In this document: piece by piece, positions 1-64,000 of the stretch | Layout: the number at the start of each line of letters is the position of its first letter | Position numbering within the stretch: position 1 is the stretch's first letter | NCBI GenBank assembly: GCA_963758295.1 | Contig: CAVWUU010000004.1 | Span: 1,184,001 to 1,248,000, forward strand | DNA from: Candidatus Eremiobacteria bacterium | GTDB lineage: Bacteria > Vulcanimicrobiota > Vulcanimicrobiia > Vulcanimicrobiales > Vulcanimicrobiaceae | Length of the DNA: 64,000 nucleotides | Direction: 5' to 3' | Position numbers and translations under genes: made by a program | Notes under the pieces: generated by a model | What the model was told of the DNA's origin: nothing | Seen by the model: the letters and a program-made list of their open reading frames with translations, nothing else | The model's database searches: none

Positions 1-132
1 ATTGGGGAGAAACGCGAGCGCTACGCCGCCGACGACGAAGACAATGGGGTACGGGAGTCCGATGCGTTTGGCAATAACGCCGCCCGCCACGACTGCACTG
101 AGGATGATCAGGAGAAAAAGCGCAAACGTCAT
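1..132 (-). CDS. Na+/H+ antiporter (CPA1 family), N-terminal part; runs off the window edge
   Basis: Manual translation MTFALFLLIILSAVVAGGVIAKRIGLPYPIVFVVGGVALAFLPN resembles the CPA1 N-terminus (R.GLPYPI.LV.GG). ATG overlaps the cobU stop (ATGA). Confidence 0.75.
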   Translation of the reverse strand, partial: MTFALFLLIILSAVVAGGVIAKRIGLPYPIVFVVGGVALAFLPN

Positions 133-707
133 TCGATGCGGACGCCGCCGGCCAACAGATCTATGGCGAAGCCCGACACGACAAGATACACGCGCGCAGC
201 TCTTAGGGCGAGTCGCTGCTTAAGCCGTCCTAACACGTCGCGAAATAAGCGGCCGGAAGCCTCGATGGGAACGACGTCCCAGCCGGCTTCTTCCGCGACC
301 ACCAGCACGTCGGCTTCACTGCGTAACATCGCGTCGGCAAGTTCGGCGGCTTCGCGATCTAACGTGGCCTCGAAACCAACGTAGTCCCGGGCGAACGCAT
401 TGAGATCACGGCTCAACCGTGCCGCGAGCCACGTTCCGAGGGCGTCGACGATGAAGCAACGATCGGCGCCGGCGTTCATGAAGATCTTCAACAACTCGGT
501 GTGCGAGAGCGTTGCGGTTTCTATCGTCTCCCATTGCGCGGGGCGTTCGTTGAGATGCCGGCGTAGCCGTTGGGTCCACTCTGGATCGTCCGGATCGCGC
601 AAGGCGGTAGCAACGAACGTCACGGCACGGCCCGACTGCGCGGCGAGATTCGCGACGTGACGGCTCTTTCCGGACCGGACGGGGCCCGTAACGAGTGTCA
701 CCGGCAC
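129..707 (-). CDS. cobU: Adenosylcobinamide kinase / adenosylcobinamide-phosphate guanylyltransferase
   Basis: LVTGPVRSGKS P-loop, D.EW..R...H...RP..W.T.E, EEAGW.VVP, GRLFRD.LG; adjacent to B12 uptake genes. Confidence 0.93.
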   Translation of the reverse strand: MPVTLVTGPVRSGKSRHVANLAAQSGRAVTFVATALRDPDDPEWTQRLRRHLNERPAQWETIETATLSHTELLKIFMNAGADRCFIVDALGTWLAARLSRDLNAFARDYVGFEATLDREAAELADAMLRSEADVLVVAEEAGWDVVPIEASGRLFRDVLGRLKQRLALRAARVYLVVSGFAIDLLAGGVRIE

Positions 708-710
708 GCG

Positions 711-1409
711 TCAGAGCCCGTGCACGGCGTCCGTTTTGTGGAGAAAGCGCTTCGCGTCGTCGATCGGCAGCGCGAAGCCGATGGAACGTTCGTCATCGAA
801 ACGCGATTCAGCGACGCCAACGATTTCACCGTTGTCGGCCAGGAAAACCGGGCCGCCGCTTTCGCCGGGAACGATGGGCAACGTTACTTCGAGCGCGCCT
901 TTGCGCACCGACGAAAGCCGGCCGATATTTAGCGAGGTCGCGAGCCCAAGATCGTCGTCGGCGAACTCGTCGGGAATCGGATAGCCGAGCAGCCCCACCT
1001 CCCGGCCTAAATCGTCTGCAAGATCCGAAGAGACGCCGAGTTTTGCGACGCGGAGTTTCGGCGTTTGTACGCGCACCAGCGCTACGTCTAAATCTTTGTC
1101 GCTCGCAATGAGTTTGCCGGGAACGCGTTGTTTGTTGTCGACGGTAACTTTCATGTCCCATGCGCCGTCAATGGCGTGTTGAACGGTCAGCACGTCGCTG
1201 CCCCACGTTCCGCTCGCAACAACGGTTCCGCTTGCGTACGCTTCGTCGTACGCATCGCTCTTATGTTCGGGCGGCACTTTCATGGTTAGCAAAACGACGG
1301 ACGGACGCAACGCGCGCACGTTTCGAACGAATGAATCGTCCGGGTTGCGCGCGCAAGCACAAACGGTAAATAGGAGCGCTGTTATCAGCGCGAGGATGCG
1401 GAACGGCAT
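711..1409 (-). CDS. Exported trypsin-like serine protease without PDZ domain
   Basis: Signal/lipoprotein-like N-terminus; triad motifs LTVQH, DLDVAL, GESGGP. Confidence 0.85.
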   Translation of the reverse strand: MPFRILALITALLFTVCACARNPDDSFVRNVRALRPSVVLLTMKVPPEHKSDAYDEAYASGTVVASGTWGSDVLTVQHAIDGAWDMKVTVDNKQRVPGKLIASDKDLDVALVRVQTPKLRVAKLGVSSDLADDLGREVGLLGYPIPDEFADDDLGLATSLNIGRLSSVRKGALEVTLPIVPGESGGPVFLADNGEIVGVAESRFDDERSIGFALPIDDAKRFLHKTDAVHGL

Positions 1410-1430
1410 GGGATGCGACGGCGCTCTTCG

Positions 1431-2525
1431 CTACGAGACGGACACGGTCCGCCCGGCGATTGCATCGCGCAAGCTATCTAGGCCACGCCCGGTTTTTGCG
1501 CTGACGAAAAGCGCGTCGCTGATCGCCGGCAGCTCCCCTTCGGCGGCGTCCGTCTTGTTGAAAACGAGCAGGCGCGGCGCGCTGTCGAGGTCGAGTTCGT
1601 GCAAGATCGCGTCTACCGCAGTCCGCTGGCGCGGCCAGTCAGGATTCGACGCATCGAGCACGTGCACCAAAAGATCTGCTTCGCGCAACTCTTCCAAGGT
1701 AGCACGAAACGCGTTCACGAGGTCCTTCGGCAGATCGGTAATGAACCCGACCGTATCGGCGAGACGGATGTACCGTTGCGGACCGAGGTAGACCCGGCGC
1801 ACGGTGGGATCGAGCGTGGCAAAGGGCTGGTCGGCCACCAAGGCATCCGCGCGAGCAAGCGCATTCAACAGCGACGACTTCCCAACGTTTGTGTATCCGA
1901 CGAGAGCAACCAGCGGCTCGCGATGCGGCGCCGCCCGCCGTGTTCCACGTTGGCGTTGCACCTCTTCGAGTTGCTTTCGCAGCAAGCTTACGCGGTGCTG
2001 AATTCGCCGCCGGTCTACTTCAAGTTTCGTTTCGCCGGGGCCACGCGTTCCGATGCCGCCTCCCAATCGCGACAGATCGACACCGACGCCGATGAGATTC
2101 GACTGGCGATAGCGCAATTGTGCGAGTTCGACCTGGAGCTTGCCTTCGCGGCTGCGCGCGTGACGCGCAAAAACGTCCAAGATCAGCATCGTGCGATCGA
2201 CGATCGGCACGGATATCTGCCCTTCCAAATTTTTGCGCTGCCGCGGACGCAGATCGTTCAACACCAGCACTAAATCGGCGTCCAGGTCTTTCACGAGACG
2301 TCCGATCTCCGCGGCTTTACCGCTGCCCACGAGCATAGCAGGATCGACGCGATCGCGGCGTTGCACGACGGTCTCCACGATTTTCGCGCCCGCCGCTTCT
2401 GCGAGCGCTTGAAACTCGAGCAGCTCCGGTTCGAGCGGTCGCCGTTGATCTTCCGTATCGACGGCAACGACGATAGCGCGCTGATCCGCTACGTTCCCAG
2501 AGGTGTCAAACGTTCGATTAGCCAG
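1431..2525 (-). CDS. hflX: Ribosome-associated GTPase HflX; probable CTG start at 2525 (ORF track starts at GTG 2378)
   Basis: GGGIGTRGPGETKLEVDRR, GYTNVGKS, DTVGF, NKTD. Conserved-looking N-terminus (QRAIVVAV..EFQALAEAAGAKIV) lies in frame upstream of 2378. Confidence 0.93.
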   Translation of the reverse strand: MANRTFDTSGNVADQRAIVVAVDTEDQRRPLEPELLEFQALAEAAGAKIVETVVQRRDRVDPAMLVGSGKAAEIGRLVKDLDADLVLVLNDLRPRQRKNLEGQISVPIVDRTMLILDVFARHARSREGKLQVELAQLRYRQSNLIGVGVDLSRLGGGIGTRGPGETKLEVDRRRIQHRVSLLRKQLEEVQRQRGTRRAAPHREPLVALVGYTNVGKSSLLNALARADALVADQPFATLDPTVRRVYLGPQRYIRLADTVGFITDLPKDLVNAFRATLEELREADLLVHVLDASNPDWPRQRTAVDAILHELDLDSAPRLLVFNKTDAAEGELPAISDALFVSAKTGRGLDSLRDAIAGRTVSVS

Positions 2526-3340
2526 CGTAGTCCCTCATTGTAACGCGGTCCCGGGCGGTACAGCGCGTCGATGATTTTTGGATCGGTTATGATGAAGACG
2601 TGCCCTTCGCGTACCGCCCGTAAGCTCCGCCATGGCTCGCTTTGCAGTGCACCGGTCAGGTGCACTTCGCTCGTGCTGACGACGGCATCGGGTTGCGCGC
2701 GCACGAGCGCTTCGTCGCTGTACTCGCCCCACGGACGGGCCATATGCGCCGCGTTGGTTCCACCGGCGAGTTCAATCAAGCGCCCGATGTACGATGACGT
2801 GCCCACGGTCCAGATCGGCCCCGTGCCGAGCGCGAAAAACACCGATGGCCGGTGCGCGGGCTTCGCGGATCGCTCGAGCTTCGCGGATCGCTCGAGCTTC
2901 GCCGTTTCCCTTTGGAGTTTGGCGATTTCCTCGCGCGCTTCGGCACCTCGTCCGGAAAGATCGCCGAGCGTGCGCACTCCCGTGAAAATGTCGTCGTAGG
3001 AATCGTCGCGCACGAGAACGACGTTGACTCCGGCGCGGCGCAACGGTTCAAGCATGCGGTCCTGCGCGGGAATCGCGACGACGACGTCGGGATGCAAGGC
3101 GACGATTTTCTCCGCATCGACGCTCTGAAAATCCGCAACTCGGGCGACGGAGGGCGGCGCAACATCCGTGAATTGCGACACGCCGACGACGCGACTGCCG
3201 GCGCCGATGGCATAAAGATCTTCTGCGAGCGAGGGAACCAGCGCAACGAAACGGCGTTCCGCCGGCGGCGCTTGATGTAACGCCGGGGACGCGCAGCCGG
3301 CGAGTACGGCGAGCAGTAAAACAAGCAGAAGGACGCGCAT
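2489..3340 (-). CDS. btuF: Cobalamin-binding periplasmic lipoprotein (BtuF-like)
   Basis: Lipobox LAGC; R.VAL.PS..E.LYAIGAG..VVGV, EKIVALHPD, RPGPR; next to a cobalamin riboswitch. Confidence 0.85.
   Translation of the reverse strand: MRVLLLVLLLAVLAGCASPALHQAPPAERRFVALVPSLAEDLYAIGAGSRVVGVSQFTDVAPPSVARVADFQSVDAEKIVALHPDVVVAIPAQDRMLEPLRRAGVNVVLVRDDSYDDIFTGVRTLGDLSGRGAEAREEIAKLQRETAKLERSAKLERSAKPAHRPSVFFALGTGPIWTVGTSSYIGRLIELAGGTNAAHMARPWGEYSDEALVRAQPDAVVSTSEVHLTGALQSEPWRSLRAVREGHVFIITDPKIIDALYRPGPRYNEGLRWLIERLTPLGT
2860..2902. repeat. 18-bp in-frame tandem duplication (~2.3 copies) inside btuF
   Basis: cttcgcggatcgctcgag x2 + cttcgc; encodes AKLERS-AKLERS-AK. Confidence 0.9.
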
Positions 3341-3371
3341 GGGCAGGTGCGTTTCGCCGCGTTTGCCAATC

Positions 3372-3540
3372 TGGCCCGTTCAGGTTTGCGTGCGGGAAGC
3401 CGGTGAAAAGCCGGCACGGTCGCGCCACTGTAAGCGGGGAGCCGCGTCGCCGCCACTGCGGAGTTGAATCCACGGGAAGGCACGACGCACGAGCATTGCT
3501 CGGGTGATGATCCGCGAGTCAGGATACCCTCGCAAGCCTC
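3372..3540 (+). promoter_or_regulatory. Cobalamin riboswitch
   Basis: Core elements GGGAAgccGGTGaaAAgCCggcaCgGtcgcgCCACTGTAA, GCCACTG, GGGAAG and B12-box-like GAGtCAGGAtACC directly upstream of btuB; boundaries approximate. Confidence 0.93.
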
Positions 3541-3582
3541 TAACGCATAGACCATTCCTCGCGCCAAGGAAAGGACGTTCAG

Positions 3583-5508
3583 ATGGCTTCCCCGCTCGTT
3601 CTGCGCGCGCTCTGCGCCGCAGCGCTTTTCGCCGCACCCGCTCTTCCCGCTCTCGCGGATCCGCAAGCATCACCTTCCCCTTCACCGCTTCCCGAGATCA
3701 TGCACGTCGTCACGTCCGATCGATCCGACGAAACGCTGCACAACACGATCCGCTCGACGTATGTCGTAACGCAAGAACAAATTGCACGCGAGGGCTATCG
3801 TACGATCGGCGACGCGCTAGCGACGATGCCCGGCGTCGAAATCACGCGCTACGGCGCCGTCGGGCAAAACGTTTCGTACGGCATTCGCGGCAGCAGCTCG
3901 GCGCAAGTGCTCGTGCTCGTCGACGGCCGGCCGGCGCCCGGCGAATTTACGAATTCGGTGCAACTCGGAACGTTGTCGACCGCCGGCGTGCGCCGGATCG
4001 AAGTGGTGGAAGGCGGCGGCTCTACGCTTTACGGAACAGGCGCTATCGGCGGCATCATCAACGTGATCACCGACGCGCAGGATGCGCCGCCGGCCGCTAC
4101 GATTCGCTATGGGACGTTCGATGATCGCACAGTGCAGGCCCAAGCCTACGGATTGAGCTTTCAACGCATCGTAGCGAACAACGCCTATGCTTTACCGCCG
4201 AGCAACACCGCCGGCATGCCCAACACCGAAACGCGCGACAATAGCGACGACGAAACGACAAGCGTGCACTACGGCTTGGACCGTAAACTCGGTGCCGTCG
4301 AAGCAGCAGTACGCGGCGGTCTGGAAAGCGATCATTTGGGCGCTTCGGGCCTCTTCCCGTATTTATCACCGACAAGCCGCGAAGACGATGTCAATGCGAC
4401 GGCTTCGCTTACGTTCACGCTGCATCGCGCGCAATCTTCGGCGACACTTCAGCTTGGGGGAGATCGCCAACAGCTGGCTTTCAGTTGCGAATCCCTAACC
4501 GATTCTAATTGCTACTTTCAGGTTCCGGCGCTGAGCACCGAGGCGCGCACCGATTTGAGTTTGCGCAATGCGGTTACTTCAACGGACAATCGCCTGCTCT
4601 ACGGCATGGATGTCTCGCGCGGCGCGGTCCGGGAAGACGACGGAAATCCGCCGGACTCGATCACGGATGCGGCGCTCGCGCAAAGTGCAGCATACGTTCA
4701 AGAAACGCATGATTTCGCCGGAGGCGACTTTTACGCCGGCCTTCGCGGCGAACGCGACGGGGCGCTGGGCGGAGAATTCTCGCCCGCGGCCGGCATTCGC
4801 ACGCGCGTAGCCCGCAATCTGGAGTTAAGGCTCAACGCGGCATCCGCATTTCGCGCAGCCAACGCGAGCGAATTATACTTCCCCGGTTACGGCAATTCGA
4901 CGCTGCGCCCCGAAAGAGCGCAAGTCGGTGATCTCGCGCTGACCGATTCTCATGCCTTGGGCGGTGCAACGCTTGGGTGGTTCACGAATCGAACCAACGA
5001 TTTGATCGTGCCCGTGCAGTGCGGCCTGAGCGCGTCCGGGTGCGTGCCGGACAACAACGGTGTTTACCACCCTGTCAACATCGATCACGCACTGATGCAA
5101 GGGTTCACGCTCGACGCCCGCACGGTGCCGATGAACGGCATGACGCTCGGCGTAACGGTGACCGACCTCTATCACGCAGAGGACCTCGACGCTGCGACTC
5201 GCTTGCCGAATGACCCGGTGTTTAGCCTCGCGTTTAATCTCGGCATACGCGGACGCAACACCGGCATCTTCAATGATGGCGGGGTAACCCTTCGAGCGGT
5301 TGGAGCGCGCGGTATCGTTGACGCGACCCAGCCGCTCTTCTTTCAACCGGCGGCGTACTCGACGCTCGACGCATTCGCGCGCTTTCGCATCGCGCGCGGG
5401 ACGCTTCTGTCGCTGCGCGGCTATAACTTAGGCAACGAGCGGTACGCCGAAGTCGGCGGTTATCCAATGCCGGGCCGCACCTTCGCCGTAGAGCTTACCA
5501 CCAAGTAG
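3583..5508 (+). CDS. btuB: TonB-dependent cobalamin receptor
   Basis: Signal peptide; plug motifs IRGSSSAQVLVLVDGRP and IEVVEGGGSTLYG.GAIGGIINVIT; C-terminal YPMPGRTF; follows a cobalamin riboswitch. Confidence 0.88.
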   Translation: MASPLVLRALCAAALFAAPALPALADPQASPSPSPLPEIMHVVTSDRSDETLHNTIRSTYVVTQEQIAREGYRTIGDALATMPGVEITRYGAVGQNVSYGIRGSSSAQVLVLVDGRPAPGEFTNSVQLGTLSTAGVRRIEVVEGGGSTLYGTGAIGGIINVITDAQDAPPAATIRYGTFDDRTVQAQAYGLSFQRIVANNAYALPPSNTAGMPNTETRDNSDDETTSVHYGLDRKLGAVEAAVRGGLESDHLGASGLFPYLSPTSREDDVNATASLTFTLHRAQSSATLQLGGDRQQLAFSCESLTDSNCYFQVPALSTEARTDLSLRNAVTSTDNRLLYGMDVSRGAVREDDGNPPDSITDAALAQSAAYVQETHDFAGGDFYAGLRGERDGALGGEFSPAAGIRTRVARNLELRLNAASAFRAANASELYFPGYGNSTLRPERAQVGDLALTDSHALGGATLGWFTNRTNDLIVPVQCGLSASGCVPDNNGVYHPVNIDHALMQGFTLDARTVPMNGMTLGVTVTDLYHAEDLDAATRLPNDPVFSLAFNLGIRGRNTGIFNDGGVTLRAVGARGIVDATQPLFFQPAAYSTLDAFARFRIARGTLLSLRGYNLGNERYAEVGGYPMPGRTFAVELTTK

Positions 5509-5509
5509 C

Positions 5510-6493
5510 GTGACCGCCCGCGTAGCCGCACTGGCCTTCGTCGCGATCTTCGCAGCGGCGCTAAGTTTGCTCGCGGGCGGTTCTTTCATTTCCGCGCACG
5601 ACGTGTTCGCGACGCTGTTCCATCCGCGCGCCGACACCGGCGACGTTGCCACGATCGTTTGGCAGCTGCGCGTTCCCCGCGTTTGCATAGGCGCCGTCGT
5701 CGGCGCGGCGCTCGCTATTGCGGGCGCCTTGCTGCAAGGGATGTTGCGCAATCCGCTTGTGGATCCATATCTCACCGGCGTCAGCGCGGGCGCCGCCGCC
5801 GCCATTGCCATCGCAACGCTTGCCGGCACCGCGCCCGTTCTGCTGCCCGCGCTCGGGTTTGCGGCCGGATTGGGAACCGCGGTGCTCGTAGCCGCGCTTG
5901 CGCGTCGCGGCAGCGGCATCGATCCGAACCGGCTGATTCTCGCCGGCATCTCGCTTTCGGCGCTCTTCTCGGCCATCGTTGCTTTCGCAATCGCGCGAGC
6001 ACAATCGGCCGACTACGCGCAGCAGATTCTGGCCTGGCTCGCCGGGTCGATGGCGGGCCGCTCCTGGCGCGATTTGTTCTTCACGTTGCCGTACCTGATC
6101 GCCGGATGCGCGCTAGCGATGTTTGCCGTTTCGGCGCTGAACGCTTTGCGCATCGGCGACATCCGCGCGCGCAGCGTCGGCCTAGACGTCGATCGAGCGC
6201 AATGGACGATTCTTGCCGCGGCAGCCTTACTGACCGCTGTAGCGGTCGCGCTTGCCGGGATCATCGGCTTTGTCGGGTTGATCGTGCCGCATGTGGCGCG
6301 GCGAATCGTCGGCTCGGACGCACGCCTCCTGTTGCCTTCCTCGGCGCTGTGCGGCGCTGCTTTAACGGTTCTTTCCGACGCCGTGGCGCGAACGATCGTC
6401 GCGCCCTCCGAATTGCCGATCGGCGTGCTTCTCGCATTCATCGGCGTTCCCGCGTTTCTATATCTCTACTTACATCGCGAGCGCGCAGCATGA
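5510..6493 (+). CDS. btuC: FecCD/BtuC-family ABC permease
   Basis: LRVPR, LQGMLRNPLVDPYLTGVSAGA, GIIGFVGLIVPH, ELPIGV. Confidence 0.9.
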   Translation: MTARVAALAFVAIFAAALSLLAGGSFISAHDVFATLFHPRADTGDVATIVWQLRVPRVCIGAVVGAALAIAGALLQGMLRNPLVDPYLTGVSAGAAAAIAIATLAGTAPVLLPALGFAAGLGTAVLVAALARRGSGIDPNRLILAGISLSALFSAIVAFAIARAQSADYAQQILAWLAGSMAGRSWRDLFFTLPYLIAGCALAMFAVSALNALRIGDIRARSVGLDVDRAQWTILAAAALLTAVAVALAGIIGFVGLIVPHVARRIVGSDARLLLPSSALCGAALTVLSDAVARTIVAPSELPIGVLLAFIGVPAFLYLYLHRERAA

Positions 6494-7254
6494 TCGAGTT
6501 GCGCAACCTCACGATCGCCGCAGGCGATCGCCTTCTCCTAACAGATTTGAACGCACAAATCGGTGGCGGCGAGTTTGTCGCCGTGCTCGGTCCGAACGGC
6601 GTCGGCAAAACGACGCTTCTTCGAACGATCTGCGGGCTGCATCCGCCGCGCGAAGGCAGCGTGACGATCGATGGTCATCCCATCGAGAGCGCGTCGGCCC
6701 TGGCGCGCGCGCAGCGAATCGCCCTCGTTACCAGCGACGACGCACTTATCGACGCCCTCACGGTTCACGAAGTCGTCGCAATCGGTCGTTTCGCGCATCA
6801 CCGCTGGTGGCAGTGGAACGAACGCGTCGACGATGAAAGCGCCGTTGAGAAAGCGCTTCTCTCCGTCGGTATGAGCCAGTACTCCGGACGACTTTTCTCA
6901 ACGCTCTCCAGCGGCGAGCGGCAACGTGTCTGGATAGCGATGGGCGTGGCGCAGAGCACGCCGGTGCTGATTCTGGACGAACCGACGAGCCATTTGGACG
7001 TGCACGTGGCGCATACAATCCTAGCGCTCTTGCGGCGACTCGCGCGCGACGGAAAAACCGTGGTGTGCGTGCTGCACGATCTCAACGACGCGGCAGCGTA
7101 TGCCGATCGTTTGATGCTGCTTGGCTGCGGGAAACTTCTGGCGTTCGGTGCGCCGGCCGCGGTGTTGAAGCCCGGTCTCGTGGAAGAAGCCTACGGCATT
7201 GCGATGGAAACGATCGCGACGTCGCACGGCATTCGCATCTTTCCGGTGCCGTAG
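6490..7254 (+). CDS. btuD: Cobalamin/Fe-siderophore ABC ATPase
   Basis: GPNGVGKT, LSSGERQR, LDEPTSHLD, LHDLN; ATG at 6490 overlaps the btuC stop. Confidence 0.88.
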   Translation: MIELRNLTIAAGDRLLLTDLNAQIGGGEFVAVLGPNGVGKTTLLRTICGLHPPREGSVTIDGHPIESASALARAQRIALVTSDDALIDALTVHEVVAIGRFAHHRWWQWNERVDDESAVEKALLSVGMSQYSGRLFSTLSSGERQRVWIAMGVAQSTPVLILDEPTSHLDVHVAHTILALLRRLARDGKTVVCVLHDLNDAAAYADRLMLLGCGKLLAFGAPAAVLKPGLVEEAYGIAMETIATSHGIRIFPVP

Positions 7255-7256
7255 CT

Positions 7257-7658
7257 TCAGCGGTGCAGGTGCACCGTGCGATAGATTCCGCGAATGTCCG
7301 CGCCGAGCACCCAGCCGATTTTGCCTTTGAGCGGCCCGTTCATGATGACGATCCCTACCGCGTCGTCCGGCAGCGACGAATACTTCGACTGCACGAAGTT
7401 GCTCACACAACCTGACACGACGCCACGCGTGCCCGGAGGCGCGAGCAGTGCGTGCGGCAATAGCGCCTGCGCTTGGTCCCACGAACCGCCTTGATACTGG
7501 CGCATGCGGAAACGTGAATCCCAAACGAACACGTCGGGATCGTCGGTCGTGCCGTACAACACGACGTGATCGCCGTTGCGTAAGCGGCATTGCGCGTTCG
7601 CCGATGCCGTTGCAGCCGCTGCAAGAAGCAGCGCGAGCGCGACCTTAGCCCACTGCAT
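7257..7658 (-). CDS. Secreted hypothetical protein
   Basis: MQWAKVALALLLAAAATASANA signal peptide; overlaps the end of the upstream phosphatase gene. Confidence 0.7.
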   Translation of the reverse strand: MQWAKVALALLLAAAATASANAQCRLRNGDHVVLYGTTDDPDVFVWDSRFRMRQYQGGSWDQAQALLPHALLAPPGTRGVVSGCVSNFVQSKYSSLPDDAVGIVIMNGPLKGKIGWVLGADIRGIYRTVHLHR

Positions 7659-9069
7659 CGCGGTTCTCCGGATCGCGGACGCGAATGGCGAGGACGGCAA
7701 TGTCGTCCCGAGTACGGTTCCCGCCCAGCGCGCGCACTTGCGCTACGAGCTCGTCGGCAAGGAGCTGCGGCTGTTGCGAACTACGCTCGATCAGTTCCAT
7801 CGCGCCGGCTTCATGCAACTGCTCGCCCGCCCGGTTTCGTGCCTCGGTCAAGCCGTCGGTCGCGAGGACCAGCGTGTCGCTGTCCTCGAGGTAGAGCGTC
7901 CGGGTTTCGAAGGGCTCTTCCATCACGCCGAGCACCGGTCCGGTGACCGACAATTGCGAAACACCTGAAGAGCGTCGAAGGAAGGCCGAATCGTGCCCCG
8001 CGCTGGCATAGCGCAACTGCAACGTCTCCGTGTCCAGTACGGCGACGAACATGGAAACGAAAAGGTACGGGTTTCCAACCGTCTGTGCGAACGCCGTGTT
8101 GAATTCCGCGAGCATTGCGCCGGGATCGCGACGGCGCAACCCGATGCCGCGAATCGTGAACTTAATAAATGCCGTTAGGACGGCCGCATCGACGCCCTTA
8201 CCGCTGACGTCGGCAATCAAGATCAACGCGAGATTATCGGAAAGCCGGTAGACGTCGAAGACGTCGCCGCCCACGGCGAGATGGCTACTCGCCGAAAGAT
8301 ACGCGCTGCCTACTTCTGCGTTCGGCAAAGGGACGTGTTCGCTGCGGAACGCGCGCTGTAACGTTTCGGTGATGGTACGCTCTTCGGCAAGCTCGACGTC
8401 GGAGCGCGTTCTAAACGCGTTGAACAGAATCGCCAGCAAGCCGAAAATCAGCAGCCAGAACACGCGCCCGACGAGAGACCGATCGACTTGCTCTTGCGTA
8501 GAACGCGAAAGTCCGACGCCCGTTTCGGCAAGCGTCGTACGAATAGACGAGGTCGTCCGATCTTCGTAATCCGAGAAAAGTTTGTTTTCTTTGTCGATCT
8601 GCGCGACGTCTTTGCCCGGATGCGCGAGGAGCGGCTCGGCGATCTTTCGCCGCCAATTCGATTGCAACGCCGTGTAGTCGTCTAGAGCATTGGCGGACGC
8701 GGTCAACTTCTCGCGCCGGAGCGTCTCGTGCAGCGAACGTTCTTTGTCATCGAAACGCGCGGCGGCGTTCCGGTATTGGTCCAGGTAAAACGGGTCCCGC
8801 GTCAGCGTAAAACCGCGAACCGAGTTTTCTTCATCGATCTGCAGGCGCGAGAGTTCTTCGAGCGAGACCTGCGCCTGTTGGATGGTGGAAAGGCGCGCAA
8901 ACGTTGCCACCGTTCCCGTTCGGGTTTGGAATGCGCCCTGAACCGCAATGGCCACCGCAATCGCTAGGAACGCCGTAATGACCAGCGCTCCGGGGATGCG
9001 GTAGAACGGGACGCGCGATCTCACCGGGTCGACATACGTCGTACCGGCGCGTGCGCAAGCGAAACCCAC
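7645..9069 (-). CDS. SpoIIE/RsbU-family PP2C phosphatase with CHASE3-like sensor between two TM helices (start may be GTG 9024)
   Basis: VGGDVFD, ADVSGKG, YASAGH, TDGLTEARN, DDIAVL; DEENSVRGF.LT.D..YL..Y is CHASE3-like. Confidence 0.88.
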   Translation of the reverse strand: MGFACARAGTTYVDPVRSRVPFYRIPGALVITAFLAIAVAIAVQGAFQTRTGTVATFARLSTIQQAQVSLEELSRLQIDEENSVRGFTLTRDPFYLDQYRNAAARFDDKERSLHETLRREKLTASANALDDYTALQSNWRRKIAEPLLAHPGKDVAQIDKENKLFSDYEDRTTSSIRTTLAETGVGLSRSTQEQVDRSLVGRVFWLLIFGLLAILFNAFRTRSDVELAEERTITETLQRAFRSEHVPLPNAEVGSAYLSASSHLAVGGDVFDVYRLSDNLALILIADVSGKGVDAAVLTAFIKFTIRGIGLRRRDPGAMLAEFNTAFAQTVGNPYLFVSMFVAVLDTETLQLRYASAGHDSAFLRRSSGVSQLSVTGPVLGVMEEPFETRTLYLEDSDTLVLATDGLTEARNRAGEQLHEAGAMELIERSSQQPQLLADELVAQVRALGGNRTRDDIAVLAIRVRDPENRDAVG

Positions 9070-9144
9070 GAGAAGTGGGTATCAACGCTCCGTGTCAGTC
9101 GACTCCTAGGGGTCGCCATTTCCATCTCCGAACGTGAGTAAGCC

Positions 9145-10494
9145 ATGCAGACGCAGATAGACCCAGGCCTTTTCAAGTCGTACGACGTTCGCGGAATATA
9201 TCCGTCACAGCTCAACGACGACATCGCCTATGGCATCGGCCGATGCTTCGTGGCGCTGCTCGGCGCCAAGCGCGTCGTTGTGGGCCGCGACATGCGCCCA
9301 TCGGGCGAAAAGCTCTACGAGGCTTTCGCGCGCGGGGTGACCGACGCCGGGGCCGACGTTACCTATATCGGAATGGTGTCGACCGACGCACTCTATTTCG
9401 CGGTCGGCAAATACGGCTTCGACGGCGGCGTGATGATCACGGCGTCACACAATCCGGCCCAGTACAACGGCATGAAGTTTACGCGCGAGAAAGCCGAGGC
9501 TATTTCGCTCGAAACGGGTCTCGCGCAGATTCGCGATCAACTGACCGGCGGCGAATTGCCGCCCAAGGGCGCCGCGCCCGGAAAGATTGAAGAGCGCGAA
9601 ATTCTCGATGACTTCGCGCAGCATTGTTTGTCGTTCGTCGACGTCGAGAAGATCAAGCCGTTCAAGATCGCGATCGACGCAGGAAACGGCATGGCGGGAG
9701 AAACCGTTCCGCACGTTTTCAAAAACCTTCCATGTGAAGTCGTTCCGCTGTACTTCGAACTCGACGGCACCTTCCCGAACCACCCCGCGAGTCCGATCGA
9801 GCCGGAAAACATGGCCGACCTGCAAACGGCGGTTAGACGGCACGGTTGCGATTTAGGTGTCGCCTTCGACGGCGACGCCGACCGCATGTTCATCGTCGAC
9901 GAAAAAGGCGATCTGATCGACGGCAGCACCGTCACCACTCTTGTGGCGCTGAACACGTTGAAGAAGCACCCGGGCGCGAAGATCCTTTATAATCTCATCT
10001 GCAGCCGTAGCGTTCCGGAGCTGGTGAAGAAAGCCGGAGGGGTTCCGGTTCGCTCGAAGGTCGGCCACTCGATCATCAAGGCCGTGATGCGCGAGGAAGA
10101 CATCGAGTTCGGCGGCGAACACTCCGGCCACTTCTACTTCAAAGAGAACTGGTACGCGGATTCCGGCATGATCGCGCTAATGCAATGTCTCGAGCTCTTT
10201 AGCGAAGCCGGTAAACCGGTCAGCGAAGTCATCGCTCCGATCGATACGCGGTTTCGTTCCGGCGAAATCAACAGCACCGTCAAAGATATTCCGTCGAAGT
10301 TGCAAGAGCTGCAAGACCATTATAAGGACGCGCAGATAGACCACTTGGACGGCGTCACGATTCAGTACCCGAATTGGTGGATGAACGTCCGGCCGTCGAA
10401 TACGGAACCGCTGCTTCGTTTGAACGTCGAAGGCGATACCAAAGAACTCATGGAGCAGCACCGCGACGAGGCCCTGGCGCTGATCCGCTCGTAG
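9145..10494 (+). CDS. manB: Phosphomannomutase/phosphoglucomutase
   Basis: FKSYDVRG, ITASHNP, FDGDADR, GGEHSGH, VRPSNTEP. Confidence 0.92.
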   Translation: MQTQIDPGLFKSYDVRGIYPSQLNDDIAYGIGRCFVALLGAKRVVVGRDMRPSGEKLYEAFARGVTDAGADVTYIGMVSTDALYFAVGKYGFDGGVMITASHNPAQYNGMKFTREKAEAISLETGLAQIRDQLTGGELPPKGAAPGKIEEREILDDFAQHCLSFVDVEKIKPFKIAIDAGNGMAGETVPHVFKNLPCEVVPLYFELDGTFPNHPASPIEPENMADLQTAVRRHGCDLGVAFDGDADRMFIVDEKGDLIDGSTVTTLVALNTLKKHPGAKILYNLICSRSVPELVKKAGGVPVRSKVGHSIIKAVMREEDIEFGGEHSGHFYFKENWYADSGMIALMQCLELFSEAGKPVSEVIAPIDTRFRSGEINSTVKDIPSKLQELQDHYKDAQIDHLDGVTIQYPNWWMNVRPSNTEPLLRLNVEGDTKELMEQHRDEALALIRS

Positions 10495-10503
10495 CGATCC
10501 ACG

Positions 10504-12072
10504 ATGAGCCGGGTAGACACCGATGCAATGCGGCGTTACGAACAAACGCGCGACGGTCTCGTCGCGCGTTTGCTCGCGATTGAGGAGCTCATCGGTGAGG
10601 ACCGACGCAAGACCGTCGCGAGTACGCGCAGCCGTCTTGAGCGTGGAAAATTCGTGCTGGCCGTCGTCGGCGAATTTTCGAGCGGCAAATCATTTCTTCT
10701 CAACGCGCTGCTCGGAAAATTTCGTTACGAAGAAGCCGCCGGCGGACGCAAACAACTCGTTGGGCTCCTTGCCACGGACATCAATCCGTCGACGGCCACA
10801 ATTACCGAACTCGAACATGGCGAAGGGAGCGACGTTGCTACGGCGGTGTACGAAGACGGCCGCAGGGAACGCATTCCGCTCGACCGGCTAAACCGCTTCA
10901 TCGCCGTCGGTTCGGGCGATACCGGCACGATTCACGAAGCAACGAAAGACACGATCGCCACGGCGGGTCAAGTCAGCGATGCACCGCTTCGGGTGGTGGT
11001 GACTACGAATTCACCGTTCCTCGAACGCGGGTTCGTCGTAGCCGATACGCCGGGCTTGGCTTCGATCAATCCGGCGCATCGCAGGGCGACGTTACAGTTT
11101 CTTCCGACGGCCGACGCGGTGCTCTACCTCATCGACACGCAGCAGCCGTTCACCGAAGGCGACGCGTCGTTTCTCGGAATCGTGCGCCAGCACATCGACT
11201 CGATCTTCATCGTGCAAACGAAGATCGATCTGTGGCAGCAGCCTCAAGCAGACGGCAAACCGGCGTGGGAGCACGCCCACGAAAGAATTTCCTCGCTCGC
11301 TGCCGTGCACGCCCCCGGCACGTATGTCTATGCTCTCTCCGCACGCGAGTACGTCGAAGGCATGCTCGCCGATGATGACGCCCGGATTGAAGAGAGCCGG
11401 TTCCCCCGTTTCCTTTCAGCCCTCGATGCCTCTTTGATTCGCCGTACCGGCCGCGCGCGTTTGCGCCGCGCTGCCGAACGCATCGGCGTTGCCGTCGACG
11501 ACGCGCTCACCCAGATAGAAGCCGATCTCGCAATGCTCGCGCTCGACGACACGGCGCTGGCGGCCAAGCGCGAAGAAGTCGTCCCGGCGTTGCAGCAGCT
11601 CGACGTGCGCGCCCGCGAAGAACGCAACGCTTTGCTCGCCGCCGGAAATTCCGTTCGCTCCAGAACGTACGAACGCGGTGCGCACTTAAGCGACGATCTG
11701 GAACGCGCACTCGGACAGGCGTTCGACACGGCGGACGTTGCAAAACTGCGCGATCGCGCGCGGCTGCACATTATCGTCGATCGCGTCATGGCTCACGTGG
11801 TGCAAGACTTTGCCGAACGCGAAGCTTCCGATTTGCGAGACGATCTCGATGCGTCATTGCAGCGGGTGCGTGCGGGAATTCCCCTGCGATTCTCACCGAA
11901 CGATGCAGCCGCGACCGCCTTCGGGTCCGAGCCGGGGACCAGTCTCTGGAACGGCGATCTTTGCGAAGCCATTGCCGCGACGATCGTGCTTGACGCGATC
12001 GGAGGTCCGGCGATCGGTCTCGTGCACAGCATGTCGGCACGATTCACGAGCGCCCGCCGGGCCAGTACATGA
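10504..12072 (+). CDS. Bacterial dynamin-like GTPase, N-terminal part (probably one gene with the next ORF, frameshift near 12054)
   Basis: G1 GEFSSGKS, G2 NPST, G3 DTPG, G4 TKID, then helical stalk and a hydrophobic tip. Confidence 0.85.
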   Translation: MSRVDTDAMRRYEQTRDGLVARLLAIEELIGEDRRKTVASTRSRLERGKFVLAVVGEFSSGKSFLLNALLGKFRYEEAAGGRKQLVGLLATDINPSTATITELEHGEGSDVATAVYEDGRRERIPLDRLNRFIAVGSGDTGTIHEATKDTIATAGQVSDAPLRVVVTTNSPFLERGFVVADTPGLASINPAHRRATLQFLPTADAVLYLIDTQQPFTEGDASFLGIVRQHIDSIFIVQTKIDLWQQPQADGKPAWEHAHERISSLAAVHAPGTYVYALSAREYVEGMLADDDARIEESRFPRFLSALDASLIRRTGRARLRRAAERIGVAVDDALTQIEADLAMLALDDTALAAKREEVVPALQQLDVRAREERNALLAAGNSVRSRTYERGAHLSDDLERALGQAFDTADVAKLRDRARLHIIVDRVMAHVVQDFAEREASDLRDDLDASLQRVRAGIPLRFSPNDAAATAFGSEPGTSLWNGDLCEAIAATIVLDAIGGPAIGLVHSMSARFTSARRAST

Positions 12073-13259
12073 AGCGCGAGATGGTTGCCGACTTGCGCAC
12101 GGACATCTTTCCGCGCTTTGCCGTTGAGGTGCAAGCCTTCGCCGAACGCATCGGCGCGCGATTGCAACGCGTTTACGACGAGCTTGCGCAAGCAGTCGCC
12201 GCCGCTGCCGTGGAACGGCGCGACTCCGAGGCGGGCAGCATCGATCGGGCCCTCGAGGCTCAACGCAATAGTCGCACCGTCGAAGTGCGCGCGACGCTCG
12301 ACGCGCGCCGTCAAGGATTGCGAACGGAGCTGGATGGGGCAAACGCCGTCGTGCAGTCGTTCATGGAACGCGAGGAAGAAATTGCGCCCTCCGACGCCGG
12401 GTCTGCGGTCGTACGCATGGCGCACGCCGATGCGTCGTTCGATCCGAACGCTTACGAAGGCGGCCTTCGTCCATCGCGCTGGCGCGTAGCGGTCCTTGGA
12501 GCCTTGCGGCGCGGAAAGAGCAGCCTGATCAACGCCTTTGCCGGGAGGACGGTGCTTACCGACGACATCGCCGGCAGCGTCCGCTTTCCGGTGCACGTTC
12601 GTTACGGCGAAAGAGAACAGGCTTTCGCACTTTCGGAAAGCGGGGAATGGCGGGAAATCGCATTCGAAAACGCGACCGCCGAGGCCGCGCAATCGCCCGT
12701 GCTTCTTCTGGTGCCGTGGTCCTTGCCACGCGAACTGGTGCTCGTACACGCGCCGGCTTTTGATTCCGGCGATTCCAACGCGGAAGACGTGAACGTAGTC
12801 GCGGCGTCGCACGCAAGCGAAATCTTGTGCCTCTTCTCGCGCCAGCTTTCCGATCGCGAGCTTTCTTTGTACGAGCGCATTGCTGAGTTCAACAAGCCGA
12901 TGCTTTTCGCGCATACGATAGCTGACAACGAAGCTCCGAGCGAGCGGCGGAATGTCGTAGAACTGGCACAGCAGTATCTCAAGGAACGCAACATTCACGC
13001 GGAGCGCATCTTCGTCGTGTCATCGTACGAATTCGAACAAGCCAAGGGTGAGCAACGCGCGCCGGCGGGATGGAATGAAACCGAAGCGCTCCGTTGGACG
13101 CTTGAAGGGCATGCAGAGGCGCACATGGCGCGGCTCGAACGCCTTGCGCGTGCGAGCAGCGAACAAACGGCAACACAGAGCATGCAGGGCAGCGAACCCG
13201 TACCCGCAGCACAGGAGCGACCCAGCTTTCTCAGACGGCTTTTCGGCAAGGGGCGCTAA
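12069..13259 (+). CDS. Dynamin-like protein, C-terminal part: stalk helices plus a second, degenerate GTPase domain
   Basis: VAVLGALRRGKSSLINA P-loop; G3 appears as HAPA and G4 as TIAD; IFVVSS. Confidence 0.75.
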   Translation: MKREMVADLRTDIFPRFAVEVQAFAERIGARLQRVYDELAQAVAAAAVERRDSEAGSIDRALEAQRNSRTVEVRATLDARRQGLRTELDGANAVVQSFMEREEEIAPSDAGSAVVRMAHADASFDPNAYEGGLRPSRWRVAVLGALRRGKSSLINAFAGRTVLTDDIAGSVRFPVHVRYGEREQAFALSESGEWREIAFENATAEAAQSPVLLLVPWSLPRELVLVHAPAFDSGDSNAEDVNVVAASHASEILCLFSRQLSDRELSLYERIAEFNKPMLFAHTIADNEAPSERRNVVELAQQYLKERNIHAERIFVVSSYEFEQAKGEQRAPAGWNETEALRWTLEGHAEAHMARLERLARASSEQTATQSMQGSEPVPAAQERPSFLRRLFGKGR

Positions 13260-13309
13260 CCTCGGGCGCGTCGAACCAAGGCAGCCGGATCACCAAAGGG
13301 AGGCTTCCC

Positions 13310-14467
13310 ACGTCTACCACTACGACGCTTGGACCTGCGTTGATTGCCGTCGGTGACGGCAGCTCGACCTTCGGTCGCTTAGCAATCGATCACGGCCGAA
13401 TCTCCGCCGTACTTCCCGCCGATGGCCCTTCCGATTTACCGTTACCGCCAAAGAGCAGCATCGCTCCCGGTTTAATCGACGTTCATACGAACGGCGCCGG
13501 CGAAGCCTTGTTCAATCGCGATCAGGGCAATGCGGTCTCGGTAGCGGCGACCGAGTACGCCCGCATGGGCGCGACGGGCTTTCTCGCGAGCATTATGACG
13601 GCGCCGTTCGAATCGATGTTGCACGCGGCGTCGGAAGTGGTCGACGCGGCACACGATTTGGAAGAGGACGGACCGCGCGGAGCGCGATGCTTGGGGGTCC
13701 ACTTCGAAGGACCGTTTCTCAATCCGAAGTTCCGTCGTGTCCATCGCAACGAATGGCTGGTTCCTGCATCGGCTGCACGTGCAAAAGAGATGATCGACGC
13801 CTGCAAAGGCGGCTGCCTTATGGTGACGATGGCGCCCGAAGTTGACGGCGCTGCCGACGCAATGCGCGTATTCCTTGAACACGGCGTCGTCTGTTCGGCG
13901 GGACACACGTCCGCGCGCTACCGGGAAGGCATGCTTGCAATCGGGCTAGGCTTCCGTTCGCTCACCCACGCGTTCAACGGCATGCCGCCGCTGGATCATC
14001 GCGATCCCTCGATCCTCGCAGCCTTCATTCAAGATCGGCGCACCATGGTCCAAGTAATCGCCGACGGCATCCACGTCTCGCCGGTGATGGTCGACATTCT
14101 CTACCGCACGCTCGGCGATCGTATCGTGCTCGCCACCGACAATATGCCGCCGGCGGATCCTAGCTATTACATTGAAGGCGGCGTGATGCGCGCGTCGGAC
14201 GGAACGATCGCCGGCAGCGCCCTTCGCATCGATCAAGCGGTGCGAAATTATATGTCGTACGCCGACATTTCGTTCCCGCAGGCCGTGGTCGCCGCGACGC
14301 ACGCGCCGGCGCGCTTAATCGGCGCCGACAGCGAGATGGGGCGCATCGCTCCCGGCATGCGCGCGGACCTTTCGTTCTGGGACGACGATTTCGAGATTAT
14401 GGGAACGATGGTCGCCGGCACGATGGTGCACGGATTCGTCGCCGGAGCGACGACGCTGGCGTCATGA
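13310..14467 (+). CDS. nagA: N-acetylglucosamine-6-phosphate deacetylase (ACG at 13310 behind a strong SD; ORF track starts at TTG 13340)
   Basis: PGLIDVHTNG, GVHFEGPFLN, MAPE, SAGHT, THAFNGM, ADGIHV, TIAGS. Confidence 0.88.
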   Translation, partial: TSTTTTLGPALIAVGDGSSTFGRLAIDHGRISAVLPADGPSDLPLPPKSSIAPGLIDVHTNGAGEALFNRDQGNAVSVAATEYARMGATGFLASIMTAPFESMLHAASEVVDAAHDLEEDGPRGARCLGVHFEGPFLNPKFRRVHRNEWLVPASAARAKEMIDACKGGCLMVTMAPEVDGAADAMRVFLEHGVVCSAGHTSARYREGMLAIGLGFRSLTHAFNGMPPLDHRDPSILAAFIQDRRTMVQVIADGIHVSPVMVDILYRTLGDRIVLATDNMPPADPSYYIEGGVMRASDGTIAGSALRIDQAVRNYMSYADISFPQAVVAATHAPARLIGADSEMGRIAPGMRADLSFWDDDFEIMGTMVAGTMVHGFVAGATTLAS

Positions 14468-15741
14468 GCGCCGTCGCCGATCGTATGCTCGGGCGCAACG
14501 AAGCGCTGCTTGAAGCGATCTTCGGCGACAAGTTCTTGAACGGGTTCGACGTGCGGTTTTGGGACGGAACGTTGCTTCCGAGCCGCACGTCGGAGCGCCG
14601 TTTCACCCTCCTCGTGAACGGTCCCGGCGCCTTGCGTGAAGCATTTTCGCCGCCCGCCGATTTGCACGCCGGACGCGCGTTTGTCGAAGGCTCCCTCGAC
14701 GTTGAAGGCAGCGTCGAAGCGGCGATCGCCATGCTGAAGGTCGCGAACGATTCGCGCAGCAACGCGCAGACGCTACGAATTCTGTACTTGTTGAACCGGC
14801 TTCCACGCGCAAACGGCCGTCAAGCCAAGAACGGGCAAGCGCATCTGGCCGGTTCCGAACATTCCAAGGAGCGCGACCGCGCCGCAATTTCGCATCACTA
14901 CGACCACCCGGTCGAATTTTACGCGGCGTTCTTGGATCCGCAGCTCGTCTATTCGTGCGCGTACTACGACGACGGGGCGGCGACGCTTGCCGAGGCCCAA
15001 GAGGCGAAGCTCCGGCATATCTTGCGCAAACTGCGCGTAGAACCGGGGATGTCTTTTCTCGACATCGGCTGCGGCTGGGGATCGCTCGTCATTGCGGCGG
15101 CTCGTGCCGGCGCAAACGCCTTCGGCATCACGCTAAGCCGCGTGCAATATGAAACGGCAAAGCGGCGAATCGAAGAACTGGGCTTGAGCGATCGTGCATC
15201 GGTGGAATTCCTCGATTACCGCGACCTCGGCGGCCGGCATTTCGATCGCATTGCAAGCATCGGCATGGTGGAACACGTCGGACTCGCCAATCTTCCGCTG
15301 TACTTCAAGATCGCATTCGATGCGCTGCGTCCCGGCGGGCTGTTTCTCAATCACGGCATTTCCGAACAGAGTCCCGGACGCAAAGGCGGCCGGCAAGATG
15401 GATTCATCGACCGCTACGTATTCCCCGACGGCGAGCTGGTCGCAATCGGAAGGAGTCTCGCAATTGCGGAGATCGCCGGTTTCGAAGTGCGCGACGTCGA
15501 GAACCTGCGAGAGCACTACGCGCGCACGCTTCGGGACTGGGTTGCCAATCTGGAAACCAACGCTGCGCATGCGCAATCGGTCGCCGGAATGGAAGCCTAT
15601 CGTGTCTGGCGTTTATACATGTCGGCAAGCGCGACGGCATTTGCATCGGGAACGATCGGCATCTATCAGTCGCTGCTGGCGCGTCCCGACGCGCGAGGCT
15701 TTGTCGACATTCCGGCGACGCGCGCCGACGTCTACCGGTAA
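14464..15741 (+). CDS. cfa: Cyclopropane-fatty-acyl-phospholipid synthase family methyltransferase
   Basis: AISHHYD, YSCAYY, LDIGCGWG, SIGMVEHVG, FIDRYVFPDGEL, HYARTL. Confidence 0.9.
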   Translation: MSAVADRMLGRNEALLEAIFGDKFLNGFDVRFWDGTLLPSRTSERRFTLLVNGPGALREAFSPPADLHAGRAFVEGSLDVEGSVEAAIAMLKVANDSRSNAQTLRILYLLNRLPRANGRQAKNGQAHLAGSEHSKERDRAAISHHYDHPVEFYAAFLDPQLVYSCAYYDDGAATLAEAQEAKLRHILRKLRVEPGMSFLDIGCGWGSLVIAAARAGANAFGITLSRVQYETAKRRIEELGLSDRASVEFLDYRDLGGRHFDRIASIGMVEHVGLANLPLYFKIAFDALRPGGLFLNHGISEQSPGRKGGRQDGFIDRYVFPDGELVAIGRSLAIAEIAGFEVRDVENLREHYARTLRDWVANLETNAAHAQSVAGMEAYRVWRLYMSASATAFASGTIGIYQSLLARPDARGFVDIPATRADVYR

Positions 15742-15767
15742 AATCTGCCTACGGTTTGCGCGAGCCG

Positions 15768-16460
15768 CTACAGGCGTGCTTCGACCAGTTCCGTGGAGTC
15801 CGCTAACCGGCCGTCGAGCAGGCCGATCGTTCGACGCGCATAGCGGGCGAAGCGGCGGTCGTGGGTGACCATGATGATCGTGGATCCCCCTTCGTGCAAC
15901 TCGGCCAGCAATTCCATCACCGCTTCGCCGTGTTTGCTATCGAGATTGCCGGTGGGTTCGTCGGCCAACAGCACCGACGGGTTCCCCGCCAACGCGCGCG
16001 CAACGGCAACGCGTTGTTGCTGTCCGCCCGAAAGCTGCGCGGGATAGTGTCTGGCACGATGGTCGACGTTGACCCGCTCCAGGACTTCGGCCACGCGCCG
16101 CTTGCGTTCGCCTTTGGTGACGCCCCGGTAAATCAGCGGTAATTCGACGTTTTCCTCGACCGTGAGATCGCCGATCAAATTGAAGTTTTGGAAAATGAAG
16201 CCGATTTCGCGATTGCGGATTGCCGCGCGATCTCCGGCCGAAAGCTTTTCCACCGCATGGCCGTTAAGCACGTAGCTGCCCTGCGATGGCGTATCCAGCA
16301 GCCCGATGATCGAAAGCAATGTCGACTTTCCGCACCCGGACGGCCCTTCGATAGAAACGTACTCGCCACGCTCGATCGAGAACGAGACGTCGCGTAACGC
16401 GCGCGTTTCAACTTCGTCCGTGACGTAGGTTTTGCCGATTCCATCGAGACTCAAGAGCAT
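15768..16460 (-). CDS. MacB/LolD-type ABC ATP-binding protein
   Basis: GPSGCGKST, IGFIFQNFNLI, LSGGQQQRVA, ADEPTGNLD. Confidence 0.93.
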   Translation of the reverse strand: MLLSLDGIGKTYVTDEVETRALRDVSFSIERGEYVSIEGPSGCGKSTLLSIIGLLDTPSQGSYVLNGHAVEKLSAGDRAAIRNREIGFIFQNFNLIGDLTVEENVELPLIYRGVTKGERKRRVAEVLERVNVDHRARHYPAQLSGGQQQRVAVARALAGNPSVLLADEPTGNLDSKHGEAVMELLAELHEGGSTIIMVTHDRRFARYARRTIGLLDGRLADSTELVEARL

Positions 16461-16475
16461 GAGCGTGCCTTTCGA

Positions 16476-17774
16476 TCAGTGTAGGCGCAAGACGGGCTGC
16501 CCGCCATACGCCGAGGTGTCGGAGACGATGACCGTATCGCCGGGGCTGATGCCGGATAAAACCTGAACGCGATCGGCCGAACCGCGGCCGAGATGGACGT
16601 CTACGAGCTGCGCGTGAATGCGATCGGGCGAGATTTTATATAAATTGACGGTCGTGTTATCGGCCGCGCCCGCCGGCCGGGCGATTGAAATCGCGTTGTC
16701 GATGCGTTCCAAATCGACAACTCCGTCGACGTTCAAGTCAGGACGCGATCCCGGCGGCAACGCGCGCGTGAAATCGACGTCGACCGCAACGCTTCCGTTT
16801 TGCGCCGCCGGCGCAATGCGGGCGACGCTACCCGTAACGGTTCCGTTCCCCGTGTCGATTCGAGCCGGCATGCCGACGGCGATGTCGTGCACCTGGCCTT
16901 CGGCGACTTGCAGTACCGCTTTGAGCGAACGCTGATCCGCAACGCGGGCAAGTTCCGTTCCCGCGCTCACCTGCGCGCCGGGATCGACGGCGACCGACTG
17001 CACCACTCCTCCCGAACGAGCTCGGACAATCAACGCGGAAACTTGCGCTTCTTTTGCCTGCAGCGTCGCGGCCGCTTCGTCGACTTGCGCTTGCGCCTGG
17101 GCGATTTTCGCGTCTTGGTTTGCAGAATCAACGGAAACTTGCGAGCGGGAAATTTCGACTTGGCGCTGGGACTGCTGGGCTTTGATCTGCGCGATGCGAA
17201 ACGTGGTGTCGGCGACCCAGCCGCTGCGATGCAGCTCGCGAAGCGACGAGACGTTGGTGACGTCTTCCTGCATCTGCGCCTGTGCGCCGGCTAGCGACGA
17301 CTGCTGCGTAAGGGACGCAGATTTAGCTTCTTGTTGCGCGCTTACGAGCTGCGCTTGGGCGACTTGCAGAGCGGAGCGGGCCGCGACGACCGATGCGTCG
17401 AGATCGGGGTTCGACAGCTGCGCGATCGCCGTGCCCGAAGCGACGGTAGCACCCGGCTTCACAAAGACTTGCTCCACCACGCCCGGCTGCTCGACGGAAA
17501 CGACGCGGATCTCTTCGGAAACGAGCGTGCCCGCTGCCGAGATCGACCGCATCAGCGTCCCGCGCGTTGCAACGTCGGTTACGATAGTCGCGCGATCTAC
17601 CGCTACGCCGCCGGGCCCCGCATGCGAAAGCGAATACGCCGAAAAACCGACAGCAACGAGCAGCACGATGACGACGATTGCAGCAAGTGCACCGCGCGGC
17701 ACCGAGCGTTTCTTTTCGCGAACGACGTCCATGCCGCCCGGAGGCGCGACCGGCCGGGGGCCTAGCGTTTTCAC
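16476..17774 (-). CDS. HlyD/MacA-type periplasmic adaptor (membrane fusion protein)
   Basis: N-terminal TM, lipoyl halves flanking a long Gln/Ala coiled coil, C-terminal VQVLSGISPGDTVIVS. Confidence 0.9.
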   Translation of the reverse strand: MKTLGPRPVAPPGGMDVVREKKRSVPRGALAAIVVIVLLVAVGFSAYSLSHAGPGGVAVDRATIVTDVATRGTLMRSISAAGTLVSEEIRVVSVEQPGVVEQVFVKPGATVASGTAIAQLSNPDLDASVVAARSALQVAQAQLVSAQQEAKSASLTQQSSLAGAQAQMQEDVTNVSSLRELHRSGWVADTTFRIAQIKAQQSQRQVEISRSQVSVDSANQDAKIAQAQAQVDEAAATLQAKEAQVSALIVRARSGGVVQSVAVDPGAQVSAGTELARVADQRSLKAVLQVAEGQVHDIAVGMPARIDTGNGTVTGSVARIAPAAQNGSVAVDVDFTRALPPGSRPDLNVDGVVDLERIDNAISIARPAGAADNTTVNLYKISPDRIHAQLVDVHLGRGSADRVQVLSGISPGDTVIVSDTSAYGGQPVLRLH

Positions 17775-18125
17775 TTAAGCGAACGATCCGAACGAAAGCA
17801 GTTTACGATCTTGCGCCTTGCGAACGGCGCTTGCCAGACGTTCGGCTTCGGCGCGCGCAATGCGGCGGCCCCATGGCGCCAGCTTGTAATAGCGCCGGCG
17901 CGGATCTTCGGGGTCCACTTTGTGGACTTCGGAAATCCATCCGTCGGCCACCATCTGCTTGATGATGCGATAAAGCGTGCCGGGTCCCAGGCGCACGGCG
18001 CCCCCGGTCTCTTCTTCCACCTCTTTGCTGATGCTGTAACCGTGGCGTTCGCCCTCGGCCAGCGCAAGCAAAATGTAGAACGAGCTCGCCCCGAGCGGAA
18101 GGAACTCCTCAACGCCTGCAGTCAT
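17775..18125 (-). CDS. PadR-family transcriptional regulator (paralogue 1)
   Basis: FYILLALAEGERHGY.I, LGPGTLY, DPRRRYY.L...GR; ATG at 18125 after a GGAG SD. Confidence 0.92.
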   Translation of the reverse strand: MTAGVEEFLPLGASSFYILLALAEGERHGYSISKEVEEETGGAVRLGPGTLYRIIKQMVADGWISEVHKVDPEDPRRRYYKLAPWGRRIARAEAERLASAVRKAQDRKLLSFGSFA

Positions 18126-18143
18126 GATGATGCCCGTCTCCCC

Positions 18144-18164
18144 ATATATCCATTTCAGATATAT
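18144..18164. promoter_or_regulatory. Candidate PadR operator ATATATC-N7-GATATAT
   Basis: Perfect AT-rich inverted repeat just upstream of padR1; same geometry recurs before the other two padR genes. Confidence 0.75.
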
Positions 18165-18188
18165 CAATAGCGGATGGAGAAGTCAAGG

Positions 18189-20771
18189 CTACTCGTAGCG
18201 CAGGGCGACGGCCGGATCGACTCGAGTCGCGCGCATGGCGGGAACGAGCGCGGCGACGGCGGCACAGGCAAGCAACATCAGCAACACAGCGGCGAACGTA
18301 ACGGGATCGAATGGCGAGGCGCTCGAGAGTTGAGGCGCAATCGCGAGGGCCGCGGCCGAGGCAATTGCAAGTCCGCATGCCAGCCCGATCGCTGTCGTGA
18401 TCAGGGATCGCCGCACAACGTCCGCAAGCAAATCTTTCGCAGCCGCCCCGAGCGCCAGACGAACTCCGAATTCACGCGAACGCTGGGAAACGGCAAACGA
18501 AACGACGCCATAGATGCCGGAGAGCGCGAGGATCAGCGCGATGGCCGCCAGGGTAGAGAGCATCGTGGCCGCGGCGCGCGTCGTGGCGGTTGCGCGAGCA
18601 ATGCGTTCGTCCACCGTCGTGATCTCCGGCGGCTCCGAGGTCGGATTCAAACTTGTAAAAACTCCCTGCATCTCGCGCGCGGCGCCGGCCGGGTCGAGCG
18701 TCGTACGATGGACTACGGCCGAAATGAATGCCGGCGGATTCTGCGCTACCGGCGCGTAGAATTTCGGTTCCATCGGCGCATTGATTCTAAACCGCTCGTT
18801 CGCGACGACGCCTACAATGGTGGCGTCGACCGGTTTTGTCCCGTTCCATCCCGGCAAATGCAGGCGGATGCCGAGTGGATTGGTGCCGTGAAGATACGCG
18901 CGAACGAATGCTTCGTTGACGATCGCCACAGGAGGCGCCGTCGCGCTGTCGTCACCGGTAAAGTCGCGACCTCGCAGCAGCGGAATACCGAGCGTGTGAA
19001 AATAGCCTGGGCTAACGTCGTTTGCTGCGGCTTCGGGCTCGTGCCCGAGGGCGTATTTTCGCCCGGCAATGCCGACGTCGAAATGTAACGAAACGTCGCC
19101 GAGCGGATACGTAACCGCGAGAGCGGCGGAATCGATTCCTGGAAGGGCCCGCAATCGCTCCAGCAAGGTGCGTTGCGCCTGGGCGCGCGATTGCAGCGTC
19201 GGGAAACGCTGCTCCGAAAGCGGATAAAAGCCGCTTTCCGAAATGCCGGCCGGCTGAATGCCGAGCGGCGTGTTCGTGACGTCGATAAAACTTCTAACGA
19301 CGAGCGACGACACGATGACGAGCGCAAGCGCAAGCGCCACCTCGATCACGACAAGCGCCGAGCGAATTCTTCCGCTTGCCGACGCGTCGCCGCCGCGGCC
19401 CGCGGACTTCAACACCAGCTGCAAGTCGCTCTTTGCCAGCATCGCAATCGGCGACATGCCCGCGAGCAGCGTCGTTGCAACGACGACAAGAACCGCATAC
19501 GCGAGCGCCGGTGCATCGATCGTTATGCCGGAACTGCGCGGAAGCGTGGAGAGCACCGGACCGCTCAACCAATGCAGCGCGCCATAAGCCAAGGCTAAAC
19601 CCGCGATGCCGCCGATAATCGCCAGGAGCGCCGTTTCGGTGAGCAGTTGCGACGCCAATCGTCCGCCCGAAGCTCCGAGCGCGCGGCGCAATGCGAATTC
19701 ACGATCGCGAACCGACCACCGCGCCGCGATCATGTTCGCAACATTGGCGCATGCGATGAGCAGAATCCCGATAACCGCAGCGAAGATCGTCCATAACTCC
19801 GGCGCAACAGCGCCGACAATCTGCGTCGCTAACGGTTGGACGCGAACGTCGAAGGCCGCATCGATGCTCGGGTAGGTGCGGCGCAAGTCCGCCGAAATGC
19901 CGCGCAGTTCTTCGGAGGCGGCCGGCACCGAGATGCCCTTTTTGAGCAAGCCGATCGCACCGAGATCGCGTGATCCCCGCTCGCGAGCGGGAACGTTCTC
20001 GGGGAGCGAAATTATATAGTCGTAGGGCTCCAGAAGGCGCCCGTCGGGAAGGAGCAGGTCCGGCGGCATCACGCCCACGATCTGATACGATTTTCCGTCG
20101 AGCACCAGCGACGAGCCGAGTGCATCGGGTGAGCCGCGGTAGTACGTGCGCCACAGACGATCGGAAATCACGACACTATGCACGCCCGGACGGCCGTCGC
20201 TCGCATCGAGATAGCGTCCCATTTCCGGAACGCTGCCCAGAATCGCAAAATATCGAGACGTGACGTCGAGACCTCCGAGATTGTGCGGGACACCCTTTAC
20301 GAGCATCGTCCCGCTATCTTCTGCAATGCCGGCGGTTGCTTCGATCGTATGCGAACGGTCTTGCACGTCATGAACGTCTAGAACCGAAAAGGCCGGCATC
20401 GTGGCGCGCCGCTGATCCATCATTTTTAACGCGATCAAACGGCTCGCATTGGGATAAGGTAACGGCTTAAGCACGATGCCGTTTAGGATACTGAAGGTCG
20501 CGACGTTGGCGCCGATGCCGAGCGCAAACGCCGCAACGACGATTGCCACGAATAGCGGCGCATTTTTCAAACGGCGAACGGCATAGCTAAGGTCGCGGAG
20601 AAAAGTATCGATACGCATGCTCAATCCCGTCTCGATGATGTCGAAAATCGTCGTGATGAACCGGCTGGAATCCAGCTCCAAATCCGAGAGGATCGCGTCG
20701 CCGTAGTCCTTGCGGAAATCCGAGGGATACGCACCCAGCGCAAACGCCGCAATCGCCCGACGGAACGTCAC
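18189..20771 (-). CDS. Duplicated MacB/FtsX-type ABC permease (ADOP-like) with N-terminal prefix domain
   Basis: RDLSYAVRRL, ALGIGAN, LKPLPYP, LLIACANVAN, REFALRRALGA, QRSREFGVRLALGA, RVDPAVALRYE. Confidence 0.92.
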   Translation of the reverse strand: MTFRRAIAAFALGAYPSDFRKDYGDAILSDLELDSSRFITTIFDIIETGLSMRIDTFLRDLSYAVRRLKNAPLFVAIVVAAFALGIGANVATFSILNGIVLKPLPYPNASRLIALKMMDQRRATMPAFSVLDVHDVQDRSHTIEATAGIAEDSGTMLVKGVPHNLGGLDVTSRYFAILGSVPEMGRYLDASDGRPGVHSVVISDRLWRTYYRGSPDALGSSLVLDGKSYQIVGVMPPDLLLPDGRLLEPYDYIISLPENVPARERGSRDLGAIGLLKKGISVPAASEELRGISADLRRTYPSIDAAFDVRVQPLATQIVGAVAPELWTIFAAVIGILLIACANVANMIAARWSVRDREFALRRALGASGGRLASQLLTETALLAIIGGIAGLALAYGALHWLSGPVLSTLPRSSGITIDAPALAYAVLVVVATTLLAGMSPIAMLAKSDLQLVLKSAGRGGDASASGRIRSALVVIEVALALALVIVSSLVVRSFIDVTNTPLGIQPAGISESGFYPLSEQRFPTLQSRAQAQRTLLERLRALPGIDSAALAVTYPLGDVSLHFDVGIAGRKYALGHEPEAAANDVSPGYFHTLGIPLLRGRDFTGDDSATAPPVAIVNEAFVRAYLHGTNPLGIRLHLPGWNGTKPVDATIVGVVANERFRINAPMEPKFYAPVAQNPPAFISAVVHRTTLDPAGAAREMQGVFTSLNPTSEPPEITTVDERIARATATTRAAATMLSTLAAIALILALSGIYGVVSFAVSQRSREFGVRLALGAAAKDLLADVVRRSLITTAIGLACGLAIASAAALAIAPQLSSASPFDPVTFAAVLLMLLACAAVAALVPAMRATRVDPAVALRYE

Positions 20772-21115
20772 GCCCGGGCACCGGCGGGCAGCAATCGGAA
20801 CGAGCGGGCTATGCGAACAAGATCGTCGAGGCGCTGCGCTTCAGCCTGCGCGATGCGGCGGCCGAGGGACGACAAACGATAGGGGCGGCGGCGCGCGTCT
20901 TCATCGGTGGCTTCCAATTCGACGATCCAGCCATCGACGAGCATCTGCCGGATTAGCGGATAAAGCGTTCCGGGGGTAAGCCGTACGCTGCCGTTCGTAA
21001 TCGTTTCAACGGCTTTCGCAATCGCATAGCCGTGGCGCTCTTCTTCAGCCAGGCACAGCAGCACGTAAAACGCGCGGGGATTGAGCGGAAGGACCGCCGA
21101 GAGATCGCCGGACAT
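20768..21115 (-). CDS. PadR-family transcriptional regulator (paralogue 2)
   Basis: FYVLLCLAEEERHGYAI, LTPGTLYP, RRRPYRL; stop overlaps the permease start. Confidence 0.92.
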   Translation of the reverse strand: MSGDLSAVLPLNPRAFYVLLCLAEEERHGYAIAKAVETITNGSVRLTPGTLYPLIRQMLVDGWIVELEATDEDARRRPYRLSSLGRRIAQAEAQRLDDLVRIARSFRLLPAGARA

Positions 21116-21148
21116 AACACCTCACCGGAAACGATGTGTTGCTCTACA

Positions 21149-21175
21149 ATATATCGGTTTCCGATAGAGTGTCAA
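21149..21175 (-). promoter_or_regulatory. sigma70-type promoter (TTGACA-N16-TATATT) overlapped by candidate PadR operator ATATATC-N7-GATAGAG
   Basis: Minus strand reads TTGACActctatcggaaaccgaTATATT; palindrome TATCGG-TTT-CCGATA. Confidence 0.7.
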
Positions 21176-21192
21176 TCCTCAGCCGCGGACCG

Positions 21193-22083
21193 CTATGCCC
21201 CGGGAACGGTGGCAGCTTCGGCGGCACGTCGTTCCGAGAGCGCCGAGCGCAACATCGAAAGGGCCGCATACACGACGACAAGCACGACGAGCCAGCGCAC
21301 GTACTGCAGCGGAAGCGATTTCACGATAAACGCGGCGATGAGCACGCCGGGAATTCCGCCTATTGTCAAACCGAGCGCCGCCCTCAGTGAATACGCATCG
21401 AACTTGATGAAGCGCAGGCCCGCCGCCGGCATCAAAAAGGCGCATGAGCCCATCATGATCGGGAATGCGGCGCGCGGATTCATCCCGAGCAAACTGATCA
21501 TGATCAGGCACGGCGCGTACAAACCGATACCGATGGTCATCAATGCGCCAAGACAAAAATTGATAACGATCGCAAGGGCCAGGGTCGTGCCCGTTAATCC
21601 GAGTGCGGTGCCGCCTGCCGGAATTATCTTCAAGTTGGCCATGATGAAAAGCACAGCTGCGACGGCAAGCGCACTGCCCATACCAATTTGAACGAAACGG
21701 CGCGGCCACCGCGCTACCAAACCCGCGCCAAGCCACGCTCCGACTACCGAAGCAACAATAAGCAAAATCATCGTGACGGGATCGACGCCGATCACGGTCG
21801 TGTAGATGAGGGCCTCCGCGATGGTCGGCAACGTGTGACCGACGTTGAGCGTCCCCGGGATCTTCTCGTCCGGTACCAGTTTGAAAAATTTGAACATCGA
21901 CGTCGTCGGGGCGAACGAGCCGATTCCGAGCGTATCGAGGAAATCGGTTACGAAGCCGATTACGAGTTCCACCGGTGTCGGGAAGCCGCGATCGAAAGCC
22001 TTGCGCTCTTCGCGAAACCACAACACCGCAAAAGTAACGGCGACGAGCGCCAGGGCAACCAGGACGAGGGTGAGGATGCTCAT
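21193..22083 (-). CDS. TauE/SafE (TSUP) family membrane transporter
   Basis: DFLDTLGIGSFAPT, IPGTLNVG, GIGLYAP, AFPIMMGS; about 9 TM segments. Confidence 0.82.
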   Translation of the reverse strand: MSILTLVLVALALVAVTFAVLWFREERKAFDRGFPTPVELVIGFVTDFLDTLGIGSFAPTTSMFKFFKLVPDEKIPGTLNVGHTLPTIAEALIYTTVIGVDPVTMILLIVASVVGAWLGAGLVARWPRRFVQIGMGSALAVAAVLFIMANLKIIPAGGTALGLTGTTLALAIVINFCLGALMTIGIGLYAPCLIMISLLGMNPRAAFPIMMGSCAFLMPAAGLRFIKFDAYSLRAALGLTIGGIPGVLIAAFIVKSLPLQYVRWLVVLVVVYAALSMLRSALSERRAAEAATVPGA

Positions 22084-22159
22084 GGCTCGCCTGGTTCGCG
22101 GTGCGCCTGGACTGCGACCTCTGCCGCAGCACTAGACAAACGCTTCTATGATGAGTAAG

Positions 22160-22182
22160 AATATATTCCATCAGAATATATT
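22160..22182. promoter_or_regulatory. Candidate PadR operator AATATATT-N7-AATATATT
   Basis: aatatattc-catca-gaatatatt, perfect 9-bp inverted repeat directly before the SD of padR3. Confidence 0.75.
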
Positions 22183-22192
22183 GGAGCATCAC

Positions 22193-22513
22193 ATGCCGCT
22201 GACTGCCCCCGCGTTCTACTTGCTGCTTGCGTTGGCCGACGGCGACCGGCACGGCTACGCGATCATCAAGGAGATCGAAGAACTTACCGCGGGCGAAGTG
22301 CAGTTGCTGCCCGGCACGCTTTATCGTCTGATCAAGCAGCTCGTGATGGATCAGTGGATCGCGGAAATCGCCGCCTCGGCGGATGACGATCCGCGCCGCC
22401 GGTACTACCGGCTTACGCGTCAGGGCAGAAAAGCGATCGAAGCCGAAGCCCGGCGTTTGGAAACGATGGTGCAGCTCGCGCGACGCCGCCGGCTCTTGCC
22501 GGCCGGAGCATAA
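22193..22513 (+). CDS. PadR-family transcriptional regulator (paralogue 3)
   Basis: FYLLLALADGDRHGYAIIKEI, PGTLYRL, DPRRRYYRLT; ATG at 22193 after GGAG. Confidence 0.92.
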   Translation: MPLTAPAFYLLLALADGDRHGYAIIKEIEELTAGEVQLLPGTLYRLIKQLVMDQWIAEIAASADDDPRRRYYRLTRQGRKAIEAEARRLETMVQLARRRRLLPAGA

Positions 22514-22516
22514 ACG

Positions 22517-25120
22517 ATGTTTGAGACGCTTTATCGCAGGCTGCTCTGGTTATGTCCGCGTGATTTCACCCAGACGTACGGCGAGCAAATGCAAGGACTA
22601 TTCTGCGAATCGATGGCGGCGCAGAGCGGCGCTCAAGCGTTGACGTTTGCCCTCCGGGCGTATGCCGATCTCATCGCGACGGCGTTTTCAGAGCGATTCA
22701 GCGCAGTCAGGCGCGACGTCGGCTTCGCGTTGCGGCTGGCGCTTCGTTCGCCCGTGCATTCGCTGATCATCGTGGCTACGCTCGGCATTGCGATAGGAGT
22801 GGGAACGGCCGTATTCAGTGCGGTCGACGCAGTTCTTGTTGCGCCGCTGCCATATGCGCGTCCCGATCGCATCGTGGCGATTCGCGAATACTCCCTCAAG
22901 AACCCCAACGCGGCCGGCGGCGAGACTTCCCTTCCAAATAGCGAGGATTGGCGGCATATGTCTCGCTCGTTCGCGGAGCTTGGATCGTTTGCAGCGTTCT
23001 TGACGACGCGAACCGACGTCGCAAATCCTGAAGCACTAGCGGGAGCGATCGTCACGGGCGGCTTCTTCGACACGTTGGGCGTTCACGCGCAAATCGGGCG
23101 CCTGCTGAACGATTCGGACACGAAAGCAAATGCGCCGCGAAATGTCGTGCTCGCCGACGAGTACTGGCGTCGCGCGTATAACGGTTCCCCGGCCATCGCC
23201 GGCAAGACCATCCGGCTCAACGGCGATCCGTATATTATCGTGGGCGTTCTGCCGGCCGGATTCATCATGCCTCGTGCTTCGAGTTTCTACGAATCAAGAT
23301 TCGAGGTGTATCGCGCACGCACGCAAAACGCGACGACCCGGGACGCCAATTACTTAGATACATTCGCGCGGCTAGCGCGGGGAGCGACTATCGCGTCGGC
23401 GCAGAGCGATATGGACCGCATCGATGCGATACTTCGAAATCGCTATCCGGTAAGCAATTCCGGCAAAGCGGCACGCGTGATGGATTTGCGCGCGTTTCTT
23501 TTCGGCGACGCGAGCGCGACGCTCGCGATCGCAAGTGCCGCCGTTGCCGGCATTATCCTCATCGCTTGCCTGAACGTTGGGAACATGCTTCTCGCGCGCA
23601 TGGCCCTTCGCGAACGAGAAGTTGCCGTTCGCATGGCGGTCGGCGCTTCGCGCGGCCGCGTGCTTCGACAACTGCTCTTTGAGACCTCAACCTACGCTCT
23701 GGCGGGAGGCCTCGCCGGTTTTGCGCTCTGTGTGGCGATCGTGCGCAGCATTGCCTCACTCGATCTTCCGATTCCCCGGCTTGAGAGCATCGCCGTGAAC
23801 CCGCTGGTGATCTTAGCGGCGTTCGCCATCGTAGCATTTACGGCAATCGCGACGACGCTTGCGCCGGCGCTTCTACTTTCCGAAAAGCATCTTTCCGATA
23901 CGTTGAAATCCGCCGGTCGCGGGGCCACCGACGCGCGCGGCAAGATCGCCCGCACCGTCGGCGTGGTCGTCGAAATAGGCCTCGCCATTGCGCTGGTTAC
24001 TTCATCGGCGTTACTGGTTCGCAGTTTCGCGGCGCTCACGTCCGTAGACGTCGGCTTCTCCTATGCGGGAGTCGTTGCCAGCAATTCGGTCCGGCTGCCC
24101 GTAAACCGATATAAGACGCTTCAGGGACAAGTAGCCTTTGCATCGCAACTGATGGCGAAGATGAAAGCCATCCCCGGCTTCCAAGATGCCGGACTGATGG
24201 TTTCTACGCCGCTCTCGAACACGAACGATTTTTCGAATTCGTTCACGATTACGAGCCAGCCGCAGCCACCCAACGCGAAACCCGAGGCTGAATACAACGC
24301 CGTTACGCCCAGTGCATTTCGCCTGTTCGCGTTTCACGTCCGAAGCGGCCGCGGCCTATTGGAAAGCGACGGCCCGAATGCGCGAAAGATTGCGGTCGTC
24401 ACCAAGACGTTCGTTACGAAGTTCTTTCACGGAACGAATCCGATCGGCAAAAGCATTGCGACGGGCTTCAATGAAGACAATCCGCGGGAGATCGTCGGCG
24501 TAATCGATGATTTCAAAGCTGAGGCGCTTACCGAGGCGCCGATGGCACAAATTCTCGTCCCGTTCTATCAGGACGTGTATCCGGAGTTCCAGATCGTCGG
24601 CCGCTCAAAGATTCCGCTTCAGGCGCTGTCCATGCAGGTTTCCGCAGCGATTCATTCGCTCGATCCATTAATGCCCGCGCGCAGTTTCGGCAGTTACCAG
24701 CGCTACATCCAAGCGCGCCGCGCGCAGACGCTCATCGCGGCGGAGCTGATGATCGTCATGGCCGGCATTGCGCTCGTCCTTGCCGCCGTCGGCACGTATG
24801 GCGTCGTCGCATACAATGTGGCACAACGGAGGCAAGAGTTCGGCATCCGGCGTTCGCTGGGCGCGCGCAGCGGCTCGATCGTTGCTGCGGTCTTGCGTCA
24901 GACGCTGCTCTTTGCCGCAGCCGGCATCGCGCTCGGGTTTTCGCTCTCCGTGCCGATGGCAAGAGCCGTGCAGTCACTCCTCTACAATGTACCGCCCGTG
25001 GACTTGCTGACCTTCGCCTTAGTAGCATTTGCCTTGCTGCTCGTCGCGATCGCGGCGTCGCTTCAACCGGCGCTCGCTGCAACACGCGTCGATCCCATCG
25101 TCGTCTTGCGCTATGAGTAG
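22517..25120 (+). CDS. Duplicated MacB/FtsX-type ABC permease (ADOP-like) with N-terminal prefix domain
   Basis: LLWLCPRDF..TYGEQM prefix, PLPYARPDR, IACLNVGN, REVAVRMAVGA, RVDPIVVLRYE. Confidence 0.92.
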   Translation: MFETLYRRLLWLCPRDFTQTYGEQMQGLFCESMAAQSGAQALTFALRAYADLIATAFSERFSAVRRDVGFALRLALRSPVHSLIIVATLGIAIGVGTAVFSAVDAVLVAPLPYARPDRIVAIREYSLKNPNAAGGETSLPNSEDWRHMSRSFAELGSFAAFLTTRTDVANPEALAGAIVTGGFFDTLGVHAQIGRLLNDSDTKANAPRNVVLADEYWRRAYNGSPAIAGKTIRLNGDPYIIVGVLPAGFIMPRASSFYESRFEVYRARTQNATTRDANYLDTFARLARGATIASAQSDMDRIDAILRNRYPVSNSGKAARVMDLRAFLFGDASATLAIASAAVAGIILIACLNVGNMLLARMALREREVAVRMAVGASRGRVLRQLLFETSTYALAGGLAGFALCVAIVRSIASLDLPIPRLESIAVNPLVILAAFAIVAFTAIATTLAPALLLSEKHLSDTLKSAGRGATDARGKIARTVGVVVEIGLAIALVTSSALLVRSFAALTSVDVGFSYAGVVASNSVRLPVNRYKTLQGQVAFASQLMAKMKAIPGFQDAGLMVSTPLSNTNDFSNSFTITSQPQPPNAKPEAEYNAVTPSAFRLFAFHVRSGRGLLESDGPNARKIAVVTKTFVTKFFHGTNPIGKSIATGFNEDNPREIVGVIDDFKAEALTEAPMAQILVPFYQDVYPEFQIVGRSKIPLQALSMQVSAAIHSLDPLMPARSFGSYQRYIQARRAQTLIAAELMIVMAGIALVLAAVGTYGVVAYNVAQRRQEFGIRRSLGARSGSIVAAVLRQTLLFAAAGIALGFSLSVPMARAVQSLLYNVPPVDLLTFALVAFALLLVAIAASLQPALAATRVDPIVVLRYE

Positions 25121-25164
25121 GTTTCGGCAATGCGGCGCTCATCGCAGCGTAAGATTTTAGCCGG

Positions 25165-25290
25165 CTAAGCGAGCCTTCGCGCTTCCGCTTGAGCGATGTT
25201 TCGCGCCCAACCCGTCAAGCGGTAATGCTCGCAACGGCCGTCGTCGTTCGATGCGACGGTCTCGGTGGTCCATCCGTCGGCAGCCGGAAG
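25165..25290 (-). pseudogene. Relic of a fourth padR (C-terminal half), in frame behind the metH stop codon
   Basis: Translation LPAADGWTTETVASNDDGRCEHYRLTGWARNIAQAEARRLA* aligns by eye with padR1 ADGWISEVHKVDPEDPRRRYYKLAPWGRRIARAEAERLA. Confidence 0.7.
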
Positions 25291-28200
25291 CTAACGAATT
25301 GCTGCTGCGTTAAAGTAAGCGGCGCGCGGATGGTGCATGACGATCGCCGCGGTCGATTGCTCCGGCACCATCTGGAACGCTTCGGTGAGCGTCACGCCGA
25401 TGCGGTTTGTCGCGTCGAGAAGACGGAACACCGTTTCATGTTGCGAGAGATCGGGACACGCGCCGTAGCCCCACGAGTAGCGCTTGCCGCGTTCTTGATC
25501 GAGACGCAACTCCGTTCGAACACGGCGGTGCGTCCACTCCGCAAGCGCCTCCGCCGACTGCACGGTGAAGCCATGCAGAAAGTATGATTCGCTGTAATCG
25601 CCGCCATGATGCAGCGCTTCGGTGCGCCGGGCGGCGTCGGTCCCAATCGTGACGACCTGCAGCGCGATGGTATCGACGGCGCGGCCGTTCTCCGGCGCAC
25701 GCACGTAATCTGCAAGGGAGAGGTGGTCGCCGCCAACTTGACGTGCAAACGGGAAGCGCGCGATTTCCCGCGTGCGATCTTCCGGATCGTACACAATAAC
25801 GTCGTTGCCTACGCCGGCGGCCGGGAAGTAGCCGTACGCGACGCGCGGACGCAGCAAGCCGTCCGTCATCGCCTCCCGCTGATATGCCTCCAGCCGCGGC
25901 TCGAATTCCTGACGCACCAGGGAGTCGAACGCGTCGCCTTTCGTATTGCTCGCGCCCCACGAAAGCCGGTAGAGACTTTTCAAGTCAAAGCACGGCCACA
26001 GCTCGCGAACGTCGACGCTCGAGAGCGTGCGAGCGCCCCAGAAGGGCGGCTCGGGAATATCAGCGAGTTCCGATTTAACAAAAGAGATGACCGGCTCGGT
26101 CGAAACGTCCGCAGCGGGCACGCGCACCTTGTCGCGGTGTTTCACCGCTTCGTTACGCATGCGCTCGACGAAGGCGTCGCGTTCCTCGGGCTTGGCCGTA
26201 AGACGGTCCATGATTTCGAGGCCTTCGAACGCGTCCTTCGCATAGAACAGTCCCGGCGAAAAAAAGCGTTCGCCTTCGTCGAGCAGCGCGATGCGCCGCC
26301 CGAAATCGCGATTGATCGCCGCGCCGCCCACAATGACGGGAAACTTCAGCCCGCGCGCGTCTTGTTCTTGCACGCAGATCGGCATTTGTTTGCTGGTTGA
26401 AACGAGGAGCGCCGAGAGCCCAATGGCGTCGGCATGTACTTCCACGGCCTTTTGCAAGATGGTGTTCATCGGCACTTGTTTACCGAGATCGTGCACGGTG
26501 TAGCCGTTGTTCGTGAGGATCGTGTTGACGAGATTCTTCCCGATGTCGTGCACGTCGCCGAAGACGGTCGCGAGCACGACGGTACCCTTCGTTGCGCCCT
26601 CTTTCTTTTCGAGGAACTGTTCTAGATGCGCAACGGCCTTCTTCATCACTTCAGCCGACTGAAGAACGAAAGGCAGGATCAACTCGCCCGCGCCGAACTT
26701 ATCGCCCACGTCTTTCATCGCGGGCAGCAGGATCTCGTTTAGCACCGCAACCGCTTCGCGAGTCTCGAGCGCCGTGTCGATCTTGGCCTCGATGCCGTCT
26801 TTGCGGCGGCGGAGAATCGCATTGTGAATCTGCTGCTCGATGGGAAGATCCGCTTCCGCATCAATCGCTTCGTTCGTTGCCTGCTGCGAGGCATCGTGCC
26901 CTTCGAAGCGGTCGATCAGGCGCGCCAGCGCGTCGGGACGGCGATTGAAAACGAGGTCGTCGCAGAGGTCCCGTACTTCCGTGTCGATCTCGGCGTACGG
27001 GGTGATTTCTTTAGCATGAACGAGCGCAGCATCGAGGCCCGCCTGCACGCAGTGATGGAGAAACACCGAGTTCAAAGCCGCGCGCGCTGCCGCTTTTAAT
27101 CCAAACGAGACGTTCGATACGCCGAGCGAGGTAAGCACGCCCGGAAGCTCGCGCTTGATGAGGCGAATGCCTTCGATCGTTTCCACCGCGGAGTTTGCAA
27201 ATTCCGCGTCGCCGGTCGCCAGCGTAAACGTGAGATCGTCGAAGATCAGCGCGCCTGCCGGGATTCCGTACTCGCCCACGACGATGTCGTAAATGCGGCG
27301 CGCTACTTCGACTTTTCGCTGCGCCGTCTTGGCCATGCCGCTCTCATCGATGGTCAGCGCGACCACGGCTGCGCCGTGCAACTTCGCCAACGGCAGAATT
27401 ACGTCGACCTTCGTCCGTCCGGCTTCCAGGTGAACCGAATTCAAGATGGCGCGACCGGGATAGTTTTCCAGCGCCGTTTGCATGACGCGAGGTTCGGTCG
27501 AATCGATCATCAACGGCGCTTCGATAGACTGCGCTAAGCGCCGGACGATCTCGCGCATCTGGACGTCTTCGTCCGTGCGTTCGGTCAGCGCGCAGCAGAT
27601 ATCGAGCACGTGCGCACCGGCTTCGACCTGTTCGCGCGCCACAAGCACGATCTCGTCGTAGTTGTCCTCAAGGAGCAAGCGCTTCATTTTGCGCGACCCC
27701 TGGCTGTTTATGCGTTCGCCTACAAGCAACGGCCGCGGCTCTTGTTCGAGCGACGTTGCCGTCATCGCCGAGGCAGCAAATTGCACGGGCTTGGGCTGCG
27801 GCTGCCGTCCGGGACGTCCGATTTCGTCGACGGCGGCCCGCAGCAAGGCGATATGTTGCGGCGTCGTTCCGCAACAGCCGCCAATGACGTTGACGCCGAA
27901 TTCGCGAACGAACTCCGCCAGTTCGCGCGCCAGTTCTTCCGGCGTTTCGGGATAGATCGTTTCGCCTTTGGGGCCCATCAGCGGCAGGCCGGCATTTGGA
28001 ATTACGCTGATGAAGCACCGTGAGTTGTCGGCGAGGTAGCGAATCGAATCGCGCATTTGCGCAGGGCCCGTCGAGCAATTCAAGCCGATGACGTCGACCG
28101 GGAGCGCATCGAGCGTCGAGCAAATCGAGCGAATGTCGGTGCCAAGCAGCATACGCCCTTCGGTGATCAGGGTCGGTTGCGCTTGGATCGGCACGCGGCG

Positions 28201-28761
28201 CATTCCGCGATCGAATTCGCGCACTATGCCCGCGATGGAGGCTTTCAGCTCGAGCAGATCTTGCATCGTCTCGAGCAGCAGCACGTCCGCGCCGCCGTCG
28301 ACCAACGCTCGTGATTGTTCGGCGTAAAGATCGACAAGCTGTTCGAACGTGATTTTCGAGAGCGACGGATCGGACGAAGAGATCAGCATGCCCGTCGGAC
28401 CAATCGAGCCCGCGACGAAACGCGGCCGGTCTTTCGTCGAAGCAGCATCGCACGCGTCGCGGGCGATTTCGGCGGCCCGGCGGTTTATTTCGTACGTCTT
28501 TTCGCCGAGCTCGTATTCATCGAGTTTCAGACGCGACGCGGTAAACGAGTCGCTTTCCACGACGTCGGCGCCGGCTTCCAAATAGGCGGCATGAATGGAG
28601 CGGACGACGTCCGGCCGCGTGAGAACGAGCGCCTCGTTGCAACCCGCATAACGCTCGCCGCCGAAATCGGCAGCAGATAAGTCAAGCGCCATGAGCTGAG
28701 TGCCCATGGCGCCGTCGTAAATCAAGACCCGCTCGGTGAGCAGGCGCAGATAGTCACGCAA
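25291..28761 (-). CDS. metH: Cobalamin-dependent methionine synthase
   Basis: DGAMGT, GLNCSTGP, GGCCGTTP, GDVHDIGKNLV, RYSWGYGACPDL; 1156 aa. Confidence 0.96.
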   Translation of the reverse strand: MRDYLRLLTERVLIYDGAMGTQLMALDLSAADFGGERYAGCNEALVLTRPDVVRSIHAAYLEAGADVVESDSFTASRLKLDEYELGEKTYEINRRAAEIARDACDAASTKDRPRFVAGSIGPTGMLISSSDPSLSKITFEQLVDLYAEQSRALVDGGADVLLLETMQDLLELKASIAGIVREFDRGMRRVPIQAQPTLITEGRMLLGTDIRSICSTLDALPVDVIGLNCSTGPAQMRDSIRYLADNSRCFISVIPNAGLPLMGPKGETIYPETPEELARELAEFVREFGVNVIGGCCGTTPQHIALLRAAVDEIGRPGRQPQPKPVQFAASAMTATSLEQEPRPLLVGERINSQGSRKMKRLLLEDNYDEIVLVAREQVEAGAHVLDICCALTERTDEDVQMREIVRRLAQSIEAPLMIDSTEPRVMQTALENYPGRAILNSVHLEAGRTKVDVILPLAKLHGAAVVALTIDESGMAKTAQRKVEVARRIYDIVVGEYGIPAGALIFDDLTFTLATGDAEFANSAVETIEGIRLIKRELPGVLTSLGVSNVSFGLKAAARAALNSVFLHHCVQAGLDAALVHAKEITPYAEIDTEVRDLCDDLVFNRRPDALARLIDRFEGHDASQQATNEAIDAEADLPIEQQIHNAILRRRKDGIEAKIDTALETREAVAVLNEILLPAMKDVGDKFGAGELILPFVLQSAEVMKKAVAHLEQFLEKKEGATKGTVVLATVFGDVHDIGKNLVNTILTNNGYTVHDLGKQVPMNTILQKAVEVHADAIGLSALLVSTSKQMPICVQEQDARGLKFPVIVGGAAINRDFGRRIALLDEGERFFSPGLFYAKDAFEGLEIMDRLTAKPEERDAFVERMRNEAVKHRDKVRVPAADVSTEPVISFVKSELADIPEPPFWGARTLSSVDVRELWPCFDLKSLYRLSWGASNTKGDAFDSLVRQEFEPRLEAYQREAMTDGLLRPRVAYGYFPAAGVGNDVIVYDPEDRTREIARFPFARQVGGDHLSLADYVRAPENGRAVDTIALQVVTIGTDAARRTEALHHGGDYSESYFLHGFTVQSAEALAEWTHRRVRTELRLDQERGKRYSWGYGACPDLSQHETVFRLLDATNRIGVTLTEAFQMVPEQSTAAIVMHHPRAAYFNAAAIR

Positions 28762-29799
28762 TTAAGTTCGACTACTCGCTTCTAAGACGGCGAAGTTAGG
28801 GGTGACGTGGATCTCTCCGACGCGACGCCCAGCACGATTATACACGATGGGATGCGCGAAGGCACGGAGTTCTGTCGCCTGCTCCGCCGTCAAAGCGTCG
28901 AGCCGTTCCAACGCAGCCATGGTCACCGGCGCGCGGCCGCGGCTTGAACCATCTATCACTTTGCTTGCATAGCCCACGCCTCCCGGCACGAACGAAGCCC
29001 CGTGCACGCCTTCGGCACCGGCCTTACAAGCAACCGAACCGCCCGCAACTCGCATCAGCTCCGTATCGAATTCTTTCGTTCCGCTCACATATTCGGGATG
29101 AGAAATCATCGCGTCGCGCACCACCAGCAGCGCCATGGCGTCGCGTTTCTCCAAGCCCTGGAGCGAGGCGAAGCGTGCGAATGCGAGCGCGGCCTTTCGA
29201 AGGGTCGTCGCATAGACGGGAATCCCACACCCGTCAACCCCGAGCGGCCACGACGACGGATCGTCGTCCGACATGCGCGCGCAGAAGGCGAGAATCCGTT
29301 GCTGCACGGGATTTTCCAGATCCAGATACGTTGAGATATCGGCGCCGATGACTTTACACAAGGCCAGAATCCCCGCGTGTTTGCCGGAGCAATTGTTGTG
29401 GACGCGGCTGGGTTCTTCGCCCGCGCGTAAGAGCGCGTGCGATGCTGCTTCGTTGTAGGGAAGATGCGCGCCGCACTGAAGCGCCGACTCATCGAGCCCG
29501 ATCTTTTTCAAAATCGAACGAACGGCTTTCACATGGAACGGTTCGCCGGAATGCGACGCCGCCATAACGGCGATTTCGCGCATATCGAGCCCGAAGGCTT
29601 CACGCACTCCCGCTTCGATGGCGGCCGCCGCAATGAACGGTTTAGCCGTGGAGCGCAGGAACACCGGCGTATCGATTTCGCCGGCGGAGAAAAGGATATC
29701 GCCGCGCGCATTGGACGCGCACGCGGCGACATGATGAATCGACTCGACGAGGCCGCCTCGCGTAACCTCGACGATGGGTTGTCCTTGGAGTTCGTGCAA
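28762..29799 (-). CDS. Asparaginase II (rhizobial AnsA-type)
   Basis: RGGLVES.H, RSTAKP, ASHSGE, HNNCSGKH, DGCG.P, K.GAEGV. Confidence 0.88.
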   Translation of the reverse strand: MHELQGQPIVEVTRGGLVESIHHVAACASNARGDILFSAGEIDTPVFLRSTAKPFIAAAAIEAGVREAFGLDMREIAVMAASHSGEPFHVKAVRSILKKIGLDESALQCGAHLPYNEAASHALLRAGEEPSRVHNNCSGKHAGILALCKVIGADISTYLDLENPVQQRILAFCARMSDDDPSSWPLGVDGCGIPVYATTLRKAALAFARFASLQGLEKRDAMALLVVRDAMISHPEYVSGTKEFDTELMRVAGGSVACKAGAEGVHGASFVPGGVGYASKVIDGSSRGRAPVTMAALERLDALTAEQATELRAFAHPIVYNRAGRRVGEIHVTPNFAVLEASSRT

Positions 29800-29811
29800 C
29801 GGCGGTGTTGG

Positions 29812-30777
29812 TTATCCTACAAGAGCTGGTTCGACGACGACTGCTTCCTGATCGGAGAAGACCGGATTGCTCAGATACCGTTCGCCGGTATCACAGCCAA
29901 TCGTCACAATAGTCTTGCCTTTCGACTCCGGGCGCGCAGCTACTTGCAGCGCCGCCCAGATGTTCGCGCCGGCCGAAATTCCGACCAGCATCCCTTCTTC
30001 GCGCGCCGCCCGCCGTGCCGTTGCTATCGCATCGGCATCCGTGACTCTGATGACTTCGTCGTAGACGCTTGTGTCCAGCACCTTCGGAACGAACCCGGTT
30101 CCCGTGCCCTGAATCTTGTGCGGACCGGGGCTCCCGCCCGAAAGCACCGGCGACCCGTCGGGCTCACCGGCGATGATCTTGATTCCGGGCTTCCGCTCTT
30201 TGAGCACCTCACCGACGCCGCTGATCGTGCCGCCGGTGCCGACCATCGCCACAAAGACGTCGATGGCGCCGTCCGTGTCGCGCCAGATCTCCTCGGCAGT
30301 CGTCCGGCGGTGCACTTCCGGATTCGCCGGATTTTCGAACTGCTGCGGGATGAAGAATTTCGCAGGGTCGGTTGCTTGAATCTCGGTCGCCTTGGCGATG
30401 GCGGCTTTCATGCCGTCGGCCCCCGGCGTGAGAACGACTTGCGCGCCATAGGCCTTCAATAGATTCCGCCGTTCGACGGTCATTGTGTCCGGCATAACGA
30501 GAATGCATTGGTAGCCCTTCGCGGCGGCCACAAAGGCCAGCGCGATGCCGGTGTTGCCGCTCGTCGGCTCCAGGATCTTCATCCCGGGAAGCAGGCGCCC
30601 GTCACGCTCGGCGGCTTCGATCATCGAAACGCCGATACGGTCCTTTACGGAACCGGCGGGATTGAACGACTCCATTTTGACCAGGACAGTTCCCGGCAGT
30701 CCCTTATTGAGACGCGGGATCTTTACGAGGGGCGTATTGCCGAACGTATCGGCAAGGTTTTCGTAAATTCGTGCCAT
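29812..30777 (-). CDS. cysK: Cysteine synthase A
   Basis: [43 protein letters not shown]. Confidence 0.95.
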
Positions 30778-30867
30778 TGTGTTTTCTACAAACCCCTCGT
30801 TCGGCTCAGAGTTTTCGCATCATAACAAGCACCCTGCTCGCCTTGCAAAGGTCGGATTGCCCGGTGC

Positions 30868-30881
30868 CGAACAATCGTTCG
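30868..30881. promoter_or_regulatory. LexA (SOS) box of the Gram-positive type, CGAAC-N4-GTTCG
   Basis: cgaacaatcgttcg, 4 nt upstream of the exonuclease start codon. Confidence 0.8.
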
Positions 30882-30885
30882 CACC

Positions 30886-31911
30886 GTGTTCTCCCTCGCC
30901 GAAAAATCGCTGTATGTCGACGCGCTCGACCTGTGGATCGACAGCATGCGCTCGCGCACGCGCTGTTACGTTTCGCACGGCCATAGCGACCATGCACGCG
31001 AACACGACGTCGTCATAGCCACCCCGAACACGGCGCGCATTTGTCATTCGCGATTCGCGCGGCGGCGCGAGGCCTCGCCGCAGCTATCGCTAATCGCCCG
31101 CTTCGAGCGTCCGCCCGTCGCCGTGCAGTTCGAGGAGCACCATTTCAACGAGCCGTGGCTGGAAGGCGGCCACCGCCTGACGCTCTTCTCCGCGGGGCAC
31201 GTGCTGGGCAGCTCTCAGTTGCTCATCGAAGGCGAACGCGGCCGGTTCGTTTACACCGGCGACTTCAAACTGACGCCGTCGCTCACCGTTGAGCCGCCCG
31301 AAGTCAAAGAATGCGACGTCGTCTTGATGGAGTGCACCTATGGACGCCCGCAGTACGTCTTTCCGGCGCGCGAAGAAGTCGCTGGAGAAATGATCGTCTT
31401 TGCGCGCAGCGCGCTCGAGTCGGGAGCCGTCCCGGTCTTTTTCGCGTATTCGCTCGGTAAAGCGCAAGAAGCCATGGCGATTTTAGGCAAGGCCGGCATT
31501 CCGCTAACCGTGCACGGCGCCGTCGATACGCTGGCGCGCGTTTATCGCGACTGCGGCGTCGAGCTTCCGCCCTTCGAACGCTATGACGCGCTGCGTTTCA
31601 ACACGGATTCTGCTTTGATTTGGCCGCCGGGCGGCAAGGCCTTACCGAAAGCGCTGCGAGGAAAAGAGGTTCGCACGGCCGTTCTTACCGGCTGGTCGCT
31701 CGATCGCGGAGCGCTTTTTCGGTACGGCACGCAACGCGGGTTCGCACTCTCGGATCATGCCGACTATCCGTCGCTTCTTCGTTACATCGAACTAGCGAAG
31801 CCGAAGAAAGTGTTATTGGTGCACGGGTGGCGAGACTTCGTGCACCGATTGCGCGCACAAGGCATCGACGCCGAGTACCTCGAGCACAACCCCCAGCTCT
31901 CGCTCTTCTAA
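30886..31911 (+). CDS. DNA-ligase-associated MBL/beta-CASP exonuclease
   Basis: SHGHSDH, SAGHVLGS, YTGDFK, ECTYG.P, AYSLGKAQ, LSDHADY; C-terminal QLSLF. Confidence 0.88.
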   Translation: MFSLAEKSLYVDALDLWIDSMRSRTRCYVSHGHSDHAREHDVVIATPNTARICHSRFARRREASPQLSLIARFERPPVAVQFEEHHFNEPWLEGGHRLTLFSAGHVLGSSQLLIEGERGRFVYTGDFKLTPSLTVEPPEVKECDVVLMECTYGRPQYVFPAREEVAGEMIVFARSALESGAVPVFFAYSLGKAQEAMAILGKAGIPLTVHGAVDTLARVYRDCGVELPPFERYDALRFNTDSALIWPPGGKALPKALRGKEVRTAVLTGWSLDRGALFRYGTQRGFALSDHADYPSLLRYIELAKPKKVLLVHGWRDFVHRLRAQGIDAEYLEHNPQLSLF

Positions 31912-32300
31912 GAGTCGGGTTTTTTCTTTCCGGCCCTTCGCGCAGCGCGTGCATCGCCGATGTGCGTCACTTTTTCGGAAACGGCCTCGGGTTGCGATCC
32001 CTTGAGCGCCTCTAATTCGTCTTCGCAAAACTCTTTGAAGTAGGAGTCGCGAAGATTATCCAGCCGCATGTCGCTTACCGTGCGCGTGCCGTCGCCGCGG
32101 AAGACCTCCAACGACCGAAGAAACGGGATGTAGCGCGCCATTCTCGACATGCGCCAGTCGGTCAATTTCCACTTGTTGGACGCCATGTATTCGTAGTCGT
32201 ATGGCGGCAGCGTCGACGCCTTTGCGCCGAGCGGCGTTAGCTTCACCCGAAAGCCTTCGCGATTGAAGATTGCCTCTTCGACTTGTTTGATCGTCGCCAT
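31908..32300 (-). CDS. Hypothetical protein
   Basis: 130-aa ORF with typical codon usage, directly downstream of the Lrp/AsnC-domain gene. Confidence 0.7.
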   Translation of the reverse strand: MATIKQVEEAIFNREGFRVKLTPLGAKASTLPPYDYEYMASNKWKLTDWRMSRMARYIPFLRSLEVFRGDGTRTVSDMRLDNLRDSYFKEFCEDELEALKGSQPEAVSEKVTHIGDARAARRAGKKKPDS

Positions 32301-32313
32301 TGTTTATACGCCG

Positions 32314-32592
32314 CTAGTCGACGCCGATGTCCCACAACAGGCCAAGATCTTTTTTGGCGAACGTCTTAAACGCAATTAACGTCTCCGTGCTATCGATTCC
32401 GTCTAGTGCGGCAATTCGCTCGGTCACAAGATCGTTGAGTGCCTCGTGTTCCCTAACGCGCACAACCGCAATCATGTCGAACGGTCCCGCGACCGAGTAG
32501 ACCTCGGCGATGCCCTCGATGGCCAGTAAATCGTCCGCGATCGATTTCAGCCGTGGGCGCTCCACGTTCATGAGTATGAATGCCGTAACCAT
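32314..32592 (-). CDS. Stand-alone Lrp/AsnC ligand-binding (RAM) domain protein
   Basis: MVTAFILM.VE...I.GIAEVYSVAGPFD.IA.VRV...I..LDGI.STETLIAF; no HTH. Confidence 0.88.
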   Translation of the reverse strand: MVTAFILMNVERPRLKSIADDLLAIEGIAEVYSVAGPFDMIAVVRVREHEALNDLVTERIAALDGIDSTETLIAFKTFAKKDLGLLWDIGVD

Positions 32593-32695
32593 GACAGCCG
32601 CTTCGATTTCCGAATCGCTGCCGCCCGCCTGGCGGAAGCCCTGGCGATTGGCGGTTCGGAAGAGTGGAAAAACTCTATAGAGCCGTGGGCTTTCG

Positions 32696-33307
32696 ATGAG
32701 CGCTGGAATGTTCGTACTATCCGTAACGATGGCAGTAGGCATCGCCACCGCGCTGCCGGCCCGCGGCCTGCCGCCCCTCGCGCAGGTTCCGCTCTTCACG
32801 CGCCTCGCGCAAGATCAGGTACGGGGCTATGTGGCGCCGGTCACGCTCAATGTAGCGTTGCATCGATTCATTTTCACCTTTCACTTTCACCTGACCGGCA
32901 CGGTCACCTATTCCGCTCCGGACAAAGTGACTTTCAAGATCCAGCGCGTTCCGCAACAGTATCAGCATTTGTTCAACGACCTCGGAACGCCGTTAACGTG
33001 GCCGCAACTCTACCGGCTTTCCGTCACCGGACGGGTAGAAGTCGACGGGAAGCCCGGGCTTTCTTTGGAGGGCGCCCCGAAGAAGAAAACGGAAGTCGAA
33101 ATCATGGAGCTCCAAACCAGCGACGCCGTTTCTCCCATCCATGCTCAATGGACGCTGAACGACGGCTGGAGCGTTAAGTCGGTGATCACGGAAAAGGCCA
33201 CCGGCGTATACCTTTTCCCCGCAACGGAGATTGCGGATATCGCCGGGCACGGCTATAAAATTCACACCGAAATGACGTATGGCGCCTATGCACTGAGCCC
33301 GCGATGA
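32696..33307 (+). CDS. Exported hypothetical protein (beta-rich)
   Basis: Hydrophobic N-terminus; ATGA overlap with the ligase; start uncertain. Confidence 0.65.
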   Translation: MSAGMFVLSVTMAVGIATALPARGLPPLAQVPLFTRLAQDQVRGYVAPVTLNVALHRFIFTFHFHLTGTVTYSAPDKVTFKIQRVPQQYQHLFNDLGTPLTWPQLYRLSVTGRVEVDGKPGLSLEGAPKKKTEVEIMELQTSDAVSPIHAQWTLNDGWSVKSVITEKATGVYLFPATEIADIAGHGYKIHTEMTYGAYALSPR

Positions 33308-34983
33308 TCGAGTTCGCCCGAACGTGTCAGGCCATCGCTGCTACCGGCAGCAAAATCACGAAGGTTGAAACGCTGGCAGCATATTTTCGCAATCGTAACG
33401 ACGCTGATTTGGAAGCTTCGGCTCGCTTCTTCACGGGAAATCCGTTCGCCGCGCGGGATCAACGGTCGCTGAATCTTGGCGGGCGCGGCATCATAGCCGT
33501 CGCGGCGCGGGTATGGGGAATCACCTCTTCCGAACTTTCCTCCGGCTATCGCGAAACGGGCGATTTAGGAAGCGCGCTCGGGCCGCTCGTGCGTCCGTCC
33601 GGCGAATTGCAGCTTTTCGAGGAAGATTCTCTAACGCCGGCCGTGCTGAAAAGACGCTTTGATGAAATCTCCGCTGCCTCTGGAAAAAACGCCGGTAAAC
33701 GACGCGAAACAATCCTTGAATCCATCCTTCGCAGCTGTACCGACCCGTTCGAAGCGACGTACGTCATAAAAATCGTGACGGGCGATCTGCGCATCGGGCT
33801 TCGCGAAGGGCTCGTGCACGACGCCGTTGCCGCAGCATTCGAAACCACGTACCGCGACGTGCACCGCGCGGTAATGGCAAGCGGCGACATCGGTGAAGTC
33901 GCGGTTGCGGCGAAGCATCGTCGTCTCGATCGGATTCATGTGGCATACGGCTCACCGGTCGGGATCATGCTTGCATCACCGGTTCCCTACGGCGACGCCT
34001 ACAAGGACCTCGCGGGCTACGAGTGGGTCGTGGAAGATAAGTACGACGGGATTCGCGCGCAGGCTCACGTGCACGACGGCCGCGTGCAACTCTTCACGCG
34101 CGCGCTCAATGACGTTACGCATTCGTATCCTGAGATCGTGCGCGCACTGGAAACGCAATCGCGGCGGATGATCCTCGATGGAGAAATAGTCGCATCGCGA
34201 GACGGCAAACTCTTGCCCTTCCGGATTCTTCAAGCCAGACTGCAGCGCAAAGAAATCGATCCGTCGCTGCTCGAGGGCGTCCCGCTAAGCTACGTCATCT
34301 TCGACGCGCTTGCCATCGACGACGAATTCCTGATCGACGAACCGCTGCTCGGTCGCCGCGAACGATTGGCCGCAGCTCTTCAGCCCCATGAAAACGTCAT
34401 CCTCGCTCCCTTTGAGGCGCTGGAAAAAACGGCTCCGGCAGAAGCCGTCAACGAACGTTTCGAAGCGGCGCGGGCTCGCGGAAACGAAGGCCTGATCTTC
34501 AAACGCACCGACGCTCCTTACGTGCCCGGGCGCCGGGGCAAGTGGTGGCTCAAGCTTAAACGCGAGCTGACGACGCTTGACGTTGTTGTCGTTGCCGTGG
34601 AATGGGGGCATGGCAGGCGCGCGAAGGTGCTATCGGATTACACCTTCGCGGTGCAAGACGATGAAGGCAACCTCCTGACGATCGGCAAGGCCTATTCCGG
34701 TTTAACCGACGTGGAAATCGCCGAGATGACGCAGTGGTTTCTCGCGCACCAGCGGGGAAAACGCGGCTACGCCATTTCCGTCGATCCGGAGGTCGTGCTG
34801 GAAGTCGCCTTCGATATCGTCCAGCGCAGCGAACTCCACGAAAGCGGCTACGCGCTACGCTTTCCACGCATCGTGCGCATCCGCGACGACAAACCCGTTT
34901 CGCAAATCAACACGGTGGCCGACGTCGATGAAATCTACCGCGAGATGCTGGCCCGCGAAGGGATCGACGACACGAGCGCTTAG
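33304..34983 (+). CDS. lig: ATP-dependent DNA ligase with N-terminal DNA-binding domain
   Basis: Motif I EDKYDGIR, LDGEIV, FDAL, EGLIFK, WLKLK, LRFPR..R.R.DK. Confidence 0.94.
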   Translation: MIEFARTCQAIAATGSKITKVETLAAYFRNRNDADLEASARFFTGNPFAARDQRSLNLGGRGIIAVAARVWGITSSELSSGYRETGDLGSALGPLVRPSGELQLFEEDSLTPAVLKRRFDEISAASGKNAGKRRETILESILRSCTDPFEATYVIKIVTGDLRIGLREGLVHDAVAAAFETTYRDVHRAVMASGDIGEVAVAAKHRRLDRIHVAYGSPVGIMLASPVPYGDAYKDLAGYEWVVEDKYDGIRAQAHVHDGRVQLFTRALNDVTHSYPEIVRALETQSRRMILDGEIVASRDGKLLPFRILQARLQRKEIDPSLLEGVPLSYVIFDALAIDDEFLIDEPLLGRRERLAAALQPHENVILAPFEALEKTAPAEAVNERFEAARARGNEGLIFKRTDAPYVPGRRGKWWLKLKRELTTLDVVVVAVEWGHGRRAKVLSDYTFAVQDDEGNLLTIGKAYSGLTDVEIAEMTQWFLAHQRGKRGYAISVDPEVVLEVAFDIVQRSELHESGYALRFPRIVRIRDDKPVSQINTVADVDEIYREMLAREGIDDTSA

Positions 34984-34993
34984 GGCACGGCTT

Positions 34994-35314
34994 TTAAACT
35001 CCGAGCTTGCCGAGAATTCCTTGGGCAAATTGCGGTGCGAAATGTTGAATGATTTGCGGATTGTTCTTGATCAACTCCACGACGGCGCCTTTTGCAGCAT
35101 CGGGATTGCTCTGGGCCTGCGTGATGACTCCCTGAATTTGCGAGGCAAGATCGCCTTGTCCGTTTTGCTGCGCGTTTTGCGCCGCGGTTTGCAGATGATC
35201 GGTGAGCTGGCCGGAATCCATGGAGTTCACATGCTCGCTTGCGGCGTCACCGAGTGCCTGTCGATCTACGTTGCCGCTCGTAACTTGTCCGATTAGATTC
35301 TTAAGGTCGTTCAT
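34994..35314 (-). CDS. Gln-rich hypothetical protein
   Basis: 106-aa ORF with a GAGGAG SD. Confidence 0.75.
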   Translation of the reverse strand: MNDLKNLIGQVTSGNVDRQALGDAASEHVNSMDSGQLTDHLQTAAQNAQQNGQGDLASQIQGVITQAQSNPDAAKGAVVELIKNNPQIIQHFAPQFAQGILGKLGV

Positions 35315-35392
35315 GTCGCACCGCTCCTCACTTTCGGTCCCTAACGGCTATACCCAGCGCTTCTCGCAAAGCGGGCAGTTCTCAAGGGAGCC

Positions 35393-35626
35393 CTAGCGAG
35401 GTTTCTCGCGGCCACGTCCTTCACGGATTCGCCGTGCGCGCGCGGCCGCATCGAATCCACTCACCGGGCGACGCTGCGTGAGTGCCGCTCGTAACCGTGA
35501 AACGCCGACCACCAAGATCAATAGAATCGCGGCAAGTGCGAAGAACAACCGCGATCTCGTGGGCAGCGCTGCTGCGCTCGCGAGAATGACCGCGAGCAGC
35601 GCTGCAAGCGTCTCCCAGCGACGCAC
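35393..35626 (-). CDS. Small membrane protein
   Basis: Two hydrophobic segments and a basic tail; 6 nt downstream of the DUF885 gene. Confidence 0.6.
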   Translation of the reverse strand: MRRWETLAALLAVILASAAALPTRSRLFFALAAILLILVVGVSRLRAALTQRRPVSGFDAAARARRIREGRGREKPR

Positions 35627-35632
35627 GAAGTC

Positions 35633-37357
35633 TTAGAGCGGCTTCCCGTCGTCCTGCGCGCCGAGCAGCAGCGGACGAATGTACGGAATCGGCGGATCTC
35701 CGTGGGCGAGAAACGCATCGTGAAACTTCTGAATCGTGAATGCGGGGCCAAGCTTTTTCTTGTAGTCTTCGCGCAGCTTCAGGATCATGAGCTTGCCGAG
35801 GGTGTAGTATCCGTACATCGGGTCCTGCGTTCCGCGCAACGATTCGCCCACCGCGATTTGCGGCGTTTGGAAGCATTCATCGGTGAACGCCTTCTCTGCT
35901 TGTTGGATCGTCATGCCTTGCGTATGAAGTTTGACGCCGACCACGTAACGGCAATTGCGAAGGAGCGCTTCATCCAACTGCGCCAGTCGTACTTTGGGGT
36001 CGCCGTTGCCCCAGCCTTCGTCCACCATCATCTGCTCGTCATAGTGCGCCCAGCCTTCGGCAAATTCCGAAGTCTGCGAAAGCATGCGAGTGAGGCTTAG
36101 TTTGAGATGCCGGTCGATCGCAAAATTCGTGAAGTGACCGGGATAGACTTCGTGCAGCGAAATGATCGGAAATTCGTAGTCGTTGAATTCCGCCAGAAAA
36201 TCTTCTTTCTGCTTGGCGGTCCACGCCGGATCAACGGGGGTAACGTAGTAGTACGCTTGCGTGGCGACCGTCTCGAGCGGTCCGGGAGAGTCTTCGGCAG
36301 CTTCCGTCGTCGCGCGTTCGAACGGCGGCGTATCGATGACCCTGATGTTTGCGTCGGCCGGAAGAGTCACCAAGTGTTTCGCTTCTACGAAAGCGCGAAG
36401 TTGCACCAGATCGCTCTGCGCCTTCGCGCGCAGGTTTTCCGGCGTGGGATGTTTCTTCGTGATCGAGAGGTAGACGTCGAGCGGCTTGGCCTTCGGATCG
36501 ATTTGCTTCGCGACGGCGATGAACCGCGCGCGTGTTTCGTCGAGCGCCCGCTGGCCGATTGCAAGATATTGGGAGACGGGCATGTTCAAGCCGTCTTCGT
36601 ACTGCAGCCGCTTCTCGTACGCCGCCGTGCCGATTGCGAACGTGCCGGAAGGCTTCAGTGTCTTGATCCACGCCGCATAAGAACCCACCGCCTTAGCCGC
36701 GGCCGCGTTCGCGCTCTTGAGCTGCGCTTGAAGATTCGCATCCTTCACATCGGAGAACGCTTCCGGCACGCTCTCCGTGAAGAAGCTCACCGAACCGGCC
36801 GCGTCTTCTGCCGCAATGCGTAGCGTTACAGCATCGACCGATGTAATGTTTTGCTTCGCTTGCGCGAGCATCGGCGGAATCTGCCGCTCCCGCGATACGG
36901 CATACTTGAGGCGCGTAGCCGCCGGCGCGTACTCGCGCTCCATTATGGTGAATATCGCGCCGCTTGCGATCTGCACGTAGAGGTCGGGATTGTGCCGCCA
37001 CGACGCGAGCGTTTGCGTTTGCAATAAGTCGTCGCGAAGCTGATTTTCCAGCAACTGCGCGTCGATCTTGACTTCGGGCGACAGAGCCGCCCGGTCGATC
37101 CCCTTTAATTTCGCGAGATACGCGTTGTCGCGCGCGATGCCGGCCGCGAACGCTTTCGATGAATAGTCGCCGAGCTCGGCGTCGTACGCGTGATATCCGC
37201 GCGACGTGGCGTCGATCGGATCCAGTTTGAAACCGCTGTACCAATAGTTATGCGCGAGCGCGTTGAACTGCGCGTCGGCAGAGCCGCCCGGCGCGGGCGC
37301 AGCCGCGCCTAGCAAAACAGCCGTCAGCGCGGCGCTAAACAAACGAAGCCTCAGCAT
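35633..37357 (-). CDS. DUF885 family exported protein
   Basis: Signal peptide; HEVYPGH, FAEGWAHY.E, YGYYTLGKL.I.KLR, FHD.FL. Confidence 0.9.
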   Translation of the reverse strand: MLRLRLFSAALTAVLLGAAAPAPGGSADAQFNALAHNYWYSGFKLDPIDATSRGYHAYDAELGDYSSKAFAAGIARDNAYLAKLKGIDRAALSPEVKIDAQLLENQLRDDLLQTQTLASWRHNPDLYVQIASGAIFTIMEREYAPAATRLKYAVSRERQIPPMLAQAKQNITSVDAVTLRIAAEDAAGSVSFFTESVPEAFSDVKDANLQAQLKSANAAAAKAVGSYAAWIKTLKPSGTFAIGTAAYEKRLQYEDGLNMPVSQYLAIGQRALDETRARFIAVAKQIDPKAKPLDVYLSITKKHPTPENLRAKAQSDLVQLRAFVEAKHLVTLPADANIRVIDTPPFERATTEAAEDSPGPLETVATQAYYYVTPVDPAWTAKQKEDFLAEFNDYEFPIISLHEVYPGHFTNFAIDRHLKLSLTRMLSQTSEFAEGWAHYDEQMMVDEGWGNGDPKVRLAQLDEALLRNCRYVVGVKLHTQGMTIQQAEKAFTDECFQTPQIAVGESLRGTQDPMYGYYTLGKLMILKLREDYKKKLGPAFTIQKFHDAFLAHGDPPIPYIRPLLLGAQDDGKPL

Positions 37358-37393
37358 ACGCCGAGGCTTCGCTCTAATGGTCTTATGCCCTCG

Positions 37394-38254
37394 CTATTTA
37401 TTTTTGAAGCGGGCGACGCGCTTTTCGTTGTAAGCGGCGATGCCTTCTTTTGCGTCCTCGCTCTTGAAGAGCAGCGACTGCAGTTCGCGTTCCAGCGCGA
37501 GCGCGTCTTGCAGCGGAAGCTCCGCGCCGGTCTGAACGCTGCGCTTGATGTGCCCCACGGCCATCGGCGCCTTGTTCGGCGAACAGAATTGACGTGCATA
37601 GTCGGTGATCTGCTCGCGGAACTCGTCGGCCGAGCCTTCGAAAATGTCGCTGATTACGCCCCAGTCCATCGCCTGCTCGTAGCTGAACGTTTTGCCGCTA
37701 ACCATCAGTTCGAGCGCGCGCGATTTACCGACGAGGCGCGCGAGGCGTTGCGTTCCGCCCGTTCCCGGCAAAACGCCGAGCGCTACTTCCGGCAAACCCA
37801 TCTTGCCCGCGTCTTTGCGCGCGATGCGAATGTCCGCCGCCATCGCAATTTCCATGCCGCCGCCTACGCAGTGGCCGTTGAGCGCTGCGATAACAAGCTT
37901 CGGCGTCTGCTCGAGACGGCTCAGCGTCTCGTTCGCATGCAGGCAGAACATGTACTTAAATTCAGGCGTGACCGAGTTGAGCATGTTGATGTTCGCGCCC
38001 GCGGAGAAAAATTTTTCCCCTGCGCCCGTGAGCACGATGACTTCCACTTCGCCGTCGAAACGAGCGTCGAGAATCGCTTCGTCGAGCTGGCGCATCATTT
38101 CGTGCGTGTACGTGTTCGCCGGCGGATCGTTCATTTCGATGAAGCCGATGTGGCCGTCTTTCCAGTAATTGATAACGCGCTTGCCGTCCAAGGGCCGCGC
38201 TTCGCGCCCGAAAGGCGTCTGTTGAACCGTAGTTCCGTTCGCAGTCGTGGTCAT
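37394..38254 (-). CDS. Crotonase-fold protein resembling the catalytic N-terminal domain of BoxC (2,3-epoxybenzoyl-CoA dihydrolase); single domain
   Basis: FSAGANINML..FKYMFCLHANET, ALNGHCVGGGMEIA, GLPEVALGVLPGTGG; start MTTTANG at 38254. Confidence 0.8.
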   Translation of the reverse strand: MTTTANGTTVQQTPFGREARPLDGKRVINYWKDGHIGFIEMNDPPANTYTHEMMRQLDEAILDARFDGEVEVIVLTGAGEKFFSAGANINMLNSVTPEFKYMFCLHANETLSRLEQTPKLVIAALNGHCVGGGMEIAMAADIRIARKDAGKMGLPEVALGVLPGTGGTQRLARLVGKSRALELMVSGKTFSYEQAMDWGVISDIFEGSADEFREQITDYARQFCSPNKAPMAVGHIKRSVQTGAELPLQDALALERELQSLLFKSEDAKEGIAAYNEKRVARFKNK

Positions 38255-38300
38255 TACAAATCCCCTAGCTTGAGTGGCGCTTAGCTTCGCATAGCGAGCC

Positions 38301-39428
38301 TTAGTTCGCGGACAAGTTCCCTTTTGGCGAAATCCAATCCGGATTCTTGAAGTGAGCGGAAAGTACCGAGTCGTCGGCAGGCGTCGGCAGCACGGACGGC
38401 ATGTATGCATTCCACTCGTCTTCGGTTAGCTTGCGGCCGTCGACCGTCCAATACTGGCCCGAATATTGACCGATCTTGCGATTGAATCGCATGTCAGGGA
38501 CGTAGAGCTTCGTTTCGCTCGCGTTGACTTCGTTGACGCGATTGACCGTTTGCTCGACTTCCGCGTAGAACTGATCGCGGGCGCGTTCATTCAAGTGTTC
38601 TTTGTCGACGCTATCGCCGGTCTTATCTTCGTCGACGCGGCCTTTGATGCCCCAGGTATACGCCCACTGTGCCGAACCCGAGTGATCGGTCCCAAAAAGA
38701 TCGAGCGAGCCGGAGATCCATTTGTTGTAGTACTTCTGCTGTAACTCTACCGGAATGATGCCGGCTTTCGCGATGCGACGAAGGCCCGTGATCCCGGTGC
38801 CCATGTGGAACGATTCTTCCCGCAGCATCGGCCCCATGGACGAGGCCAGCGGCGCGAAACTCGAGTGCGAAAGCATCGTCAATTGGAACTTGCCGTCGCG
38901 ATCCATGAAGTTCGTGTACGCGAAGAAGTCCAGCCAATGCGTAACGTCGTCGTTGAATGCATTGAGCAGCCGATTCTTCTTGCCGAACGCGCGGCGTTCA
39001 AGCATTTTCTGCGCTTCGATTTTGCCTTCACTGCCGAAATGATTGACGAGCAGATGGCACATCTGAAAGCCGTGCCGCGTCTCTTCGACCATGATGCGAA
39101 CGAGCGCGGCAAGGTCGTATTCCGAGGGCGCATTATTCACGAGAAAGCGTTGCTGCTCGTTCGAAGCAAATTCCGTGTCGCCCTGATACACGATCATGTT
39201 GAGCACTGCATCGCGCATTCGCTGGTCCGGAATCTCGCGCACCTTCTCCCAGCGCCGCTCACCCTTGAAATCGCCGAAGAAGATCTCGGGAGTGCGCAAC
39301 TCGCCGTACTTGGCTTCGAAGGTGTAACCGGGGACGAACCGGTCGATCAGCTCCCGATCGAGTCCGATGTCGTGTTGCCAGTCCTTGAGCAGGTCGAGCC
39401 AATCGTCAAAGGTGGAAATTCGCGCCAT
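38301..39428 (-). CDS. boxB: Di-iron ring epoxidase, BoxB-like (benzoyl-CoA 2,3-epoxidase family), short form
   Basis: QGDTEFASNEQQ, APSEYDL, VEETRH, DRDGKFQL, REESFH, LDLFG follow BoxB motifs; 375 aa. Confidence 0.75.
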   Translation of the reverse strand: MARISTFDDWLDLLKDWQHDIGLDRELIDRFVPGYTFEAKYGELRTPEIFFGDFKGERRWEKVREIPDQRMRDAVLNMIVYQGDTEFASNEQQRFLVNNAPSEYDLAALVRIMVEETRHGFQMCHLLVNHFGSEGKIEAQKMLERRAFGKKNRLLNAFNDDVTHWLDFFAYTNFMDRDGKFQLTMLSHSSFAPLASSMGPMLREESFHMGTGITGLRRIAKAGIIPVELQQKYYNKWISGSLDLFGTDHSGSAQWAYTWGIKGRVDEDKTGDSVDKEHLNERARDQFYAEVEQTVNRVNEVNASETKLYVPDMRFNRKIGQYSGQYWTVDGRKLTEDEWNAYMPSVLPTPADDSVLSAHFKNPDWISPKGNLSAN

Positions 39429-39459
39429 GGATTAAGGCCTCCGAAAGCCGGCTCGTCGT

Positions 39460-39498
39460 TATGACGGATTTAATCATTTCCGTGAGAATACCGTCATA
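39460..39498. promoter_or_regulatory. Candidate PaaX operator TATGACGG-N23-CCGTCATA
   Basis: Perfect 8-bp inverted repeat between the divergent boxB-like gene and paaX; overlaps a minus-strand TAGTAT -10 (TTGACA at 39521-39526). Confidence 0.7.
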
Positions 39499-39527
39499 CT
39501 ACCTCATCGCCTTGGGAGAGTGTCAAC

Positions 39528-40361
39528 CTGGACAGGCAAATCACGCGGCCGAACTCGTTCATCTTCACGCTCTACGGAGACTTAGTACATCGCCATGTGA
39601 CGGACGGTTCGCTATGGATCGGCAGCTTGATCGCGCTCATGGCGCCGTTCGGCCTCTCGGAAGCCGCCGTCCGTCAGGCCGTTTCGCGAATGTCCCGCCA
39701 GGGCTGGCTAGTCGCCCGGAAGACGGGCAACCGTGCATTCTACGCCGTGACGGAACGCGGCCGCCGCCGCATCTTGGGTTTGAGCCCGCGCATCTACGGC
39801 CCGGTCGTCGAGTGGGACGGCCGGTGGCGTATGCTCACCTACAGCATCGCTGAAGCGCAGCGCGACCGCCGGGACCGATTACGGAAAGAACTAACCGTTC
39901 TGGGCTGGGCGCCGCTCTCCGCATCGACCTGGATTTCGCCTTCCGATGCGATCGACGACATTAGGGAAATCGCCGGCGCGTCGGATCTGCTGCCGAACGT
40001 CGACTTCTTCGTTGCCGAGTATGCCGGGCCGGCGTCCGACCGCGAGTTGCTTACAAAATGCTGGGATTTAGATGCGATCGCGCGCGCTTACGGCGATTTC
40101 ATTCGCGCCTATGAACCGCGCCTGGGGCGCGAACGCACCGAAGGATCGCTCAGCGATGAAGAGGCTTTTGTCGAACGGCTTTGGCTGGTTCACAACTATC
40201 GAAAGTTTACGTACGTCGATCCGGGACTTCCGAGCGCGCTGCTGCCCGCTCATTGGCCCGGCACGACCGCCGCGTCGCTCTTTCGCGAATACTATGCCGC
40301 CATTGACGCGAAATCGCTGCGGTTTTTCACAGAAGCAACGGGGCAGGCGGTAACGGCCTAA
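39528..40361 (+). CDS. paaX: PaaX-family transcriptional repressor; probable CTG start at 39528 (ORF track starts at GTG 39597)
   Basis: RPNSFIFTLYGD, LWIGSLI, AVRQAVSRM, WDGRW, DPGLP.ALLP.HWPG. Confidence 0.9.
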   Translation: MDRQITRPNSFIFTLYGDLVHRHVTDGSLWIGSLIALMAPFGLSEAAVRQAVSRMSRQGWLVARKTGNRAFYAVTERGRRRILGLSPRIYGPVVEWDGRWRMLTYSIAEAQRDRRDRLRKELTVLGWAPLSASTWISPSDAIDDIREIAGASDLLPNVDFFVAEYAGPASDRELLTKCWDLDAIARAYGDFIRAYEPRLGRERTEGSLSDEEAFVERLWLVHNYRKFTYVDPGLPSALLPAHWPGTTAASLFREYYAAIDAKSLRFFTEATGQAVTA

Positions 40362-40380
40362 CTGAGGAAGTGCGGGCGCC

Positions 40381-40791
40381 ATGCCCAAACGGTTTTTCTT
40401 TGCGTGCGCCATGGCGTCGGCCGCGCTCGCTGCATGCAGCGGCTATAACTCGAACAACATTTACGGACCGCCGTCCACGCCGACGCCGCTTCCGTCTTAC
40501 TCGCCGAATCCGGCGATTACGACGGCGAACGTCACGTTTAGCGTCGCCGGAAACACGATTGCGAATCAGCCGATCGCCATGTCAACTCCGGACGCGGCAG
40601 GACAACCCGGCACGACGATTACGACGATTAACACCAACAGCACCGGCGTCGCCGCGTTCAGCGGACTTACCGACACGACGACGTACTGCTGGACGACGAT
40701 GTACACGCCCGCATCCGCGCAACCCCAAGAATACAGCGCCTGCGTTCCGCAGCAGTTCTGGGGAAGCGGCGTTCATCTCGGAAATCCGTAA
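40381..40791 (+). CDS. Ser/Thr/Pro-rich lipoprotein with an Ig-like domain
   Basis: Lipobox LAAC; TNSTGVA.FSGL motif. Confidence 0.7.
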   Translation: MPKRFFFACAMASAALAACSGYNSNNIYGPPSTPTPLPSYSPNPAITTANVTFSVAGNTIANQPIAMSTPDAAGQPGTTITTINTNSTGVAAFSGLTDTTTYCWTTMYTPASAQPQEYSACVPQQFWGSGVHLGNP

Positions 40792-40812
40792 GCTTCGTTT
40801 CGCGTGAATCGC

Positions 40813-40852
40813 AAAAAAAGAGCGCCTCGCATCTGCGAGGCGCTCTTTCTTC
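40813..40852. terminator. Bidirectional rho-independent terminator
   Basis: aaaaaaagagcgcctcgc-atct-gcgaggcgctctttctt between convergent genes. Confidence 0.88.
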
Positions 40853-40867
40853 ATCGCCCGGAGGCTG

Positions 40868-43480
40868 TTAGTGGGCGTGCCACTCGAGCTGGAGGCGAAT
40901 CGTACGCGGCAACGCCGGAATGATCGACGTGGGGTACGGCACGTACTGGCCCTTGTTGTTCTCTCCCGTCAGCGGAATGCCGACGTTCGGGAGCACGAGA
41001 TTGTTGTACGCGTTGCTGTTGAACAGGTTGTCAGCCGAGACTTGCAGGTTGAGCACCTTGTTCACGGGGTGACGGTACGTCGCGTTGAAGAGCACGAGCG
41101 GCGCCTGGTTGTAGGAGTTGTTCTTGCCCTCGAAGTCTGCACCGAGCGCGAAGTACGTACGGTCGCGGAACGTGTACTGGAGTTGACCGTAAGCCTTCAG
41201 GTACGGAATGCAAACCGCTGCAGCGGTACCGCACTGTTGCACGCCGTTCGCGGGCACCGAGCCCGCCGGCGAGAACGCCGCGACCGGAATGCCGTTGATG
41301 ATCGAGCGCTGGAGCGAACCCGTTACGTAGTAGCCCAGACCGAAGTTCGGCTGGAACGCGTACTTGAGGGTCGCGACTTGCGCCGCCAGGTTCGCCGCGT
41401 TGATCGGCATGTTGGTGTAGACGTAGTTCGGATTGTCGACTTCCGCCGTAAGCGTCTCGAAGACGTTACTCACGTTCATGTTGAGGTAGTCGAAGCTCAG
41501 AACGCTGCCGTCGTGCAGGCGCTTGTCGACGCCGAGGCCCCACGAGTGGGCGACTTCCGGCGATAAGAACGGGTTCTTCTCCACGAGCGTGGTGCCGAGG
41601 GGCGCCGTGGCCGTCGGCTGCTGGATGTAGGCAGAACCGCTGACGTTACCGGCGTACGGGAAGTTTACCGACGAACCGAACGACGCGCGGTACGAGAGCC
41701 CGCCCGACGGCGAGAACGTGAGTGCAACGTGCGGGTCGAGGTGGTTAACGCTTCGGCCGAGTTTCACCGTGTTTACGGTGGACGAGCCGGGAGCCGAAAC
41801 GACCGACTGCCAGCCGTCGAGCTGCCAGTTGGTGTCGTAAAGACCGGCGGCGAGCGTCGTCTTCGGATTGAGCGCGAAGTTGCCCGTAAGCGAGAACGTA
41901 TTGGTACGCGCGATGGTGTCGGGAACGACGACCGGAAGCGCGCCGCCCGCAACGATGGAACCGGCTTGCGCGTACGTTCCGTCGCTGTGGTAGTCGTACG
42001 TTGCCGTCACGTCGTTGTCGCCGAAGGGATGCACGAACGACACGGTCGTTCCATGCAGTTTGTCGAGTTCGAACGTGGTGTACGGCGACTGCATCACTGC
42101 CGCGCCGGCCGCCGTGTAGTGATCCGGGTAGAGCGATTCGCCGCCGCCGTCGACGTCACGGAGAACCGATCCGGCGTACGGACGTACAAGCAACGTGTTG
42201 TTGCCGATCGCCGTACGGAACTGGCCTTCCCAAATCGGCTGGTCGTTGAAGACGTTGGATCCTGGATAGAAGATGTATCCGTTGATCGTCTTGCCGACGT
42301 ATTGGCCGAAGTTCGGGTTGGTGCACTGCATGGAACCGCTGATGGTCGCGCAAGGCACGATCGTCATGTTTCCCGCGTACTGCCCGTACGACGTCGCCTG
42401 CGGGTAGAAACCCGACTGCGAACCGACGTAGGCGAGTTCGAACGACGTGGCGTTCGAGAAGTCGTACTTAGCTTTCAGCACTTCGCCTTTTTGGAAAAGC
42501 GGGGCGCTGAGATTGCCGCACGATTGAATGATGCCGGTGCTTCCCGGGAGGTTCGTCAGCGCGGACTTGACCGGCTTGACGATACAGCCTTGCGACCCTT
42601 GATACGGACCGTTTTCGCTGTTGTAACCGAGCGCCATCACGTACGAGAACTTCTGGCCCAGTTTACCGGTCGTCAAGAAATCCGAGTACTGTGCTGCGTA
42701 GTTGTCCATACCGACGACGAAACGCGTTTCCGGACGGCCGTTGTAAGACGGCGTGACGAAGTTCGCGGTACCGCCGATGGCGCTGCCCGCAAACGGCGTC
42801 GTGTTGCCCGGACCGATTTCCGTTTCGATGCCCGAGAGCATGAACGAGTTGAAATACTGCGTGATCCACGAACCGTAGCGGCCGGTCGAGAGCGGATGTC
42901 CGTCGAGGAGCACCTGCGTCTCGTACGGCTGCGCGCCGGCGAGCGAGATCGACGTGTTGGGCGCACTGCTCGTGCGCTGAATGTTCAGGCCCGGAACCTG
43001 CTGCAGCGCTTCGTTGATCTGCGGCGAGCCGAGATCTTGAAGGTGCTGCGCGCTCACGATCGTTTCTGCGGTCGGGCTCGTGTTGATCGAGCTATGCATA
43101 GACGTGTGAACTGTTGCAATCGTGCGCAACGACGTAAGGTCGGGCTGTTGCAGCACGACGTTTTCGGCAAGGCTGCCGCCGCTCGTCAGAGCGATGTCGT
43201 GCGCTTCGGCGGAAAGATATCCGCCTTTATTGACCTGGAGTTCGTAGATCCCCGGGGCGAGATTCGTGAAACCGAACGCGCCGTTGGCATCCGAGGTCGT
43301 GACTTGACGGTTTGCACCGGTCAGCACGATCCGCGCGCCCACGACGGGCGCTCCCGAGGCCGAATGAACTATGCCGGTAATTGCAGCGTTCTTCGCAACC
43401 GTGACCGCCTCGTCCGAACGAGCGGCGGCCGGGGATACGGCAAGAAGCACGGCAAGCACCAGAGCGATTCGAGAAAACAC
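40868..43480 (-). CDS. TonB-dependent receptor with N-terminal carboxypeptidase-regulatory-like domain
   Basis: Signal peptide, ITGIV..ASGAPV.GA, plug (EALQQVPG, TQVLLDGHP), SADNLFN, C-terminal PRTIRLQLEW. Confidence 0.88.
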   Translation of the reverse strand: MFSRIALVLAVLLAVSPAAARSDEAVTVAKNAAITGIVHSASGAPVVGARIVLTGANRQVTTSDANGAFGFTNLAPGIYELQVNKGGYLSAEAHDIALTSGGSLAENVVLQQPDLTSLRTIATVHTSMHSSINTSPTAETIVSAQHLQDLGSPQINEALQQVPGLNIQRTSSAPNTSISLAGAQPYETQVLLDGHPLSTGRYGSWITQYFNSFMLSGIETEIGPGNTTPFAGSAIGGTANFVTPSYNGRPETRFVVGMDNYAAQYSDFLTTGKLGQKFSYVMALGYNSENGPYQGSQGCIVKPVKSALTNLPGSTGIIQSCGNLSAPLFQKGEVLKAKYDFSNATSFELAYVGSQSGFYPQATSYGQYAGNMTIVPCATISGSMQCTNPNFGQYVGKTINGYIFYPGSNVFNDQPIWEGQFRTAIGNNTLLVRPYAGSVLRDVDGGGESLYPDHYTAAGAAVMQSPYTTFELDKLHGTTVSFVHPFGDNDVTATYDYHSDGTYAQAGSIVAGGALPVVVPDTIARTNTFSLTGNFALNPKTTLAAGLYDTNWQLDGWQSVVSAPGSSTVNTVKLGRSVNHLDPHVALTFSPSGGLSYRASFGSSVNFPYAGNVSGSAYIQQPTATAPLGTTLVEKNPFLSPEVAHSWGLGVDKRLHDGSVLSFDYLNMNVSNVFETLTAEVDNPNYVYTNMPINAANLAAQVATLKYAFQPNFGLGYYVTGSLQRSIINGIPVAAFSPAGSVPANGVQQCGTAAAVCIPYLKAYGQLQYTFRDRTYFALGADFEGKNNSYNQAPLVLFNATYRHPVNKVLNLQVSADNLFNSNAYNNLVLPNVGIPLTGENNKGQYVPYPTSIIPALPRTIRLQLEWHAH

Positions 43481-43600
43481 TCGAAACCTTCTCCGTTCTT
43501 ATCGTAAATAGCAAAAGCGTGCGCCATACGGCACAACGCCCTTACGCTACCACGCGCGGGTTAATTGGCCTTTAAGAACGTGCAAAAACGCCATATTTCG

Positions 43601-43616
43601 TGCGATTTATGTCGCA
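43601..43616. promoter_or_regulatory. CRP/FNR-family-like site TGCGA-N6-TCGCA
   Basis: tgcgatttatgtcgca, perfect palindromic arms upstream of the TonB-dependent receptor. Confidence 0.5.
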
Positions 43617-43637
43617 ACCACCTCCGCCGTGCAGAGA

Positions 43638-43961
43638 TCAGTCCTCGTCTTCGTGTAGATGAAGGTGGCAGCCGTCTTCGGCATCCGAAAGGACGTCGCG
43701 GGCTTCGCTGAGGACGTGTTGCGACAAAGGCTGCTCGGGCGGCGTAATGCTTCCCTCAGATGCAAGGAACGCGGATTCGCTCCAATCTTCCCATGTCTCG
43801 AGCGGTTCGCCGTCCATTTCGGCGGGAAACCGGACGCAAAAGCCCTGGTCTACGTGAACGCCGACGACCATGACGCGCGTGCCGCGCGGAAAGTACGTTC
43901 CGTCCTTCCACAGCGTGCCGTACGTAGTGTCGTAGTGCTGGCCGATGCGTAGCGCTTCTAT
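43638..43961 (-). CDS. Acidic hypothetical protein with a C-terminal CHLHLH motif; possible ATA start at 43961 (ORF track starts at ATG 43871)
   Basis: Open frame extends to just after the aldehyde dehydrogenase stop. Confidence 0.6.
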   Translation of the reverse strand: MEALRIGQHYDTTYGTLWKDGTYFPRGTRVMVVGVHVDQGFCVRFPAEMDGEPLETWEDWSESAFLASEGSITPPEQPLSQHVLSEARDVLSDAEDGCHLHLHEDED

Positions 43962-43975
43962 GGTTGCCTGTCTCT

Positions 43976-45466
43976 CTAGACGCCGAACGGGTTCATCGAT
44001 TTTTCCCCGATGTAGGTCAGAACGCTCTTCGTCTCGCTATAGAGCCGCATCGTTTCCATGCCGAGCTCGCGGCCGTATCCCGATTGTTTATACCCGCCGA
44101 ACGGCACTCCAGGAAACACCGAGTATGGCGTGTTGATCGCAACGGTGCCGCTTCGGATAGCACGCGCGGTGCGGTTGGCTCGTCCGATGTTCTGCGACCA
44201 CACGCTCGCGGAAAGACCGTAGTCGCTGGCGTTTGCGAGGGTAATCGCTTCGGCTTCGTCCTCGAAGCGCACGAGCGAAACGACCGGTCCGAAAATTTCT
44301 TCGGTCGCCACACGATGGTGCGGCTCGGCTTCGAACGCGCTGACGGTCCAGAACATTCCTTCGGCGTTCATGCCGTCCATCGGCGCGGCCATTCCGCCGA
44401 TAAGGACGCGAGCACCTTCGTCGCGTCCAATGTCGCAGTACGATTGAATCTTCTCGTACTGTTCGCGCATCGTGATCGCGCCTACGTGCGTCTGTGGATC
44501 TTCAGGATTTCCAACGCGCACGTTTTTCGCGCGCTCCACGAAAGCTTCCGCGAACTTGTCGTAGATCGAGCTTTGAACGAGCACGCGCGAACGCGCTTCA
44601 CATGTTTGCCCCGCGTTGTAGTAAATTCCGTACAGCGCTCCCGCAACCGCCGCATCGATATCCGCATCGTCGAAGACGACCGAGGGCGACTTGCCGCCAA
44701 GCTCGAGCGTCACGCGCTTGAGCGTCTGCGCGGCCGTCTGCGCAACGATTTTTCCTGTCGCGGTACTGCCGGTGAAGGCAATCTTATCGATCGCCGGATG
44801 CTCGACGATCCATTGCCCCAGTTCGCGTCCCGAACCCGTGACCACGTTCAGCACGCCTTCGGGCAATCCGGCTTCGAGCGCGATTTTTCCAAGCTCGATC
44901 GCGCTAAGCGGCGTCGACGGCGCAGGCTTTAGAATGACCGTGCAGCCGGCCGCGAGCGCCGGCGCAACTTTCCACGAGGCCAGCAGCAACGGAAAGTTCC
45001 AAGGGATGATGGCGCCCACGACGCCGACGGGTTCACGAACCGTATTCGCAAGATATGTTGCGAGCGGCGGAGGCATCGTTTCGCCGTAGTTCTTCGTTGC
45101 GGCGCCGGCATAGAACTCAAAGCAGTCGACGATGGCGCTGATCTCGCCTTTTGCCGTCGCGATAGGTTTACCGTTGTCGCGGACTTCCAGCATCGCGAGA
45201 TCGTTCGCGCGCTCACTGATGAGTTGCGCGATTTTGTACAAGACCTTCGCTTTGCGCGAGGCAGGCGTCGAGGCCCACTTTCCGGCATCGAACGCGCGGC
45301 GCGCGCTTTGCACGGCCGCGTCGACATCCTCGCGGCTTGCTTCCGCAACACCGGCAAGCGTCGCGCCCGTCGCGGGATTGCGATTTTCGTACGTGGCGCC
45401 CGATGATGCGTCGCGCCATTGTCCGCCGATGAGCAGTTGCGTTGTGGCCGTCGCCGTGGTAGTCAT
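43976..45466 (-). CDS. NAD(P)-dependent aldehyde dehydrogenase
   Basis: IIPWNFP, FTGST, LELGGKS, NAGQTC, EEIFGPV, PFGGYKQSG; start MTTTAT at 45466. Confidence 0.93.
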   Translation of the reverse strand: MTTTATATTQLLIGGQWRDASSGATYENRNPATGATLAGVAEASREDVDAAVQSARRAFDAGKWASTPASRKAKVLYKIAQLISERANDLAMLEVRDNGKPIATAKGEISAIVDCFEFYAGAATKNYGETMPPPLATYLANTVREPVGVVGAIIPWNFPLLLASWKVAPALAAGCTVILKPAPSTPLSAIELGKIALEAGLPEGVLNVVTGSGRELGQWIVEHPAIDKIAFTGSTATGKIVAQTAAQTLKRVTLELGGKSPSVVFDDADIDAAVAGALYGIYYNAGQTCEARSRVLVQSSIYDKFAEAFVERAKNVRVGNPEDPQTHVGAITMREQYEKIQSYCDIGRDEGARVLIGGMAAPMDGMNAEGMFWTVSAFEAEPHHRVATEEIFGPVVSLVRFEDEAEAITLANASDYGLSASVWSQNIGRANRTARAIRSGTVAINTPYSVFPGVPFGGYKQSGYGRELGMETMRLYSETKSVLTYIGEKSMNPFGV

Positions 45467-45467
45467 G

Positions 45468-46630
<1,163 letters not shown>

Positions 46631-46644
<14 letters not shown>

Positions 46645-48220
46645 CAAACCCTTCTTCCGGCGTTTGCTCTACGTCCAGCACCCATAACGAGCGATCCGGA
46701 GCCCATTCGCGGCCTTCCGACTCCGCGAGGCGGTTTAGGATGCGCGCGACGCGTGCGCCGCCTATTTCCCGTCCCCACGCGATCGGACCGATTGGATAGT
46801 TCACGCCAAGGCGCATCGCTAGATCGATGTCGTCGGCAGTTGCGACGTTTTCATGCACAGCGATAACGGCTTCGTTGACGATAGACGCCACGACACGCCC
46901 TACGAAAAGGCCGGGAGAATCCTCGACGAGCACGACGCCCTTTCCGAGGGAGGCGAACAGTTCTTGCGCGAGCGCAAGGGCATCGTCCGAAACCTGTTCC
47001 GTGTCGACGATTTCAACCGCGCTTTGACTTTCTAGCGCGCCGAGCACACCGAATCCCACAAGCCGTTCGGGATGCTGCATCGCGTGCGCCGCAGCGTCCA
47101 AATCAGTAGCGTATGCGTCGGTGAAAATGACGGTTTCCGGCCCAAAGACGGAATCGAGTTGCGCTGCAACGCTTGCACGATCGGCGTGGCCGTCGCCGGC
47201 GTCGATAGCAATCGTCGCATCGACCGGAACTTGCTCCAGGAACTCGTCGTTTTCTATTCGCGTAACGCGGGCGTAATGTTGGTCAAGCAATTCCGCCAGC
47301 TCGTCGGCGATACCACCGAATCCGATGAGCACCACGTGTTCGTCTTCGTTTGGCTCACCCGGCTCTTCGGGCGCGGCATCCAGGCGCTGCGGCGGCCCGT
47401 CGGAGTAATCGTAAAACCCGGCGCCGGTCTTGCGTCCCAAGCGTCCGGATTCAACCATCCGCCGTTGAAGTTGAACGGGCGCTAGACGCTCGGCTTCGAG
47501 CCGTTGATACACCGATTCCGTCGTCGCAAGGTTGACGTCTAAGCCAATAAGATCCATCAGCTCGAACGGGCCCATGCGAAAGCCGGCACCACGCGCGAGC
47601 GCATCGAGTTCTTCGAGCGAGGCGACGCCGCGATCGAAAGCCCTCAGCGACTGCAAGTAAAAAGGCCGCGCAACGCGGTTTACGATGAACCCGGGCGTGT
47701 CGGCGGCAAGTACGCCGTGCTTTCCTATTCGTTCGACGAATCGTTGTGCGCGGGCGACCGAGTCGTCGGAAGTCTCCGGCGCGGCAACGATCTCTACTAG
47801 GTCCATTACCGAAGGCGGATTGAAAAAATGCAATCCTACCACACGTTCGGGATTGGGCAGGTGTCCGGCGAGATCTTCGACTGAAAGCGCCGACGTGTTG
47901 GTTGCAATGAGTGCTTTATCGTCGAGCGCTTGCGCAAGTTGTTTCAGCACCTCGCGCTTTAAGTCGAAGCTTTCGGGAACGGCTTCGATCGCGATCGCCG
48001 CTTCGCTGGTCGGCGGAATGCGGTCGCTCCAACGAATGCGGCTGAGCACCGCGGCGCCGCCTTCCGTGCGTTGCGCTTCTTTCTGAAGCCGGGCGAGGCC
48101 ACGCTCGCGCGCCGCTGCATCGGGCTCCACGAGTGCGACGACGTAACCGCCGCGCGCGGCCACGAAGGCAATTCCGGCGCCCATCGTTCCGGCGCCGACG
48201 ATAAGGATCATATCCTCCAC
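46631..48220 (-). CDS. paaH: 3-hydroxyacyl-CoA dehydrogenase, duplicated PaaH-type architecture
   Basis: GAGTMGAGIA, EAVPE, TNTSALS, GLHFFNP, PGFIVNR, GPFELMD; second DIDLAMRLGVNYP.GP. Confidence 0.87.
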
Positions 48221-48273
48221 GGCGCTGCTGTTCGCGACAGGAGCCGCAGACGCTTCCTCCGATTAGCACCGGA

Positions 48274-48819
48274 ATGGAAAAGCCGCAGTGGCGAGTGCGT
48301 TCATCGAGCTACGTTATCGATTCACCCTTCCTTCGTCTCCGAAAGGACGAGTTAGAGCTGCCGAACGGAGCTATCGTTCCTGACTATTACGTGCGGGAAT
48401 CACGCGGCTTCGTCATCGTGTTGGCCATTACGCCGGAGAATCAAGCGGTCCTCGTCGAGCAGTACCGCTACGGAAACGACTCCATGGTCATCGAGCTGCC
48501 TGCCGGATCGATCGACGAAAACGAAGGTGCGCTCGCGTGCGCGCGCCGCGAGCTCATCGAAGAAACCGGGTATTCTTCCGACGAGTGGGAGTTCGTTTCC
48601 GCCGTACCGGCCGAACCGGTGCGCTCCGATTCGGTGATGCACTGCTATGTCGCTCGAAACGCGAAAGCGTCCGCCGCCCAATCGCTCGACGTTACGGAAC
48701 ATATCGAGGTGCTGCTCGTGCCGCTCGACCGCCTTCGCGCGATGCTGCGCGACGCCGCCATCGGTTCCGTCGCCTCGGTCGCGGCAGCTTACGCGGCGTT
48801 AGACCGAATCGGAGCGTAG
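48274..48819 (+). CDS. Nudix hydrolase (ADP-ribose pyrophosphatase-like)
   Basis: ELPAG.ID..E....CARRELIEETGY Nudix box; QYRY. Confidence 0.9.
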   Translation: MEKPQWRVRSSSYVIDSPFLRLRKDELELPNGAIVPDYYVRESRGFVIVLAITPENQAVLVEQYRYGNDSMVIELPAGSIDENEGALACARRELIEETGYSSDEWEFVSAVPAEPVRSDSVMHCYVARNAKASAAQSLDVTEHIEVLLVPLDRLRAMLRDAAIGSVASVAAAYAALDRIGA

Positions 48820-49554
48820 TCGCGAGCGCGGGTTCCGCGCACTCGTTGCGCCGCGAAGAAGCGCGCGCAGCTCGGCAAGGGAGCCGAACGGATAAACTTT
48901 CTCCTCGCCGCATGCGACTACGGCTATATCTTCCTTCGCCCGCACGAACGGACGCAAGGCCGCGGCGCACGCTTGCGAAAGCACGTTCAACCCGCGCGAG
49001 TACGGCGTCAGAGCCGGAACGATGATGGCATGCGGTGAGGCGAGGAACGCCGGCGCCGCATGATCGCCGCCGAGATGAATCGATGGATGCAGATGGCCGG
49101 CAATGATTCGTGCGGCCGCAACCGGCTCGTCGCCGTGCACGAGCATCCAGCCGTCGCGTTCAAGACTTTCAAACGTTTCGCCTAGAACCCCAGCGCCACG
49201 CGTGCGACCTTCGTGATTGCCGGCGATTATCGTGACTTCGCAATGCGCGCGTAGGAGTTGCAATGCTCCGGTGACCGTGCGCGCGGCGCCCTCGCTCATG
49301 CGGCTGCCGTGAATCACGTCGCCGAGGAACACGAGTTCGCGCGCCGCCATTTTTCGTGCCGCCTGCGAGAGAATGGTGACCGATTGCGCGGTGCTCCAAA
49401 GCGGCAGCGCCGCACCTATAACGTCTTCGTACGCGAAATGGACGTCGGCAGCGATTATGACTCGCGACTGCTCCAAAAAAAGCAGCCCGTGGGGCAACGC
49501 CACGGCGCCGGGGACAAGTTGAACCGTCGACGCAGCACGTTGAGGAACGATCAC
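48799..49554 (-). CDS. Lhr-associated metallophosphoesterase (ICC/PdeM-like)
   Basis: ADVHF, LGDVIH, GNHE, HGD, GHLHP; overlaps the lhr stop. Confidence 0.87.
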   Translation of the reverse strand: MIVPQRAASTVQLVPGAVALPHGLLFLEQSRVIIAADVHFAYEDVIGAALPLWSTAQSVTILSQAARKMAARELVFLGDVIHGSRMSEGAARTVTGALQLLRAHCEVTIIAGNHEGRTRGAGVLGETFESLERDGWMLVHGDEPVAAARIIAGHLHPSIHLGGDHAAPAFLASPHAIIVPALTPYSRGLNVLSQACAAALRPFVRAKEDIAVVACGEEKVYPFGSLAELRALLRGATSARNPRSRLRSDSV

Positions 49555-52214
49555 GAACCGAACCGTAACTGCAGTTGGAGTTCGCTCGCACCATGCGGTG
49601 CAAGGTCTTCACCTTCCGACGCGCGCTCGCCGAGCAACTCCAGAACCCGCTCGTGCAACGCTTCGACCATCGTGGCGCGATCGTCAAGCACGACTGAATC
49701 GCCGAACGACGAGGTAACGATGCCGAAGGTAAACGGCGTCGCCGCCGGCGGATGCGTAACGCGCAGTTCACCCACGATGCTTTCCAAATACGCAAGCGCG
49801 CCGGGCGCGTCCAGCAAATCGCGCGTGACCGTGCGCAGCGTTTCTCGCAGCAGCGGAAACTCCGGATCGCGGCGGTACACCGCTTCGAATATCCGCGTGC
49901 TGTTCCAACTTTGCGCACCACGCCGTAAACTTCTTCCGGCGGCCCGGCGCAGCACGAGCAGTCCGGTGTTCGCAACGTAACGGAAAAAGTTTCGCAAGAG
50001 ATGCGAGCTGCGAAGCCCAGCCATCAAGTCCTTTTCGAAGTCCCCGGTATGCAGCATGCTCGCCCAGGTAGCGTCTGGAAGCGACTTGCGCACAGGTAAG
50101 GTGACGAGAAATCCGTTGTCGTCGGTCGTAATCTGCGTGTTTACTTGCGCGGCTTCGAAGATGCGGGCGCCGACGACCCGCGCAAGCGTTTCGTTGATGC
50201 GGCGTCCCGCGCAGGTGTGAAACACAGCCGTCTGCCGCCGGTCCATCCGGTAGATTTCAATGACCGGCCGGCCCTCTTCCGGGATAGCGGAAAGCGCCTG
50301 TTGTTGCGCGACATAGCGCAGCACAAGCGACGCTTCGTGGCCTTCAAGCCCGTAACGGTTCTTCAAAAACGCGAGCGCGCTTTGCGCTTCCCGCTCTCGT
50401 AAGAACCGCGCGACCCCGGTACGCAAGGTTGTGATTTCGCTCGCGAGCGACGGCGGAATGCCTTTGAGTTGCGAGCTCCACTGCGGTACCGTGGGACGGC
50501 CCGCGTACGGCTCGGCCGTGATGCCGGTCGTGCCGATTTCTTTTACCCGCATCGTGCGTCCGTTCAAAACGAACACGTCGCCCACGCGCAGCTCGTTGAC
50601 GAAACTTTCTTCGACGCGTCCGACGTCCGCGCCGCCCGCCATTCGAACGAGCACGCGTTGTTCGTCCGGAATCGTGCCGACGTTTTCGAAAAACGCCGCG
50701 CACACTTCCCGTCCGAGCCCGTAGATCGCTTCACCGTCGAATCCCAACCGCCGTACGTGCGCTTCGTCGGGACCGACGCCACCGCCGGAAAGATACTGCG
50801 CGCAGCGAACGACGTCGCCGCGTTCCAGCGCTCGGTACGGATACGCGCGACGCGCCGTCTCCACCACTTCGTCGACCGTCAGTCGCTTGTCGTAACAAAC
50901 GCTTCCGACCATCCACTGCGCGAGCACGTCGAGCGGCGCTTGCGGAATTGCCACTTCGTCGATGATTCCATCGGCGATGCAGCGTTTGGTGGCCGCCGCT
51001 TCGATTATGTCATCGCGGTCTTGCGCGATGATCGTGCCACGCGCAATCGCATCGGGCCGGTGGCCGGCTCGGCCGATACGCTGCAGCGTCGGCGTCACTC
51101 CGCGGGCACCGCCGATAATGAGCACACGATCGATGAAGCCGATGTCAACGCCAAGCTCGAGACTCGAACTACACACAACGGTGTGTAGCTTTCCGGCGCG
51201 TAATGCCGCTTCGACACGATGACGAACGCTGCGTTCAAGTGCGGAATGGTGGACGCCGATCCGGGGATCGTACCGCTTGGGCATTTCCTGGCCTTCGACT
51301 TCCTCGATCGAGTCGTCGTCGCCGGCAATGAGGGCCATCTCGTGCGCAACGCGTTCGGCTTGACTGCGGACATTGGTGAACACTAGCGAAGTTTGCACGT
51401 CTTCCGCAAGATCGCGGGCGGTTTGCGCGATTTTCGGCAGGGGCGCCATCGCGCCGGAGAACGGCGCGTGCACGTCGATGCGGATGCTTCGCAACCCGCG
51501 ATGATCGATGACGTCGCATTCCCGGCCTTCGCCGGCAACAAAGCGTGCAACTCGCTCGAGCGGCGAAACGGTCGCCGAAAGGCCGACGCGATTGAAATCG
51601 TTTTCGGAAAGGCGCTCGAGCGATTCGAGCAAGAGCGAAAGCTGCGCGCCGCGCTTGTTGCCGGCGAGGGCGTGCACTTCGTCGATGACGACCGTTTCGA
51701 GCAATCGCAACCCGCGCCGATAGCTCTCCATGCCAAGCATCACGGCGAGCGACTCCGGCGTCGTCACCAAGATGTGGGGCGGGCGCGAAAGCATGAGCCG
51801 CCGTTCTTCTTTGGGCGTATCGCCCGTGCGTACGCCGGTGCGCACGAACTGCTCGCGAATTCTTCCGCGGCGCTTCTTGGCGCGCTCGGTGTTCGGGCGT
51901 TCCAGCAACTGCATTTCGCGCATCGGGCGGCGCAAGTTGTGCTCGACGTCGTAGCCCAGCGCCCGCAGCGGCGAAATGTAGAGCGCGTAGGTTCGCGCAA
52001 AGAGCTCGTCGCGGTCGCGCAGGTCTGCCAGGTGCGAGATTACCGGCAAGAAGGCGGCCAGCGTCTTTCCGGTGCCGGTCGGCGAGCAAATCAGAAGGTT
52101 CCGGCGCTCCAGCCCGCGCGGCACCGCGTCGCGTTGAGGCGGCGTCGGCTCACCAAGGTGTTCGGTGCACCAACGCGCCACGTCCGGGTGCAGCGCGGAA
52201 AAAGCGGACTCCAT
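49551..52214 (-). CDS. lhr: Lhr-core SF2 helicase
   Basis: SPTGTGKTLAAF, YISPLRAL, RTGDT, TTPESL, DEVH, GLSAT, HHSAL, SSSLELGVD, QRIGRAGH, NVGTIP. Confidence 0.93.
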   Translation of the reverse strand: MESAFSALHPDVARWCTEHLGEPTPPQRDAVPRGLERRNLLICSPTGTGKTLAAFLPVISHLADLRDRDELFARTYALYISPLRALGYDVEHNLRRPMREMQLLERPNTERAKKRRGRIREQFVRTGVRTGDTPKEERRLMLSRPPHILVTTPESLAVMLGMESYRRGLRLLETVVIDEVHALAGNKRGAQLSLLLESLERLSENDFNRVGLSATVSPLERVARFVAGEGRECDVIDHRGLRSIRIDVHAPFSGAMAPLPKIAQTARDLAEDVQTSLVFTNVRSQAERVAHEMALIAGDDDSIEEVEGQEMPKRYDPRIGVHHSALERSVRHRVEAALRAGKLHTVVCSSSLELGVDIGFIDRVLIIGGARGVTPTLQRIGRAGHRPDAIARGTIIAQDRDDIIEAAATKRCIADGIIDEVAIPQAPLDVLAQWMVGSVCYDKRLTVDEVVETARRAYPYRALERGDVVRCAQYLSGGGVGPDEAHVRRLGFDGEAIYGLGREVCAAFFENVGTIPDEQRVLVRMAGGADVGRVEESFVNELRVGDVFVLNGRTMRVKEIGTTGITAEPYAGRPTVPQWSSQLKGIPPSLASEITTLRTGVARFLREREAQSALAFLKNRYGLEGHEASLVLRYVAQQQALSAIPEEGRPVIEIYRMDRRQTAVFHTCAGRRINETLARVVGARIFEAAQVNTQITTDDNGFLVTLPVRKSLPDATWASMLHTGDFEKDLMAGLRSSHLLRNFFRYVANTGLLVLRRAAGRSLRRGAQSWNSTRIFEAVYRRDPEFPLLRETLRTVTRDLLDAPGALAYLESIVGELRVTHPPAATPFTFGIVTSSFGDSVVLDDRATMVEALHERVLELLGERASEGEDLAPHGASELQLQLRFGS

Positions 52215-52219
52215 GGGAA

Positions 52220-52233
52220 CGAACTGACGTTCG
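52220..52233. promoter_or_regulatory. LexA (SOS) box CGAAC-N4-GTTCG
   Basis: cgaactgacgttcg, 5 nt upstream of the lhr ATG. Confidence 0.8.
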
Positions 52234-52256
52234 CCCCCATGGCGCGCGCTTCTTCT

Positions 52257-52988
52257 TTAATGAGGCTTGGTGAGACTGTCGGAGGAGAGCGAGGCGGTTA
52301 CCTCGGTCTTCTGGGTCTGATACTGACCCATGCCCTGGGGAATTCTGGCGATGGTGTACTCGTCGATCGCGGTCGGGACGTTGCCGGCCAAGTCGTACGA
52401 GATCTTCTCGGACGTCGTGCTGGTGGCGCTGCCGCCGCTATGCTGGGACGACGAACTGTCGGAGTCGATCTTCAGAATTCCGTTGTCGTTACTGCGGACG
52501 CGGAAATCCATCTTGGCGCCGTTGTTTCCGTCGCCCACATCGATCGCCCAATGGTTGTTCTCGTCGAGCTTGCTGGGATCCACGAACCCCGGGGCGAGCA
52601 ATCTGACGATGGAAAGTTCTTCGGGCAGTACCGTCAAGTTATGATCGCACGAAGCCGCGGTGCTCGCCCACACCACGCAAACCGCGGGTCCGGCGCGACG
52701 CCGTTCCTGACCCTGCTCGCTGACGCGAACGACAAGCGATTTATCCGACCGCTCGCCCAGCACTTCTACCGTAATCGTCCCCTTATCGCCGTCCGAAGCG
52801 GTGAAATCGCTAACGCCGCTGCCGCCGACCGCGCCCCCGCGCGGGTCGATGCCGGAGTTCAAAACTTCCAAATCGCTCGAAGTGCCGAACGTAAAGTTGA
52901 AGACCATCGTGCGCAGGGGCGGCGGGTCCGCTAAAGCCGTTTGGCCCGCAGCGATAAACGCTGCGAGCGCCAAGACGAATCTCTTCAT
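52257..52988 (-). CDS. Secreted hypothetical protein
   Basis: MKRFVLALAAFIAAGQTALA signal peptide; ATG at 52988. Confidence 0.75.
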   Translation of the reverse strand: MKRFVLALAAFIAAGQTALADPPPLRTMVFNFTFGTSSDLEVLNSGIDPRGGAVGGSGVSDFTASDGDKGTITVEVLGERSDKSLVVRVSEQGQERRRAGPAVCVVWASTAASCDHNLTVLPEELSIVRLLAPGFVDPSKLDENNHWAIDVGDGNNGAKMDFRVRSNDNGILKIDSDSSSSQHSGGSATSTTSEKISYDLAGNVPTAIDEYTIARIPQGMGQYQTQKTEVTASLSSDSLTKPH

Positions 52989-52998
52989 TGCCCGGCGC

Positions 52999-53157
52999 CT
53001 ACGCGGACGCGTCGACGTTGCCCCCCAAGCCGATCGATGCGGCGAGGAGCGCGGCTTGGCTTTGATCGAGGTTCTGCACGGCTTTGAGAACGCTAACGTT
53101 GAGCGAGCTGCTAACGCTCGCCGCAACCATGCCGGTCTCAATGCTTGAGATATCCAT
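52999..53157 (-). CDS. YjfB-like small putative motility protein (52 aa; not in the ORF track)
   Basis: MDISSIETGMVAASVSSSLNVSVLKAVQNLDQSQAALLAASIGLGGNVDASA; GGAGG SD; V.VLK..Q and G.NVD..A pattern. Confidence 0.7.
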   Translation of the reverse strand: MDISSIETGMVAASVSSSLNVSVLKAVQNLDQSQAALLAASIGLGGNVDASA

Positions 53158-53233
53158 GGTTAGATGAAACCTCCAACCTTAGTATCGGTACGTTGAGTTA
53201 GGAAGTCCAGCCCCAGCTCAAACGAGGTCGAAG

Positions 53234-53422
53234 ATGAATCCGCTGCTCCAAACGTTCCTGAAAATCACCGCCATCGTGGCAGTCGCCATCGTGGGACTCT
53301 TCATCCTCGCGTTCGTCTTGAAGATCGTCGTCGTGGCAGCGATCGTCGCGGCGGTCGTCGTCGGCGGCATCTTCCTTTACAACCTCATTCGGCGCCGCAA
53401 CGGCGTTTCCGTGAGCCGCTAA
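53234..53422 (+). CDS. Small two-TM membrane protein
   Basis: 62 aa, hydrophobic, basic tail; GAGG SD. Confidence 0.75.
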   Translation: MNPLLQTFLKITAIVAVAIVGLFILAFVLKIVVVAAIVAAVVVGGIFLYNLIRRRNGVSVSR

Positions 53423-54201
53423 CGGCGTAACCACTCCTCGAGCGCACCGCTTACTCGCGCCGGCTCTTCCATCATCGGAAGATGTCCGCTCGATTCGCAG
53501 ACGACGAGCTCCGCGTCGGGAAACGCCGCCGCCGTTGCGCGTGCGCCTTCTAACGAGATCAAAGGATCTTTTCCGCCGGCCATTACCAGGACGGGCAGCT
53601 CCAGTTCGGGCGCAATGTCAAAGCCTTCGTCGCGCACGGCCATGCCGCGCAGCATCGCGGCGGCGCCGCGGGGCGAAGTTGCCTCCATCAACGCTTTCGC
53701 GCGTTGCGCCACGCCGGCGTCCAGGTCTTCAACGAGCAATTTCGGCGCATACCACTGCGTAATCGGCGCGATGCTCTCTCCTGCTTCGGCCCGGTTTGCC
53801 AACTCGTAACGCGTCCGCGCCATCTCCGGCGAGTCGGCATTGAGCCTGCTGCAGATGAGCGCGAGATGCGAGAGCCGCTCGGAATACATCCGCGCAAACG
53901 CTACGGCGACGAATCCCCCGAGAGAATGTCCCGCAAGAGCGACGCGCTCGAGACCGAGCGCATCGAGCACCGCTGCGATGTCACCGGCGAGTGTTTCCAT
54001 CAGATATGGGCCGTCCGGCACGCTGGATGCGCCGAGTCCGCGCAGATCCGGACGAATGACTCGATAGTTCGCGGAAAGCACTTCAACTTGCGCGTTCCAG
54101 ACCGCGCGCGAGAGTGGAAAGCCGGAAAGCAACACAATCGCATCGCCATTTTTCCCGTCGATTTGCACATCGATCTGCGCGTTGTCATTGATTACGCGCA
54201 T
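53419..54201 (-). CDS. Alpha/beta hydrolase
   Basis: GFP oxyanion motif, PDLRGLG.S, GHSLGG, G.KD, SGHL. Confidence 0.9.
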   Translation of the reverse strand: MRVINDNAQIDVQIDGKNGDAIVLLSGFPLSRAVWNAQVEVLSANYRVIRPDLRGLGASSVPDGPYLMETLAGDIAAVLDALGLERVALAGHSLGGFVAVAFARMYSERLSHLALICSRLNADSPEMARTRYELANRAEAGESIAPITQWYAPKLLVEDLDAGVAQRAKALMEATSPRGAAAMLRGMAVRDEGFDIAPELELPVLVMAGGKDPLISLEGARATAAAFPDAELVVCESSGHLPMMEEPARVSGALEEWLRR

Positions 54202-54230
54202 TCGCTCGACTCCGTGATATCACCAAAAAC

Positions 54231-54259
54231 TTGCATTAACGTTCGTAATACTGTATAAG
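54231..54259 (+). promoter_or_regulatory. sigma70-type promoter TTGCAT-N17-TATAAG
   Basis: AT-rich segment upstream of the histone-like gene. Confidence 0.55.
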
Positions 54260-54312
54260 GTAGGCAACAACCCTGGCTGCTTGCTGGCCAGAGAAAGGAT
54301 GACTCCACGCAC

Positions 54313-54651
54313 ATGGCAGTCAAACGTACGAAGAAAGCAGCGGCTCCTAAACGCGCTGCAAAGAAAGCCGCTCCGAAGCGGAAGACCGCAGCTCGCAAAG
54401 CAACGGGCGCGCGCAAGACCACCCGCAAAAAGACGACGCGTAAGAAATCAACGCGCAAAGCTGCGGGCGGACGCAAGAAGGCAACGCGCAAGGCGACGGG
54501 ACGTAAAAAGACCGCGTCGCGCAAGAAGACGACCCGTAAAGCTGGAGCACGCAAGTCGACCCGTAAAGCGACAGCGCGCAAGACAACCCGCAAGGCGTCG
54601 ACGCGTAAAGCCGCTCCTCGCCGCAAAGCTACCCGTAAGAAAGCCGCATAA
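54313..54651 (+). CDS. Histone H1-like Lys/Arg/Ala/Thr-rich basic protein
   Basis: 112 aa with no acidic residues; repeated RK(A/T/S)TRK units; AAGGA SD, own promoter and terminator. Confidence 0.85.
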   Translation: MAVKRTKKAAAPKRAAKKAAPKRKTAARKATGARKTTRKKTTRKKSTRKAAGGRKKATRKATGRKKTASRKKTTRKAGARKSTRKATARKTTRKASTRKAAPRRKATRKKAA

Positions 54652-54676
54652 GCTTCTTCCGGGTTTTTTAATGCCT

Positions 54677-54708
54677 GCGAGCCGCGACAGCGGCTCGCTT
54701 TTTTATTT
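54677..54708 (+). terminator. Rho-independent terminator
   Basis: gcgagccgc-gaca-gcggctcgc followed by tttttt. Confidence 0.88.
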
Positions 54709-54721
54709 GTGAGCGGAAAGC

Positions 54722-55930
54722 TCAGACGGTGCGGATGAGCGGGGTGAGGAGGTAGACGAGGGCGATGATGAACACGCAAGAGCCTCCCGCGAGAGCGAAA
54801 GCGAGATGGAGGCCGGTAATGGCAGCGAGAGAGCCGACGACGAGCGAGCCGAGAGGGACGACGCCGACGGCGATCATGGTGTAGACGGACATGGCGCGGC
54901 CGCGCAGATCATCGGGTGAGAGTGTTTGCACCAAAGTGTTGGAAGCGCCGAGGAATGCGAGCGTGCCCAGACCGATGGTGAAAAAAATCGGGATGGAGAG
55001 GGCGATCGACCAGATGAACGAGAGCGCGAAAACGCCTCCCGACATGACGACTCCCGCGATCACCCATTGAGTCGAGCGGCGTTCGTGGCCCGCGAAAATG
55101 GCCGTGACGAGTCCGCCGCCGAAACCGCCGATGCCGGCGGCGGCGACCGCCCAGCCGAGCGATCGCGCATCACCATGCAACGTGTTCACGACGAACGCGG
55201 GAATGAGTTGGCTGTAGGGCCGCACCAGAATAGCGCTTATGAAAAACACCACGAAGATCCAGCGTAAAATGGGGTGGTCGCGAACGAACCGCAAGCCGGA
55301 CATGATTGAAGCGAACATCGGCTCGCGGCGCGCCGTTGACGGCGGTGAAGACGCCATCATCGCGACCGCGACGACGACGGCCAGCGTGGCGACGGCGTTG
55401 ACGTAAAACGATCCGGCGACGCCGACCCATACGATGAGTAAGCCGGCAACGGCCGGACCGACGACGGCCGGCGCGTTGAATGCGATGGAATTCAAGCCGA
55501 TTGCATTTCCCACGTAGGGACGGTCTACGAGCATCGGCACCCAGCTTTGACGCACCGGCGAATCGAAAGCGTTAGCCGCGGCGTTGATCGCCGAGATGAT
55601 GATGACGCCGCTGAGATCGAGGCGTCCGAACGAAGAAAGCAGTGCCAGTGCGAGCGCCGCGAGCGACATCGTAACGTTTGTCACGAGCAATACGCGGCGG
55701 CGCGGGAAAACGTCGGCAACGACGCCCGCAATGGGCGAAAGCAAAAGCACCGGCACGGCTCGAGCTCCGCCGATGATGCCCAGATACAACGCCGCGCGAT
55801 GCGGCGATCCCGCTAGTTGAGAAACGAAATAGCCCATCGCGGTGAACTGCATCCACGTTCCGAGGTTCGAAATCATCAGCCCGAACCACATCAAGCGGAA
55901 ATCGCGGAAGCGCAGCGGCGCGAGAATCAC
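54722..55930 (-). CDS. MFS transporter (MFS_3/EntS-like)
   Basis: PLRFRDFRL.W.G..ISN.G.WMQ, GVVAD.FPRRR, RGRAMS; GTG at 55930 overlaps the upstream stop. Confidence 0.9.
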   Translation of the reverse strand: MILAPLRFRDFRLMWFGLMISNLGTWMQFTAMGYFVSQLAGSPHRAALYLGIIGGARAVPVLLLSPIAGVVADVFPRRRVLLVTNVTMSLAALALALLSSFGRLDLSGVIIISAINAAANAFDSPVRQSWVPMLVDRPYVGNAIGLNSIAFNAPAVVGPAVAGLLIVWVGVAGSFYVNAVATLAVVVAVAMMASSPPSTARREPMFASIMSGLRFVRDHPILRWIFVVFFISAILVRPYSQLIPAFVVNTLHGDARSLGWAVAAAGIGGFGGGLVTAIFAGHERRSTQWVIAGVVMSGGVFALSFIWSIALSIPIFFTIGLGTLAFLGASNTLVQTLSPDDLRGRAMSVYTMIAVGVVPLGSLVVGSLAAITGLHLAFALAGGSCVFIIALVYLLTPLIRTV

Positions 55931-56535
55931 GAGTGGCTGCGTACCGCGTCGACGATGAGCGACGCACTTCGTTCGGGCCCGAAGGTTGACGTGTCGACGG
56001 CAAGATCGTAGATGTCGAGCTTGCCGAAAGCGACGTTGTACCAATCGCGCAGATGGGCTTCCCGCGCGCGATCGATGCGGTCGATTTCGGCTGCCGCGGC
56101 CTTCGGGTCGATTTGCAGCTCGAAGGCGATACGCTCGATGCGCCACTCTCGCGGGGCGTACATGAAGACGCGCAACACGTCGGCGCGCCGGCCCAAAATC
56201 ACGCCGGCAGCCCGGCCGGCGATAACGACGTTTCCGCGCGCCGCGTAGTCACGCACCGCCTGCTGAACGGCCCGCATGTATTCATCGTCGAACGTTTCGC
56301 CGAACGTCGTCGCCGAAATTTCGGGCGTCGAAAGCTCTAGACTCGAGAGCAGGCGCGCTCCAAGCGAACGGCCCGTTTCGTCGGCCGCGAGCGCTTCTTC
56401 GCGGCTGATCTTCATCCGCTTCGCAACCACGACGGGAAGCTGGCGGTCTACGAATTGATATCCGAGTTCGCGCGCGGCGCGCTCCGCGATAGCGACCGCT
56501 CCGCAACCGTACTGATTGGAGATCGTGACTATCAC
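55927..56535 (-). CDS. Cytidylate kinase-like family protein
   Basis: IVTIS.QYG.G...IA..A..LG, VVI.GR, YDL.VDTS. Confidence 0.85.
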   Translation of the reverse strand: MIVTISNQYGCGAVAIAERAARELGYQFVDRQLPVVVAKRMKISREEALAADETGRSLGARLLSSLELSTPEISATTFGETFDDEYMRAVQQAVRDYAARGNVVIAGRAAGVILGRRADVLRVFMYAPREWRIERIAFELQIDPKAAAAEIDRIDRAREAHLRDWYNVAFGKLDIYDLAVDTSTFGPERSASLIVDAVRSHS

Positions 56536-56597
56536 TCCGGCTACATACGCGAGTACGATGGGGCTCCCCCGTCGTGAACGCGAAGGGTTTCGCGGCG

Positions 56598-57605
56598 ATG
56601 CCCATCATCCAGACTAAAAATCTCCGCAAGGTATTCCGCACGGTGCGCCGCCAGCCGGGCGCGCTCGGCGCGATTCGCACGTTATTTTCGCGTGCGTATG
56701 AAGACCGGGTGGCGGTCGACGGTGTAACAATGTCTCTGGAAGCGGGCGAATTGGTGGGGTACATCGGGCCCAACGGCGCCGGCAAATCGACGACAATCAA
56801 AATGCTTACCGGAATTCTCGTTCCGACCTCGGGCGAGATTCAGGTCGGCGGCATAGTGCCCTACGAGAAGCGCAAGGAGAACGGGCGCAATATCGGCGTC
56901 GTCTTCGGTCAGCGAAGCCAGCTGTATTGGGATTTACCGCTCATCGAGTCGTTCGAATTACTTCGAGCGATCTACGCCGTTCCCGAGTCAACGTACCGCC
57001 GCAATCTCGATGAATTCATTCAACTCCTGCAAATGGAAGAGTTCCTGCGTACACCGGTCCGGCAGCTTTCGCTCGGACAGCGCATGCGGGGTGATTTTGC
57101 GGCGGCGCTTTTACACGATCCGCAAATCGTTTATCTCGACGAACCGACGATCGGTCTTGACGTTGTCGCGAAGGAAGCGATTCGCGAGTTCATTGCCCGG
57201 ATCAACACCGAGCGCGGCACCACGATTATTCTCACGACCCACGACCTCGCGGATGTGGAGCGGTTGTGCCGCCGCATCGTGCTCATCGACCGCGGCATCG
57301 TCATTTACGACGGCGACATCGAACGCATCAAGGGCGAGTACGGGCGCTTTCGAACGTTGGTCTTGCGCTTTGCGCAGCCTCCCGCGACGCCGGCGCTCGC
57401 AGGCGCGGAACTCGAAGGCTACGACGGGACGGTCGCCCGTTTCAAGTTCGACCGGAATCGCGAGCGTGCCGATCTGTTGATCCGTCAGGCGGGCGAGCGC
57501 TATAGCCTCGAGGACGTGACGCTCGAAGAACCCGATCTCGAATCGATTATCCGCCGCATCTACATCGAAGGATACGGCCGCCCCGCGGAGGAGACCGTCC
57601 CATGA
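56598..57605 (+). CDS. ABC-2-type exporter ATP-binding protein
   Basis: GPNGAGKST, VFGQRSQL.WDLP, LSLGQRMR, LDEPTIGLD. Confidence 0.92.
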   Translation: MPIIQTKNLRKVFRTVRRQPGALGAIRTLFSRAYEDRVAVDGVTMSLEAGELVGYIGPNGAGKSTTIKMLTGILVPTSGEIQVGGIVPYEKRKENGRNIGVVFGQRSQLYWDLPLIESFELLRAIYAVPESTYRRNLDEFIQLLQMEEFLRTPVRQLSLGQRMRGDFAAALLHDPQIVYLDEPTIGLDVVAKEAIREFIARINTERGTTIILTTHDLADVERLCRRIVLIDRGIVIYDGDIERIKGEYGRFRTLVLRFAQPPATPALAGAELEGYDGTVARFKFDRNRERADLLIRQAGERYSLEDVTLEEPDLESIIRRIYIEGYGRPAEETVP

Positions 57606-58252
57606 TTTGTTCGAGCGGTACGAAGAGTCCCAAGATTCACGCCAGCGCCTACGTGGCGCCGACCGCTACGGTCAGCGGCGACGTGACGATCGGCGGCGGC
57701 TGTGCCGTGCTTCATGGCGCCGTAATCTCAGCGGAAGGCGCGCCGATCGTCATTGGCCCCGAAACGGTCGTGATGGAGAACACCGTGATCAAATCCAGCG
57801 GCGGATCGGCGTTGCAGTTTCCCGTGACGATCGGCGAGCGCTGCATCGTGGGCGCGCACAGCCTGATCGTGGGAGCGGAGATCGGCGACGGGGCTTTCGT
57901 CGGCGCGGGCGCGCAAATCTACAACACCGTTTCGGTGAAACCACACGAGCACGTCGCTCCGGGCGCGACACTGTCGCCGCCGGGCGACTTCTTCGAGACG
58001 GTTTTCAATCTCGCGAAGAGCGGCGACGTTGCGGCCCGTGCCGCGCAAACGTACGCGCAATTTTTGCGCAAGACGCACGCGCAAGATACGGAACTCGCGC
58101 GGCACGCACATCAAGCGCCGAAACGGCGCGCAATCGACGAGCCGCCTCTAGCCGTGCCCGAAGTCGAAGGCGTGGTCGACGCGATGATGCTCGAGCTGCA
58201 AGAAATGGAACTGCGGCGCCGACAAGCGCTCAAGAAAAACCCGAAGAAGTAA
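57602..58252 (+). CDS. Gamma-carbonic-anhydrase-like left-handed beta-helix protein
   Basis: P.IH.SAYVAPTATV.GDVTIG hexapeptide repeats. Confidence 0.8.
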   Translation: MICSSGTKSPKIHASAYVAPTATVSGDVTIGGGCAVLHGAVISAEGAPIVIGPETVVMENTVIKSSGGSALQFPVTIGERCIVGAHSLIVGAEIGDGAFVGAGAQIYNTVSVKPHEHVAPGATLSPPGDFFETVFNLAKSGDVAARAAQTYAQFLRKTHAQDTELARHAHQAPKRRAIDEPPLAVPEVEGVVDAMMLELQEMELRRRQALKKNPKK

Positions 58253-59043
58253 TGGTCGCCGAGCCGTACCTCGAGTTCGCGAAGAAAGCCTTCGCGCGCG
58301 AAGCGACCTATCGTCTCGAGGTCGCCACCGAAGTAGGCTCGCTCGTGCTCCGAGTGTATTTGCTGCGCTCGCTGTGGACGGCGCTCTACGCCCAAAACGC
58401 GGCGCCGCTCAATCTTCCGCTGCACAGCATGATCACCTATGCAACGGTGGCGATGCTGATGTCGCTGATTCTTGAAGTCGACGGCACCCGGCTCATTCGC
58501 GAAAAGATTCGCGAGGGAACCATCGCAACGGACCTGATGAAGCCGATCAGCGTGCCCATGTACTTCTTCAGCGATGGCGCCGGCCAGACGATGCTGCACG
58601 CGGTGCTTGTGGTTCCGTCGTTGCTCTTCGCACTGTTGCTCGTGCACATCGACGTGCCGCCGCCCGCAACGCTCGCGGCGTTTGCGTTCTCTTTTTTACT
58701 GGGCTACGGCGTTAACTTCTTCGTCAATTTCTTGATGAACTCGATCGCGTTCTGGACGCTCGAAACGTTTGCCATGCAGCTCATAGTCCGTTGGGCTTCG
58801 GATCTGCTCTCGGGGCAAATCATTCCGCTAACGTTTTTCCCGGGAGTTTTCGGCCGCATCGTCTTCGCGTTGCCCTTCGCGGCGATTTACTCCACGCCGC
58901 TGCTCATTTACGTCGGCGTGATCAAACCGGCACAGTGGCCGGCATATTTGGGAGCGCAAGCGTTATGGCTCGTGCTTTTCAGCGGGCTCGCGGCAGTCGT
59001 CTGGCGCGCGGCTTCGCGCCGGATCGTCATTCAAGGCGGCTAA
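58252..59043 (+). CDS. ABC-2 family permease 1 (DUF990-type)
   Basis: IREG.IA.DL.KP, LSGQIIPL.FFP, LPF, C-terminal IQGG; ATG overlaps the upstream TAA. Confidence 0.88.
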   Translation: MVAEPYLEFAKKAFAREATYRLEVATEVGSLVLRVYLLRSLWTALYAQNAAPLNLPLHSMITYATVAMLMSLILEVDGTRLIREKIREGTIATDLMKPISVPMYFFSDGAGQTMLHAVLVVPSLLFALLLVHIDVPPPATLAAFAFSFLLGYGVNFFVNFLMNSIAFWTLETFAMQLIVRWASDLLSGQIIPLTFFPGVFGRIVFALPFAAIYSTPLLIYVGVIKPAQWPAYLGAQALWLVLFSGLAAVVWRAASRRIVIQGG

Positions 59044-59312
59044 TTCTCGACGAAGATTTCGTCGACGTAACACCACCGCCAGTGCTCTCCCGGCTGGAAA
59101 GAGCGGATCACGGGATGATTGGTTTGGTGGAAATGCTTTGTTGCATGCTTGTTCTTCGAGTCGTCACAGCAGCCGACGTGGCCGCACTCGAGGCACAGTC
59201 GCAAGTGCAGCCACTCGTCGCCCATCTTCAGACACTCTTCGCAGCCGTCGGGCGTACGCGGTTGTGCGTCGCCCGCCAACTGCAAATGTTTACATTCCTC
59301 GTTTGCTCTCAT
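59040..59312 (-). CDS. UBP-type zinc-finger protein
   Basis: C.HL, GCEECL, LRLCLECGHVGCCD.S.NKHATKH, W.WCYVD. Confidence 0.92.
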   Translation of the reverse strand: MRANEECKHLQLAGDAQPRTPDGCEECLKMGDEWLHLRLCLECGHVGCCDDSKNKHATKHFHQTNHPVIRSFQPGEHWRWCYVDEIFVEN

Positions 59313-59316
59313 GCCG

Positions 59317-60049
59317 CTACCCTTCGGCCGCCGGGACGTCCCACAGCAGCAACTCGCCGCTTCCGCGTACGGACAATTTCGAAACGCCGTGCATGCGGAC
59401 CGCATCGCCCGCTTCAAGTCGCTCGCCGTTGGCTTCCACGTTGCCTTCGGCAACGAATAAGAACGCGTACCGCTCGGCGCCGAACTCGCGCTCGACGGTC
59501 GCGTTCTCCAATCGCGAGACGGAGAACGTTGCATCTTGCGTGATGCGGATCGGCGCTTCGATGCCGCTGCGTCCGCTTGCAACGAGCAGCCAACGATTAC
59601 GCCGGGCCTCCTCGTCGAAAGCCTCCTGCCCGTACGAGGGCGGTTCGCCGCGTCTGCCGGGAAGCACCCACATCTGGACGAGGTGCAGCGGCAGGTCTTT
59701 GCGGTTGTTGAACTCGCTGTGACGCACGCCGGTGCCCGCGCTCATGAATTGCACGCCCCCGGGGCCGACGACGCCGTGATTCCCCATACTGTCCTCATGC
59801 GCAAGTTCGCCGGAGAGAACGTACGTGAGAATCTCCATGTCGCGATGCGGATGGGCCGGGAAGCCCGCGCCGGCGGCGACGTAGTCATCGTTGAAGCACG
59901 CGCAACGCGCCCCAATTTAGGTTCTTCGGATCGTAGTAATCGGCAAAGCTGAACGAGTGAGCCGTCTTGAGCCACCCGTGATCGAACCAAGCGCGCTCGG
60001 AAGAGCGCTGAATAGCAAAAATAGGGGCTGTCGAAGTCGATGCGTGCAT
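59317..60049 (-). pseudogene. Pirin family protein with a +1 frameshift near 59895 (probably a sequence error)
   Basis: DHGWLKT.HSFSFADYYDP.N..WGALRV in one frame; NDD.V..G.GFP.HPHRDMEILTYV.SG...H.DSMGN in another; AGGAG SD before ATG 60049. Confidence 0.85.
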
Positions 60050-60944
60050 GGTTACCGGCTCCTAATCCGCGCGCAACCGGAACAAGGTTGCGGATGCGGC
60101 CGAGCAAGAGATGATAGTACAGCATACCGCGCATCGGGCCGAGGGTCTCGAGAACCCGGTCGAGGTTTACCTCGGGATCCCCCGAGAGCAGTTTGATCGT
60201 ACGCGCAACGCCGGAGTCATTCATCGGAAACGTGTCCAAACGGCCGAAGCCGCGCAATAGCACGACGGCGGCGCTCCAGCGGCCGATGCCTCGGATGTTT
60301 ATCAGCCGGTCGGACGCTTCGGGGGTCGGCAACGCTTCGATCTCTTCTTCCGTCACTTCCCCCCGCACGATCGAGCCGGCGGCAGAACGGAGATGCTGCA
60401 CTTTGTTCTGCGATAATCCCGCTGCGCGCAAGGCCGCTTCGGGCGTTTGAAGCACCGCTTCGGGCGTAGGAAATGCGAAAGCCCCGAGCCCTTTCGCCGG
60501 CGCACCCACCGTTTCGATAGTCCGCCGCATAATGGCGCCGGCGGCGTGAATGCTGATCTGCTGAAAGACGATGGCGTGCGCGCATGCCTCCCACAGCGAC
60601 GCATAGCGCGGCGGCTTTACGCCGCGCACTTCGTGGGCGAGCAACGCCAGCCATGGAATCTTCGCGCTGCGCTCGTACCAATCGGCGAGATCGACGCGCG
60701 CTCCGAGCATCTTCTCGACGATCGGCACGACCCAGTCGTCGCGCTTTTGGCTCGCCTGGACCAAGAGCGTTCGCTCGTCCTGCTGCGTTACCCGAACCAG
60801 CGTGCGCTTTCCACGAACGTCGAAGTAGCGATGGTATGCACCATCCTGCGCAACGATGTCCACCACGTTGGCAGCTAGGCGGCGCAGCGCATCGACGGTG
60901 AGGTCGAGCCGGAAGGGCGGCGCAACGGGGAGTTCTGCGCGCAT
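59742..60944 (-). CDS. alkA: AlkA-like DNA-3-methyladenine glycosylase (recognisable part ends near 60090; the long tail is doubtful)
   Basis: WEA..AIVFQQIS, FPTPE, LRAAGLS..K, HhH IRGIGRWSA, FP.ND. Confidence 0.82.
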   Translation of the reverse strand: MRAELPVAPPFRLDLTVDALRRLAANVVDIVAQDGAYHRYFDVRGKRTLVRVTQQDERTLLVQASQKRDDWVVPIVEKMLGARVDLADWYERSAKIPWLALLAHEVRGVKPPRYASLWEACAHAIVFQQISIHAAGAIMRRTIETVGAPAKGLGAFAFPTPEAVLQTPEAALRAAGLSQNKVQHLRSAAGSIVRGEVTEEEIEALPTPEASDRLINIRGIGRWSAAVVLLRGFGRLDTFPMNDSGVARTIKLLSGDPEVNLDRVLETLGPMRGMLYYHLLLGRIRNLVPVARGLGAGNHARIDFDSPYFCYSALFRARLVRSRVAQDGSLVQLCRLLRSEEPKLGRVARASTMTTSPPARASRPIRIATWRFSRTFSPANLRMRTVWGITASSAPGACNS

Positions 60945-60961
60945 GTTGAAGCGCATCAAGA

Positions 60962-61756
60962 ATGCTCGAGGCCTACAAGCAGTATTGGCGCGTCAATCTG
61001 CTCACGATGATTGAGTACCGCGCAAACTTCTTTATGTGGTTGGCGTTCACGATTGTCTATCACGGCGTAGCACTTGCGGCGCTCTTCGTAACGATGCGCA
61101 CGTTCCCGTCCATGAACGGATGGGATTTTCGCCAGATGTTCTTTCTCTACGCGTTGTGGATGACGGGCCACGAGCTGCATAACACCTTATTCTTCAACGT
61201 GGTGAGCGTTCCGGAATTCGTCCGCGAAGGCCGCTTCGACCGCTTTCTCGTTCGTCCGCTCGATGCACTTTTTCAGGTCCTCACCGTTCCGCAGCAGATC
61301 TTTCCCGACGGCCTTATCCTCGCCATCATGACGCTCGCCGTCGCAACCCCCTTCGCAGGTGTCCGCGTCGACTGGGTCTTCGGGATTTTTATTCCGCTCA
61401 CCGCAATCGGCGGCGCCTTGATCGACCTCGGGATTTCGCTTGCGATCGCAACCATGTCATTTTGGTTTGTGCGCGTGGATACGTTACGCTGGGCCGTGAT
61501 GTCGCTGGAACAAGATTTCACGCGCTATCCCATCAGCATTTACCAGCGCGGCGTGCGCCTCGTGCTCACGTTCATCTTTCCGTTTGCGTTCATGAACTAT
61601 TTCCCCGCAACGTTTTTCTTGCAGAAAGCGGAGACCGGATTGCACCTGAATCCCGCCGTCGGCTTGCTCACGCCCGCAATCGGCATTGCATGGCTTCTCG
61701 TTTCTTATGGATTCTGGCAGACCGGTCTGCGCCGGTACCAAGGAACCGGCTCGTGA
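60962..61756 (+). CDS. ABC-2 family permease 2 (DUF990-type)
   Basis: EYRANF, GW, VREG.FD.FLVRP, YPISIY, PFAF..YFP, GLRRY.GTGS. Confidence 0.9.
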   Translation: MLEAYKQYWRVNLLTMIEYRANFFMWLAFTIVYHGVALAALFVTMRTFPSMNGWDFRQMFFLYALWMTGHELHNTLFFNVVSVPEFVREGRFDRFLVRPLDALFQVLTVPQQIFPDGLILAIMTLAVATPFAGVRVDWVFGIFIPLTAIGGALIDLGISLAIATMSFWFVRVDTLRWAVMSLEQDFTRYPISIYQRGVRLVLTFIFPFAFMNYFPATFFLQKAETGLHLNPAVGLLTPAIGIAWLLVSYGFWQTGLRRYQGTGS

Positions 61757-62628
61757 ATCGCCGCGTCTTTCTCGCAAGCGGTGCCGCGTTCGGCTTACTG
61801 CCGCATCACGCTTTCGCCGGCGCCCTCGAATCGCAGATTCCCGCAATCGCCCGCGCAGCGAGCGGCGTCGTGGGCGTATACTGCCGTACGCTCGGGGATC
61901 AGCCGCCCGTTATCGCCTACAACCACCACGAGCAGTTCCCGGCGGCATCCACCATCAAGGTGCTCATCATGACAACGGCGTTTCGTCTGGAAGAACGCCG
62001 CCGCGGGACGCTGGACGACCGCATAACCACGCGGCGCAGCGATTTGATCGGCGGCTCGCCGTTCATGGAAACCCTTGCCGACGGCGCACGCGTACGCGTC
62101 CGCGATCTTGTCGTTCCGATGATTCAGGTGAGCGACAACACGGCGAGCAATGCGTTGATGCGCCACTTCGGATTGGACACGATTAACGCCGTCGGTGCTC
62201 GAGCCGGGATGCATCACACGCGGCTGGCGCGCACGTTTTTGGACTACACGGCAATCGTCCACCATCACGACAACGTGACTACGCCAAGCGACATGGCTGG
62301 ACTGCTTTTCCTCATTGCACGCGGCGCGCGAGAAGGTGAGAAGACGATCGCGTCGCCCGCGCACTGCCGCCGTATGATCGACATCATGCTGGGACAAACC
62401 GACCGCGACGCCATTCCCGCCGGTTTGCCGCCGCGAACGCAAGTCGCAAATAAAACCGGCGAGATCGACGGAACGCGCAACGATATTGCTATCGTCGAGC
62501 CGTTCCGCGACTCGCCGTACATTCTCACGATTTACAGTAAGTGGGTTGAGGACTACGGGGCCGTCTACGGTGCAATGCACCGCATCGCGCGCGCTTCATA
62601 CGCGGCGTTGAACGGTACGCAAGCCTAG
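61753..62628 (+). CDS. Class A beta-lactamase-like serine hydrolase with a Tat signal
   Basis: MNRRVFL; ASTIK (SxxK), SDN, KTG; GTG at 61753. Confidence 0.88.
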   Translation: MNRRVFLASGAAFGLLPHHAFAGALESQIPAIARAASGVVGVYCRTLGDQPPVIAYNHHEQFPAASTIKVLIMTTAFRLEERRRGTLDDRITTRRSDLIGGSPFMETLADGARVRVRDLVVPMIQVSDNTASNALMRHFGLDTINAVGARAGMHHTRLARTFLDYTAIVHHHDNVTTPSDMAGLLFLIARGAREGEKTIASPAHCRRMIDIMLGQTDRDAIPAGLPPRTQVANKTGEIDGTRNDIAIVEPFRDSPYILTIYSKWVEDYGAVYGAMHRIARASYAALNGTQA

Positions 62629-63113
62629 CCTTTCGGCTCGATCGTAACCTTCGTCATCTTGTCGCCACGGCGGATCTGGTCCAGCGCGTCGTAGCCGTCG
62701 CTCATTTGCCCGAACACCGTGTACTGATTATCGAGAAAACGCGCGTCGTCGAGACACACGTAGAACTGCGAACCGGCGGAGTTAGGGTCCGAGCTGCGCG
62801 CCATCGCAACCGTTCCGCGCAGGTGCGGCTTCGAGTTGAATTCCGCTTTCAAACGGTACCCTGGGCCGCCGGTCCCGTTGCCGTCGGGATCGCCGCCCTG
62901 GACGACGAAGCCGGGCTCGACCCGGTGGAACGACAGCCCGTCGTAAAACCCGGCGCCGGCCAGCTTGATGAAGGCGGCAGAGTGCGCCGGCGCATCATCC
63001 GGAAAAAACGTGAAGACGAGGTCGCCTTTATCGGTCGTTATACGAGCTTGTGAGGTCCGGGCGCGCTCGACCAAAGCTTCAAGTTCGTCCCCTTGGGGTG
63101 GTGAATAGGCCAC
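62625..63113 (-). CDS. Cyclophilin-type peptidyl-prolyl isomerase
   Basis: FYDGL.FHRV.PGFVVQGGDP.G.GTGGPGY, AMAR, SAGSQFY, YTVFG. Confidence 0.95.
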   Translation of the reverse strand: MAYSPPQGDELEALVERARTSQARITTDKGDLVFTFFPDDAPAHSAAFIKLAGAGFYDGLSFHRVEPGFVVQGGDPDGNGTGGPGYRLKAEFNSKPHLRGTVAMARSSDPNSAGSQFYVCLDDARFLDNQYTVFGQMSDGYDALDQIRRGDKMTKVTIEPKG

Positions 63114-63240
63114 GTTTGAGGCTCCTTATCCGAGGTAGTTCGTGCGGGACGGGTTTTAGCGGAGCCTCGAATCGGGCCTTCCGCACGCAAAAACCGGGTT
63201 TGATGCAGGCGAAATCTGAGTAGAATCTACGAGGTTCGTC

Positions 63241-63708
63241 ATGTCCACTACATTCTACGGCCGCCCCGGAAACGAAGGCATCCCCAACATCCGGCTGCGC
63301 ATCCCGCCCGACGCCCGCTACGCCCGCACGGTCCGAGACGCGCTGATCGGGTTCGGTTCGCTGCACGGCGTTGGAGAAACGGATCTCGAAGCGCTGCTCT
63401 TTGCGGTCGGAGAAGCTCTCGCGAATGCTATCGAGCACTCGATGACCATGGCTGATATTGAAGTCTGCGCGGAAGTGGAGAAGCATCAAGTCACCGCAAC
63501 GGTAATCGATCGCGGGACCGGAATGCCGATGCTGCCCAGCGGTCGCGCGCCGCTGCCCGACGCGCTCTCGGAACGCGGACGCGGCATCCCGATCATGCAG
63601 CGCTGCGCCGACGTCTTCCAGGTGGCCCGCATGCCCGACGGCGGTACGGCGGTCACATTGGGACGTGTACGTCGTGAAAGAGCTCAGGAGTCGACGGTCG
63701 CGTCGTAA
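63241..63708 (+). CDS. RsbW-like anti-sigma factor (HATPase_c_2 domain)
   Basis: AVGEALANAIEH, V.DRG.G, ERGRGI.IM. Confidence 0.85.
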   Translation: MSTTFYGRPGNEGIPNIRLRIPPDARYARTVRDALIGFGSLHGVGETDLEALLFAVGEALANAIEHSMTMADIEVCAEVEKHQVTATVIDRGTGMPMLPSGRAPLPDALSERGRGIPIMQRCADVFQVARMPDGGTAVTLGRVRRERAQESTVAS

Positions 63709-63720
63709 AAAGAGGGCGGC

Positions 63721-64000
63721 ATGAAGAAACGTGCCGCCGCATTTTTTACTGCCGCGTTGATCTTCGCGCCGCTTGCCGCACCAGCGCAAACGGCTGCCGG
63801 GACCGCGGCCGATCCTGAAATTTCCGCTATCCTCGCGCAAGTCGACGCCGGGCATCTGCGCAGGACCGATACAGCGCTTGTAGGTTTCGGAACGCGGTCG
63901 CTTTTTTCCGAACGAACCTCCACCGCAACACACGGAGTCTTCGGGGCGCGCGACTGGATCGCGTCGCAATTCCGAGATATCGCCGCTACGAGCGGCGGCC
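63721..64000 (+). CDS. Secreted M28-family peptidase, N-terminal part; runs off the window edge
   Basis: MKKRAAAFFTAALIFAPLAAPA signal, then LVGFGTR...S....G..ARDWI..QF. Confidence 0.65.
   Translation, partial: MKKRAAAFFTAALIFAPLAAPAQTAAGTAADPEISAILAQVDAGHLRRTDTALVGFGTRSLFSERTSTATHGVFGARDWIASQFRDIAATSGG

Follow-up and report, generated by a model that had tools for sequence, protein, structure and literature searches.

What does a compact BoxB-type di-iron protein do beside a single-domain crotonase and a divergently encoded PaaX-like regulator? This is the question raised by a locus of a Candidatus Eremiobacteria bacterium (GCA_963758295.1, contig CAVWUU010000004.1), for which all coordinates are given relative to the window, that is, the whole stretch of 64,000 nt that was analysed (Table 1). 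Aerobic "CoA-epoxide" ring breakdown is known from the Box and Paa pathways, both mainly studied in Proteobacteria. Our reading, to which we give roughly an even chance, is that the oxygenase, here BoxBs, and the crotonase, here ECHo, form a PaaX-controlled module that would epoxidise an aryl-CoA, probably benzoyl-CoA, and hydrolyse its ring with electrons from a donor encoded elsewhere. The open reading frames lie where the preliminary description of this DNA had placed them, and the family matches of BoxBs, ECHo and the PaaX-like protein are far beyond chance.

Table 1. Features of the BoxBs-ECHo locus, in window coordinates.
Feature	Position	Strand	Basis
DUF885 protein, downstream of crotonase; variable member, probably unrelated	35633..37357	-	DUF885 315 bits; 5/50 close loci
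ECHo, dedicated single-domain crotonase, 286 aa	37394..38254	-	ECH_1, catalytic-type Glu, trees, co-occurrence
BoxBs, compact BoxB-type di-iron aryl-CoA oxygenase (predicted), 375 aa	38301..39428	-	TIGR03225, 3PER match, AF2 model, Fe ligands
Candidate PaaX operator, inverted repeat TATGACGG-N23-CCGTCATA, paaX/boxBs intergenic	39460..39498		Repeat conservation; function inferred
PaaX-like repressor, 254 aa, divergent from BoxBs	39597..40361	+	PaaX, PaaX_M, PaaX_C domains
TonB-dependent receptor, splits cluster into two halves; variable member	40868..43480	-	CarboxypepD_reg, Plug, beta-barrel; 6/50 close loci
Small acidic ORF of ~107 aa with C-terminal DGCHLHLHEDE, immediately downstream of aldehyde dehydrogenase	43638..43961	-	Conserved in relatives
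Aldehyde dehydrogenase, NAD(P)-dependent, ORF 545 aa, likely start near 45466 (inferred)	43976..45613	-	Aldedh 580 bits
PaaJ-like thiolase, two frames in this assembly	45468..46627 (45468-46172 and 46034-46627)	-	Thiolase_C + Thiolase_N on two overlapping ORFs
PaaH-like double-length 3-hydroxyacyl-CoA dehydrogenase, 529 aa	46631..48220	-	3HCDH_N + 3HCDH

BoxBs matches the benzo_boxB model TIGR03225 in three stretches (E 4e-67, 227.1 bits) without reaching the family cut-off of 499.1; for comparison, a genuine Paraburkholderia BoxB scores 917.4 bits on this model and is 37% identical to BoxBs over 387 aligned residues. A PDB sequence search finds the solved BoxB 3PER at E 1.1e-55. The AF2 model of BoxBs (pLDDT 90.2) aligns in Foldseek with BoxB 3Q1G/3PM5 at a query-normalised TM of 0.88-0.90 (E about 1e-24), as against only 0.53-0.56 for PaaA, and its overall fold and substrate-channel architecture agree with BoxB and not with other di-iron enzymes. 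The assignment of BoxBs as a PaaA/PaaC (PF05138; TIGR02156) was rejected, since it scores 37.3 bits where the PaaA model requires 280 and tblastn found no PaaB, C, D and E partners in the genome. As had been proposed, the protein is a short BoxB-type enzyme, and it is placed outside the canonical BoxB clade with a support of 83/98 in a tree whose backbone and root are not fixed, so that the ancestral origin also proposed is no more than a possibility. The di-iron motifs described for it (QGDTEFASNEQQ, EETRH, DRDGKFQL and EESFH) are all present.

The di-iron ligands of BoxB are Glu120, Glu150, His153, Asp211, Glu240 and His243 (BoxB numbering from PMC5489048), and those of BoxBs, E86, E116, H119, D176, E205 and H208, are all found in 23 of 23 family members. 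Equivalents of the benzoyl-contacting Gln116, Thr119, Ser123 and Phe193 (BoxB numbering) are likewise retained in all 23, and that of Phe203 in 19. The equivalent of Phe206 is Tyr in 20/23, a systematic change in the ring pocket, and that of Thr210 is Met, Val or Ile in every member and never Thr.

The crotonase had been described as a half-size BoxC, and this we could not sustain. Its reading frame is open from 37394 to 38410 on the minus strand (338 aa), with the N-terminus from the start at 38254 being the form conserved in relatives, and the ECH_1 profile covers it as a full ordinary-length crotonase (182 bits, positions 5-250 of 251). Its top NCBIfam model is the generic hydratase NF005803 (202 bits, under the cut-off of 313), compared with 85.7 bits on the BoxC model TIGR03222 over profile positions 44-235 only (cut-off 712.3; genuine BoxC scores 987-1001 bits), and in Box-carrying genomes its top matches are ordinary crotonases and not BoxC. 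A truncated BoxC was thus rejected: ECHo is a single complete domain of 286 aa, as against a two-domain BoxC of ~550 aa. The BoxC-like motifs reported for it, FSAGANINML..K..FC...NET and LPEVALGVLPGTGG, are both there and fall within an alignment to a genuine BoxC, whose N-terminal domain is 35% identical to ECHo over 194 residues (E 5e-26). All 23 ECHo members examined have the catalytic-type residues E135 and E156 and an unchanged FCLHANETL motif. Placement against BoxC gave a divided answer. Trees put ECHo with the BoxC domains, apart from other crotonases, at supports of 86/85 (13 others) and of 95/96 and 97/95 (17 others), in trees that are small, with few rows and long BoxC branches; the similarity ranking in three Box genomes goes the other way, the best match in each being an ordinary crotonase (116-130 bits) and BoxC scoring 74-80. 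Because plain similarity favours ordinary hydratases over BoxC, ECHo may simply be a hydratase.

The suggestion that the crotonase is a specific partner of the oxygenase fared better, since ECHo co-occurs with and adjoins BoxBs as well as grouping with the BoxC domains in trees. We examined 80 related loci from several soil phyla, 50 of them close (>=60% BoxBs identity) and 30 distant. An ECHo orthologue (>=60% identity) is present in 65 of the 80, at <=400 nt from BoxBs in 50, and the three close loci without one each end right after BoxBs. Among 121 genomes sampled from the phylum, 60 have an ECHo orthologue, and in 58 of these it is accompanied by a BoxB-family match; in addition, two BoxBs-ECH fusion proteins are predicted. 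A relative occurs in at least 589 species genomes of several phyla; identities to relatives are 79-91% for BoxBs (among the 120 matches listed) and 61-91% for ECHo. The pair is a large family and is not peculiar to the window; it is widespread in soil bacteria, with a probable role in aromatic acid breakdown.

Nor is the module "minimal", as first supposed, for an aldehyde dehydrogenase, a thiolase and a PaaH-like dehydrogenase share a conserved neighbourhood with the pair. Homologues of the aldehyde dehydrogenase occur in 38 of the 80 loci (32/50 close, 6/30 distant). The enzyme is generic: its best NCBIfam models (BADH, HpaE and StyD) each score below their cut-offs, and its top PDB matches, led by 5GTK, are generic aldehyde and betaine-aldehyde dehydrogenases. 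A BoxD-type identity (B. xenovorans 2VRO) was rejected, 2VRO not being among the best 60 of 181 PDB matches. Compared with E. coli PaaJ, the thiolase shows 53-54% identity, and its halves, in different frames here, share one frame in a related locus (L009, by coordinates). The PaaH-like dehydrogenase is 43-46% identical to E. coli PaaH and scores 426.5 bits on NF006124 and 372.2 bits on TIGR02279 (PaaH), both under the cut-offs. The small acidic ORF has ATA at the position where relatives have ATG/GTG; it recurs in 33 related loci, with one partial match (L028), on the BoxBs-proximal side every time. It has no Pfam family, an Atlas search matches it only to Vulcanimicrobiota hypothetical proteins, and structure prediction gave no fold (pLDDT 46.8). 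One speculative role for this protein, with its Cys/His tail, would be to assist the oxygenase in this lineage.

The divergent PaaX regulator of the preliminary description can be taken as local, with a conserved inverted repeat in the promoter region that its gene shares with boxBs. The protein passes for each of the three PaaX Pfam domains, scores 239.5 bits on TIGR02277, just under the cut-off of 264.55, and is 32% identical to E. coli PaaX; its gene adjoins BoxBs in 40 of the 50 close loci. With each arm allowed <=2 mismatches and the spacer held to 22-24, the operator-like repeat was found in 24/40 paaX-boxBs intergenic regions, as against 63/8000 shuffles. When upstream regions were scanned with the spacer relaxed to 18-28 nt, it was found in 0/8 loci without an adjacent paaX.

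No reductase gene lies within or beside the BoxBs cluster, as had been noted, and tblastn found no BoxA, PaaE, NuoE or NuoF match within 8 kb of BoxBs in the 80 related loci. A genome-wide search agrees: neither boxA (by tblastn too) nor paaE (by family match) was found in the 82%-complete genome, nor was a spare NuoEF module. BoxA is missing as well from all five sibling genomes that have genuine BoxB/BoxC.

On our preferred reading, BoxBs would bind the CoA ester of an aromatic acid (most likely benzoyl-CoA) to form a ring epoxide with O2 and two electrons, the latter supplied by a donor encoded elsewhere that would not be BoxA, PaaE or a spare NuoEF. ECHo would then take the reactive epoxide/oxepin and hydrate it so that the ring is opened, which is the part played by BoxC in the established route. 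The aldehyde dehydrogenase may oxidise the semialdehyde product of ring opening, and the PaaH-like dehydrogenase and PaaJ-like thiolase may complete beta-oxidation-like steps to central metabolites. The PaaX-like repressor would govern the divergent promoter via the conserved inverted repeat, with release probably by an aryl-CoA; in known systems PaaX senses phenylacetyl-CoA.

Alternatively, the same chemistry might act on another substrate, for instance phenylacetyl-CoA or a substituted or heteroaromatic acyl-CoA such as hydroxy- or aminobenzoyl-CoA, which we consider possible but rather unlikely. The compact enzyme might then replace the multi-subunit Paa epoxidase in a genome without paaABCDE, with ECHo acting as an oxepin-CoA hydrolase/PaaG. 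PaaA-E were indeed not found in the 82%-complete genome (PaaB, PaaC, PaaD and PaaE by tblastn), but neither was PaaK, and PMC4498308 states that canonical BoxB does not accept phenylacetyl-CoA. The systematic pocket changes (Phe206 to Tyr, Thr210 to Met/Val/Ile) would suit another substrate, although the residues holding the benzoyl thioester and the ring are mostly retained. The regulator, PaaX-like and not BoxR-type, also fits another substrate, as do the PaaH-like and PaaJ-like genes, the 480-486 bits of the aldehyde dehydrogenase on phenylacetaldehyde dehydrogenase models (under their cut-offs) and the 119.8 bits of ECHo on NF046063, "oxepin-CoA hydrolase, alternative type" (cut-off 300). 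Relatives, on the other hand, link the pair to benzoate-type genes: a benzoate-CoA ligase family gene directly follows ECHo in one locus (L034, 571 bits, cut-off 375), and 8 of the 30 distant loci have an Hcr-type gene, of the 4-hydroxybenzoyl-CoA reductase alpha type, at 1-3 kb downstream of BoxBs (1006 bits in L060, cut-off 994.55). The distribution speaks on both sides. In one genome (G055) the compact pair occurs alongside a canonical BoxB/BoxC cluster, a point in favour of different substrates; the 38 genomes of family f1 with a BoxB-type gene divide into 5 with the canonical type only and 33 with the compact type only, and this either-or distribution of cluster and pair among the genera of the family suggests equivalent roles. 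Against the preferred reading, a search for aroyl-CoA ligases found none above the benzoate-CoA ligase cut-off in the genome, the best match (329.7 bits) sitting in a salicylyl-CoA locus, and most close relatives are likewise without one.

We think it improbable that BoxBs is not a ring epoxidase at all but hydroxylates or desaturates an aliphatic or alicyclic acyl-CoA, with ECHo an ordinary enoyl-CoA hydratase in a specialised form of beta-oxidation and the neighbours ordinary fatty-acid-type enzymes. Generic hydratases being the best family models of ECHo, and the 3-hydroxypropionyl-CoA dehydratase 5ZAI being among its closest solved relatives, are consistent with this, but its tree affinity to BoxC is not. 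The aldehyde dehydrogenase, thiolase and dehydrogenase all fall under specific cut-offs, and the BoxBs cluster of the window holds no aryl-CoA ligase; in relatives, however, aromatic-CoA genes are linked. The high identity of BoxBs among the relatives listed would also fit a core metabolic role, yet the aromatic-ring pocket residues of BoxB are mostly retained and the fold and substrate channel are BoxB-like, unlike other di-iron enzymes. A Box pathway in decay or already inactive, as the two-frame thiolase, the non-standard start of the small ORF and the failure to find a reductase might suggest, is very improbable given that BoxBs and ECHo are intact and closely similar to relatives, with all catalytic residues invariant and synteny kept across phyla; an assembly error in this 6-contig MAG may account for the frameshift.

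If a BoxBs-ECHo module is active, it would provide an aromatic-acid degradation route for abundant uncultured soil bacteria, in which automatic annotation gives no more than "phenylacetic acid catabolic protein", and a simpler two-protein system in which to study ring epoxidation and opening. The pair points to a third, compact CoA-epoxide form with another partner set. An active module would further lead one to ask what donor serves BoxB-type enzymes without BoxA, because the genuine BoxB/BoxC clusters of sibling genera lack BoxA as well. We tentatively speculate, while thinking it doubtful, that the pair is a self-contained epoxidation and ring-opening module running on a general cellular electron carrier in place of a dedicated reductase, that it represents the pre-duplication relative of BoxC, and that it is the main O2-dependent benzoate-type route in several soil phyla with few cultured members, namely Eremiobacterota, Acidobacteriota, Chloroflexota and Armatimonadota.

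Among known systems, BoxBs stands nearest to BoxB (BoxAB of Azoarcus/Aromatoleum evansii; 3PER, 3PM5, 3Q1G; TIGR03225), with which it has in common the fold, the six iron ligands, the Gln/Thr/Ser/Phe benzoyl contacts and a single-subunit form without PaaB/PaaC-type partners. It is ~100 residues shorter: two N-terminal segments and the C-terminal tail are missing, as are a loop of ~17 residues that follows the fourth ligand helix and an insert of ~20-40 residues. No BoxA partner was found in its 82%-complete genome, and its regulator is PaaX-like instead of BoxR-type. PMC4498308 reports two catalytic Glu at hydratase positions in the N-terminal domain of BoxC, and that in the known system BoxC is purified together with BoxB, on which it relieves inhibition by the product. 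ECHo likewise has the crotonase fold, the two Glu (a feature common to ordinary hydratases too), the FC...NET and LPEV.LGVLPGTGG motifs and a place beside a BoxB-type gene, but is one normal-length domain with its own C-terminal helices and not two fused domains. Its closest solved relative (241.7 bits) is 2PPY, a Geobacillus kaustophilus "enoyl-CoA hydratase" from structural genomics with no function attached, which also has the motif FCL..NETL and probably belongs to the same crotonase subfamily.

Compared with PaaABCDE/PaaG/PaaZ and PaaX of E. coli K-12, the oxygenase is BoxB-type and not PaaA (37.3 bits; TM 0.55), PaaB, C, D, E and K were not found in the genome, and the PaaX-like protein is only distantly similar. 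The proposed logic of a CoA ester, di-iron epoxidation and crotonase-type handling of the epoxide/oxepin would nevertheless be the same, as would aldehyde oxidation followed by PaaH and PaaJ steps. Both systems also have a PaaX-family regulator and a long-spacer inverted repeat at the promoter, the sequence of which presumably differs from that of the E. coli PaaX operator.

We note that the compact BoxB-type di-iron protein (BoxBs) and its partner crotonase (ECHo) form a real, intact and strongly conserved module, whose predicted function is like that of the upper Box pathway. The source genome (3.03 Mb in six contigs, 82% complete; the window is G000:C4:1184001-1248000) is one for which the nearest protein relatives are labelled Eremiobacterota/Vulcanimicrobiota (Baltobacteraceae). 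The features of the locus are collected in the table, together with their occurrence in 80 homologous loci that encode a BoxBs relative.

Genes of the BoxBs-ECHo locus and their occurrence in close (at least 60% BoxBs identity) and distant related loci
Feature	Coordinates	Strand	Remarks	Close loci	Distant loci
ECHo crotonase	37394-38254	-	286 aa; 46 bases after BoxBs		
BoxBs	38301-39428	-	375 aa		
PaaX-like protein	39597-40361	+	divergent from BoxBs	40/50	0/30
Conserved acidic ORF	43638-43961	-	107 aa; after the aldehyde dehydrogenase; C-terminal DGCHLHLHEDE, Cys/His-rich tail		
Aldehyde dehydrogenase, generic	43976-45613	-	upstream of BoxBs	32/50	6/30
Thiolase	45468-46627	-	53-54% identity to E. 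coli PaaJ; upstream of BoxBs	32/50	0/30
PaaH-like double-length dehydrogenase	46631-48220	-	upstream of BoxBs, same strand	35/50	0/30
TonB-dependent receptor				6/50	0/30
DUF885				5/50	0/30

Every motif quoted for the two proteins in the preliminary description was found. The ECHo reading frame is open to 38410, and a conserved N-terminus is seen in relatives only for the 286-aa form. The ORF that follows paaX (40370-40807, plus strand, 145 aa) matches no Pfam or NCBIfam family, has no tblastn counterpart among the 80 loci, and is probably not a gene. Since the genes flanking the cluster (29437-35300 and 48274-52214) are syntenic in relatives, one flank carrying an AsnC-type regulator, an ATP-dependent DNA ligase and an MBL-fold/RMMBL protein and the other a Nudix hydrolase and an Lhr-type helicase, the arrangement suggests that the catabolic genes sit within a DNA-repair neighbourhood. 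Elsewhere in the window, at 15768-25120, is a group of ABC exporter genes of MacB/FtsX type, together with an HlyD-type adaptor and an ATPase, next to two genes for PadR-type regulators.

BoxBs scores 227.1 bits on the BoxB equivalog model, under the 499.1-bit cut-off, and only 37.3 bits on that of PaaA; it matches the solved BoxB 3PER (E 1.1e-55) and shares 37% identity over 387 residues with a Paraburkholderia BoxB that itself scores 917 bits on the BoxB model. An AlphaFold model built on a 23-sequence alignment (pLDDT 90.2) superposes with TM 0.88-0.90 on BoxB structures as compared to 0.53-0.56 on PaaA. Residue roles were taken from PMC5489048, which lists them for 3PM5, with positions counted along the HMMER alignment of BoxBs with the solved BoxB. 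For the residues named there, the six iron ligands and the equivalents of Gln116, Thr119, Ser123 and Phe193 are conserved in all 23 family members, which come from several phyla, and that of Phe203 in 19; Tyr stands in place of Phe206 in 20 of the 23, and the position of Thr210 is occupied by Met, Val or Ile, with Thr in none.

The crotonase had been described as a half-size BoxC, a view that did not hold. ECHo is a complete crotonase, covering positions 5-250 of the 251 of the ECH_1 profile, and it scores best on models of generic hydratases (NF005803, 202 bits; PaaF, 175 bits), in every case under the cut-off. The BoxC model gives 85.7 bits, to its first domain only, and ECHo is nonetheless the top match to that model in the source genome, the runners-up scoring 45.6 and 38 bits. 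It shares 35% identity over 194 residues with the N-terminal domain of genuine BoxC, including FC...NET and LPEV.LGVLPGTGG, and both motifs and both hydratase-type Glu residues are invariant in 23/23 ECHo orthologues; the nearest solved protein, 2PPY, a Geobacillus 'enoyl-CoA hydratase' whose entry states no function, has the same motif. In crotonase trees, where the BoxC branches are long, nine ECHo proteins and the BoxC domains were consistently split from other crotonases, with support of 86/85 against 13 others, 95/96 against 17 others, and 97/95 against 17 others with the BoxC C-terminal domain left out. For the second tree three wrong-frame rows (L181, L184 and L185, also left out of the third) and two long-branch paralogues of the source genome (C4 486k and 1133k) were removed and six crotonases from Box genomes added; the 17 comprise E. 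coli PaaF and PaaG, three own-genome paralogues, the six Box-genome best matches and six secondary crotonases from related loci. Speaking against this grouping, in three Box-carrying genomes the best matches to ECHo are ordinary crotonases of 260-280 aa (116-130 bits, best per genome), with BoxC at 74-80 bits, and the BoxC branches are long. ECHo is thus not half of a BoxC; it may be its nearest single-domain relative.

The two genes travel together. Of the 80 related loci, 65 have an ECHo orthologue (at least 60% identity), which in 50 lies no more than 400 nt from BoxBs; among the close loci it is found in 47/50, the contigs of the remaining three stopping right after BoxBs. Across phyla ECHo retains 61-70% identity where BoxBs retains 54-58%. 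Within a phylum sample of 121 genomes a BoxB-family match (E <= 1e-20) was found in 64 and an ECHo orthologue (E <= 1e-50) in 60, 58 of which also have the BoxB-family match, a co-occurrence to be read as a pattern and not as a statistic, as the relatives are not independent. Six BoxB-family genomes have no ECHo: five have a canonical-type BoxB only, and one is 64% complete. Two predicted BoxBs-ECH fusions (P0277, 618 aa; P0281, 605 aa) may be gene-calling merges, since each is a single-member cluster. In the known system, according to PMC4498308, BoxB co-purifies with BoxC, which relieves product inhibition of BoxB. Complex prediction for BoxBs and ECHo with two alignments scored 0.28 and 0.12 against a mark of 0.32, and carries no weight either way. 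In families f20 and f11 of the phylum sample (for instance G050, G098 and G008), genomes with an ECHo orthologue of 56-69% identity have as their sole BoxB-like gene a more distant one (32-37% identity, reading frames 413-499 aa long), in some about 80 kb from it; BoxB-type partners of more than one lineage may therefore occur with the ECHo subfamily.

Among the neighbours, the TonB-dependent receptor and DUF885 genes are variable members, given their low counts in related loci. The PaaJ-like thiolase is read from two overlapping ORFs, 45468-46172 and 46034-46627, whose frames differ, and is a single frame in the related locus L009; the split reflects a true frameshift or else a fault of the assembly. 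The small acidic ORF has ATA at its start position here and ATG or GTG in relatives, and in loci that have no paaX it stands immediately 5' of BoxBs, with a gap to the BoxBs start of 14 to 63 nt (L044, L041). Its protein is confined to the source lineage. It belongs to no known family, an Atlas search returned solely nameless Vulcanimicrobiota clusters, and its fold model (pLDDT 46.8) is unusable. The opposite strand has a 97-aa ORF (43659-43952) that is probably spurious.

The 168-bp region between paaX and boxBs contains an inverted repeat, TATGACGG-N23-CCGTCATA, at 39460-39498, which we consider a candidate operator. With spacers of 22-24 and no more than two mismatches in each arm, it was found in 24 of 40 paaX-boxBs intergenic regions as compared to 63 of 8000 shuffles. 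In 23 of these 24 regions it lies 50-95 bases ahead of the BoxBs start; in L035 the distance is 166 bases. An upstream scan with spacers of 18-28 found no such repeat in any of eight loci that have no adjacent paaX. A sigma-70 scan of 35500-40900 found no promoter; visual inspection suggests a putative one that overlaps the left repeat arm, with TTGACA and TAGTAT separated by 19 nt.

The lack of an adjacent reductase, as first described, extends to the assembled genome (82% complete): family searches, and tblastn searches for which BoxA of Paraburkholderia and PaaE of E. coli served as queries, found neither boxA nor paaE, the BoxA family search giving ferredoxin-domain matches only. PaaB, PaaC, PaaD and PaaK were likewise absent from the assembly, and the single NuoF-family gene lies within the respiratory nuoD-E-F-G operon. 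No BoxA, PaaE, NuoE or NuoF was found within 8 kb in the 80 related loci, and none of 14 long BoxB-like forms checked has a fused reductase domain. Five sibling genomes (G011, G053, G105, G055 and G099, 96-99% complete; loci L188-L192) have a genuine two-domain BoxC (828-900 bits) beside a canonical-type BoxB, accompanied in four by a benzoate-CoA ligase-type gene and a regulator of helix-turn-helix plus shikimate-kinase-like (BoxR) type, neither of which was seen in the stretch from G105; BoxA is absent from all five. BoxA-independence thus seems general in this group. A flavodoxin gene beside or upstream of the ligase in the G055 canonical cluster was considered as a donor candidate and set aside, having no homologue in the source genome or the other loci.

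What the module acts on is best approached by weighing several readings. We put benzoyl-CoA epoxidation and ring hydrolysis, its putative role, at an even chance. In its favour, genera of the family hold either a canonical cluster (long BoxB with two-domain BoxC) or the compact pair, and in L034, a complete Eremiobacterota chromosome, ECHo is followed after four bases by a gene of the benzoate-CoA ligase family (571 bits, cut-off 375). Also in its favour, eight of the 30 distant loci have a 4-hydroxybenzoyl-CoA reductase-type trio 1-3 kb downstream of BoxBs, although in that of L060 only the alpha subunit passes (1006 bits, cut-off 994.55), beta and gamma falling under their cut-offs. The benzoyl pocket of BoxBs is, moreover, largely conserved. 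Several points count against benzoyl-CoA, namely that two pocket positions are systematically changed, that the regulator is of PaaX type, that the top ligase of the source genome (329.7 bits, under the cut-off of 375) lies in a separate salicylyl-CoA locus, that G055 has both the canonical cluster and the compact pair, and that the benzoate-CoA ligase does not track BoxBs across the phylum sample, with no clean correlation, genomes that have no BoxBs often having the ligase and most close BoxBs genomes falling just under the cut-off. Alternatively, the same chemistry might be directed at another aromatic CoA ester, which we regard as less likely, and non-aromatic chemistry seems less likely still. 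Decay, or something unforeseen, takes the small remainder.

The separate locus lies outside the window, at G000:C4:482700-492450 (L177 8719-18443), and encodes, besides the 329.7-bit AMP-ligase, a protein of 776 aa that scores above the cut-off of the bifunctional salicylyl-CoA 5-hydroxylase/oxidoreductase model (1291.7 bits, cut-off 1078). Its other members are genes for an acyl-CoA dehydrogenase, a crotonase resembling PaaG and an SDR, and one gene of glycosyltransferase type.

The compact family is widespread. BoxBs matched 4743 proteins at E <= 0.001 out of 8000 candidates scored, and 874 cluster representatives (50% identity) at the same threshold; among the 120 matches listed, identity is 79-91%, length is 364-394 aa, and the public names are 'phenylacetic acid catabolic protein' or 'benzoyl-CoA 2,3-epoxidase subunit B'. 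At least 589 stretches of one-genome-per-species contigs encode a relative, and the 80 loci kept are labelled Eremiobacterota, Acidobacteriota, Chloroflexia, Armatimonadetes, Ignavibacteria, Zixibacteria, Krumholzibacteriota, Bacteroidota and others. Among the papers searched, none was found to deal with compact BoxB proteins of these phyla.

In a 26-row tree the seven canonical BoxB proteins cluster together (83/98), with the compact forms outside it on a backbone that has no resolution and a PaaA/PaaC root too distant to order compact and canonical forms by age. As compared to canonical BoxB, BoxBs is without some 100 residues, made up of two N-terminal segments, a loop, an insert and the C-terminal tail; it is a member of a sister group of BoxB, itself uncharacterised, that has a partner crotonase of its own.
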